Assembly (NCBI GenBank): GCA_002269645.1
Contig: NIVC01001100.1
Location: 186,001 to 250,000, forward strand
Source of the DNA: Macrostomum lignano
Taxonomy: Eukaryota
Reading direction: 5' to 3'
DNA length: 64,000 nucleotides
Shown here: positions 1-64,000 of the stretch, one piece after another
Position numbering within the stretch: the stretch's first letter is position 1
How the letters are laid out: the number at the start of each line of letters is the position of its first letter
The notes under the pieces: generated by a model
The model's database searches: none
Told to the model about the DNA's origin: nothing
Seen by the model: only the letters and a program-made list of their open reading frames with translations
Translations under genes and position numbers: made by a program

Positions 1-1142
1 CCCGGTAAAGTTGTGGTGACCCCGTCGCACGCTGCTCAATTGCTCACTCTATTGATAAAGATTTGATCAATGCCATCAGTGAGGCTAGGCAGTTTATAGG
101 GCAGAGAATGTCCTTTAGAGAGCATGTTCGAGTGTACGCAGCAGCAGTTGCCCTTGTATATGGTTTCAGAGAACAGCGCGAATTTCGTGTACAATGCTTG
201 TAGACCTGGGGACAGTGCTATGAAGCTCGGATTAGGAGTCAAGTGTCTCCTAACTCTTGATGCAGCAGCGCGTGCTAAGAAGAAGGAGCAAATTCTGGGA
301 GTTAGAAGTGAATGAGGCCACGTTAGGGGTGAACTTAAAAAAGTGAGCGTATTATAAAACTAGGACTAAATATTCCACTCCTAACTGCTAAGCCAAGCGT
401 TCAAGAGCCAATGGACTCTCCAAGATCAATCAAGAATAAGTCGTAGAGCATAAGAGACTGCACAAGGCTGCAAATCAACTTAGACTTGATTTAGATTGCG
501 TAACCATATTGTTAATTGCTATGACTTCTTCTCTAGAGGAAGACAGTAAGACAAGATCAACAATGGTGGATTGTATATAGTAGGTAACCTCGTGAAATAA
601 TGGCCAAACGCGAGTGCGCTAACGCACAGCGATGGTTCAATGAAAAATTTTTTAGCGGTCATTTCAGCCTATTTGAGTTTCGCGCGGCCATTGTTTCAGG
701 CTAGCGAGGGCGGCCATTATTCAGCCCAACTGAAGGGACAGCTGGGTTGATTTGACCATAGACTATAAGAAACAGTATAGACTTGAACCAAGTGGTGTTT
801 GGAACTTTGCATAAATGATCAAGAATTCAGACTTTAGTTGAAGTTTGGTCCCTAAAGCTTTCTGCTTTTTAACAGTTATTTTTATTTTTTATTATGGTGC
901 TTATTACCTGGTCCAATCTTCCATTGGACAGCCTAAACGAAGTGAGTAGCAATGAATTAGAGTTTCTTTCTGAGATAAGTTTAAACGAGCATCAAAATGA
1001 CACCGGCTTGAGCGAGTTCATCAGCTGGATTGAAAATCCTGCGGCTGAGTCTGCAGACCTGCCCGAGCTGCCTATCGACGAAGATGCAATCTGCTCAATA
1101 TTGCCCTTGTAGTACCTCAGTAGTACCTCAGGTACTGCTTCT

Positions 1143-1499
1143 GTCGTGCAGGCAGTTGTCGTGCAGGCAGTTGTGCAGTCAGTTGTCGTGCAGGCAGTTG
1201 TCGTGCAGGCAGTTGTCGTGTTGTCGTGCAGGCAGTTGTCGTGCAGTCAGTTATCGTGCAGGCAGTTATCGTGCAGGCAGTTGTCGTGCAGGCAGTTGTC
1301 GTGTTGTCGTGCAGGCAGTTGTCGTGCAGGCAGTTGTCGTGCAGGCAGTTGTCGTGCAGGCAGTTGTCGTGTTGTCGTGCAGGCAGTTGTCGTGTTGTCG
1401 TGCAGGCAGTTGTCGTGTTGTCGTGCAGGCAGTTGTCGTGCAGGCAGTTGTCGTGCAGGCAGTTGTCGTGCAGGCAGTTGTCGTGCAGACACTTGTCGT
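1143..1499. repeat. 15-bp minisatellite (GTCGTGCAGGCAGTT)n with 9-bp GTCGTGTT variants
   Basis: Direct tandem repeat; it accounts for the SCRQL/VVQAV ORFs. Confidence 0.95.
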
Positions 1500-2313
1500 A
1501 GAAGTAGAACTATCTAAATTTGGGGGATCTGGAACGAGGTTGCTCTGAAAAAAACTTCCGCCCCCCCCCGAAGACAGGTGGCCTAATCTAAGGAAAAATC
1601 CTCCTGACTACACATTAGCATACCCGTGTCCGTCCCAAAAATTTAAATGAGAGAGAGAGAGAGAAGGCTGTGACAAAAAATAAATGGGTAAGCTTCACAA
1701 ACGTCCTCCAGCACAATGTCTGGCAAAATTGCGCAGGTCTTGCACGGCAGCAAGGCACAAGAAGGGTTAGGAAGCGGGTGGTGACTGGTTCTGTGCAAAG
1801 TTCGAGGCATTTTGTCTCCTTCTTTCTTCCTTACTTTTTGCTAGCATAACAATAGCTTATAGCTAAAAACCTAAAGAACTGTGGAGTGTGGAGGCAGGAC
1901 AAGGTTAGGTTGTGAGCTCTGAGTTGCCGCACCGAACTCCGCTCGCACCAGCAAAATCTTAGACGGCTGAGACTGCTAGACGTTCTATCGTTCAGAGGAG
2001 ACCAGCCGCCAGAGGAGACACAAGTCTGGCAGCTTGGGGGGGGGGGTGGCAGAGGAGACTTCCAGTCCGCTTTGTCTGAGTCGGGTTGGTTCAGTGCAGC
2101 CCGCGCCATTGTGCGTAGCTTCTGTCTCGCCTAGCCATACACTTTTAAGGCTGCATGCGTAACAAGAAGCTTCTAGAAGCAGCTCTTCGGCTGTCTGCCG
2201 AGTTTCTCTCTGGTTTGGACTGAGCAGTTAACACCTAAACTTCTTGTCGGTCACTCGGTACATTCGAAACTCGACTGGCTGCTCAGCTTGCTGTTTATTC
2301 GTGCTGAAAACGG

Positions 2314-2773
<460 letters not shown>

Positions 2774-2913
2774 ATTTTAGCTATGAAATATTTTCATAAA
2801 GTTTTAATTTTTGTGGCCACAAGATAGATAGATGTAACGCCTCGGGCAACCTTTTGTTGGAGTTTTTCATCTTCTTATTTTTTGCCCCGGCATTGATATT
2901 AGACTGCTTTCAG

Positions 2914-3000
2914 AAGAGGTGCAATAGAATCTCTTCTCTTTTGAGCTCGTGTACTCGTAGCAGCTCGCTGTGGCCCAGCGCGCGTGAATCTCAGACTGAG
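2914..3000 (+). CDS. Possible additional upstream exon of the plakin gene (KRCNRISS...RESQTE)
   Basis: TTTCAG acceptor, open frame, phase 0 at both ends, weak GTTGCC donor; no recognisable motif. Confidence 0.3.
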
Positions 3001-3766
3001 GTTGCCGGCGGGGACAGGCTTGGAAAAGGATTGTAACAGGTGGTATGTCTGGATTTTATGGAGTATTACCGAGCACGGTTGAGGGACAATGGACAGAAAC
3101 TCTGGCTGTGGCGAACGTATAAATACAGACGGCGATCTAATTTAGCAAATTTTCTAAGGCGCCTGAAAGAGAATTTTTCCTATTCGATTCTAGCATCAAA
3201 GACAAGCACTAGGTCTACTGAGATAAAATTATCCAATAGGGTTGTTCTGATACATTATTTTGCTATTTTGGTTTATCTATCAAAGAAACTAAGAAACTCC
3301 ATCAGGTTGCCAATTAGGTAAGTCCTGGCTGCACACAGTTGTTTGAGCCTGAGAAAGACTTATTTCTCGGTACATGAAGAGCAACTCCATCATGAAATCT
3401 GTCCAAACTCACCCTCAATATGCTAGTTCAATCGAAGTCTCCTGCTGTGTATTTATAATGGCCCTCTCTCTTTAAATGAATCTCGTACTCCAGTAAGAGT
3501 TGAGTAGCTTGAGGAATGCCAAGTTTTTGGGCTTTAGAACAGAAATTTCACTTGGAGCCAAAATGAGAACATCGATGGACTGTCTCGGCTTTTCCGTTGG
3601 ACTGGTCTGGCAAGTTGCCGATTGCTTCAGGCTCCGCTCCAGAGCCCTCAGTTGACATCTCCTCTATTGGCTTTTGAGGCTCCTGGAGTAAACTTTTGGA
3701 TAGTGCTTCTTTTGTTTCAGCCAATGATGTTTGTGTCAATAGGGGACACCAACTATTCATCCGCAG

Positions 3767-6700
3767 GTGAATTCGGTCAAGATGTCGTTCATGCTGGCGG
3801 CGCATCAGCAGGAGGTTGAGAAATGGCTGCAGGACAACCGAGATGACGTGGAGTCAGCCGCCATCGGCTGCACTCACCAGGCGCTGCTGGTTCAGCAAAC
3901 CAAGCAGGCGGTCCTGCTGGAGGAGATCCAAGCGCTTGAGAGCAGGCTGGACGAGTCCAACAAGTCAGCGGCAGCGTCCCTCACCAAGCTGAAGGCAATG
4001 GAGAGTCAGATTGGCGTGAACCAGCAGGCGCTGACTTACCTTCAGCAGGTGACGTCGCTTGAGACGGCATTCGTGTCCACGGGTCAGAAAGTGATGGAGA
4101 AGGCACTGCAGATGTCCAAAGTGACCGATGGAGTCGTCCTGGAAGCTAAGAAGGTGAGAAAAGAGCCTTCATTTTATTGACAGTACATGAACGAGTCAAG
4201 GACAACTGAAGCAACGTCTATACAGGACGCTGCACTCGAAATCGATGGAAAATGTTTTGAAGGCCACTTTTTGCCGAAAAATACACTACGGAGATAGGAA
4301 GTTTTAATTTTTTAAGCTTTAGCTTCAGCTTCGTGCAGAAAATTAGAATTTACTAGCAATCTAGTGCGGCCCCCCTTCGGGGCGCCCAATAAGAAAGGAG
4401 CAAAAATAGTTCATGGAAAACAATAAAAAAACACATTTTCTTAAACACTAATTCCTTCTTCACATTTTAAAAATCACCTTATTCGTGTAAAATTGTCACG
4501 GACTAAGATGTTTGCAAAATTAAAAAATCACTTTTTCTCTAAAATTAACAAACAGTCAACAAAATATCGTTTCACTAAATAGAAAATATTCCCAAGACAG
4601 CAAGCAACCCCCTCCAAAAGTGAACAATCGCAGATAGCAAGCATCCTCTAATGCTCATAGCAAGAATCACCACAGATAGCAAGCATCTGCAGATTAGCAA
4701 GCACCCCCCAGATATTATAGAAGCATCCACCCAGATAGCAAGCATCCTGCAGATAGCAAGAATCCCTAAATAGCAAGCATCCTGCAGATAGCAAGAATCC
4801 CTGAATAGCAAGCATCCCTGGATAGAAAGAATCCCATGCATGTAGCCAGTACCCCCTCTCCCAAATAGCAAGTATCCCCCCTCGAGAGCAAGCATCCACG
4901 AGACAGCAAGTAGCTAGTGCAAATGTTACTTCCGCTAATGCAATAATCGCTTTCTCAGGTTGTGCAACAATCCACGTCTCAGCGAGCGCAATAATCTCTT
5001 TTTTAGACAGCGCAGTAATCAGCTTCTCAGCTAGTGCAATAATCCTTGGTTTATTAATAGCAATAATCCTTGATTAATCAAGTGCAATAATCCTTGGTTT
5101 ATCAAGTGCAATAATACTTGGTTTATCAAGTGCAGTAATCTTTGGCTTATCAAGTGCAATAATCCTTGGTTTATCAAGTGCAATAATCCTTTGTTTATCA
5201 AGTGCAATAATCCTTGGTTTATCAAGTGCAATAATCCTTGGTTTATCAAGTGCAATAATCCTTGGTTTATCAAGTGCAATAATCCTTGGTTTATCAAGTG
5301 CAATAATCCTTGGCTTATCAACTGCAATAATCCTTGGTTTATCAAGTGCAATATTTGTTTATCAAGTGCAATAATCCTTGGTTTATCAAGTGAAATAATC
5401 CTTGGTTTATCAAGTGCAATAATCCTTGGCTTATCAACTGCAATAATCCTTGGTTTATCAAGCGCAGTAATCTTTGGCCTATCAAGTGCAATAATCCTTG
5501 GTTTATCAAGTGCAGTAATCCTTGGCCTATCAAGTGCAATAATCCTTGGTTTATTAAGTGCAATAATCCTTGGTTTATCAAGTGCAATAATCCTTGGTTT
5601 ATCTAGCGCAGTAATCCTTGGCTTATCAGGTGCAATAATCCTTGGTTTATCAAGTGCAATATTTGTTTATCAAGTGCAATAATCCTTGGTTTATCAAGTG
5701 AAATAATCCTTGGTTTATCAAGTGCAATAATCCTTGGCTTATCAACTGCAATAATCCTTGGTTTATCAAGCGCAGTAATCTTTGGCCTATCAAGTGCAAT
5801 AATCCTTGGTTTATCAAGTGCAATAATCCTTGGTTTATCAAGTGCAATAATCCTTGGCTTATCAACTGCAATAATCCTTGGTTTATCAAGTGCAATAGTC
5901 CTTGGTTTATCAAGCGCAGTAATCCTTGGCCTATCAAGTGCAATAATCCTTGGCTTATCAAGTGCAATAATCCTTGGTTTATCAAGTGCAATAATCCTTG
6001 GTTTATCAAGTGCAGTAATCCTTGGCCTATCAAGTGCAATAATCCTTGGTTTGCCAAGAGCAATAATCCTTAGTTTATCGAGTGCAGTAATCCTTAGTTT
6101 TCCAAGTGCAGTAATCCTTGGTTTATTAAGAGCAATAATCCTTGGCTTATCGAGTGCAGTAATCCTTGGTTTGCCAAGAGCAATAATCCTTGGTTTATCA
6201 AGTGCAATAATCCTTGGTTTATCAAGTGCAATAATCCTTGGTTTATCAAGTGCAATAATCCTTGGTTTATCAGATGCAATAATCCTTGGCTTATCAACTG
6301 CAATAATCCTTGGTTTATCAGATGCAATAATCCTTGGCTTATCAACTGCAATAATCCTTGGTTTATCAAGTGCAATAATCCTTGGTTTATCAAGCGCAGT
6401 AATCTTTGGCCTATCAAGTGCAATAATCCTTGGTTTATCAAGTGCAATAATCCTTGGTTTATCAAGTGCAATAATCTTTGGTTTATCAGATGCAATAATC
6501 CTTGGCTTATCAACTGCAATAATCCTTGGTTTATCAAGTGCAATAATCCTTGGCTTATCAAGTGCAATAATCCTTGGTTTATCAAGCGCAGTAATCTTTG
6601 GCCTATCAAGTGCAATAATCCTTGGTTTATCAAGTGCAGTAATCCTTGGCCTATCAAGTGCAATAATCCTTGGTTTATCAAGTGCAATAGTCTTTGGTTT

Positions 6701-9700
6701 ATCGAGTGCAGTAATCCTTAGTTTTCCAAGTGCAGTAATCCTTGGTTTATTAAGAGCAATAATCCTTGGTTTATCGAGTGCAGTAGTCCTTGGTTTATTA
6801 ATATCAATAATCCTTGAATAATCCAGTGCATTAATCCTTGGCTTATCAAGTGCAACATTCTTTACTATCAAGTGCAATAATCCATGGCTTATCAAGTGCA
6901 ATAATCCTTGGCTTATCAAGTGCAATAATCCTTGGTTTATCAAGTGCAGTAATCCTTTGTTTATCAAGTGCAATAATCCTTTGTTTATCAAGTGCAATAA
7001 TCCTTTGTTTATCAAGTGCAATAATCCTTGGTTTATCAAGCGCAGTAATCCTTGGCTTATCAAGTGCAATAATCCTTGGTTTATCAAGTGCAATAATCCT
7101 TGGTTTATCAAGCGCAGTAATCTTTGGCCTATCAAGTGCAATAGTCCTTGGTTTATCGAGTGCAGTAATCCTTGGTTTTCCAAGTGCAATAATCCTTGGC
7201 TTCTTGAGTGCAGTAATCCTTGGTTTGCCAAGAGCAATAGTCCTTGGTTTAATCGAGTGCAGTAATCCTTGGTTTGCCAAGAGCAATAGTCCTTGGTTTA
7301 TCGAGTGCATTAATCCTTGGTTTTCCAAGTGCAATAATTCTTGGCTTCTTGAGTGCAGTAATCCTTGGTTTGCCAAGAGCAATAGTCCTTGGTTTATCGA
7401 GTGCAGTAATCCTTGGTTTTCCAAGTGCCGTTATCCTTGGTTTATTAATAGCAATAATCCTTGATTAATCAAGTGCAGTAATCTTTGGTTTGCCAAGAGC
7501 AATAGTCCTTGGTTTATCGAGTGCAGTAGTCCTTGGTTTATTAATAGCAATAATCCTTGGCTTATCGAGTGCAGTAATCTAAGTGTTTTTATTTAGTCCT
7601 TTAAAATAAAACCTTTTAATAAAAAATTTTACACTACTACTTTTAAACTACTTAGATTCGAACCTAGGTCGCTGCATTAGCAGTCTGGTCTGTTCAGCTC
7701 TAGGCTAGCTCTCATCGAAGTTATCAGTGATGTTGTACCACTTATATAATTCAACACTCACACCAAGTCAGGTAGAGTAAAAAGTCTCACGAAGCAGTTA
7801 TGACATAATCAATTTCTTAGGCAAGTCAGTACCAGTGTCTATGAAAGTTTACAATATGGTTACGTAATATAAATTCAGTACTGCGCTATGCTTTCACACT
7901 CAAAGCTGTGACGCAATTCAATTGAGTGTCAAATTCAGCCAGTACACAGACGATAAATAAAGTGTATTGTGATGCAATCTATTTCAGAATCAGAATTCAA
8001 CCAGTCAGTTTTTCTGCTAGCATTCTTACGATGCATTTCAAGTCGAAAGAGCTGCTTGACCTTTGCAAAAAAGCATGTTTTTCGAATATTTAATCCCTTT
8101 AGCATCAAGCAATTTCTTAGCCACGATGCATGTACTGTCACGGGAAAATTTCTGATCGAACAGTGCAAGTTCGAAGAAAATCGGTTGAGCCGTTTTTGCT
8201 AAAATCGATCACACACACACACATACCGACAGACCATTTTTAGTATATTGGACTAGCAATCTACGCCCCCGTTGGGGAGCCAAAGAAATGCAATACACGT
8301 TTTTTTAATAAGCTACATGTAGCCTTGAAATCTTAAAAAATCTACTGTCAAACTTCTAACCCTAACCAAAACCCTAAATTCAATATTCTGTCTATGAGTT
8401 TTTGCATGATCGATGCTTCTATGATTTTTGGCATGACGCTTCCATTGTTTTTGCATGACGCTTCCATTATTTTTGCATGATGCTTCCATGATAAACATTC
8501 TTAATAAGGTACATGAGCTAAGTTATAAGCTCCTTAACCCTAACCCTAACCCAAATCTTAACATAATAACCCTGAACCTAACCTTAAACCTAAACCCTAA
8601 TACCAACCCTAACACTAACCCTACAGCCTGACATCTGCATAAGTTTGTGAAGTGCTAGTAGTATTTTTTAGCTTAGTATCTTAGCGTTAGGGAGCCAAAA
8701 ATGCAGTACAAGTTTTGTAATAAACTACATGTAGCATCTCTTAGCAACATACCTCAGAATTGTCCCTTGTAAGCCTTGAAATGTCAGTAATTCCCCCCAC
8801 AAGCTTTAACAAATCAACTTCCCCCTTGACATCTCAGCGATGCCCCCAAAAAGCCTTGAAATCTAAAAAAATCTGTCAACCTTCTAACCCTAACCCTAAC
8901 CCTAGCCCAACCCTAACCCTAACCCTAACCCTAACCCTAACCCTAACCTAACCCTAAAGCATTGAAATTTCAGTTTTCTGAGTCATTATAGCACTACTAC
9001 AGCATTATAGCGATTCCCTGCAAGCCTCGACATCGTAGGGATTCCCAAATGAATCTCTTAACTTCGACATGAAGCTTCTTTTATTTTTACATTACGCTTT
9101 TCTATCAGCGAGCCCTGAGGAGTCAACAAATAATGTAATAAAAAGTTTTCAATAAACTACATGTAGCTTCTGACTTAAGCCTTGAAATCTCATTTATACC
9201 CCGTGAGCCTTGACATGTCAGCGATGCCCCCATAAATCTTGAAATCTAAAAAATCCCTTGTTAACCTTGAAACCCGATAAAATATAACCCCCAACCCACA
9301 CTTGACCTAAACCTAACTTTAACCCAACCTAAAGCCTTGAAATCTCAGCAATTCTTCTCCCCTAAGCCTTGGAATTTTAGTGATTCCTTCTTTAAGAATC
9401 ACAGCACTATAACGATTTCCACCAAGCTTTGACATCGTAGCAATTCCCAAATGAATCTTTTAACTTCGACATGACTTTTCTTTTATGTATACTTAGTGCT
9501 ACTTTTATTTTTTACATGACTCTTCTTCTATCAGCGCCTCCCCCGTGGCGAGCCAACAAAGAATGTAATAAAAAATTGAGTAAAGTACATGAACTTTGAA
9601 GTAGCTTCTAACTTTTGCTTTGACATCTCAGAAACCCCCCCTGTAATCTCAGTTATTCTCTGTGAGCCTTGACGTCTCAGTAATTCTCCCCAGCACAGCA

Positions 9701-12700
9701 TTATAGCTGCATTTAATTTTTACATGACACCTTCATGTCTGACATGACGCTTCCTTTATTCTACCATGATGCTTCTTAATTTTTTAAATGACACTTTCAT
9801 TAGTCTTTAAATGAGGCTTCTATGATTTTTCATGACGCTTCTATGATTTTTACATGATGCTTCTATGATTGTTTATATGACGCTTCTATGCTTTTTACAT
9901 GACGCTTCTATGATTGTCTACATGACGCTTCTATGCTTTTTCCATGACGCTTCTATGATTTTTTACATGACGCTTCTATGCTTTTTAGATGACGCTTCTA
10001 TGATTGTTTATATGACGCTTCTATGGTTTTTACATGACGCTTCTATGATTTTTTACATGACGCTTCTATGATTGTCTACATGACGCTTCTATGATTGTCT
10101 ACATGACGCTTCTATGCTTTTTCCATGACGCTTCTATGATTGTTTACATGACGCTTCTATGCTTTTTAGATGACGCTTCTATGATTGTTTATATGACGCT
10201 TCTATGCTTTTTACATGATGCTTCTATGATTGTTTATATGACGCTTCTATGCTTTTTACATGACGCTTCTATGATTGTCTACATGACGCTTCTATGCTTT
10301 TTCCATGACGCTTCTATGATTGTTTACATGACGCTTCTATGCTTTTTAGATGACGCTTCTATGATTGTTTATATGACGCTTCTATGATTTTTACATGACG
10401 CTTCTATGATTTTTTACATGACGCTACTATGATTTTTACATGACGCTTCTATGATTTTTTACATGACGCTTCTATGATTGTCTACATGACGCTTCTATGC
10501 TTTTTCCATGACGCTTCTATGATTGTTTACATGACGCTTCTATGCTTTTTAGATGACGCTTCTATGATTGTTTATATGACGCTTCTATGATTTTTACATG
10601 ACGCTTCTATGATTTTTTTACATGACGCTACTATGATTTTTACATGACGCTTCTATGATTTTTTATATGACGCTTCTATGATTGTTTATATGACGTTTCT
10701 ATGCTTTTTATATGACGCTTTTTTATGGTTGTTTACACGACGCTTCTATGATTGTTTACATGACGCTTCTATGATTTTTTACATGACGCTTCTTTGATTT
10801 TTACATGACGCTTCTATGATTGTTTACATGACGCTTCTATGATGTTTATATGACGCTTCTATGATTTTTTAAATGACGCTTCTATGATTTTTACATGACG
10901 CTTCTATGATTGTTTACATGACGCTTCTATGATTTTTACATGACGCTTCTATGATGTTTATATGACGTTTCTATGCTTTTTACATGACGCTTCTTCGATT
11001 TTTTACATTACGCTTCTATGATTGTTTACATAACGCTTCTATGATTTTTTACATAACGCTTTTTATGATTGTTTACACGACGCTTCTATGATTGTTTACA
11101 TGACGCTTCTATGATTGTTTACATGACGCTTCTATGATTGTTTACATGACGCTTCTTTGATTTTTACATGACGCTTCTATAATTGTTTACATGACGCTTC
11201 TATGATGTTTATATGACGCTTCTATGATTTTTTACATGACGCTTCTATGATTTTTACATGACGCTTCTATGATGTTTACATGACGCTTCTATGATTTTTT
11301 TAAATGACGCTTCCATGATTGTTTACATGACGCTTCTATGATTTTTACATGACGCTTCTATGATTTTTACATGACGCTTCTATGATTGTTTACATGACGC
11401 TTCTATGATCGTTTATATGACGCTTCTATGATTGTTTATATGACGCTTTTATGATTTTTTACATGACGCTTCTATGACTTTTTAGATGACGCTTCTATGA
11501 TTGTTTACATGACGCTTCTTTGATTTTTACATGACGCTTCTATGATTGTTTACATGACGCTTCTATGATTTTTACATGACGCTTCTATGATTGTTTACAT
11601 GACGCTTCTATGATTTTTACATGACGCTTCTATGATTTTTACATGACGCTTCTATGATTTTTACATGACGCTTCTATGATTGTTTACATGACGCTTCTAT
11701 GATTTTTTACATAACGCTTTTTTATGATTGTTTACACGACGCTTCTATGATTGTTTACATGACGCATCTATGATTGTTTACATGACGCTTCTATGATTTT
11801 TTACATGACGCTTCTTTGATTTTTACATGACGCTTCTATGATTGTTTACATGACGCTTCTATGATGTTTATATGACGCTTCTATGATTTTTTAAATGACG
11901 CTTCTATGATTTTTACATGACGCTTCTATGATGTTTATATGACGTTTCTATGCTTTTTACATGACGCTTCTTCAATTTTTTACATTACGCTTCTATGATT
12001 GTTTACATAACGCTTCTATGATTTTTTACATAACGTTTTTTATAATTGTTTACACGACGCTTCTATGATTGTTTACATGACGCTTCTATGATTGTTTACA
12101 TGACGCTTCTATGATTGTTTACATGACGCTTCTTTGATTTTTACATGACGCTTCTATAATTGTTTACATGACGCTTCTATGATGTTTATATGACGCTTTT
12201 ATGATTTTTTACATGACGCTTCTATGATTTTTACATGACGCTTCTATGATGTTTACATGACGCTTCTATGATTTTTTAAATGACGCTTCCATGATTGTTT
12301 ACATGACGCTTCTATGATTTTTACATGACGCTTCTATGATTTTTACATGACGCTTCTATGATTGTTTACATGACGCTTCTATGATCGTTTATATGACGCT
12401 TCTATGATTGTTTATATGACGCTTTATGATTTTTTACATGACGCTTCTATGACTTTTTAGATGACGCTTCTATGATTGTTTACATGACGCTTCTATGATT
12501 TTTACATGACGCTTCTATGATTGTTTACATGACGCTTCTATGATTTTTACATGACGCTTCTATGATTTTTACATGACGCTTCTATGATTTTTACATGACG
12601 CTTCTATGATTTTTACATGACGCTTCTATGATTGTTTACATGACGCTTCTATGATCGTTTATATGACGCTTTTATGATTGTTTATATGACGCTTTTATGA

Positions 12701-15700
12701 TTTTTTACATGACGCTTCTATGATTTTTACATGACGCTTCTATGATTTTTTACATGACGCTTCTATGATTTTTACATGACGCTTCTATGATTTTTACATG
12801 ACGCTTCTATGATTGTTTACATGACGCTTCTATGATTGTTTACATGACGCTTCTATGATTGTTTATATGACGCTTCTATGATTGTTTACATGACGCTTCT
12901 ATGATTTTTACATGACGCTTCTATGATTGTTTACATGACGCTTCTATGATTTTTTAAATGACGCTTCCATGATTGTTTACATGACGCTTCTATGATTTTT
13001 TACATAACGCTTTTTTATGATTGTTTACACGACGCTTCTATGATTGTTTACATGACGCATCTATGATTGTTTACATGACGCTTCTATGATTGTTTACATG
13101 ACGCTTCTATGATTTTTTTAAATGACGCTTCTATGATTGTTTATATGACGCTTCTATGATTTTTACATGACGCTTCTATGATTTTTACATGACGCTTCTA
13201 TGATTGTTTACATGACGCTTCTATGATCGTTTATATGACGCTTCTATGATTGTTTATATGAAGCTTTTATGATTTTTTACATGACGCTTCTATGACTTTT
13301 TAGATGACGCTTCTAGGATTGTTTACATGACGCTTCTATGATTTTTACATGACGCTTCTATGATTGTTTACATGACGCTTCTATGATTTTTACATGACGC
13401 TTCTATGATTGTTTACATGACGCTTCTATGATCGTTTATATGACGCTTTTATGATTGTTTATATGACGCTTTTATGATTTTTTACATGACGCTTCTATGA
13501 TTTTTACATGACGCTTCTATGATTTTTTACATGACACTTCTATGATTTTTACATGACGCTTCTATGATTGTTTACATGACGCTTCTATGATTGTTTACAT
13601 GACGCTTCTATGATTGTTTATATGACGCTTCTATGATTTTTTACATGACGCTTCTATGATTGTTTACATGACGCTTCTATGATTGTTTACATGACGCTTC
13701 TATGATTTTTTAAATGACGCTTCCATGATTGTTTACATGACGCTTCTATGATTTTTTACATAACGCTTTTTTATGATTGTTTACACGACGCTTCTATGAT
13801 TGTTTACATGACGCATCTATGATTGTTTACATGACGCTTCTATGATTGTTTACATGACGCTTCTATGATTTTTACATGACGCTTCTATGATTTTTTACAT
13901 GACGCTTCTATGATTGTCTACATATCGCTTCTATGATTGTCTACATGACGCTTCTATAATTGTTTACATGACGCTTCTATGATGTTTATATGACGCTTCT
14001 ATGATTTTTTACATGACGCTTCTATGATTTTTACATGACGCTTCTATAATTGTTTACATGACGCTTCTATGATGTTTATATGACGCTTCTATGATTTTTA
14101 CATGACGCTTCTATGATTTTTACATGACGCTTCTATGATTTTACATGACGCTTCTATGATTTTTTTAAATGACGCTTCCATGATTGTTTACATGACGCTT
14201 CTATGATTTTTACATGACGCTTCTATGATTTTTTACATGACGCTTTTATGATTTTTTACATGACGCTTCTATGACTTTTTAGATGACGCTTCATGATTGT
14301 TTACATGACGCTTCTATAATTTTATACATGACGCTTCTATAATTTTTACATGACGCTTCCATGATTTTTTAGTTTTCTTGGCGTTAAAAAACTTTAATTA
14401 AAAAAACTCTCTAAAAATTCGAACCATCGTCCCTGCATTTAGCAGTCAGTCTGTTTACCTCTAGGCTAGCTCTCATCGTTTTGATAACATCAAATTTTGC
14501 ACTTATATAACTCAACACTTTTAAATCCAAGCATAGAGTAAATCACACGAAGCAGTTATGACATAATCAGTTTCTCACTCAGTCAGTATCAGTTAACAAT
14601 ATGGTTACGCAATTTAAATCAAGTCTGGTGCTACGCTTCCACACTGCATTTTCAATTCAAGTCGGAGTTACAATTCAGTTATGATGCAATCTATTTCAGA
14701 ATCAGAATTCAACCAGTCAGTTTTTTCTCTAGCATTCTTACAATGCATTTCAAGTCGAAAAGTTTGCTTGACCTTTGCAAAAAAGCATGTTTTTCGAATA
14801 TTTAATCCCTTTAACATGGAGCAATTTCTTAGCCAAGATGCATGTACCGTCCCAGGAAAATTTCTGATCGAACAGTGCAAGTCTCATGAAAATCGGTTAA
14901 GCCATTTTTTCTCTAATCGATTACAAGCAAGCAAGCAAGCAAGATTTTCATTTTTAGTATATAGGATGTTATTTTTCATTCTGCGTACAACTGCTCGTGT
15001 CCTGTGCCTAAAAATCATAAAAATGGCACGGCTCGGCTCATTGGTTTTATTAATCTATTTTAGCATTCTTAGCTGACTGTGTAACAATATGTGTATCAGG
15101 GGTGATAAAATAGATTCATATACGACTCGTAACCAAAGATTCGATAACATAGAATCGTAATTTCCTAAAACTTCCTAAAACTCTTCCTAAAATCCTAAAA
15201 CTTCCTATCTTCGTAGTGTATTTTTTGACGAAAAGTGGCCTTCAAAACATTATCCATAGATTTCGAGTGTTGCGTCCTTCTACTCTAGTAGTCCTTTGAA
15301 CGAGTATGCTTGAGCAATGAGCAGCTATTAAATTTGAACCCAACACATATCAATAAGACATAAGTAGTTTTTACCGGCGACATTTTACATCGTGCCAGAT
15401 AAAAACTTTATATAGTAAATTAAAATGCATTTTTTTGTTTGAAGTTGGAGTTAGAAGAGCGTAAAATCTGGAATTGAGTGTAATAGTGTAAGCAGCAAGA
15501 ATCTGAACTTCTAGGTGTATATGCATCAAACCTCGAAAATATTTCCTCCCAGGAGCTGTCGGCCGAGGTCCACGGCACCTGGAGCTGGGTGAGCCAGCTG
15601 GCCGACCTGAACCGGCTCCACACCCGCAACGCCGGGGACTACCAGGCCTTCCATCACAGCGCCTACGAGCTCAACGCCATGCTGAACAGCCGAGCCAGCA

Positions 15701-18700
15701 GCAGCAGCTCCGCCATTGCCGCCATTCCCGCCAACGGGATGCTGGGCTCCATCAAGCGCATAAACACCGTGCTCACTGTAAGTAACCTCTTGTCAATTTC
15801 AGTACTCAAATCGCACACTTCAAAAGTAAAAGCCTCCTCGAACCTCTGCAGGACAACTTGGCCCAGTTCAACCGGCTGTGGCAGCTGTCAGTCGACCTGA
15901 CGCAGCGCAGCCGAGCTGTGGTGCCGCTGCACCTGCGTTTCAGCACTGACGCCATCCCGTTCGCGGGCAAGAACGTGTTCAAGTTCGATGACGGCGAGGT
16001 AAGTGCCAACTGTATTGCAGAGTGAATTGCATATTTGATGGCGCTCGCCCCATCATATTCGGACACCTACGAGTGGAAGTTGCGCCTGAAAACCTCTGCA
16101 CACTACTGACTGAGTAGTGAGGAGAGAAAATGAAGTATGAAATTTAGAATACCGATAAATGGCGATAATAAATATGAGTGTCTTAGAATGTGTGTACGGT
16201 TGTAACCCTGAATTTTAAGGGACCGCACTATGTTTGCTGGTGTAGTCCTGGCTGTAGGGACCGGTCCTATTGCTATCTTATTCTTCTGTCTCTCTCTTTG
16301 ACGATGGTACCAATCGTCTATGCTTCTAATCAAGTCGAATTAAGTCGAAGGTTCGGTAAGTTTCTCTCGATCTTCAACCCTCAACGCGGATGTTTATTTC
16401 TATTCCTGATGGTTGCAATTTCAATAGATAATGAGCATGCAAATGATTTAAGCAATTTAGTGGAATGAAAAAGGGCTACTTATCTATACTGGTGTTCTTC
16501 GATCTTGACGTCTCTAGATGGTCTCTAGATCTACTTATCTATACTGGTGTTCTTCGATCTTGACGTCTCTAGATGCTCTCTAGATCTACTTATCTATACT
16601 GGTGTTCTTCGATCTTGACGTCTCTAGATGGTCTCTAGATCTACTTATCTATACTGGTGTTCTTCGATCTTGACGTCTCTAGATGGTCTCTAGATCTACT
16701 TATATATACTGGTGTACTTCGATCTTGACGTCTCTAGATGGTCTCTTTGTTAGATCGGGATGGAGTCTCGGCTCGATTCAGATGAAGTTGTTTCCTTGTC
16801 GGTTTTTTTGAGTCTTTTAGTGACGTTGGATGAGAACTCTGGATGGAGGGCGGAGTAGGAGTAGAGGAGTAGCTGGAGCAAAAGGAGGAGCAAGAGAAGG
16901 CGGGAAAAAGGAGGCGGGAGCTTTATTTTCACTGAACGCTAGTATTAGTAGTATATATATGATTTCTATAACGCCATATATATATGGTGTTGGCTTCCCG
17001 CAATAGGATCTTTATTGCCGCAGAAGCATGCGCTGTACTTTCCAGATAGAAAAACTTTCAAGGTTCGCATTAGACTCAAAAATAGCATTGGGCATAACAT
17101 GTATAAATTAAGATCAATGCACTAATTTTTCTCCTATACATTAAAATCCAGGCCTTCTGAGCTGCGCATTTGCCAGTATTTAACTAAACATTTACACAAA
17201 AACTACTACCGTACCGTACCGACCTCTCCCCCCACAGACGGTCCTGGAGCCGGGAGAGCAGGTGACTGTCATCGACAACTCTCAGTCCTACAGGTGGACG
17301 GTGAGGCGCTCGGACGGAAGCGAGGTCGAAGTGCCCAGCACCTGCATCTGGCTGCCGCCGGCCGATCCGCAGGCAGTGGAGCTCGCTATCGGGTTTGTGG
17401 GGCTTTTGACAGAACTGGCATTTATCTCATTGTCTTTTTTATTTTGTCAAAGCCTCATGTTTATTTATTTATGAAAGTGGCTTATATAGTAAAATATAAA
17501 CATCACAAGTGACGATAAGGACAAACATCTCTGCACATTTTGCCACTCCCTGGCTCTTTGGGAATCGAATTTCTTCCGTTTACAGGCTGAGAAGAAAGCT
17601 TCTGAACACCTGGTCTCAGGTTCTGAACCAACTGCGTCAATGGAGTGCCGAGTTCTTTGATTCCTATCTGAGCCGCATGATCCAGAACCCAGTGGTGAGT
17701 AATATTACACTTTTTATACCTACGTGTAAAGTTTGCGGCCTCTTTTCATCGTTTTTTGAATACCAAAACACAGGTAGAAGTTGTTATCGGAATAAATCGT
17801 TTTTAAAGTTTAATTCTCAGCCAAATAGTTGAACTTCCTTCATCAGATGATCAGCTCAAAAATCAAAGACGGATCTCTCGCGTTCTTCGAGAGGTTGCGC
17901 CTGTCCAGCCGCACCTTCTTGGGCGTCAACGATCAGCAGGCAGAGCGCATTGACAGGTCCATTGGCAAGGTGCTTGACAGGATTACAATAACCGGTGCGT
18001 GTTGGATAAATTTGCTGGGTTTTGCTTTAAACATTGCAGCCAGTTCAGTTTAGACTTCTGTGATAGAGCTATGTTTTTCGGGATTTGAATTTTCCGTACA
18101 ACATTTCAAATTGATATTGTTTGTTTTAATTCACCAAAGCAGACATGCAGACCTTTGATACGATTTTTTAGATGGCCCGATGGACTATTTAGTTGAGAGC
18201 GAGCTAGTCGTCCTGCAGACGTGCCTGATGAAGCTGGAAGAGCACCTGAACCAGTGGCGCCATTGCTCAAGAGAAGCTTTCGAAGCCGAAAATCAGGAGC
18301 GAAGTCAGACTGACCTATCTAAGGAATCCTCGGAGGTCCTGGCACGCATTGAACTGCTTTCGTAAGTCTAATGGACTTAAAAAAATTTTCATGTATTTTA
18401 AACCTAATAAAATATTAGGTACTCAGGATTTTTTATTTAGGAATAGGAACATGTCGACCATGGTATGGCATGACTCGTCAGTTGTGTTGTACCCATGGAT
18501 GAAGGAATAGAAAGGATCGCTGATCTGAAAGCGAGTCTATGGCCAATGCAGTACTTCCTAAAAGTTGGGATATTCCCCTCATGAATTTCATTGGCTGCTG
18601 GAATTTAACAATAGACCCCCCTAAGTTCTTACTGGCTGAAGCTTGTACGCGAGGGAAATTCCAAAGTCACGATTAACGTTAGACATTAATAACTGCTTTT

Positions 18701-21700
18701 TTCCTCTGGGCCACGACGGCTTAAGGGATTTAGAACAAGAGAAAAAGTTATCTACGAGTAGTATGTTAGTGTTACAGCCTAGCATGCGCGTTAATCGTGA
18801 ATTCCCCCGCATACAAGCTTCAGCCATTAAGAACTTAGGGGGGACTATTATTCAATTCCGGCAGCCAATGAAATTAATTGGGGGGGAAATCCCAATTTTC
18901 AGGAAGTCTTGGCCATAGACTCGCTTTCAGATGAGCGATTCTTTCTATTCCTTCATCCATGGTTGTACCCCCCCCCGGGCTGCCTAGCTGGGAGACACCC
19001 AGGTCCCGCCTATTCCTGTCCCTAACGCTGCAAGAGTTCACAGCGGCCTCGAGCTGGCGAAAGTTCACCGGCCCGACCTCTGGGTTCACAGTAGTTCACA
19101 GTAAGTTCACAGTAAAACTTCCGGCTGGCAAAAGTTCTCTTGTCGGCCCCTGAACACTGCGAGAGTTCACAGTATAGCTCGATCCCCGCGCGGCACCCCG
19201 GAAGGAAATGAGACTCACACCTGCAGTTCGATCCAGCTCCAACAACATGCGGTATACCCCGAACTGAACGTTACGTGTGTGTATTGATATTAACTGCACT
19301 GCCGTCAGCGGGACAAGGGGGGGACGGGACGGGGCGGGGGGCGCGCATTAAATAGCAAGGCAAAAGGGGGAGGAGGTAGACAGACAGACAATAAGCAAGT
19401 ACAAACCACCCTGCGGCCAGCCAATCACAAGCCGCCAGCCGGGGGAGGGGTGGAGCAAATTGAGACGGCCCGCGCACGAGACCGGCCAGACTAGGGAGAG
19501 ACTTAAGCCCCCAAATCCCAGCCCGACCGGGGGGGGGAGAGAAAGAGAGAGAGAGAGAAAAGGGCCGGGAGGGTGAAGCCCTCGCAGACGCAGCACTGCA
19601 CAACAGTTATTAGCTTTTAACTGGTTTATCAAGCATAAAGCAATGCTTTCTGGAGAATTTCTTAGTCGTAAGGTCCAGTTAGTTTCATTGATAAGACAGA
19701 ACTTAATTACATAAATAGCTCGAGCACTAATCATGAATTATTTTGTAATGGCTATTGGAGGACTACTTTCATAAGAACCGCCACGGCAACCCGAATTCAA
19801 CGGGTATTCATACGCTCGTGCCGAAAATGCATAAAAATACTTGTAGAGAATCAAAGATTCTTTCGTGAAAGCCATCTCTGTACTTTAAAAGTAAGGATAG
19901 ATGAAACAGAGGCAAATTCTGCGATACTATGAAATAGAAGCACCTAAACGTGGCATGAATTTGTTGAACTTGCAGACAGCTGCAAAAGGAGTCACAGTCT
20001 CAGTTCCGTGACCTGCAGCGAAGCATTTCTAATTGGAGGCTTCAAGATGTGGCGTCGAAGTTCCAAGTCACCAAGGTAATTAATATTTAAACTGCATGCT
20101 GTAGCTTCATTGGCTTTATTCAAGTCAGCTAATCGGTATGTTTTACTTCGATCCCACAGATTTCGCGACAGCCGCTGTTCTACGACAAATCATCGCTTTC
20201 CGTAATGGACAGCGTCACAAGAGCGTCGGGGAAATCGGAAGAGAGACAGACAGCAGAGTGGCGGCTGATTGGAACAATCCAAGGGAGAGCAGAAGGAAAC
20301 TCAGCGGTGAATGTGACAGCAAGCGGTTGTCACGCATCTACAAATCAATATCACATTGGATTCAAATCTGCAGAAGAAGTAACAAGCTCGAGAGCTGCCG
20401 TATACAGGTCTGAAGAGAGACCAAAATCAGAAAGTAAAAAGATTCAAGTAGTTTCTAGCGGCTGTCATAAAGAAATTTTGCCAAGTAAAGAGCCAGACAC
20501 TTCGTCGCAGGACTTCCAAGCGTTGGTGCTGAAGTACGTTGAACAGCACAAGTCGGAATTCTTCGCCATATTTGCTACATGGAGCGACTTTCAAGCAGAA
20601 ATTCGTCGCTACGTACGCGAGCATGCTTGGGAGTTTTCTGATATCTTCTCCTGGAGCGGGTTCAGCGACCAAGTTCGAAAGCACGTTTTGGAGCACAAAG
20701 AGGAATTCATTGCGCTGCTTGGCCTAAACAAAGAAGTGAACGTAGAGCGACGCATTACACTTAAAAGGCCACCAGTGCAAGTGTCGCAAACTCAGTGCTG
20801 GAGAGAGATCAAAGAAAGTGAATCTGCTGTCAGTTTTGAACAAAGACAACAAAAACCTGCAATTTCAGTCACAGAAGCCTACAGAGAACAAGCCGATAAG
20901 AAGACTGAACTGAAGAGTGCAGGATGCTTCATAGAAAAAGTCTTCGTCAGTGCCAAAGTTCAGAAAACAACCCCAGAGCTAATAATATTTTCTCACGGGG
21001 CATTCAAAGAACGCACATTTTCTACCGCAAGCATCAAAGTCGAAAACAAGTCGAACACAACCGGAAGTGGGTGCTACTCAGAGTGGCAATTATCGGAAAA
21101 ATCGGTTTACTTCAAAGAGACTATAAAACAAAATGTAACTTCCTGCCATTCCGAAACACAGTATCAGGACTCTCGAGCCAAATTCGATATTTCAAGTCCA
21201 AAAATAAGCGCAAGCGGCTGTTTCAAGCAAATCACGCTCGAGCCGGCTTCCGTGACGTGCGATTGGAGGCCGAAATATGACAACTCCGGCTGCTACTACG
21301 AGACAAGTTACCAAGCCAGTAGCGCAAAGTTCATCTTACCGGCGCCAACGCTTACCGCAAGCGGCTGTTTCAAGCAAATCACGCTCGAGCCGGCTTCCGT
21401 GACGTGCGATTGGAGGCCGAAATATGACAACTCCGGCTGCTACTACGAGACAAGTTACCAAGCCAGTAGCGCAAAGTTCATCTTACCGGCGCCAACGCTT
21501 ACCGCAAGCGGCTGTTTCAAGCAAATCACGCTCGAGCCGGCTTCCGTGACGTGCGATTGGAGGCCGAAATATGACAACTCCGGCTGCTACTACGAGACAA
21601 GTTACCAAGCCAGTAGCGCAAAGTTCATCTTACCGGCGCCAACGCTTACTGCAAGCGGCTGTTTCAAGCAAATCACGCTCGAGCCGGCTTCCGTGACGTG

Positions 21701-24700
21701 CGATTGGAGCCGAAATATGACAACTCCGGCTGCTACTACGAGACAAGTTACCAAGCCAGTAGCGCAAAGTTCATCTTACCGGCGCCAACGCTTACCGCAA
21801 GCGGCTGTTTCAAGCAAATCACGCTCGAGCCGGCTTCCGTGACGTGCGATTGGAGGCCGAAATATGACAACTCCGGCTGCTACTACGAGACAAGTTACCA
21901 AGCCAGTAGCGCAAAGTTCATCTTACCGGCGCCAACGCTTACTGCAAGCGGCTGTTTCAAGCAAATCACGCTCGAGCCGGCTTCCGTGACGTGCGATTGG
22001 AGGCCGAAATATGACAACTCCGGCTGCTACTACGAGACAAGTTACCAAGCCAGTAGCGCAAAGTTCATCTTACCGGCGCCAACGCTTACCGCAAGCGGCT
22101 GTTTCAAGCAAATCACGCTCGAGCCGGCTTCCGTGACGTGCGATTGGAGGCCGAAATATGACAACTCCGGCTGCTACTACGAGACAAGTTACCAAGCCAG
22201 TAGCGCAAAGTTCATCTTACCGGCGCCAACGCTTACTGCAAGCGGCTGTTTCAAGCAAATCACGCTCGAGCCGGCTTCCGTGACGTGCGATTGGAGCCGA
22301 AATATGACAACTCCGGCTGCTACTACGAGACAAGTTACCAAGCCAGTAGCGCAAAGTTCATCTTACCGGCGCCAACGCTTACCGCAAGCGGCTGTTTCAA
22401 GCAAATCACGCTCGAGCCGGCTTCCGTGACGTGCGATTGGAGGCCGAAATATGACAACTCCGGCTGCTACTACGAGACAAGTTACCAAGCCAGTAGCGCA
22501 AAGTTCATCTTACCGGCGCCAACGCTTACCGCAAGCGGCTGTTTCAAGCAAATCACGCTCGAGCCGGCTTCCGTGACGTGCGATTGGAGGCCGAAATATG
22601 ACAACTCCGGCTGCTACTACGAGACAAGTTACCAAGCCAGTAGCGCAAAGTTCATCTTACCGGCGCCAACGCTTACCGCAAGCGGCTGTTTCAAGCAAAT
22701 CACGCTCGAGCCGGCTTCCGTGACGTGCGATTGGAGGCCGAAATATGACAACTCCGGCTGCTACTACGAGACAAGTTACCAAGCCAGTAGCGCAAAGTTC
22801 ATCTTACCGGCGCCAACGCTTACCGCAAGCGGCTGTTTCAAGCAAATCACGCTCGAGCCGGCTTCCGTGACGTGCGATTGGAGGCCGAAATATGACAACT
22901 CCGGCTGCTACTACGAGACAAGTTACCAAGCCAGTAGCGCAAAGTTCATCTTACCGGCGCCAACGCTTACCGCAAGCGGCTGTTTCAAGCAAATCACGCT
23001 CGAGCCGGCTTCCGTGACGTGCGATTGGAGCCGAAATATGACAACTCCGGCTGCTACTACGAGACAAGTTACCAAGCCAGTAGCGCAAAGTTCATCTTAC
23101 CGGCGCCAACGCTTACCGCAAGCGGCTGTTTCAAGCAAATCACGCTCGAGCCGGCTTCCGTGACGTGCGATTGGAGGCCGAAATATGACAACTCCGGCTG
23201 CTACTACGAGACAAGTTACCAAGCCAGTAGCGCAAAGTTCATCTTACCGGCGCCAACGCTTACCGCAAGCGGCTGTTTCAAGCAAATCACGCTCGAGCCG
23301 GCTTCCGTGACGTGCGATTGGAGGCCGAAATATGACAACTCCGGCTGCTACTACGAGACAAGTTACCAAGCCAGTAGCGCAAAGTTCATCTTACCGGCGC
23401 CAACGCTTACCGCAAGCGGCTGTTTCAAGCAAATCACGCTCGAGCCGGCTTCCGTGACGTGCGATTGGAGGCCGAAATATGACAACTCCGGCTGCTACTA
23501 CGAGACAAGTTACCAAGCCAGTAGCGCAAAGTTCATCTTACCGGCGCCAACGCTTACTGCAAGCGGCTGTTTCAAGCAAATCACGCTCGAGCCGGCTTCC
23601 GTGACGTGCGATTGGAGGCCGAAATATGACAACTCCGGCTGCTACTACGAGACAAGTTACCAAGCCAGTAGCGCAAAGTTCATCTTACCGGCGCCAACGC
23701 TTACCGCAAGCGGCTGTTTCAAGCAAATCACGCTCGAGCCGGCTTCCGTGACGTGCGATTGGAGGCCGAAATATGACAACTCCGGCTGCTACTACGAGAC
23801 AAGTTACCAAGCCAGTAGCGCAAAGTTCATCTTACCGGCGCCAACGCTTACTGCAAGCGGCTGTTTCAAGCAAATCACGCTCGAGCCGGCTTCCGTGACG
23901 TGCGATTGGAGGCCGAAATATGACAACTCCGGCTGCTACTACGAGACAAGTTACCAAGCCAGTAGCGCAAAGTTCATCTTACCGGCGCCAACGCTTACCG
24001 CAAGCGGCTGTTTCAAGCAAATCACGCTCGAGCCGGCTTCCGTGACGTGCGATTGGAGGCCGAAATATGACAACTCCGGCTGCTACTACGAGACAAGTTA
24101 CCAAGCCAGTAGCGCAAAGTTCATCTTACCGGCGCCAACGCTTACTGCAAGCGGCTGTTTCAAGCAAATCACGCTCGAGCCGGCTTCCGTGACGTGCGAT
24201 TGGAGGCCGAAATATGACAACTCCGGCTGCTACTACGAGACAAGTTACCAAGCCAGTAGCGCAAAGTTCATCTTACCGGCGCCAACGCTTACTGCAAGCG
24301 GCTGTTTCAAGCAAATCACGCTCGAGCCGGCTTCCGTGACGTGCGATTGGAGGCCGAAATATGACAACTCCGGCTGCTACTACGAGACAAGTTACCAAGC
24401 CAGTAGCGCAAAGTTCATCTTACCGGCGCCAACGCTTACTGCAAGCGGCTGTTTCAAGCAAATCACGCTCGAGCCGGCTTCCGTGACGTGCGATTGGAGG
24501 CCGAAATATGACAACTCCGGCTGCTACTACGAGACAAGTTACCAAGCCAGTAGCGCAAAGTTCATCTTACCGGCGCCAACGCTTACTGCAAGCGGCTGTT
24601 TCAAGCAAATCACGCTCGAGCCGGCTTCCGTGACGTGCGATTGGAGGCCGAAATATGACAACTCCGGCTGCTACTACGAGACAAGTTACCAAGCCAGTAG

Positions 24701-27228
24701 CGCAAAGTTCATCTTACCGGCGCCAACGCTTACCGCAAGCGGCTGTTTCAAGCAAATCACGCTCGAGCCGGCTTCCGTGACGTGCGATTGGAGGCCGAAA
24801 TATGACAACTCCGGCTGCTACTACGAGACAAGTTACCAAGCCAGTAGCGCAAAGTTCATCTTACCGGCGCCAACGCTTACCGCAAGCGGCTGTTTCAAGC
24901 AAATCACGCTCGAGCCGGCTTCCGTGACGTGCGATTGGAGGCCGAAATATGACAACTCCGGCTGCTACTACGAGACAAGTTACCAAGCCAGTAGCGCAAA
25001 GTTCATCTTACCGGCGCCAACGCTTACTGCAAGCGGCTGTTTCAAGCAAATCACGCTCGAGCCGGCTTCCGTGACGTGCGATTGGAGGCCGAAATATGAC
25101 AACTCCGGCTGCTACTACGAGACAAGTTACCAAGCCAGTAGCGCAAAGTTCATCTTACCGGCGCCAACGCTTACCGCAAGCGGCTGTTTCAAGCAAATCA
25201 CGCTCGAGCCGGCTTCCGTGACGTGCGATTGGAGGCCGAAATATGACAACTCCGGCTGCTACTACGAGACAAGTTACCAAGCCAGTAGCGCAAAGTTCAT
25301 CTTACCGGCGCCAACGCTTACTGCAAGCGGCTGTTTCAAGCAAATCACGCTCGAGCCGGCTTCCGTGACGTGCGATTGGAGGCCGAAATATGACAACTCC
25401 GGCTGCTACTACGAGACAAGTTACCAAGCCAGTAGCGCAAAGTTCATCTTACCGGCGCCAACGCTTACCGCAAGCGGCTGTTTCAAGCAAATCACGCTCG
25501 AGCCGGCTTCCGTGACGTGCGATTGGAGGCCGAAATATGACAACTCCGGCTGCTACTACGAGACAAGTTACCAAGCCAGTAGCGCAAAGTTCATCTTACC
25601 GGCGCCAACGCTTACTGCAAGCGGCTGTTTCAAGCAATCATCTTACCAAAGCTCTGCTGCTATATTTGTGCCAAAAGTCGATGTAACTGCGTCGGGCTGC
25701 CTTAAAGAGCTTTCATTTGATAATTCGTCGGTGACAGCGACCGCAAATGTGACAGTCGCTGCCTCTGGATTCTTTAGTGAGTCCTCTTTCTCATCTTCGG
25801 TCGTCAAATTTACTGATGTTTCAACAAAAGTTTCTGCTTCTGGTTGCTTCCATGAAGAATCCTCTAAGTCTGAGATGGCTTCAAGTGGATGTTTCAAGGA
25901 AATTCAGAGGAGCACATCGTCTGCAAGATTTCTCTTCCAACTGCCAACTACGGCATCCGGAACGTTCAACGAGCGAGTCGCTGTTGAAGAGTTAAAAATA
26001 AGCACACCGCCTTCTATGCCAGTCGTACGAAGCATGCCAATCGTTGATTCGGGCTGCGAGTTCGTTGGATCGACTGCTGAACTCATTTCAGAAAGTCGCG
26101 CTGACGAAAGACAAGTTCAGCAGCAGCACAGTAGCAGCATGTAAGTTTCGTGGATTATGGGTTCCTATTGAATACTTCAATTCTAAGTTTCTTTTTCGTT
26201 TCCGAACGTTCCTCACAACACGCGAGATTTTGCATTTTAGATATGCACTAAGCGTCGGTCAGAGCAGTTCTGCCAGTAGGGCGACCAGGACCTCCGAGGC
26301 GCAGACTGATTTGAACTACAAGTCCGCATTGTGGAACATGTTTGTATTGAAGAACGGTCGCGTTGACGTCAACCTCTCCTTCATAGTTTCGTATTTCGGA
26401 GTCGAAGCTTTCGCTCGCGAGTACATGTTACTTCGCGAATTTCGAAACGTTGCAACGCAAGTTGGCGAAGGAGGGGAAGTCGGATTCGCGACGGCGTCAT
26501 CCAGAAGCGCCAATCTCATTCAGAGCAGGTCGTTTGAGTCGCAGTCGAGTGCTTCTCGTGTCTATGGATCTGGTGTTGTCAACATTGGTGGATCTAGCGG
26601 TGGGATGTTAGACCTTTCTGATACGAACACCAGCAGGATCTCGACTATCCAGAGACAGTCATCCGGAACATCTGGAGTCGTGAGGATTAATGGAAGCAAC
26701 GAGTTTACGTCATTTGGCTCACGAACAGAATCGGTTCCTGGTGGTATCCAGGGAGTTGCATCTGGAGATACTAGATCAAGTGTAGTCAGCATTGGCGGAT
26801 CAGACGGTGAAATGTTGGACCTGTCCAGTTCGTTCGCCACCAGGCTTCCATCAGTCCAGAGACAAATAGAATTTAATAATTTTTCTGGTGCACATGCCGA
26901 TGTTTCCGACCTGTCCGGTGTGATCAGTTCTGCAAGCGGTACGTCTGCTATTCAGCGGCAGTCGTCAGGCCGTTCAGGTGAAAGGATCGTGACGCAGAGC
27001 AGCGGCAGCGGCATCGTCAATATGTCTGAGACGGTCAGCTCCGGTTCGCGAGGCTTCGCAGTGTCTGGGGACGGCCTGTCCAGCGTTTACCGATCGGTCT
27101 CTGGAATCGACGGCTCTGATGGCAGTGTGCAGGCAGCCCTGGCCTCCATGGTGAGCGTAGGCGAAAGTAACAGCGGCATTACTCGACTCTCCACCCTGGA
27201 GGGTCGCATGCTGAACCTGTCCGACTAG
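3767..27228 (+). CDS. Plakin-family cytolinker (spectrin repeats plus SH3 plakin domain) with giant tandem-repeat exon and Ser/Gly-rich tail; 5'-incomplete, about 2780 aa in window
   Basis: Phase-consistent GT-AG exons: 3767-4153, 15553-15777, 15852-15998, 17238-17392, 17586-17694, 17847-17969, 18219-18361, 19976-20075, 20160-26140, 26241-27228. TWSWVSQL..LH...Y.AF matches the plakin QWSWILQ..HL...Y.QFF motif. RSRAVVPL followed by VIDNSQ..W.V...G.E.EVPS.C.WLPP matches the plakin SH3. Three 1-bp deletions interrupt the repeat exon. Confidence 0.85.
4630..4915. repeat. Degenerate (AGATAGCAAGCATCCC)-type short tandem repeats inside Helitron A
   Basis: Recurrent TAGCAAGCATCC motif. Confidence 0.8.
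5030..7578. repeat. 24-bp satellite (AATCCTTGGTTTATCAAGTGCAAT)n, about 105 units
   Basis: Direct tandem array; source of the LHLINQGL/SSAIILGL ORFs. Confidence 0.97.
7651..7713 (-). other. tRNA-like (A-box/B-box) segment inside the Helitron 5' arm; homologues at 14416-14474 and about 59640-59705
   Basis: Minus strand GAGAGCTAGCCTAGAG...GACTGCTAA...GGTTCGAATC followed by a T-run; T-stem incomplete, so not an intact tRNA. Confidence 0.5.
8537..8955. repeat. Interstitial (CCCTAA)n telomere-like tracts (8537-8622 degenerate; 8884-8955 near-perfect)
   Basis: CCCTAACCCTAACCCTAA runs within Helitron B. Confidence 0.85.
9830..14365. repeat. 22-23-bp satellite (CATGACGCTTCTATGATT(G/T)TTTA)n, about 200 units
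   Basis: Direct tandem array; short copies also at 8395-8470 and a decayed array at 58960-59583. Confidence 0.97.
16476..16746. repeat. 55-bp intronic minisatellite, about 5 copies
   Basis: Units start at 16476, 16531, 16586, 16641, 16696 (CTACTTATCTATACTGG...TCTCTAGAT). Confidence 0.95.
18485..19605 (-). mobile_element. Solo LTR (TGTTGTG...GTACAACA), interrupted by a MITE
   Basis: Same termini as the LTR at 35616-36484; ATTGG, GC-rich boxes and a TATTTAA element inside; flanks GTTG/GTTA (3 of 4 match). Confidence 0.6.
18494..18961. mobile_element. 468-bp MITE with about 130-bp TIRs (CATGGATGAAGGAATAG...), P- or hAT-like
   Basis: 8-bp TSD GTTGTACC at 18486-18493 and 18962-18969; inverted arms 18494-18625 and 18835-18961. 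Confidence 0.85.
21210..25637 (+). repeat. Coding tandem repeat: 30 x 147 bp (49 aa, ASGCFKQITLEPASVTCDWRPKYDNSGCYYETSYQASSAKFILPAPTLT)
   Basis: 25617 minus 21210 = 4407 = 30x147 minus 3; lies within exon 20160-26140. Confidence 0.97.
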
Positions 27229-28620
27229 ACACCTGTGCTGGAGACGTGGGCCCGTTTTTTAATGGACTGAAACAATGATGAACCCGTTCGTACAGTAGTT
27301 GCTTCTTACCCTTCTAACCTACGCTAGCTAGTAGAAGTAGATTATTCCGAAAGTTCTATAACTTATTAGATTCAACTTATTTGATCCGCTAATGATTTTT
27401 ACCGGGGTTCCGAGTGCTCAATACCTGATAGTGTGCATCACAGCGCGGAAATGAATTCGATATTTATTTCCGAGGTCTACGAGGTCTCGTAAAAACGAGT
27501 TTCTTGAGGCCATCTTGTGATTCAACAGCTGAGAAGCAGCGCTTCGCTTATAATGTTGTTTCGGCCGTTTGAACAAAAGTAATTGAAGGTGTAAAGTTAA
27601 GAAACTATTTTTAATTTTAAAAGGGTTTTATGTCAAAGGGAAAAATGACTTGCATTCTTGAATTTACGAAATCTAAGCTTTGCTCAACGGCTCACGCCCA
27701 TCTGAAGTTACTCCGTAAAAAAGCGCCTGAAGCTGCGCTTCTATGGCGACCTGGCCATGATCAATTAGATATTTTTTCTGTCATTCAGAAACAGTAGAAT
27801 TCTAACACACCATATTTATTACTCACTATACTGAGTAGCTACCCATCGAATAAGAGTTTACATTTCTAAATTTCTAAAATTATTAACACGTACCCATTAG
27901 GCCAAATTTCGTTTTAACTACAAAGTAGCTGTATATTTTTAAAAAGGCACTATAAAGTATCTTTTTTTATAGACGAAATACACTGCAGATTTTCCTATAA
28001 CAGCTATTTTCCCTCACTATTAATAAAAAACTATTGATAATAAAGAAAATAAGAATTTTATGGTTGCTTTTTTGCATATTGTGAAAGCAATCTTAGCTAA
28101 TAGATTGAAATTTTTTAGTTAAAAACAATGTAGATAATGCATTGAAACCAGCGGACCAGCTTGATTGATTTAATGGTCTGTTGCTGGTGGGCATAGCTGC
28201 AAATATAGGTTTAACGCCACAGTAATAATCTATTGAGCATAAAAGGTAACTAATCAATAATTATAAGTTTTAGCGGTAATTAATTGGGCGACTTAAAAAT
28301 CAGTCTAAATTCAAACATTTCCGTTCGTGCCGGAGGACTACTTTAATTAATACGACAGACTGGCAAAGTTGGTTCAAAGTTGAGATTCCGCCTTCAAAGT
28401 GACTTTCAGGCTTATCAACGAACTGCTATCAACAGAAGCCGGTGCTGCTGTGCTTACTATCTATAAGTCGAAAGCCGGCCAATTTGTGCTGACAGATTTT
28501 GCGCAATGACCAGTTCGTGTGGCGCTTATCGGCGCTGGAATTTGACTGCGATATATAATTAGCCAAGTGCTGAGTGAATCCAGTATTCTTGGCAAACTCT
28601 TTTTTTGCTTCTCAGTCCTC

Positions 28621-31600
28621 ATGTCGTCGCTGTCAAAGAAGAGCGCCTACAATAGCCCGGGCGAGAGGGAGCGGCACCGAAGAGAACTGTCTTCTCTGCT
28701 AGACATTGCTGGCGTGGAATACCGGTTCGTGCTGTTTCGCGGCGTTCCCGTGTGCCCTTTTCCCGGAGTAAAGAGGCGCGTGCAGGTAACCGAATGTTTT
28801 TCAGATTGATGCCAACATGCCGCGTCGTCTGCCCCCAGTCTAGTGAAAATGGCGTGTCGTGTACCGTATTTTACTTATAAGACACATTTTATCATAGACA
28901 GGATGGATGTACACAACCTGGCGCACTTTAAGCGACATTGTCACACAACCGGCGAGAGGCATTGCTGCCCATTCCGCCGACTCCCCTGAGCAGGCGCACA
29001 AGCGCGCGGATACGTACGCAGTCATACGCACAGGCACACACTCACACAGGATTGTACATCGGCCCTAACTTTATTTATCGTTAGGCATGTACACTTCACT
29101 GTGCATTGGGGGTTGGCTTTCAAGGGCGTTAACTGCACGAGCAGAGCCAAGCCGAGATTCCAATTTAGTCCCAAATTAAGAGTTTTAGGCCTAAGATTTT
29201 AGGCCTAAGATGAACATGCAATGACAGCGTGATTCTGATAGCTATTGTGCCTAAATGTAGGAGATGCAGATATCCATCAGACTCACAGGTTTGGAGTGAG
29301 GCTCTTGGGTTTTGGGTGAGACTCTTAGGTTTGCAGTTATTGATTTTTCAGTAAGACTCATAGCTTTGCAAATTTTGTTAAAAGTCAAAACTGACCTTGA
29401 CTTTGTAGTGCATATTCTTTTTGATTAAACAACTTTGCAGACCTACTGGGATAGCTTCCGGCCGAGACAGTCAGATGTGTGGGTGTGCACGTTCGTCAAG
29501 TCCGGCACACACTGGGTGAACGAAATAGCTCACATGCTGCTCAGGGTAAGCACCAGGTCCGCGTGTCGTGTGAATTTTACTGGGTAAAAGCGTCCTTCTA
29601 TTTTAGCTGTCCATGTCTGATGCTCCTCTGAACTGAACTCACTATTCAGGGCAGCACGGAGGCACCCAAAGCCAAGGAGGAGTTCATGCTGGAACGAGTC
29701 GACTGCCAATTGCTGCAGAATCTGCCCAGCCCGAGGCTGATGAACACACACCTACACTGCAGCCAGCTGCCCGAGCAGATCCTCTCCGCCAGGAAAGGAA
29801 AGATCATCTTCGTCACCAGAGACGTCCGCGATGTGGCCGTTTCTTTGTTCCACCACCAGCGAACCCGAGCTGCTGACAACCTGACTCGATACGACACTAC
29901 CTGGCAGGCCCATCTCGACACATTCTGCAAGGGACTTTCGCAAAACGGCTCCTGGTTTGATTACATCAAGGTTTGCCAATACTGGTTGTTACCGCACGTA
30001 TGCTTAGGATCAGATTTGTGCGTTCTACAAGAAATTTGTCTGGAAAAGTGAGTCTAGGACCGGTTTCTGAGTTCGTTTCCATACGAAGTTCGGAACCCTT
30101 GTGCACTAAAATTGGCCCAGGACTTCTAGTGCGATTCGCACCACAGAGTGTACATGTGCACACACCCCTGAGTGTGTACCTCCATTGGTATGCGTGAGCG
30201 TGCTCAGGTGTCAACGGAATGGGCTTGGCATGACTGACTGACTTTCTGTGGAAATGACCTATGATGTACGTTTGGGACTCTCACTACTGTGCCTCTGTTT
30301 ATGATCTCTAGTACCAGTATTAGAGCCAAATAACTGAGTCATTTGACTTCTCCTGATGATACAATCACAAGGGTCTTTCTAATGTGGAGACGTTTCCGTT
30401 AAGCATTACGGTCCTGCTTCCTAATGGCTGAGACTGAGGTTCAGCAGTTCATTGGTTGGTAATGCATTCAAAACTGGATAGAATTTTTATTAGAGGCAGG
30501 GGGTTGTGTGCACCCTGGCGCACTTTAAGCGACATAGGCACACAACCGGCGAGAGGCATTACTGCCCATTCCGCCGACTTCCCTGAGCAGGCATACAAGC
30601 GCGCGGATACGTACGCAGGCACACACTCACTCAGGAGTGTACAGCGGCCCTAACTTTATATTATCGTTAGGCATGTACACTTCACTGCGCCTTGGGGGGT
30701 TGGCTCTCAAGGCCGTTAATTGCACGAGCAGAGCCAAGCCGAGATTCCAATTCAGCCCCAAATTAATGTGACTGCACTTGGAATCGAGCCTGGGTCGCTG
30801 GCACACCAGAGCCTGCGCTAGACCGCTGGGCTACGGCCCCCCAAAACTGCATTCAAAACTGGATAGAAACTTCAGGGCCGAAAAAATAGATCACTACAGT
30901 GTGACACCAGGTTTCACCAAAAGGAAAGTAAGCATTGCTTTTAGTTAAGTTGCCGACACCAACATCAACTCTCAACTTTGAAGGGTTGGCACGAAGGATG
31001 TCTCAAACAACAGCCAGACAATGTGCTGCACCTCACTTACGAAGGCATGCTGGCCGACCATCGAGGAGCCATCGACAGTTTGGCCAGCTTCCTCCTGACC
31101 CCGGAGCAGCGCTGCCGGCTCGACGAGGCCTTCATGAAACGGGTGCAACAGCTCACCGAGTTTGAGCACATGCGCCAAGCTCACTCTGGCAAGACGGCAA
31201 TAGAGATCTATCGGAATGGGAAGGTGGTTAACATGTCTAATCCTAGCTTACATAGGATTTTAAGAAATTCAAAGTTGAGTAGAAAATTCGGAAAACTTCT
31301 AAAACTCCATCATCTCTAGATTTATTGACCCGTCTTCCATCATCTCTAGATTCCTTGACACCGTCTCCCAGTCCCATCATCTCTAGATTCCTTGACACCG
31401 TTTCCCAGTCCCATCATCTCTAGATTCCTTGACACCGTCACCCATCATCTCTAGATTCCTTGACACCGTCACCCATAATCTCTAGATTCCTTGACACCGT
31501 CTCCCAGTCCATCATCTCTAGATTCCTTGACACCGTCACCCATCATCTCTAGATTCCTTGACACCGTCACCCATAATCTCTAGATTCCTTGACACCGTCT

Positions 31601-32163
31601 CCCAGTCCCATCATCTCTAGATTCCTTGACACCGTCACCCATCATCTCTAGATTCCTTGACACCGTCTCCCAGTCCCATCATCTCTAGATTCCTTGACAC
31701 CTTCTCCCATCATCTCTAGATTCCTTGACACCGTCTCCCATCATCTCTAGATTCCTTGACACCGTCTCCCATCATCTCTAGATTCCTTGACACCGTCTAC
31801 CATCATCTCTAGACTCCTTGACACCGTCTCCCATCATCTCTAGACTCATTGACACCGCTCCCATCATCTCTAGACTCATTGACACCGTCTCCTATCATCT
31901 CTAGACTGCTTGACAGCATGAATCGTTGGCGAAAGCAATCAAATTGTGTTACAAATTTTCTCAAGTAATGTTCGAGTATCTTCTCAACCGAATCCCCCAT
32001 CAAGTTTTAAGAAAGTTCGAATCAATATTTTTAGACCGGCAGCTGGCGAGGCCAGTTCTCCGAGCTGGACTTGTTCGACCTTCGCGCCAGGCTGTTCGAC
32101 CCGCTCAGCCCTGAGGACCAGAGCCTGTTTCTGCACTACTCAAGCATGACCAGCTGGGCCTGA
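28621..32163 (+). CDS. Cytosolic PAPS-dependent sulfotransferase (SULT family), 5 exons, about 319 aa
   Basis: Exons 28621-28785, 29441-29545, 29650-29970, 30984-31223, 32035-32163, all phase 0. Motifs: DVWVCTFVKSGTHW (5'-PSB), NTH, TRDVRDVAVS (3'-PB), GSWFDY, YE, RNGKTGSW (RKG..GDW). Confidence 0.92.
28915..29172 (-). mobile_element. 5'-truncated copy of the SINE at 30484-30847
   Basis: Colinear homology with 30515-30760; lacks the tRNA head. Confidence 0.75.
30484..30847 (-). mobile_element. Full-length tRNA-derived SINE
   Basis: Minus-strand head GGGGCCGTAGCCCAGCGG...GGCTCGATTCC (A/B boxes), TAATAAAAA tail, 21-bp TSD TGCATTCAAAACTGGATAGAA at 30463-30483 and 30848-30868. Confidence 0.9.
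31308..31912. repeat. 30-37-bp minisatellite (CATCATCTCTAGATTCCTTGACACCGTCTCC)n
   Basis: Direct tandem array in SULT intron 4; same family as 40735-41485. Confidence 0.95.
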
Positions 32164-33378
32164 GGGATTTCTCTCGTTTGCGAATGATTTTCGCAACTCA
32201 CTACTAAGCAGTAATTATTGGTACCTCAGTGTGTTGTGCTGCTTCTTACATTAGTTAAGAATATTAGCTATGGCTAACAATAACTCCGTCGTCATTTTAT
32301 TTGAGTAAAATCTGCCCGGTAGTTTTGTTAATTCTTGTTAAAAAGTTAATAAAATTTTCAATTCAAAAAGTCAAAAAGTTAAAAACACAATTTTTAATGC
32401 ATTGTGCAGCAATACTAACAAACTCGAAGCAGAATGGAAAATAGTGCACTGATTGTTGCTATAGCAACGTCAATTCTAAGTAGAATCAACTTTATTGAAA
32501 TCTGAGCATGCCAGAATGCAACTTCATGCCAGAGGTTGTGAAGCCAGTTCCAAACCTACATTTTTACGGCCGCTTGGGGACAAAAATTCTACAAAAAAAA
32601 TGTCTTGTCCAATATACCAATGAGCAAGGAAATTTTATATCAACAAATCTAACAGGCTCAGCCTTGTGTAACAGCGGTACTGACCCTACTTGGCAGCGTG
32701 CCAACTACAGAGTAATTTCAAAAGCAACAACATGGAGCACTGGCGCCATGGACAACTAAAGTAAAATGACTGCATCACAAGTTGTTCTATTCTAGTTGAG
32801 TTTTGATAAAAAAATGATTGAAAACCTGCGAAATACGAGTATAAAGCGTGTGTTGATGGAGACAGTTGATGGGAGCATTGCTTGACCTGCCTGTCTTCGG
32901 TAGTGTTTCTAGAATATCATATGGATAGCCCATCGAGAAAACGCCTGCTTGCCTTTTGCTGAGGGGAATTGCTGAGATGCCAATGCTCAAGAGGCTTTGA
33001 TTCCAAGTCTCACAGGAGATGCTGATATCTTAGGCTAGATAGCTGGCTTTCAGGGCTGATTTTTTGCCTTAAACATCATTTTTTCTTGGGATACTAACCA
33101 TAGCGACTGTGCAAGGTCAAAAGTTACATCCCAACGAAGAAATTCCTAATCAACTATTGCATTTGCAGCGAGAACCGGTCCTCCTGTGATTTGCGAGAGA
33201 GTGCAGAATCCTTCGACTTGAGCTGTTCACGGGTGCGAGACCTAATAAAAACAAGTCCAACTCACAACAAAAACAATGTTTTGCTTTGTCAATCAATCAA
33301 TAGCCCTGTGGTCTGCCAGGGTAGAAAAATTACAGCCGTCAAACACGCATCTCGGGTAGAGAAAAAAACTCGCAATTG

Positions 33379-47177
<13,799 letters not shown>

Positions 47178-48338
47178 TCCGCCTGCATCTGCCACAAGAG
47201 GTTGGCAAATCTGCGAAATAACCAACTTATTATATAGAAGGTTGCCGTCCGCGCTAGAGTGGCTCCACTTTTCCAGCCTCGGAGAAAAAAGCGTTTATAT
47301 ATGACCAGTTCAAACTGGAAATTACAGACTGGGAACAGCGGAGAAGCAATTTGGAGGCCCGAGCTCATTCTTTTTATCCCTCTACTCCCCTCTGCTGCTC
47401 CTGGGGAATGAGCGAAATTCGAAACTGGAAAGCTTCCTTTCGTCTTCTTTTGCTGGACTAAAAAGGGGCATCGCGACTTCTCTCAGCCTTCCTGGGTTCA
47501 CCGGACACCGCCGCAGGTGCATGCTCGGTCACGCGCCTTTGAATGTCTGTCCTCTCATTAGTTTCTGCCCTGCAGGTCCAGTGGCGCCTCACTGCCGCGG
47601 CTCCTCTTTGACAGACTTTTTATCAAGCAGAAAATCGTACGGCTATTGCAGTTTTCGACACCCAATTTCTATAGAAATCTTTCCTGTCTTTTGCGCCACG
47701 CTTTCCGTTTGAGGCGAGATAAACAGGACCGGTCCAGAGACCCGTGATTAGCATGCTTACTGTTATTTTCTTCTCTGATGCGGCAAACTGCCGATCCACA
47801 CTTTGCTGTTCTCACTTCTCCCCTATCCCCCGTCTCCCCCTCTTATCTACCCTCTCCTCCATCTTCGAACTCTGCAATCAAGTGGCCATTTAATGCTAAT
47901 TTAAAGATAATTCAATAAAATCTTTAAATTAATTCCCTTTTTCCTTGGGTTAATCTGAAATGCAGTGGTTCGCGCCAATCAGAGGTTATCTTCCAGCGTG
48001 GCACTTTGGCAATTCCCTTCCACTCTGGAGGCAAGAGCTAGGCTATTTTTAGCTCAAGCGACGAAGCCAGCCCGGCAGCGGTCTGAAAGATCTATTTTTA
48101 GCAACAGAGCATTACCAAAGCTTTAACAAAGTCTTCCACGCTGGCAATATTGCAAAAGCTCACGGCGGCATGGCGGGTTACGCGTTGGAGGAAACTGTGC
48201 AGGAGGAGTAGGCCAACCCCAGAGAGCACGAACAGCATAAATAGGACCAGCCTCCCAAGTTTGAAGGGAGCAAGAACAAGCCGCCAAAGCTAACAAGCCT
48301 TTTAAGCCTTTAAGCAGTAAAAACTACAATTCGAAGTT

Positions 48339-48896
48339 ATGGGCGTCTGGCTATCAAAACTGCTGGAGAATTTCGCCGACGGCCCGCCGGCCCGGGTGCT
48401 GATGCTGGGCCTAGACGCGGCAGGCAAGACCACCATCCTGTACAAGGTGAAGCTCAACGAGACGGTCACCACAATTCCCACAATCGGCTTCAACGTTGAA
48501 GAGGTCAGGCCCTGCAAAGGCGTCAGCTTCACTGTCTGGGACGTCGGCGGCCAGGAACGGATCCGCGCCCTGTGGCGGCACTACTACCAGAACTCTGAAG
48601 GCCTGCTGTTCATCGTCGACTCCGCCGATCGCGAGAGATTCGCCGAGGCCCGCCAGGAGCTCCTGGGCGTGCTGGAGGCGGACGAGATGCGCCGAGTCCC
48701 TGTGGTGGTGGTCGCCAACAAGCAGGACCTGCCGCATGCCGTCAGCGTGTCGGAGCTGGCCGGAGCTCTGGGGCTACACAAGCTGACTGGCCGGCAGTGG
48801 CACATCCAGGGCGCCACGGCCACGACAGGCGACGGCATCTACGAATCCATGCATGAGCTCAGCCGGCTGGTCAAGGAGTTCCGGCGAACTCGCTGA
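48339..48896 (+). CDS. ADP-ribosylation factor family small GTPase, intronless, 185 aa
   Basis: MG start (myristoylation Gly2), [35 protein letters not shown]. Subfamily not assignable by eye. Confidence 0.95.
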
Positions 48897-49301
48897 TTTG
48901 CATAATTGCATAGTGAACCTGCATAATAACTATATTATATTGCCTATTAACCAGGATTAATAATACCCGCCCTCTGTACAATGCCTCATTTTTAATGAAC
49001 AAAAAAAATCTATATAATTCGTAAAAATGATCAAATTTATAATTAATTAACGAAGCAATTGTAGTCGGGCATCATAGTTTAAGGGTCTGAGGTCGATTTG
49101 CCTTAACGCTACTGTTAGTAGTTTACGGAAATGTTAGTAAGATGTTTAGCCTGGAGTGGAGGTAATTAAGATTAGTGGTTAGCGGAATGGGCGACCCTCG
49201 CCTCCCCGCTGTGTCTACGTACCACCCTGCAGCTAAGTCAAGTAAGAGCTGTAAACATGGAGTCTGATAATAATAATAATAATATTCATAATAATAATAA
49301 T

Positions 49302-49592
49302 TGATTTCACCCGCCCTAATGGCCAGATGTGCAACCGACAGCTCAGCCGCAGCTATTGCGCGGCGCATCTGAAGGCTGCGTACGGCTGTTCAGTCCAAGG
49401 ACTGGGGGGTCGCCACACACAGCCTCAATTACCCCAGCTAATGCTGGCACCCATTTTACAGCTGAGTGAACTGAAGCAATGCAGAGTTCAGTGTCTCTTG
49501 CTCAAGGACACAAATTGTTCCGAGTGGGGTCGAGAATCGAACCCCCGACCTTTAAGTCGTGAATCCGACGCTCTGACCACTAGACTGCAACC
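49302..49592 (-). mobile_element. tRNA-derived SINE with conserved central domain and (ATT)n tail
   Basis: Minus strand GTCTAGTGGTCAGAGCG...GGTTCGATTC head, GTGTCCTTGAGCAAGA...CAGCTGTAAAATGGGT core; (TAA)n on the plus strand at 49268-49301. Confidence 0.85.
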
Positions 49593-50084
49593 TAGTCTAG
49601 CAAATATTTAACTTAATAATAATTAACAAGACATTTTGGAACCTGTGTACGAACTCTTTCACACCATACAAAGATGGTTTTCAGAATCTGCTTGTATTCC
49701 TTATCTTACGTTCCGCATAGCAACTAATGTATATTTAACTGTTTTCAAATACTAGATCGATTAATCACATATTACATGAAGCAAATAGAAATACAGCAAG
49801 TGTACATAAGCATAATTACAAAAGTACATTAGTATAATAAATATGATCAGTCTCATAATTTATATAGTACTTTTTTCGTGTATTTTTCATTAAGCGAAAG
49901 ACTCTCGGTGGGTTGGATTTTTCAAAGCAAGAATGAATTTAATGGGCGGAGAATCACACAAAGCATTCGCGATGATCAAACTCTATGAATGAAATCGAAT
50001 CAAATATATTCATTTTTGTGATGAGCAAAAATGTTACAGATGGCAACTTCTCTAATACTGCAGTTTGTAGACAGTAGATTTTGA

Positions 50085-51200
50085 TGATGGCAGTTTGTAG
50101 ACAGTAGATTTTGATGATGGCAGATTTTAGACGGTAGATTTTGATGATGGCAGATTTTAGACAGTAGATTTTGTTGATGGCAGATTTTAGACGGTAGATT
50201 TTGTTGATGGCAGATTTTAGACGGTAGATTTTGATGGCAGATTTTAGACGGTAGATTTTGTTGATGGCAGATTTTAGACGGTAGATTTTGATGATGGCAG
50301 ATTTTAGACGGTAGATTTTGATGATGGCAGATTTTAGACGGTAGATTTTGATGATGGCAGATTTTAGACAGTAGATTTTGATGATGGCAGATTTTAGACG
50401 GTAGATTTTGATGATGGCAGATTTTAGACGGTAGATTTTGATGATGGCAGATTTTAGACGGTAGATTTTGATGATGGCAGATTTTAGACGGTAGATTTTG
50501 ATGATGGCAGATTTTAGACGGTAGATTTTGATGATGGCAGATTTTAGACGGTAGATTTTGATGATGGCAGATTTTAGACGGTAGATTTTGTTGATGGCAG
50601 ATTTTAGACAGTAGATTTTGATGATGGCAGATTTTAGACGGTAGATTTTGATGATGGCAGATTTTAGACGGTAGATTTTGATGATGGCAGATTTTAGACG
50701 GTAGATTTTGATGATGGCAGATTTTAGACGGTAGATTTTGATGATGGCAGATTTTAGACGGTAGATTTTGATGATGGCAGATTTTAGACGGTAGATTTTG
50801 ATGATGGCAGATTTTAGACGGTAGATTTTGATGATGGCAGATTTTAGACGGTAGATTTTGATGATGGCAGATTTTAGACAGTAGATTTTGTTGATGGCAG
50901 ATTTTAGACAGTAGATTTTGATGATGGCAGATTTTAGACGGTAGATTTTGATGATGGCAGATTTTAGACAGTAGATTTTGACGATGGCAGATTTTAGACG
51001 GTAGATTTTGATGATGGCAGATTTTAGACAGTAGATTTCGATGATGGCAGATTTTAGACGGTAGATTTTGATGATGAAAGATTTTAGACGGTAGATTTTG
51101 ATGATGGCAGATTTTAGACAGTAGATTTTGATGATGGCAGATTTTAGACGGTAGATTTCGATGATGGCAGATTTTAGACAGTAGATTTTGATGATGAAAG
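50085..51200. repeat. 30-bp minisatellite (GTAGATTTTGATGATGGCAGATTTTAGACG)n, about 37 copies
   Basis: Direct tandem array; source of the HHQNLPSKIC ORF. Confidence 0.97.
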
Positions 51201-51629
51201 ATACTCATAACAAATTTAGATGGCCCAATCGAGGTCAGACTTAATAGCAAAATGAATGGCCCTGACGACAGAAAGCAAGTCGCAAAATTGACAGAAACAA
51301 GAAAAAAATCCGGTGAGTCATGGAGACCCAGACCAACAAGCAACACAAGAACAATGCCAAGAACTCAGGGGGGAATCCGATGAATGAAAAATAAATGTTC
51401 GAATTCATGTTTAAACAAAACTGATACAAATTGCGCCTGCAGATTAAAAAACAAGCCCATTTTATGCGAAACCTGTAGACAGAAGACAGGTGTGAGCATA
51501 AATTTTTGAGCACTGTTGACCAAGCCTTGACATTAGGAAGGATTAGCAAAGAATCCCGAGGATTAGGGATAATTTATGGGTAATTCATTTAATTAAAAGG
51601 ATTAGCGAATAGTCCAGGAGATTAGCAAG

Positions 51630-51992
51630 GATTAGCGGTTAATCCTGGAGATTAGGGAGGATTACCGGTTAATCCTGGGGATTAGGGAGGACTAGCGGTT
51701 AATCCTGAGGATTGGGGAGGACTAGCGGTTAATCCTGAGGATTAGGGAGGACTAGCGGTTAATTCGGGAGATTAGGAAGGTTTCGTGCGTAGTCCTGGAC
51801 ATAAGGAGGGATTAGCGGTTAATCCTGGGGATTAGGGAGGATTAGCGGTTAATCCTGGGGATTAGGGAGGATTAGCGGTTAATCCTGGGGATTAGGGAGG
51901 ATTAGCGGTTAATCCTGGGGATTAAGGATTAGTGATTAGTCCTGGGGATTAGGGAGGATTAGCGGTTAATCCTGGAGACTAGGGAGGATTAG
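51630..51992. repeat. 30-bp minisatellite (GATTAGGGAGGATTAGCGGTTAATCCTGGG)n
   Basis: Direct tandem array with TTAGGG and an internal AGGATTA/TAATCCT inverted repeat. Confidence 0.93.
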
Positions 51993-52109
51993 CAAATAAA
52001 CCTGGTTTTCAAGGTGGACTAGCAACTCAGCAAAGAGATCTGAGAATGCTAAGAGAATGATAAAAATGGCCAGACGAGGCCAGACGAGCATGGCCAGACG
52101 AGGCGAACA

Positions 52110-52626
52110 TCAAAGAAACACGTATTCGTCAGTAGACAGAGTGGCGTAGCCATCGCTGTGAAAGCTGATCTGGTGCACCCGCAGCAGGGACTCCTCCAGC
52201 TCAGTGTAGGACTCGTGCTCCCGCTGGCTGGCGTCTGTACCGATGGAGAAAAGCGGCAGGGCGGTGGCCGCTGCCGAGTAGGATCCACTGGCGCTGGCCG
52301 CCGCTGCTCGATCCTGCGGGCTGGCCGCGCAGACGTCAACGCGCCGAAGGAAGCTGTCGGCTTCGGGCCAGGAGCGCAGCAGGAAGCCCAGGGCGCAGCT
52401 GGGGTCCAGCTCGGGCAGGCGCACCAGCCTTGGTCGGGCTCGGTAGTGCAGGCCGGGGCCCGCGCTGGCCGGCTCGCACACGTGCGGGTCCAGGTATAGC
52501 AGCCGGTCGCCTTGGTAACCGAATATGTAAACAGAGTGGCGGGGCCGGCCGCCCAGCATGCCGACGCAGGCCTCGTCGCCTAGGAGAACCTGGCCGTTAA
52601 AAGAATGGAATGTTGAGAGAAGCGGC

Positions 52627-52659
<33 letters not shown>

Positions 52660-52670
52660 GCCTGCCTGCC

Positions 52671-52719
<49 letters not shown>

Positions 52720-52778
52720 GTCTGTCTGTCTGTCTCTCTGCCTGCCTGCCTGTCTGTCTGTCTCTCTGCCTGCCTGCC

Positions 52779-52811
<33 letters not shown>

Positions 52812-52818
52812 GCCTGCC

Positions 52819-52855
<37 letters not shown>

Positions 52856-52862
52856 GCCTGCC

Positions 52863-52899
<37 letters not shown>

Positions 52900-55637
52900 G
52901 CCTGCCTGCCTGTCTTTCTGTCTGCCTGTCTGTCTGTCTGTCTGTCTGTCTATCTGCCTGTCTGTCTGCCTGTCTGTCTGTCTGTCTGTCTGCCTCTGCC
53001 TGTCTGTCCGTCTGCCTCTGTCTATCTGTCTGTCTGTCTCTCTGTCTGTCTCTGTTTGTCTGTCTGACTGACTGTCTGTGCCTGCCTGTCTGCCTCTGTC
53101 TGTCTGTCTGTCTGTCTCTGTTTGTCTGTCTGTCTGTCTGTATGTCTGACTGACTGTCTGTGCCTGCCTGTCTGCCTCTGTCTATCTGTATCTAAGCCCC
53201 ATGTCAGTCGGGCCGCCTCCTCACCTGCAGCGCGGCCAGGTACATGGGGTTGGCCTGGCGGGCCCCGCCCAGCCAGAGCGGCAGCAGCAGCAGCACGGCC
53301 CGATTGTCACGGAACGCGTTGGGTCGCAGCATCTCGGCCAGCTGGTCCCGGTTGATGCAGGACTGCCGGGCCACCAGCACGCTCAGCGTGGCCAGCATCG
53401 GCTCGTAGGACGCCTCCTTGATGCAGAGGGTGTTGCATCGGTTTCTTTCATTTCGACTCGAATGCTGATACCCTCCTCAATACTGCGTCTGCAAACCTGA
53501 ATCTAGTCTAGCCTCTCTATTGGTTTAAGTCCCCGAATGGATATAAAAAATTCTCGCTTTGTGGCATTAGACTTTCAGTATTAGGGATCAGAATCCCATG
53601 AAAGGGAACCAGAATCTTATGTAAGGGATCAGAATCCCATATAAGGGGATCAAATCAAAATCCCATGAAAGGGGATTAGAATCCCAAGAATCAGAATCCC
53701 ATGAAAGGGGATTAGAATCCCAAGAATCAGAATCCCATGAAAGGGGATCAGAATCCCATGAAAGGGGATCAGAATCCCAGCAGGGGTGATCAGAGTCCCA
53801 TCATAGGGAATCAGAATCCCATCAAAGGGGATCAGAATCCCATCAAAGGGGATCAGAATCTCATCAAAGGGGATCAGAATCTTATCAAAGGGGATTAGAA
53901 TCCCATCAAAGGGGATCAGAATCCCATCAAAAGGATCAGAATCCCATGAAAGGGGATCAGAATCTCATGAAAGGGGATCAGAATCTCATCAAAGGGATCA
54001 GAATCCCATCAAAGGGGATCAGAATCCCTTGAAAGGGATCAGAATCCCATGAAAGGGATCAGAATCCCATGAAAGGGATCAGAATCCCATGAAAGGGGAT
54101 CAGAATCCCATCCTAGGTAATCAGTAATTCGAGTCGCACCTGCACAGCCTGTCGAACAGCCTCGGCAGCGGTGGCGGGCCCGATGAACCGGCCGGGGGGA
54201 GCACCGCTAGCGCACTGGAGCAGCCGACGCAGCGACAACTGGCCGGTGCTTTCGTTGAACAGATTCAACAGCTGGCCAACCAGCTGCTGACCGGCAGGCT
54301 GCTGCCTCTGCCGCTGCTCCTGCTGCACTCGCCAGCCTCTGCCGAGATGAAGCATCTGCAGCGCGTTGCCAAGCAGCATCTGAGCGCAACGGTACATGCA
54401 GCCCCAGCCGGCGTCTGTGCTGAACTGCCGGCGGCCGATGACTTCTCTGGCGCCACTGCCGCTCTTGGCCATGTTCGACTGCTGGGGCGACAGCACGATT
54501 GGCTCGAAATTCTTCCTGTGATGTTAATATGCGCAGTTATATAATACTTGAAGTTGTATATTACTGACAGTAGAGCAAGAGAATTTTCAAGATAAAAATT
54601 CACAACACGATTCTTAAACTTTTTAAACAGGGCGATTATCTCTCAGGGCGATTCTTAAAAACTCTTAGGGCGATTCTCAAGAACCCTTAGGGCGATTCCT
54701 AAACTCTCAGGGCGATTCTAAAAACTCTCATCAGGGGATTCCTAAACTCTCAGGGCGATTCTAAAAACTCTCATCAGGGGATTCCTAAAATGTCTCAGGG
54801 CGATTCTAAAAACTCTCATCAGGGGATTCCTAAAATGTCTCAGGGCGATTCTTAAAATATTTCAGGGCGATTCCTGAAAACTCTCGGGGCGATTCTGAAA
54901 AACTCTCAGGGCGATTCTGAAAAACTCTCAGGGCGATTCTGAAAAACTCTCAGGGCGATTCTGAAAAACTCTCAGGGCGATGCTTAAAAACTCTTTTGGC
55001 GATTTCTTTAAACTATTAAAAAGATTGTTTTAAACCTTCAGAAAATACAGAAATATTTTCAGGGGATGTGTGATGCACGGGAGCGAAGCATTTTAAAAAA
55101 CCTGCGATTCCGAAGGGGGGATTCTCACCTGTAGCAGGCAAAAAACCGCGAGCCCATATCGGAGGCGAGCTGCTTGGTCTGGTCTGGCTGGTTCGTATCA
55201 TAGAAAGCGCCCAGGCAGCAAACCGGCTGAGACTTGGACAATCTGAGACCTGTGCTCAAATTCAACGAGTACCGAAACGAGTTCCACAGGTCTGACACCG
55301 TGTCTTTGAGTTGTTGCTGCTGCTGTTGCTGCTGCTGTTGCTGACGCCGCGGCTGCTGCAACGACTCGGCGCACGAAGAGGAACGGCGCAACGACTGAAC
55401 TGGCGCGCTCGTAGGCGAAGAAGAGATGTTGAAGTTCGAAGCTGATGGGGCGGCATCCCAGCCTCCGCAATTGCTTCCACCTCTTTCGCCTTTGGAGTCG
55501 AACTCGTAAACGTCGTAGCCGTTGCGACTGCGATCGACCTGCACGAAGGTGCCGCCGTCCGGTAGGTGGCGCTGCTGCCGATACAGCTGCACTGAGGCTG
55601 CGGCCTCGCTAGGAGGCTCAAACCCGTTAAAGGTTGC
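52110..55637 (-). CDS. ATG4: Cysteine protease ATG4 (C/D-like), 4 coding exons, about 518 aa; start codon unresolved
   Basis: Exons 55129-55637, 54140-54515, 53225-53416 (acceptor uncertain), 52110-52589. Motifs: [24 protein letters not shown] (catalytic Cys), GGRPRHS, YLDPH (catalytic Asp/His), [10 protein letters not shown]-terminal LIR-like DEYVFL. Confidence 0.92.
52627..53190. repeat. (TGTC)n / (TGCC)n microsatellite
   Basis: Imperfect tetranucleotide run in ATG4 intron 3. Confidence 0.97.
53585..54110. repeat. 20-21-bp minisatellite (GGGATCAGAATCCCATGAAAG)n
   Basis: Direct tandem array; each unit contains a GGGAT/ATCCC inverted repeat. Confidence 0.95.
54625..55005. repeat. About 22-bp minisatellite (CAGGGCGATTCTGAAAAACTCT)n
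   Basis: Direct tandem array. Confidence 0.93.
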
Positions 55638-55667
55638 CTGGAGAATACAATTGGGATGGGATGTAAA

Positions 55668-55995
55668 TCACAGGTATGGGACTGGGATTCACAGGTATGG
55701 TACTGGGAATCACAGGTATGGGACTGGGATTCACAGGTATGGGACTGGGATTCACAGGTATGGGACTGGGATTCACAGGTATGGGACTGGGATTCACAGG
55801 TATGGGACTGGGAATCGCTTGTATGGGACTGGAAATCACCGGTATGGGACTGGGAATCACAGGTATGGGACTGGCAATCACAGGTACGGGACTGGGATTC
55901 ACAGGTATGGGACTGGGAATCACAGGTATGGGACTGGGAATTACAGTTATAGGACTGGGAATCATAGGTATAGGACCGAGATTCACAGGTATAGA
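55668..55995. repeat. 21-bp minisatellite (ACAGGTATGGGACTGGGATTC)n
   Basis: Direct tandem array between RPL9 and ATG4. Confidence 0.95.
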
Positions 55996-56169
55996 TGGGA
56001 CTTAGATTCGCTAATCTGGGACTCGAAGCTACTCGAAGATTAACGAGACAATATCCTTTTTAAACTTACGACCACAGATGCTAAACATGCTCATCATTAG
56101 TTCAAGCAAGGAGTTTACAAAGAAGCCAAAGCATAAGTCAAGAATTGCAATTTTTCTTAATCCAACGAT

Positions 56170-56175
56170 TTTATT
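56170..56175 (-). terminator. Putative polyadenylation signal of RPL9
   Basis: AATAAA on the minus strand about 100 nt after the RPL9 stop. Confidence 0.6.
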
Positions 56176-56276
56176 ATCGGCTAATCAGCAGGCTCGCTCT
56201 AATAGGCCAAGCTTAAATCCTTAGCAACCTGATGGGCACCAGTCAGTCCGGCAATCCGAAAATCGAGTCAATCAAT

Positions 56277-56849
56277 TCAATCGTCAGCCTCGGTCACGGT
56301 GGTCTTCTCGCTAACGTAGACGCCATCAAGGAATTTTCGGATGTCCTTGTTCTTCACGCAGCAGCACTGCTGGATCAGAGCGGCAGCGTGGCTGACGGCC
56401 TCGACATCGTTGCCTTCAAGCTGGATCTCGTCCTTGACGCCAGTCTGGGACACGGTGACACCGCGCAGCATGTTCACCGTCCGGTTGTTCTTCTCGCCGA
56501 GGAAGTTGCGAATCTCGATGGAGTCGCCGGCCTTGCTGATCACCATGTTGATGGGGAAGTGGGCGTACACGGACTTCATCTTGTAGCGGAAGCCGTAGGT
56601 GACGCCCTTGATCATGTTGCGCACGTGGGTGATGACGGTGCGCACCGCGGCCAGCTCCTTGTGCACGCCGAACCACTTCTCCACGGTCAGTGTGCGCCCG
56701 TTCGGAGACACTTTGATGTCGAGCGACAGGTGGCGGAAAGAGCGGGACAGAGCGCCTCGCTTGCCCTTGACGCGAACCAGGCGCGAGTTCGCGGTCACTG
56801 TGACACCCTCAGGGATCTTCAGGCTGAGCGAGGATTTGATCACCTTCAT
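56277..56849 (-). CDS. RPL9: 60S ribosomal protein L9 (uL6), single coding exon, 190 aa
   Basis: KWFGVHKELAAVRT, GFRYKMKSVYAHFPIN, IRNFLGEK, KNKDIRKFLDGVYVSEK; intact ORF with GC3 bias; CAG acceptor 5 nt before the ATG. Confidence 0.97.
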   Translation of the reverse strand: MKVIKSSLSLKIPEGVTVTANSRLVRVKGKRGALSRSFRHLSLDIKVSPNGRTLTVEKWFGVHKELAAVRTVITHVRNMIKGVTYGFRYKMKSVYAHFPINMVISKAGDSIEIRNFLGEKNNRTVNMLRGVTVSQTGVKDEIQLEGNDVEAVSHAAALIQQCCCVKNKDIRKFLDGVYVSEKTTVTEADD

Positions 56850-56904
56850 GATGACTGCATGGGATGTAGCATGAGGATGCTGAGTGAGGCTGTGTTATTC
56901 CTAC

Positions 56905-57243
56905 ACACAAGGAACAGACCTCAAAACTCGTGAATATTGGCCATAAAAATGGTCTCTTACACTAGGAACAGACATCAAAACTCGTGAATATTGGCCATAA
57001 AAATGGTCTCTTACACCAGGAACAGACCTCAAAACTCGTGAATATTGGCCATAAAAATGGTCTCTTACACTAGGAACAGACATCAAAACTCGTGAATATT
57101 GGCGATAAAGGTGGTCTCTTACACAAGGAACAGACCTCAAAACTCGTGAATATTGGCCATAAAGGTGGTCTCTTACACAAGGAACAGACCTCAAAACTCG
57201 TGAATATTGGCCATAAAGATGGTCTCTTACACAAGGAACAGAC
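56905..57243. repeat. 54-bp minisatellite, about 6 copies
   Basis: Units start at 56911, 56965, 57019 and onward. Confidence 0.95.
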
Positions 57244-58234
57244 CCTAATCCTTGACTAGGATTGATTATGAATATTAATCATAAATAATCACTATTTGAG
57301 CTAAGGCTAACACTATTTAGATAGTATTTAAATATATATTTTTAAATAGGCTATAAAAACATAAATGTTAATAAACCAAATTACAAACTAGGCTATCAAT
57401 ATTATAAAATCCGTATTACTAAATGGCCATTAACCAAACCAAACATATTCTCTTTGTTATAGTATATTTGTAACTAAAAGCAAAGCAACTTGTAATCAAA
57501 ATGACTATTTGCCCAGGTGAAATTCATCCCAAAAAATGACATGTTCTGCATAAAAAGTAAAAAATTAAAAGTGCATGTGAATAAAAAACATGAAAATAAA
57601 TTGGCACTAAAGGAGCTTTAGTAATTTAATATTAGTGCTAATATTACTATTGCTACATTTAATTCCAATAATATATCATGTACTTTTCTGGCAAAAATCC
57701 ACTATTCTGTGCACCTTTCTTGGTCAACATTTTTGTTTTACATGCTTGATTTATGAAATATATACTAGACTATTTGTCATTAAAATGTCTATTATCAAAA
57801 CAAAATGACTTCTTACTAAAACAACCAAAACCTATTTTGGGAATCCTGATTGCTAAGATAGAATCTTTGCGTGGTGATTTTACACACAACTTCTCTGGTA
57901 GCCAAAAAATGTTCTTGTGTGGCTGGTGTATCCACGAGACTATGGTCAACAATATGTATATAAGTATGCAAGTTTTTTTAGTATAAGACCAAGAAGGCCA
58001 CATACCAAGATGGCTACAGCATTGAATCTCTATTATATCTAGTCTGTCTCTACTATTTATTTGTAATATAATAGCTATTGTTGCAATAATTAGCCAATTA
58101 TGTCTAATCAATTATATTTATAAAATATTAGTATAATATTAGATAATTAGATTAGAAAATAATTATCTATAATACAAAAACTTTAATGTTTTCAATGTTT
58201 GTCCCAATTTATTCCTTATCCTTACCTTAGGAAT

Positions 58235-60722
58235 ATAATACAAGTTTTTTTTTAATAAACTACATGTAGCATCTCTTTGCAATATACCTTAGCAGTCCCT
58301 TGTAAGTGTTGATATGTCAGCAATTCCCCCCCCCACAAGCCTTAACATATCAACTTCCCCCTTGACATCTTAGCAATGCCTCCCATAAACCTTGAAATCT
58401 GAAAAATCCCCTGTCAACCTTGAAACCCCTTAAACCCAAAACCCAAACCTGACCTAAACCTAACTTTAATCCAACTCTAAAGCCTTAAAATTTCAGCAAT
58501 TCTTCTCCCTAAGCCTTGACATTTTAGTGATTCCTCCCTAAGAATCACAGCACTATAACAATTCCTTCCAAGCCTTGACATCATAGCAATTTGCAAATGA
58601 ATCTTTCAACATTGACATGTCACTTCTTTTATGTCTACGTAGTGCTCCTTTTCTTTTTTATATGACTCTTCTTCTATCAGCACCCACCATGTCGAGCCAA
58701 CAAAGAATGTAATACAAAATTTGAATACACTATATGTAGCTTCTGACTTTTGCTTTGACATCTCAGAAATCCTCCCGTAATCATTTACATCTCAGTTATT
58801 CTCCGTGAGCCTTGATATCTTAGTATTCTCCCAAGAGCCACAGTATAGTTTTATACAACACTTCATTCAATTTTGATATGACACTTCTTTTGATTTTTAC
58901 ATGATACTTCTTTCATGTTTGACATTATGCTTCTTTTATTATTCTATGATGTGTCACTGATTTTTTACATAATGCTTTTATGCTTTTTTATATGACGCTT
59001 TTATGATTATTTACATGACACTTCTATGATTTTTATATGATACTTCATTGATTTTTTACATAATGCTTTTATGCTTTTTATATGACACTTCTATGATAGT
59101 TTACATGATGCTCTTATAATTTTACATGATGCTTCTATGGTTGTTTATATGATGCTTCTATGATTTTTTACATGATGCTTCTATGATTGTTTACATAATG
59201 CTTCTATGATTCTTTATATGACACTTCCATGATTTTTTACATGATGCTTCCATGATTCTTTATATGATGCTTCCATGATTTTTTACATAATGCTTCTATG
59301 CTTTTTATATGATATTTCTATGATTGTTTACATGATACATCTATAATTTTATATGACACTTCTATGATTGTTTATGATGCTTCTATGATTCATTACATAA
59401 TGCTTCTATGATTCTTTATATGACACTTTCATGATTTTTAATGATGCTTCTATGATTTTTATATGATGTTTCTATGATTCTTTATATAATGCTTTTATGA
59501 TTGTTTACATGACACTTCTATTATTCTTTATATGATGTTTCTATAATTTTATATGACATTTCTATGATTTTTTACATGATGCCTTTAGTCCTTTATTTGT
59601 CCTTTATTAAAAGCTTTCAATAAAAAAATTTCACTACCAAGATTCAAAGCTAGGTTATTGTATTTGCAGTCCAGTCTGTTCACATCTAGGCTAAGGCTAG
59701 CTCTTATTGAATTTATAAATGAAATTGTAGCACTTATATAATTCAATACTCACTTACGAAGCAGTTATGACATAATCAATTTTTTAGGCAAGTCAATAAT
59801 AGTCTCAATTTAAGTTGACAATATGGTTACATAATCTAAATCAAGTCTAGTGTTATATGGTTTTTCACTACATATTTAACATTGACGCAATTCAATTCAG
59901 TGTCAAAATTCAGCTAATATACCATAGTCCAGAAGTTGGCCTTTACACTGGAATTTTCTAGCGTATTTTGCTCTCGCTGACAATCTTGGCGTATAAAATT
60001 TTCAGGTTCAATATGAAGTATACATATTAAGCATACAAAAAAAAACAAGTTCAAGGCTAATGTAACTATGTAGTTAAATATCAACCAACATTGAAGGCTC
60101 TTTAAAAATATTTGGAAACTAAAATAGAAAATATAAATGCAATCTCGAGAAAATCAAAATTAAAACAAAGAATATCAGTTTTTAGCAAAAACAGCTGTTT
60201 TAAAGTTTAGTAAAGTTTTGAGTTCCTAAAAATATATATTTGTTAAAAATGGCGTATAAACAATTTTAGTCTTGGTGTAAAATTTTTATTTTATTTTACA
60301 TTGACATAGGCCTAAAATTAAAAAAAAACATGAATTTTCATTCTGGCATACGCCTACCATGATCTGGACTATGGCTAATATACAATCATATAGACAATAA
60401 ATAAAAAGCCTATTGTGATGCAATCTATTTCAGAATTAGAATTCAACCAGTCAGTTTTTTAGCATTCTTACAATGCATTTCAAATCAAAAGTACTGCTTG
60501 ACCTTTGCAAAAAAGCATGTTTATTGAATATTTAATCCCTTTAGCATTGAGCATTTATTAGCCAAGACATATGTATTGTCACGGGAAAATTTCTAATTAA
60601 ACAGTGCAAGTCTCATGAAAATTGGTTAAGCCATTTTTTCTCTAATCTATCATATAGATAGATACCTACCGACAAACCATTTTATATATATATGTATATA
60701 ATATATTTTTATATATATTGGA
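58235..60722 (-). mobile_element. Helitron C, CpG-decayed relative of A and B; 3' end not located
   Basis: Minus strand starts A|TCCAATATA at 60722; 59590-60660 matches 7580-8250; 58245-58830 matches 8700-9700; decayed satellite at 58960-59583. Confidence 0.75.
59922..60374. mobile_element. 453-bp MITE (TIR CCATAGTCCAGA) inserted in Helitron C
   Basis: 8-bp TSD CTAATATA at 59914-59921 and 60375-60382; absent at the homologous site in Helitron A (about 7940). Confidence 0.85.
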
Positions 60723-61561
60723 TTTTGGCGAAAACGCAATCAAAATCAGTGACAAATTGCTTGCTCTAGAGCGTTATGGACATTCATTCATTCAAGCATA
60801 CAAATATTAGAGATTTAGTATATTTAGATGGATTCTGGATCTGCAGAATAGCATAGGCCTAGCGATAGCAATACCCCAAATAAACATTGTAAAAAAGTAA
60901 TACTAATATGAGTAGGTTGAATTGCTGTTATTTACTTTCCTTGCTATTGCTAGGCCTTGAAATTCGGGCCTTGAAAATTGATTGATAGCTTATATATATA
61001 GAATAGGCCTAGCTAGAAACTATTCAGTGTTGCCCACTGGATTTAAAATCTTTAAAAATTGTGGGAAGATATTGGAAGATAAATAATTAAAATTAGCTAT
61101 GGATAATGGATAGGCCTATGGATAAGGATAGACTACTAGAGCAGATCTGGATCGCCAGACAATGCTTCAATAGACCAGGGCCAGGCTAGGGTAGGGTAAG
61201 TAAATCATTTTTATTTTATGGTGAAAAGTTGTATAATCTACAGATAAAACTAAAAGTGTCAATGAATAGGTCTGTGTAGTGTCACTCAATCTGGTTTATT
61301 TTAGATTTTCTCTTGGCTTAAATCAAATGCAAACCATGGTACCAAAAGTATTAAACTTATAGCGGCCGCTCGAGCGCGCTCTCTAGCTGTGTGGGGCGGA
61401 CTAAAACCAAACAAATAAAACTGGTAAAAAACTAAAAAGTAAGCTAAATTAAATAATAGACGTAAAAAATATTTATATATTTGTATTTACGTACGATCAG
61501 TTTGGTCAGGAAAAAGGGTCACGATATAGTAGCTTTTAATAACATTTGCTTTAATGTTTAA

Positions 61562-62263
61562 AGCAAGGACGACTTAAGTAGAAGGACGGGAAACCTCGTT
61601 TCTTAGAAAAGTTTTGAAGGCACTTTTTCCCGAAAAAATACACTACGGAGATAGGAAGTTTTCATTTTTTCAGCACAAAAATTGTTATTGCGTTTGATAG
61701 GAGGCAGAACCAGTGTTCATCTTTTGATATGTTGTGCCTTTTTTATTGCTCTATCGATATTTATAAAAGTTTTCGTTCAGAAAATTAGGATTCTATGTTA
61801 ATTTTTTATTCTACGTATATTTCCTGTATCTAAAAATCACAAAAATGCATGACACAGCTCCAATATTTGGTTTTATGAACCTATTTTATCATCTCTGTTA
61901 CAAATATTTGCTACACAGTCGGGTAAGAATGATAAAAAAGACTCATGAAGCTAAAGAGCCGAGCCGTGGCATTCTAATGTATTTCAAGCACAAGACGCGC
62001 GAGAATATACGTAGAATAAAAAATTAACATAGAATCCTAATTTTCTGAACGAAAAGCTTTATAAATATCGATAGAGCAATAAAAAAGGCACAACATATCA
62101 AAAGATGAACACTGGATCTGCCTCCTATCAAACGCAATAACAATTTTTGTGCTGAAAAAATGAAAACTTCCTATCTCCGTAGTGTATTTTTTCGGGAAAA
62201 AGTGCCTTCAAAACTTTTCTAAGAAACGAGGTTTCCCGTCCTTCTACTTAAGTCGTCCTTGGT
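61562..62263. mobile_element. 702-bp foldback MITE, Kolobok-like (TTAA TSD, AG terminus), 260-bp TIRs
   Basis: TTAA|AGCAAGGACG...CGTCCTTGGT|TTAA; arms 61562-61821 and 62004-62263 nearly perfectly inverted. Confidence 0.85.
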
Positions 62264-62956
62264 TTAAAGTCGTTTAGCCTGCGCATTCAATTTGTGTCAA
62301 AGTCAGTCAAGCTCTTGCAGCGAAATTGCGTGGCTACATACAACATATACATATCTATATTGTTTATAAGTTTTTACTGATCTCAACGAAGAATTGATGA
62401 CTTCTGGCCTTCTGGCAGAGAATTCACAATATGTAATGTACATTGTGCATTCACAGAGGCGTCCTGAAAATGCGAGCACCACGTATTTCTGTGCAAAAAT
62501 TGGTGTGCATTTATTTCAGAAAACAGTACCACATGTACATTACATTTAAAAGATTTTCAGCACTTTTCAGGGGCGTCGGAACCGCGCTCGGGGGGCACTA
62601 GCCCCCCCCCCCCCTTTAAGCATGATCCTGCGTGTGCCCCTTTTTGAATTCTAAACAAGTGTTGGGGTTTTGGGCTTTGGCTTTTTAGTCTTGGGAACTA
62701 AGGGTACAAGCTGGAGCGAGAGAGCACCGTTGCTATCCACACCCTTAGAGATCAATGTACCCTCGTACATGTAATATTAAATATTTTAATAAATTTTAAT
62801 TTTTAATAAATACAGTGGCCAGTATGTAGGGGTTATGCACATATCGTGCTCCCTTCATCAAGCGACAACATTCCTTCCTAATTCTTTCTCTGCCCCATCA
62901 CCGTTTGGTTGTATAGACCCCGTCACCCTCAATGGGTGGGCTTAGTGCTTTTAGTG

Positions 62957-63417
62957 CAGGGGTCGGCAAACTTTTTGCCTCAATGGTCAGATTAAGAATC
63001 TAGTGCATGACTGTGGGCCAGAGGAGAAGGAATAGAAAAGAGAAATAGGAGAAGCGATGGAATAAAGGAGAAGAGAGAGTAGACGAAAGGAGAGATGAAA
63101 TAGGATCGAGGAGAGACGAAATAGAAGAGGAGAGATGAAATAGGAGAGAGAGAGGAGGGAAGAGAGAAGAAAATGGAGAGGAAAAGGGAGCTATGAGAGG
63201 AGAGGAGAAAGGTGAGGAGATGAGAGGAGAGGAGAGAGGAGAGGAGCGGAGAGAGGTGAGGAGATGAGAAGAGAGAGGTGAGACAAGAGAGCTGAGAAGA
63301 GACACAAACATCGAGCGGGTCGGATTGCTGTTGTGAAGATTCAAAGGATCCGAAGCCGGATAGAGAGGCTTTGCGGGCGCCGCATGTCGCCGGCGGGTCG
63401 GAGTTTGCCGACCCCTG
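62957..63417. mobile_element. 461-bp hAT-type MITE with internal GA-rich microsatellite
   Basis: TIR CAGGGGTCGGCAAAC; 8-bp TSD TTTTAGTG on both sides. Confidence 0.92.
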
Positions 63418-63666
63418 TTTTAGTGTTTAGCCCTTTTATTTTACTCTGATCGACATTCCGAATCCGGAAAATTAAATAGTTGGTCTTGCCCTTGCAATTT
63501 TCATTCATTTGGGGTACTTACTAAATAAATTAAGTTTGAATCAGTTTCAATCAGTTGAAAATTCGAACATTTTCAGACTTTGGCTACTTCCAACACAGAA
63601 TCGAATATTGGCCTGGTTGTCATAATGTCACCGCATAATATACATATATTACATATACATAATATA

Positions 63667-64000
63667 CGCCCTGCTTGGACTCAACCGCGGGGACATCAGG
63701 GCGGTTACCATGGCCCTCTCGGGTCATGGCTGCTTTGCCAGGCATCGTTACCTCCAGGAGAAAATCCGCAGTGAGGAATGCCCTTTCTGCCTCTCCGGTG
63801 TCGAGAATGCGGAGCACTTCATCTGAGAGTGCCCCACCTTTACTCAGGACAGGCTGACCTACTTCGGCCCAGACCCGGACCTTTCTGACGTTTTCAGGCC
63901 CGAGAATCTCTGCCAGCTCGTCCGCTACCAAGGGCTACCGGGCGAGCGACAATCCACCTCCTGGACTCTCCGGAGGGGGACCGCGCTGCGGACGCCGGCG
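63667..64000 (+). mobile_element. 5'-truncated non-LTR retrotransposon, ORF2 C-terminal zinc-knuckle remnant
   Basis: Translation LSGHGCFARH...CPFC...ENAEHFI*ECP.F...R (CCHC knuckle) with an in-frame stop. Confidence 0.8.

Follow-up and report, generated by a model that had tools for sequence, protein, structure and literature searches.

A putative plakin-head gene of Macrostomum lignano with a large penultimate exon of recently amplified 49-amino-acid repeats

The stretch of Macrostomum lignano DNA analysed here (64 kb in length, referred to below as the window) carries a gene on its forward strand for which canonical splice sites were found on 10 of 10 exons. Judged from its sequence, the region 20160-26140 is the large penultimate exon of a real protein-coding gene with a predicted product. 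The features of the gene are as follows.

3782-4153, forward strand: exon 1, start of the plakin head, with an ATG at 3782 (MSFMLAAHQQEVEKWLQDNR...); placed by splice mapping against P0001
15553-20075, forward strand: exons 2-8 of the plakin head (singly 15553-15777, 15852-15998, 17238-17392, 17586-17694, 17847-17994, 18172-18361 and 19976-20075); all junctions GT/AG by splice mapping
20160-26140, forward strand: large exon 9, 5981 nt as assembled, 5984 nt with three missing G restored
20494-20735 (approximate), forward strand: helical module in single copy ('KYVEQHKSEFFAIFATWSDFQAEIRRYV...'), three ~27-aa subrepeats
20916-21209, forward strand: two old diverged 49-aa double units (AGCFIEKVF..., SGCYSEWQL...SCHSETQYQDSRAKF...), directly 5' of the array and in the same frame
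21210-25616, forward strand: homogenised array of 30 units with a 147-bp period; 27 are full-length and three measure 146 nt
21709, forward strand: first 1-nt deletion (unit 4), GGAGGCCG to GGAGCCG
~22296, forward strand: identical deletion in unit 8
~23030, forward strand: identical deletion in unit 13
25617-26140, forward strand: seven degenerate 15-31-aa SG[CFT] subrepeats (SGCFKQSSYQSSAAIFVPKVDVTA, SGCLKELSF..., SGFFSESSF... and others), after which the exon ends
26241-27228, forward strand: last exon, 328 codons and then TAG at 27226-27228

Exons 1-8 encode 482 amino acids, namely spectrin-like repeats into which an SH3 domain (aa 224-288) is set, and sum to 1446 nt, so that exon 9 is entered in phase 0; it is left after 2 bases of a codon. 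The in-phase splicing of a plakin head to the 5981-nt exon, which had been put forward in the original prediction, was thereby upheld, as were the exon borders proposed at 20160 and 26140: both are canonical (cag/ATTTCG at 20160 and AT/GTAAGT after 26140) and both are crossed by public gene models, the 20075/20160 junction by P0001, P0013 and P0015 and the 26140/26241 junction by P0002. The N-terminus of P0015 (UniRef A0A1I8GPU6) is identical to that of exon 1. The public models for the gene are predictions, all of them truncated or chimeric, and every one ends inside the array; frameshifts left in arrays by long-read assemblies account for the truncated or chimeric state of the models examined for the family. 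An exact-sequence look-up of P0002 matched no contig, and its UniRef name ('Fibronectin type-III domain-containing protein') was rejected, being without Pfam support in the corresponding window sequence.

Only one of the six frames of the units is open, and it is shared with 350 unique codons upstream and 174 + 328 downstream; neither a stop nor an indel was found in the unique codons (n = 1331). The period of every coding array in the family is a multiple of 3 (147, 72, 249 and 207 bp), whereas nearby intronic and intergenic arrays mostly have periods that are not (55, 31, 23, 22, 10, 11, 14 and 20 bp), the few noncoding exceptions nearby being 12 bp, 30 bp and a 99-bp reading of the 31-bp array. 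The pN/pS ratio was ~0.55 between the window and L001, another public copy of the locus, and ~0.41 against paralog A (see below); as estimates from sequence, ratios of 0.4-0.55 indicate only moderate constraint.

A weak Spectrin match was obtained for exon 1 with Pfam (E 0.003), and neither a CH domain nor a signal peptide was found upstream of the plakin head at exon 1. The SH3 domain matched Pfam SH3_10 (PF17902) at aa 224-288 with an E-value of 1e-10, above the curated cut-off, while a phmmer search of the head against PDB returned plectin (3pe0, 3e-8) and desmoplakin (3r6n, 6e-8) over aa 126-315. The AlphaFold2 model of the head (pLDDT 66) consists of long helices around an SH3 of 4-5 strands, and its top Foldseek matches were to 3r6n (6e-11, 348 columns) and 3pe0 (4e-8). 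The head thus has the arrangement by which a plakin domain is recognised, in which spectrin repeats stand in tandem and the central one carries an inserted SH3. With 482 aa and about four spectrin-like repeats besides the SH3, it is a truncated plakin domain, equivalent to SR3-SR6 of desmoplakin or plectin, and the plakin identity claimed originally is borne out by the SH3_10 match and by plectin and desmoplakin being best both by sequence and by fold. In characterised plakins the head docks to a membrane junction or cortical complex. By analogy the head described here would be expected to dock the protein in the same way, a role carried over from vertebrate plakins that share only 14-21% identity with it.

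With regard to a central rod, no Spectrin or coiled-coil family was matched downstream of aa 482 (Pfam). The 38-aa Plectin repeat (PF00681) was absent from exon 9 and the last exon (Pfam, E up to 1-10). Plakin-repeat domains bind intermediate filaments; the missing PF00681 does not exclude plakin membership, as some accepted plakins (periplakin, MACF1 isoforms) are also without it. A search for features of spectraplakins (Shot, VAB-10, MACF1, dystonin) gave no CH, EF-hand or GAS2 match, and the ATG at 3782 opens into the head. The product of the last exon is a Ser/Gly-rich module (VNIGGS.G.MLDLS, FGSRTE); GSR tripeptides occur in this exon, few in this gene, and are also found in the 69-aa unit of paralog A.

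Tandem Repeats Finder reported the array at 21209-25637 with a period of 147, 30.1 copies, 99% matches and a score of 8753, and an exact anchor sequence was found 30 times from 21210 to 25470 and nowhere else in the 64-kb window. The unit translates as ASGCFKQITLEPASVTCDWRPKYDNSGCYYETSYQASSAKFILPAPTLT, 49 aa with 3 Cys, 4 Tyr and 1 Trp (tryptic peptides QITLEPASVTCDWRPK, YDNSGCYYETSYQASSAK and FILPAPTLTASGCFK), giving 90 Cys, 120 Tyr and 30 Trp over 1470 aa; both the 30 x 147-bp array and the Cys-rich composition (~90 Cys over ~1470 aa) had been predicted correctly. The units are ~99.9% identical to one another; among the 30, base substitution is confined to unit position 147, a synonymous C/T change in a Thr codon (ACC/ACT) at which 13 of 30 units have T. 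The claim that the units differ only synonymously is accurate for substitutions but not for length, units 4, 8 and 13 each missing one G. A higher-order pattern of the C/T variant along the arrays of the locus copies was sought and none was found. The 147-bp unit is confined to this exon within the window and L001-L003. Two further public copies of the locus have 44 and 58 units compared with 30 in the window (conceptual proteins of ~2800-4200 aa), and three independent contigs have the array in an identical position between the same flanking sequences; together with the near-identity of the units, the differing copy numbers agree with the recent homogenisation proposed earlier. The 49-aa unit is not elementary, being a doublet of ~24-aa subrepeats which each start SGC[FY] and have the consensus SGCFxExSxxxSxVxFxxxxxVTA. 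The tail is modular, with a helical part (WS.F), the old array formed by the ~24-aa SGCF subrepeats and, at the C-terminus, the Ser/Gly-rich module.

On sequence grounds the gene can be placed in a small family of plakin-head proteins that is confined to the species or genus. When the repeat exon, the head and a 4-sequence head profile were used in word-indexed homologue searches, only M. lignano proteins came back, with no orthologues for dating. The head of paralog A, the tandem upstream neighbour (UniRef A0A1I8GR27), is 82% identical to that of the window gene, and that of paralog D (BOX15_Mlig024865g2; PAA91320.1; P0007/P0012, locus L002) is 37% identical; a linker (PQPLFYDKSSLS.M.SVT) and a module set are common to all. 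Paralog D has kept the SGCF subrepeat (SGCFRETSYNESRVRFKEEIAVTG vs SGCYYETSYQASSAKFILPAPTLTA) but, unlike the window gene, has a single 24-aa unit amplified ~195-fold (72 bp, 14 kb). Paralog A differs from the window gene in being without SGCF units; there the helical module, single copy in the window gene, is amplified ~9-fold as a 249-bp (83-aa) unit, and a Ser/Gly module homologous to the window last exon is amplified 17-fold as a 207-bp (69-aa) unit. An ORF of 2089 aa stays open through these paralog A arrays, the units of which are 82-96% identical; a Pfam 'VQ motif' and ~15 other matches on this ORF were rejected as artefacts of repeated short matches. The SGCF motif is, from the degenerate in-frame flanking units and paralog D, evidently older than the window array. 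The 24-aa subrepeats, the degenerate in-frame flanking copies and the gene family with its paralog-specific tail amplification had not been mentioned in the original prediction.

The window array would have arisen very recently from one 49-aa doublet of SGCF subrepeats, through unequal recombination that multiplied the doublet and homogenised its copies. Of the M. lignano genome, 15% consists of tandem and simple repeats (PMC5730564), and in a genome so prone to tandem repeats the amplification itself may be neutral. The gene could then be real and its array translated, with the amplification a functionless by-product that is tolerated because the 147-bp unit keeps the frame; array length would be non-adaptive, without any need for the tail to form a rod of defined structure. 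Such neutrality, which we regard as possible but unlikely, is in keeping with that 15% share, with the abundance of tandem arrays in the window and related loci, with the wide differences in copy number between near-identical locus copies (30, 44 and 58), with the amplification of a different module in each paralog and with a pN/pS only moderately below 1. It does not sit well with the conservation of the SGCF motif in paralogs whose heads are only 37% identical, nor with the 2089-aa ORF of paralog A, the retention of which through units that are 82-96% identical argues for selection on the protein; independent large tail amplifications in three paralogs also suggest that long tails are favoured.

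Units 4, 8 and 13 (starting at 21651, 22238 and 22972) are 146 nt long and in each one G of TGGAGGCCG is missing; forms without the deletion read GGAGGCCG or GGAAGCCG at the affected site. The frame runs through the array as 0, -1, -2 and 0, being broken from 21709 to 23030, and the assembled exon 9 is interrupted by 15 in-frame stops, beginning at 21840-21842 (codon 1043). The earlier statement that the frame is preserved was therefore contradicted by the assembled sequence. Four unit positions vary by substitution (59 G/A, 99 T/C, 128 T/C and 147 C/T), and all 10 of the single-base deletions in the three locus copies lie at or adjoining unit positions 59, 99 or 147, falling in different units in each copy. 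The 502 downstream unique codons are open in the original frame (checked in the window and L001). The public M. lignano assembly was built from PacBio CLR reads with Canu and polished with Pilon (PMC5730564), and the array of paralog D (L002) has 4% indels. As the deletions are confined to variable unit positions or their neighbours and the 1331 unique codons are without an indel, the three -1 frameshifts are probably long-read consensus errors in near-identical repeats rather than real mutations; with the missing G restored, the corrected conceptual protein is 2805 aa.

Were the frameshifts real, this copy of the gene, and perhaps all copies, would be a truncated gene or young pseudogene, the product of which would end at codon 1043 and consist of the plakin head, the unique part of exon 9 and ~3.4 units, leaving the remaining 26 units and the last exon untranslated. 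The three window deletions are all the same change and may represent a real frameshift variant spread by unequal exchange; furthermore, both other locus copies carry frame-breaking deletions, those in L001 do not sum to a multiple of 3, and every public gene model stops inside the array. Random decay, however, would strike the 1331 unique codons too, and none was struck. Given also that the deletions occur only at or beside unit-variable sites and in different units per copy, that the downstream codons are still open and that errors of this sort are a known product of the assembly technology, as in the L002 array, real frameshifts are considered decidedly improbable.

The 49-aa unit matched no Pfam family (E up to 10), and four units searched by phmmer against PDB chains gave zero matches at E up to 10. 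In an exhaustive HMMER search of 1.84 billion representative proteins the credible relatives of the unit were from M. lignano only. These results are in agreement with the original view of a lineage-specific unit that falls in no known plakin-repeat class. Seven near-identical 24-aa units of paralog D did match LRR_5 (PF13306; E 1e-11, 45 bits), and bacterial Ig-repeat proteins (P0008-P0010) matched window units at E 7e-8 to 5e-5 through the motif F/C-DW-x-P-x-F/Y-xx-SG-x-Y, as would be seen if the unit were a diverged BspA-type leucine-rich repeat (~23-aa period) or a bacterial He_PIG/cadherin-like Ig, and hence not new. This is very improbable. Two paralog D units, the degenerate paralog D repeats and all units of the window gene gave nothing with LRR_5 at E up to 10; the match is a score accumulation over identical copies, individual repeats do not reach the gathering score of the family profile, and membership was rejected after these controls. 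The Ig resemblance does not extend beyond a motif of ~15 residues that recurs in alternate units only (94-aa against 49-aa period), no He_PIG or cadherin match was obtained with Pfam at E up to 10, and the BLASTP alignment to P0008 (25-28% identity) is carried by DW.P.[FY]..SG.Y, so the proposed kinship was rejected as motif-level only.

Five AlphaFold2 models were made of a run of five units; the top one (pLDDT 73, pTM 0.66) is all-beta and the other four are poor (pLDDT 31-36). Foldseek returned nothing significant for the five-unit model (best E 0.012, TM <0.2). The array may take the form of a long beta-rich rod or spacer, its Cys and aromatic residues set in a regular ladder, and such a rod could self-associate, or cross-link through disulfides or otherwise, into an intracellular skeletal matrix. 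The cross-linkable or filament-binding spacer of a junctional cytolinker put forward in the original prediction is likewise a hypothetical role. That the array is an assembly artefact (spurious expansion or mis-join) or an unrelated satellite or transposable-element insertion is scarcely credible, for although its copy number differs in each assembled copy and the genome is notoriously hard to assemble (PMC5730564), it has the same position and flanks in the three contigs, diverged copies of the unit flank it in frame, and the anchor is confined to it within the window.

Overall, we favour, with a probability of about 0.6, a genuine gene with a truncated plakin head and a modular tail, in which a doublet was recently amplified into a beta-rich array and the frameshifts are consensus errors. 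The gene reads as a predicted lineage-restricted plakin variant with a beta-rich rod or spacer. A more speculative proposal, which we consider doubtful and on balance rather unlikely, is that the SGCF arrays are an unrecognised class of intracellular beta-rod (solenoid or stacked-hairpin) that replaces the plakin coiled-coil rod and plakin repeats in Macrostomum; anchored by plakin heads and cross-linked through Cys/Tyr/Trp ladders, these rods would build a cell-type-specific intracellular skeleton, with array length tuning its mechanics. If so, candidate sites would be the epidermal terminal web, the tonofilament core of adhesive-organ anchor cells and the intracellularly formed copulatory stylet. 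M. lignano is amenable to RNAi, in situ hybridisation and transgenesis.

Provided that the tail is translated, a conserved junction-docking plakin head would be combinable with an entirely new, fast-evolving repeat class. The family would also provide a natural example of module-specific runaway amplification, with a different tail module expanded in each of three paralogs and with copy number variation between near-identical copies of one locus. The finding does not by itself settle a long-standing question. The literature search returned no report on plakin, plectin or desmoplakin in Macrostomum, nor on the locus tag of the gene.

Among known systems, desmoplakin, envoplakin and periplakin resemble the window gene in having N-terminal spectrin repeats with an inserted SH3, no CH domain or signal peptide, and one very large 3' exon for the tail. 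Vertebrate plakin domains are about twice as long as the window head (482 aa, ~4 repeats) and share only 14-21% identity with it. The window gene is without a coiled-coil rod, Plectin repeat (PF00681), GAS2 or EF-hand region, and its tail has helical, SGCF and Ser/Gly-rich modules in place of the plakin rod and repeats.

The ~24-aa period and predicted strands of the array are reminiscent of beta-solenoids and functional amyloids (curli CsgA, FapC, left-handed beta-helix), and the Foldseek neighbours of the five-unit model, all non-significant, were of this kind only. There is, however, no significant sequence or fold match to these proteins (E 0.012, TM <0.2), which are secreted and bacterial, whereas the window protein is a predicted cytoplasmic protein of an animal.

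A further architectural parallel is with Drosophila Shot and C. elegans VAB-10A, in which, as here, a plakin head is joined to one huge tandem-repeat exon, the giant-exon isoforms being junction-associated cytolinkers (general background and, in part, PMC2173965). The exons of Shot and VAB-10A consist of canonical 38-aa plakin repeats that are ancient and mutually diverged, whereas the window gene has a new 24/49-aa motif in near-identical units, found in the databases searched in M. lignano only.

The best-supported reading of the window locus is that of an intact gene for a lineage-restricted cytoplasmic cytolinker, with a plakin-type head (exons 1-8) and a repeat tail (exons 9-10). The unique part of exon 9 shared 99% identity with two predictions from Macrostomum lignano, P0001 (BOX15_Mlig010347g1; PAA76993.1) and P0002 (a 501-aa UniRef fragment) and, judged by sequence, the window is flatworm nuclear DNA. 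Exons were placed by mapping P0001 to the window and picking GT/AG junctions, which gave ten exons; these, with the diverged repeats of exon 9, were as follows.

3782-4153, plus strand, exon 1
15553-15777, plus strand, exon 2
15852-15998, plus strand, exon 3
17238-17392, plus strand, exon 4
17586-17694, plus strand, exon 5
17847-17994, plus strand, exon 6
18172-18361, plus strand, exon 7
19976-20075, plus strand, exon 8
20160-26140, plus strand, exon 9 (AT/GTAAGT donor after 26140)
20916-21209, plus strand, two diverged 49-aa doublets, 5' of the array
25617-26140, plus strand, seven diverged subrepeats, 3' of the array
26241-27225, plus strand, exon 10 (ttttag/A acceptor before 26241; TAG 27226-27228)

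Exons 1-8 total 1446 nt and therefore enter exon 9 in phase 0. The exon 9/10 splice gives ...HSSS-I-YALSVGQ, the same junction as in P0002, and the N-terminus, MSFMLAAHQQEVEKW, is identical to that of UniRef A0A1I8GPU6. The public models P0001 and P0013 are cut off at frameshifts and are also chimeric between the window gene (paralog B) and its tandem upstream neighbour (paralog A); P0012 is chimeric with a retroelement. A segment of ~10.6 kb in intron 1 (window 4352-14966), mostly minisatellite arrays (e.g. 5074-7465 and 9847-10384), is missing from both Mlig_3_7 copies of the locus, where its flanks join at 25752 (L001) and 28246 (L003).

The head (482 aa) matched Pfam SH3_10 (plakin SH3; E 1e-10) and, among PDB sequences (phmmer), plectin 3pe0 (3e-8) and desmoplakin 3r6n (6e-8) and no others, over aa 126-315. 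An AlphaFold2 model of the head from four family members had long helices round a small beta domain (pLDDT 66, pTM 0.51); Foldseek aligned it significantly with two structures and no others, desmoplakin SR3-SR6 (348 columns, E 6e-11) and plectin SR4-SR5-SH3 (4e-8). The window protein had no match to a CH, plakin-repeat, EF-hand or GAS2 domain and no hydrophobic signal at its N-terminus. On the strength of the SH3_10, phmmer and Foldseek matches, and with those four domains absent, the head is a plakin domain, short at about four repeats, and the plakin assignment in the original prediction holds.

Tandem Repeats Finder reported a single array at 21209-25637 (period 147, 30.1 copies, 99% matches, score 8753) and a 27-nt anchor matched exactly 30 times, from 21210 to 25470, which bears out the 30-copy, 147-bp array first proposed. 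The unit translates as ASGCFKQITLEPASVTCDWRPKYDNSGCYYETSYQASSAKFILPAPTLT, with the predicted 49 aa, 3 Cys, 4 Tyr and 1 Trp, which over the 1470 aa of the array amounts to 90 Cys, 120 Tyr and 30 Trp; as had also been noticed, the sole between-unit substitution in the window is a synonymous Thr difference (ACC/ACT) at unit position 147 (T in 13/30). Beneath the array the minus strand had no ORF of at least 100 aa; on the plus strand, each of the two remaining frames had 1-2 stops per unit. When exon 9 was split at every SG[C/F/T], the unit resolved into two ~24-aa subrepeats (SGCF), SGCFKQITLEPASVTCDWRPKYDN then SGCYYETSYQASSAKFILPAPTLTA, a doublet structure overlooked when 49 aa was taken as the basic repeat. 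Diverged in-frame subrepeats flank the array on either side, and 12 aligned subrepeats gave the consensus SGCFxExSxxxSxVxFxxxxxVTA. A helical module (KYVEQHKSEFFAIFATWSDFQAEIRRYV...) occurs once, upstream of the diverged doublets, and a Ser/Gly-rich module is encoded by the last exon.

Exact look-up of P0001 identified L001 (Mlig_3_7 assembly, NIVC01000773.1), which runs collinear with window 1-29324 (96-99% identical), and a third copy, L003 (NIVC01000460.1), was found. The arrays comprise 30 units in the window (21210-25616), 44 in L001 (32932-39394) and 58 in L003 (34865-43388). These are steps of exactly 14, which may be coincidence; the C/T variant pattern along the arrays had no 14-unit periodicity. 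Identity between units is ~99.9%, compared with 98.6-99.6% between copies for unique exon 9 and 10 sequence; in the best-supported reading, the SGCF doublet was amplified recently through unequal exchange. A less likely rival is that the amplification is neutral, tandem repeats making up 15% of the genome.

Paralog A (L001 13656-19925, NIVC01000773.1; also L003 from ~10017 onward) lies directly 5' of the gene in L001 and L003, just beyond the window's 5' end. Its large exon has an intact 2089-aa ORF without SGCF units, with ~9 copies of the helical module (249 bp/83 aa, 82-85% matches) and 17 of the Ser/Gly module (207 bp/69 aa, 96%). The first three exons of A and B (window 3782-4153 and 15553-15998 against L001 10017-11319) are 94-100% identical and later exons ~70-84%, which points to gene conversion of the 5' end; owing to this near-identity, P0001 and P0013 fuse A's first exons to the remainder of B. 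Paralog D (PAA91320.1; P0007/P0012), a diverged relative, has a head 37% identical across its full length, with short gaps, and a tail of degenerate SG[VC][FY]RE repeats followed by SGCFRETSYNESRVRFKEEIAVTG. The latter alternates with the variant REMSLNESRVQF in an array of ~195 copies of a 72-bp unit (14 kb; L002, NIVC01000090.1, 20187-34197), the ORF being broken up in the public assembly by indels (~4%); paralog D is joined to a retroelement (RNase H) in UniRef A0A1I8I886. Since so distant a paralog carries the SGCF motif in its tail, sequence comparison indicates that within the family the motif is old, with its protein sequence conserved. The amplified tail module differs from paralog to paralog.

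The original observation is for the most part correct, but exon 9, described there as a 5981-nt exon with its frame preserved, is not open in the window sequence. Three units (4, 8 and 13) have a length of 146 nt, with one G missing from TGGAGGCCG in each (1-nt deletions at ~21709, ~22296 and ~23030), and these three -1 shifts, which had been overlooked, put the first stop at codon 1043 of the spliced CDS (21840) and a total of 15 in-frame stops in the conceptual CDS, the frame being regained at the third deletion. With the three G put back, the protein is 2805 aa. Taken at face value, the shifts would be real and the gene truncated or a pseudogene, which is improbable. Across the three locus copies there are ten 1-nt deletions, at unit position 59 (x3) in the window, 99, 59, 146, 59 and 146 in L001 and 146 (x2) in L003. 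Substitutions are confined to four unit positions, two synonymous (99 T/C and 147 C/T) and two that replace a residue (59 G/A, Arg to Lys; 128 T/C, Leu to Ser), and 10/10 deletions are at or adjoining such a site; for example, L003 unit 1 has 99T>C where L001 unit 1 has 99T deleted. The affected units differ between copies. Over 1331 unique codons, window and L001 differ by 0 indels, 0 stops, 24.5 non-synonymous and 13.5 synonymous changes (pN/pS ~0.55; ~0.41 for the window gene against paralog A). Short reads have no unique placement in near-identical arrays. In Mlig_3_7, the paralog D array carries 4% indels. That assembly was a Canu build of PacBio CLR reads, with Pilon polishing by short reads (PMC5730564). 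Given this method, the confinement of deletions to variable sites and the lack of indels in unique codons, the most likely source of the frameshifts is consensus error where reads of different units conflict.

Membership of a known repeat family was a further alternative. Exhaustive HMMER searching of exon 9 against 1.84 billion representative proteins gave eight proteins: five from M. lignano, paralog D among them, and three weak bacterial Ig-repeat matches. The bacterial relationship was rejected, as the match was limited to a ~15-residue motif (DW.P.[FY]..SG.Y) in every second unit; the bacterial domains have their own period of 94 aa. There was no credible Pfam match for window units or degenerate repeats, and four units had no match in PDB (phmmer, E up to 10), so that the novelty originally claimed for the unit stands. 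An LRR_5 match (E 1e-11, seven identical paralog D units) disappeared with two units or with degenerate repeats and is therefore an accumulation artefact. Of the AlphaFold2 models of five units, made with no alignment, one was all-beta (pTM 0.66, pLDDT 73) and four were poor (pLDDT 31-36); Foldseek neighbours of the five-unit model were beta-solenoid and functional-amyloid structures, all non-significant. The modelling suggests a beta-rich repeat. That the array is an assembly artefact sits poorly with its presence in three locus copies.

Elsewhere, micro- and minisatellite arrays are very dense (1012-1545, 2300-2800, 16476-16746, 31307-31915, 44338-46270, 50000-51346, 52600-53150, 53625-54050 and 55600-56040). 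Two measured window arrays have periods of 55 and 31 bp, the rest being recognised from repetitive ORF translations, and in the related loci comparable arrays repeat every 23, 22 and 4 bp. Most such arrays break frame; the plakin-family coding arrays are of 147, 72, 249 and 207 bp. Sulfotransferase-like exons lie 3' of the plakin gene (~29455-30048, plus strand), syntenic with a Sulfotransfer_1 gene in L001 (42343 onward), and Tc1/mariner-type transposase-like fragments were identified by eye at ~38000-38745 (plus strand). A 185-aa intronless ORF (48339-48896, plus strand) resembles ARF/ARL-type small GTPases (GLDAAGKTT...DVGGQ...NKQD) and a 190-aa ORF (56277-56849, minus strand) ribosomal protein uL6 (RPL9); a 233-aa plus-strand ORF (56232-56933) is probably an antisense translation of the latter.

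Plakin heads dock to junctional or cortical complexes, and by analogy the head would dock this protein to such a complex, followed by the modular tail. Cys and aromatic residues are regularly spaced, strands are predicted and a signal peptide is lacking, which together suggest that the tail is a putative beta rod or spacer able to self-associate or be cross-linked. The evolutionary interest lies in module-specific amplification across paralogs, and the finding as a whole would carry more weight if the array is translated and builds a defined intracellular structure. Literature searches turned up no mention of the gene or of any Macrostomum plakin. What is new is the tail repeat on a plakin head; the head itself is of a known kind, like that of desmoplakin and periplakin, without an actin-binding domain.

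Follow-up and report, generated by a model that had tools for sequence, protein, structure and literature searches.

A spliced-leader AUG as the probable start codon of ATG4 downstream of RPL9 in Macrostomum lignano

The stretch of 64,000 nucleotides analyzed here (the window) matches contig NIVC01001100.1 of assembly GCA_002269645.1 (Mlig_3_7) at 100.000% identity over 21,891 bp, which identifies the host as Macrostomum lignano, a flatworm with trans-splicing, as the first-pass annotation had presupposed. On the minus strand, the window carries a single-exon RPL9 gene upstream and a four-exon ATG4 gene downstream. Three copies of this pair in Mlig_3_7 were compared, namely the window, its sister subgenome copy (L001) and a third copy (L003). 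A second RPL9 paralog (L004/L005) is separate from these copies and has no ATG4 beside it. The assembly was polished with Pilon from RNA-seq reads mapped by STAR (PMC5730564); L003 is locally unpolished, as seen from two uncorrected homopolymer deletions in exons. M. lignano has a single 35-nt spliced leader (SL), CGGTCTCTTACTGCGAAGACTCAATTTATTGCATG, which ends in ATG (tail …TTGCATG). About 30% of the genes are trans-spliced, with an SL acceptor motif [T/C]TNCAG, and about 15% of the genes are in operons, with about 60% of the trans-spliced genes lying outside operons (PMC8629364). An Rfam scan of the window gave no matches, and therefore no SL RNA gene in it.

The RPL9 (uL6) reading frame (56277-56849, minus strand) encodes 190 amino acids and ends with a TGA at 56279-56277. 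Its product is 65-68% identical over 97% of its length to trematode and monogenean RPL9 proteins, all with the PF00347 domain, and 93% identical to P0013, its M. lignano paralog, in which PF00347 is present too. A polyadenylation signal (AATAAA, 56170-56175, minus strand) follows. An exact look-up of the RPL9 product found no record, and in the NCBI annotation all three copies lack an RPL9 CDS.

ATG4 corresponds to gene BOX15_Mlig009577g1, and our model is 96% identical to PAA89534.1. All four exons are on the minus strand. Exon 1 (55129-55637) starts in phase 0 with ATFNGFEPP and lacks a methionine in codons 1-160, exon 2 (54140-54515) bears the catalytic Cys in a GWGCM motif, exon 3 (53225-53416) follows the acceptor caag/GAGGCG, and exon 4 (52110-52589) contains the YLDPH motif with the catalytic Asp/His and the stop codon. 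For exon 3, an acceptor at 53464 was dropped in favor of 53416, following the protein models P0001 and P0012. The Peptidase_C54 domain (PF03416) is recognized from residue 156 with 191.9 bits (cutoff 25, E=2e-56), and homology to human ATG4B already begins at residue 137 (SQPVCCLG versus SEPVWILG). GWGCM and YLDPH align to the catalytic Cys and Asp/His regions of ATG4B, which we take to be Cys74 and Asp278/His280. The C54 domain and both motifs are common to the ATG4B/ATG4A cysteine proteases (PDB 2CY7, 2D1I, 2Z0D, 2P82), but the window protein differs in having a low-complexity N-terminal extension of about 136 residues that includes a poly-Q tract, and an insert rich in Gln C-terminal of the catalytic Cys. 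Exon 1 is not a chance open reading frame, because substitutions between subgenome copies amount to 0.4% in this exon versus 3.6% in non-repeat non-coding DNA, and because its GC3 is 0.69. The sole indel between copies in this exon is 12 nt long and in frame.

The ATG4 frame has no genomic start codon where one would be expected. According to the first-pass annotation, it is open after a stop at 55668-55670, with no ATG until about codon 160, beyond the conserved N-terminus, and we could reproduce this reading. An in-frame TGA is present at 55668-55670 on the minus strand, 10 codons upstream of a predicted trans-splice acceptor. The first in-frame ATG is codon 161 (55155-55157, minus strand; MGSRFF), which is also the NCBI CDS start (P0012); it lies downstream of the points where ATG4B homology and Peptidase_C54 begin. 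The acceptor, TATTCTCCAG (55638-55647, minus strand), has its AG at 55639-55638 and is in phase 0 with an exon starting at 55637, again as described earlier; its CTCCAG fits the M. lignano motif (PMC8629364). Two weak acceptors are found further inside (55587-55593, minus strand): the AG at 55593-55592 had been offered as an alternative in the first-pass annotation, and the AG at 55588-55587 is used by fused UniProt models.

Flatworm leaders had been said to end in an AUG able to initiate translation, and this applies to M. lignano: its SL ends in ATG (PMC8629364), and gene annotation in Macrostomum has already made use of this ATG for initiation (PMC10468722). When the SL is placed before exon 1, the first AUG is at SL nucleotide 33, and the frame then continues without a stop into the C54 domain, so that the leader AUG fits in frame as proposed. 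There is thus good support, at the level of sequence, for an ATG4 mRNA in which the 35-nt SL (…TTGCATG) would be joined to 55637 (junction SL/GCAACCTTTAAC) and its terminal AUG, the first of the mRNA, would initiate a 519-aa ATG4. A search with the N-terminal 93 aa of ATG4 for transcript-derived proteins with an SL-encoded prefix (VSYCEDSIYCM) found none.

The assembly itself may contain traces of the leader. Over the 79 nt from 55665 to 55587, all three copies are the same except that L001 has AT in place of CA at 55640-55639. L001 thus reads TATTCTCATG at the acceptor, with CATG, the SL tail, where the other two copies have CCAG. The NCBI protein of L001 is full length and begins at this junction ATG (MATFNGF). 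Because Mlig_3_7 was RNA-seq-polished, the CATG of L001 is most likely SL tail that was copied into the reference. Similar variation is seen at the putative RPL9 trans-splice junction (56858-56862, minus strand), where the window reads C-CATG/CAGTCATC-ATG. The copies have CCGCAG (L003), CCCATG (window) and CGCATG (L001) at this place, or 0, 4 and 5 nt of SL tail, and the CAT at 56861-56859 probably also stems from RNA-seq polishing. SL-like overwriting therefore tracks polishing, since L003 has AG at both junctions, the window is altered at the RPL9 junction, and L001 is altered at both. The variation at the RPL9 junction can alternatively be aligned as two indels in the unpolished copy and one SNP. 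Trans-splicing of the SL onto RPL9 itself, 8 nt before its own AUG, has moderate support from these sequence comparisons. Another candidate for the RPL9 site, tgtgtgtAG/G at 56902, was rejected, because the sequence at that place is TAT in L001 and L003, and because the copies vary in an SL-like manner at 56858 instead.

SL-tail k-mers (5-12 nt) were not enriched across the window. Two SL-tail 7-mers before ATG-initiated open reading frames (41890, 36791) were discarded as chance occurrences, being either identical in L001 or without a reading frame. SL overwriting was also not found at the second RPL9 paralog (L004/L005), which is annotated as trans-spliced, or at the gene starts of Arf and dynein light chain. 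A generic scan for CATG versus AG between copies returned the ATG4 site and, apart from it, a single variant of a minisatellite unit; the RPL9 site is absent from the result because BLAST aligns it with gaps.

Other explanations for the ATG4 start were weighed against trans-splicing at 55638. The ATG of L001 could be real DNA, one subgenome copy having turned the acceptor AG into a genomic start, in which case TCTCATGGCAACC would be expected in DNA. The path from CAG via AAG to ATG would keep function at every step, and UniRef contains three identical MATFNGF proteins. We nevertheless regard a real allele as improbable, since it needs two adjacent substitutions within 79 otherwise invariant nt, in a region where L001 and L003 hardly differ elsewhere (0 differences across the 327-nt minisatellite upstream). 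Moreover, the changed bases equal the SL tail, the RPL9 junction shows another SL-like change, and RNA-seq polishing of the assembly is documented (PMC5730564). The cis-spliced mini-exon suggested in the first-pass annotation does exist as described (ATGATGAGCATGTTTAGCATCTGTGGTC, 56097-56070, with a GTAAGT donor at 56069-56064, minus strand, phase 1). It has ATGs at 56097, 56094 and 56088, and joining 56070 to the exon start at 55591, behind the AG at 55593-55592, gives an in-frame MMSMFSICG-L-QLYRQQ…. ATGs, consensus donor and phase all fit, and the frame is open in L001 and L003 as well. Against its use, the acceptor at 55592 lacks a pyrimidine tract and lies inside GC-rich sequence, and 51 invariant in-frame nt (55637-55587) would be discarded. 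Splicing to the far better acceptor at 55638 (tattctccAG) would be out of frame and would run into a TAA 3 codons on. The mini-exon is not part of any gene model, the one site at which it varies is non-synonymous (56083, with Leu for Phe in L001 and L003), and the SL-like footprint is at 55638 and not at 55592, so that we consider this start very unlikely.

Only marginally more credit than none should be given to initiation at codon 161 (55157), which would leave a 358-aa protein and make the upstream part of exon 1 a 5'UTR, even though the deposited NCBI annotation (P0012) has this start and the UniProt model P0002 is similar. Such a protein would lack the part that aligns with ATG4B 26-49 as well as the first 8 positions of the Pfam profile, codons 1-160 are open and conserved at exon level, with an in-frame 12-nt indel and coding GC3, and the sister copy L001 is annotated at full length. 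Least credible of all is read-through with cis-splicing from a GT inside the RPL9 CDS (ACC/GTGACC, 56296-56297, minus strand; donor 56297) to 55586, which would produce a fusion of RPL9 and ATG4 of the type seen in UniProt A0A1I8JPY0 and A0A1I8G4J3. Both models, independent of each other and built on the earlier ML2 assembly, share the junction, which is in frame. However, they are predictions without known evidence, predictors typically answer a missing ATG by joining the gene to its upstream neighbor, GTGAC is an imperfect donor, model P0003 is full of frame errors, and a ribosomal protein joined to a protease would be an implausible main product in biological terms. Both kinds of model can be read as symptoms of the missing ATG: the CDS is cut short where the assembly reads CAG (P0012, P0002), or ATG4 is fused to RPL9 (P0003, P0010).

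We also considered whether ATG4 shares a transcript with RPL9. The AATAAA of RPL9 (56175-56170) is 532 nt upstream of the ATG4 acceptor on the same strand, in agreement with the earlier estimate of about 530 nt. Most of the gap (61%) is indeed a 21-bp minisatellite (55666-55992, 327 nt, period 21, 15.6 copies, 89% match). From the likely poly(A) site (about 56150) to 55638, the distance is about 512 nt, or about 185 nt after subtraction of the repeat. The published rule for M. lignano operons is adjacency on the same strand with a repeat-adjusted distance below 1 kb (Ustyantsev and Berezikov, 2021), and published intergenic distances in operons have a mode near 100 bp (Ustyantsev and Berezikov, 2021; PMC8629364). 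The description of the pair as operon-like therefore holds, as both genes are on the same strand, no gene intervenes, in the opposite orientation or otherwise, only minisatellite and spacer, and the adjusted spacing is within the rule. The non-repeat intercistronic segment that holds the candidate mini-exon (55993-56149, minus strand) is strongly conserved between subgenome copies, on a par with the exons, with 1 substitution in 157 nt; the 127-nt RPL9 3'UTR has 0, versus 3.6% in non-repeat introns and upstream DNA. The sequence gives moderate support to a two-gene operon, in which one polycistronic precursor would be resolved by 3' cleavage of RPL9 near 56150 and SL addition at 55638. In that case, expression of the autophagy protease might be coupled to that of the ribosomal protein, as the first-pass annotation suggested. 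The lack of an NCBI CDS for RPL9 at the three copies fits a single uncut transcriptional unit.

In a possible but less likely arrangement, ATG4 would receive the SL and initiate at its AUG, yet be transcribed as a monocistronic unit with a short outron, from a promoter of its own within the conserved spacer. Such a proximal promoter would equally account for the conservation of the 157-nt spacer, which is like that of coding sequence, and the large share of trans-spliced M. lignano genes outside operons, the normal AATAAA of RPL9 and the lack of an ATG4 downstream of the other RPL9 paralog all agree with it. Evidence to the contrary comes from the repeat-adjusted spacing, which corresponds to the operon mode of the published distribution, and from two independent gene-model sets, which fuse both genes or omit RPL9. 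In addition, transcription from upstream of 56069 would put a consensus donor into the outron and favor non-productive cis-splicing.

Taken as a whole, an RPL9-ATG4 locus organized as a two-gene operon with an SL-donated ATG4 start is the best explanation, to which we assign a probability of roughly three in four. The unenriched SL-tail k-mers, the second RPL9 paralog with neither overwriting nor an ATG4 neighbor, and the alternative alignment of the RPL9 junction count against it, as do two further observations. For the window copy, NCBI gives no 5'-partial CDS from 55637, and the annotation pipeline has therefore made no transcript cut there, possibly due to reads multi-mapping across the three copies. 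The consensus GTAAGT in the spacer (56069) could support cis-splicing.

The proposed start has a precedent in Schistosoma mansoni mRNAs, where the SL also ends in AUG, the acceptor is at the start of the open reading frame with the AUG in frame, and a genomic AUG upstream of the conserved domain is likewise absent. The gene and the organism, a free-living macrostomid, are different, and the evidence is genomic and indirect here versus cDNA and translation assays in S. mansoni. Operons of C. elegans with SL2-type trans-splicing resemble the window pair in having a housekeeping or ribosomal gene upstream and a short spacer, and in the 3' cleavage with SL addition that is proposed for it, but M. 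lignano has a single SL without SL2 specialization, and the spacer is broken by a minisatellite. Nematode SLs normally supply no start codon, unlike the SL of M. lignano. Closest are the SL operons of M. lignano itself (Wudarski et al., 2017; Ustyantsev and Berezikov, 2021), described in the same organism and assembly, with which the window pair shares two same-strand genes, a spacer lengthened by repeats (about 185 nt without them in the window), and the [T/C]TNCAG acceptor. In contrast to the catalogued operons, the NCBI annotation has seemingly not split this unit into two genes. The RPL9-ATG4 pair is not named in the literature that we searched, and the gene identifiers Mlig009577, Mlig003095 and Mlig000869 are absent from the searchable literature and from supplements to two papers on M. 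lignano.

The use of the 3'-terminal SL AUG as initiator methionine in flatworm mRNAs (Cheng, Cohen, Ndegwa and Davis, 2006, J Biol Chem 281:733, as cited in PMC9851317 and PMC12582326) and the operons of M. lignano (Ustyantsev and Berezikov, 2021) are already known, and ATG4 would add one instance. Its biological weight is small: one more probable SL-AUG-dependent gene and one more candidate two-gene operon in M. lignano. For the annotation, it means that the deposited ATG4 is 160 residues short, that NCBI lacks RPL9 at all three copies, and that UniProt holds RPL9-ATG4 fusion artefacts. If the L001 ATG were real, a switch from SL-dependent to SL-independent initiation would have been caught between near-identical homeologs of a neopolyploid. 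If, on the other hand, the polishing interpretation is right, the CATG of L001 is an accidental record of SL-ATG4 transcripts, and Mlig_3_7 carries SL-derived bases at some trans-splice sites, where acceptor AGs have been erased and start codons created that the genome does not have. Such contamination would be relevant to work on promoters, splice sites and start codons that relies on Mlig_3_7.

The ATG4 gene (BOX15_Mlig009577g1) comprises four minus-strand exons (55637-55129, 54515-54140, 53416-53225 and 52589-52110), and its product matches Pfam Peptidase_C54 with 191.9 bits, aligns with human ATG4B at the catalytic motifs GWGCM and YLDPH, and shows 96% identity to M. lignano PAA89534.1. 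The protein ends in an acidic-aromatic motif, …STDEYVFL (52110-52130, minus strand), which we take to resemble the C-terminal LIR of human ATG4B. Upstream on the same strand lies an intronless RPL9 gene, with its ATG at 56849, its TGA stop at 56279-56277 and an AATAAA signal at 56175-56170. The window matches scaffold NIVC01001100.1 of assembly Mlig_3_7 (GCA_002269645.1) with 100.000% identity along 21,891 bp. M. lignano has three subgenomes (PMC10733133), and two further copies of the locus were recovered, L001 (NIVC01000150.1) and L003 (NIVC01000773.1). The RPL9 coding sequence is absent from the NCBI annotation at 3/3 copies (window, L001 and L003). L003 carries two single-base deletions in C-runs, at the equivalents of 56629 (RPL9) and of a position near 54197 (ATG4 exon 2), that frameshift both genes in that copy. 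Long-read errors left uncorrected are their probable origin, and the frameshifts account for the NCBI annotation there being limited to P0011, a C-terminal fragment of 217 aa.

All coordinates in the first-pass annotation, which had proposed that ATG4 lacks a genomic start codon, proved correct on rechecking. The ATG4 frame contains a TGA at 55670-55668, the acceptor tattctccAG (AG at 55639-55638) opens exon 1 in phase 0, and codons 1-160 are devoid of Met. The first in-frame ATG (55157) comes after conserved N-terminal sequence: residue 137 is where the alignment to ATG4B begins, and the Pfam match, from residue 156, is also ahead of this Met. Between the window and L001, exon 1 differs by 2/497 substitutions (0.4%) and one 12-nt in-frame poly-Q indel, the other ATG4 exons by 0.3-0.8% substitutions, and non-repeat introns and upstream DNA by 32/878 (3.6%). 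The 51 nt at the start of exon 1 (55637-55587) do not vary in any copy, and the GC content of codons 1-136 by codon position is coding-like (0.57/0.50/0.69). From exon 1 conservation, the invariant 51 nt and the coding-like GC, the protein must therefore start upstream of residue 137, with no AUG for that start in the genome. The true product is probably 519 aa.

Other starts were weighed against this reading. The deposited CDS (P0012) begins at an internal Met, but translation from Met161 would remove conserved sequence. A mini-exon (56097-56070) with a GTAAGT donor could provide a start by cis-splicing to ATG4, but the only acceptor that keeps it in frame, at 55592, is a poor one. Joined to the good acceptor at 55638, its frame is closed by a TAA three codons on, and no gene model includes it. 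Two UniProt models from an older assembly fuse RPL9 to ATG4 (donor GT 56297-56296, acceptor AG 55588-55587); we regard the fusion product as an error of gene prediction that could, at best, correspond to a rare side product.

The spliced leader (SL) is the source of the AUG favored here. The M. lignano SL, CGGTCTCTTACTGCGAAGACTCAATTTATTGCATG, is added to ~30% of genes, the acceptor motif being [T/C]TNCAG (PMC8629364), which the window acceptor CTCCAG matches. As first proposed, the SL-supplied AUG is in frame with ATG4, the first AUG of SL plus exon 1 being SL nucleotides 33-35. Initiation at the flatworm SL AUG is established according to passages of PMC9851317 and PMC12582326 that draw on Cheng et al. 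(2006), and the terminal ATG of the SL is taken as start codon in Macrostomum genome papers (PMC10468722). The ATG4 mRNA would carry the SL joined to GCAACCTTTAAC at 55637, and the RPL9 mRNA the SL joined to CAGTCATCATG at its own junction.

The assembly itself appears to hold traces of such joining. At the ATG4 junction, L001 (10001-10003) reads tattctcATG/GCAACC versus tattctcCAG/GCAACC in the window and L003, and the NCBI protein of L001 (P0001) begins at this junction Met because the ATG is present there. These two adjacent substitutions are the sole differences across 79 nt and yield exactly the SL tail CATG, in a locus where L001 and L003 are otherwise near-identical (0 differences in the 327-nt minisatellite). 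A second SL-like site precedes the AUG of RPL9 by 8 nt; here L003 (about 6451-6459) reads CATCCGCAG/CAG, ending CCGCAG, with 0 SL-tail nucleotides, the window (56858-56862, minus strand) CATCCCATG/CAG, ending CCCATG, with 4, and L001 (8757-8765) CATCGCATG/CAG, ending CGCATG, with 5; this variation can alternatively be aligned as two indels and a SNP. L003 keeps AG at both junctions and is the least polished copy, since its two homopolymer deletions (RPL9 CDS and ATG4 exon 2) remain uncorrected.

Mlig_3_7 was polished by Pilon with STAR-mapped RNA-seq, and the transcriptome-assembly step of the same paper used end-to-end alignment (PMC5730564). RNA-seq reads bearing a few SL bases would then disagree with the assembly immediately 5' of the splice site, and the consensus there could be replaced by the SL bases. 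We estimate a probability of about 85% that the L001 CATG at the ATG4 junction is a polishing artefact; the same origin is likely, with somewhat less confidence, for the SL-like bases at the RPL9 junction, where the window CAT (56861-56859) was probably written in by polishing and is not genomic. L004/L005, a second RPL9 paralog whose annotation includes trans-splicing, had no such overwriting, and SL-tail words were not enriched across the whole window. We read both sites as SL tails in the reference, and hence as indirect RNA evidence that ATG4 and RPL9 are trans-spliced there. If the L001 ATG is real, it still marks the junction position as a functional start.

On an SL-bearing RPL9 mRNA, a uORF (AUG CAG UCA UCA UGA; 56847-56857, minus strand) has a stop overlapping the RPL9 AUG (AUGA). 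The second paralog (L004/L005, 5999-6024) has a 9-codon SL-AUG uORF in the same frame with the same overlapping UGA end. The arrangement suggests termination-reinitiation or leaky scanning.

Whether the two genes form an operon, as also proposed at first, is a separate matter. The AATAAA-to-acceptor distance is indeed 532 nt, of which 327 nt are a 21-bp minisatellite. Published M. lignano operons are defined as same-strand neighbors, the second trans-spliced, with a repeat-subtracted spacer < 1 kb (mode near 100 bp); here the spacer is ~512 nt, or ~185 nt after subtracting the 327-nt repeat. The RPL9 3'UTR and non-repeat spacer (55993-56276, minus strand) show 1/284 substitutions between subgenome copies, ten-fold under the non-coding background (~10 expected at 3.6%; Poisson probability of <=1 about 4e-4). 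Processing signals or a promoter could account for this exon-level constraint, as could gene conversion. The chief alternative to co-transcription with RPL9 is that ATG4 has a promoter of its own inside this conserved spacer. The unannotated RPL9 and the UniProt fusion models fit a single uncut transcriptional unit, and also fit gene predictors hampered by the missing ATG. On balance, we lean slightly towards co-transcription. ATG4 does not adjoin the second RPL9 paralog, and adjacency is all that speaks for a regulatory connection of autophagy with ribosomal-protein expression.

Every ATG4 intron and both gene flanks contain a different minisatellite (51560-57244), with units of 54 bp (56905-57244), 21 bp (55666-55992), 22 bp (54640-54994), 21 bp (53584-54111), CTGT type (about 52640-53189) and roughly 30 bp (about 51560-52000). 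A 30-bp tandem repeat at 50000-51346 (minus strand) holds a 448-codon open frame, (HHQNLPSKIC)n, which is probably a non-coding satellite and not a gene. Convergent with ATG4 lies a gene without introns for an Arf-family small GTPase of 185 aa (48339-48896, plus strand); its protein sequence is the same in two subgenome copies.

The usefulness of these findings is corrective: several public gene models at the locus are wrong, and the Mlig_3_7 reference appears to hold SL-derived bases at trans-splice junctions. On this reading, the RPL9-ATG4 locus would be a classic example of two phenomena already documented, the use of the SL AUG for initiation in flatworms and SL-resolved operons in M. lignano.
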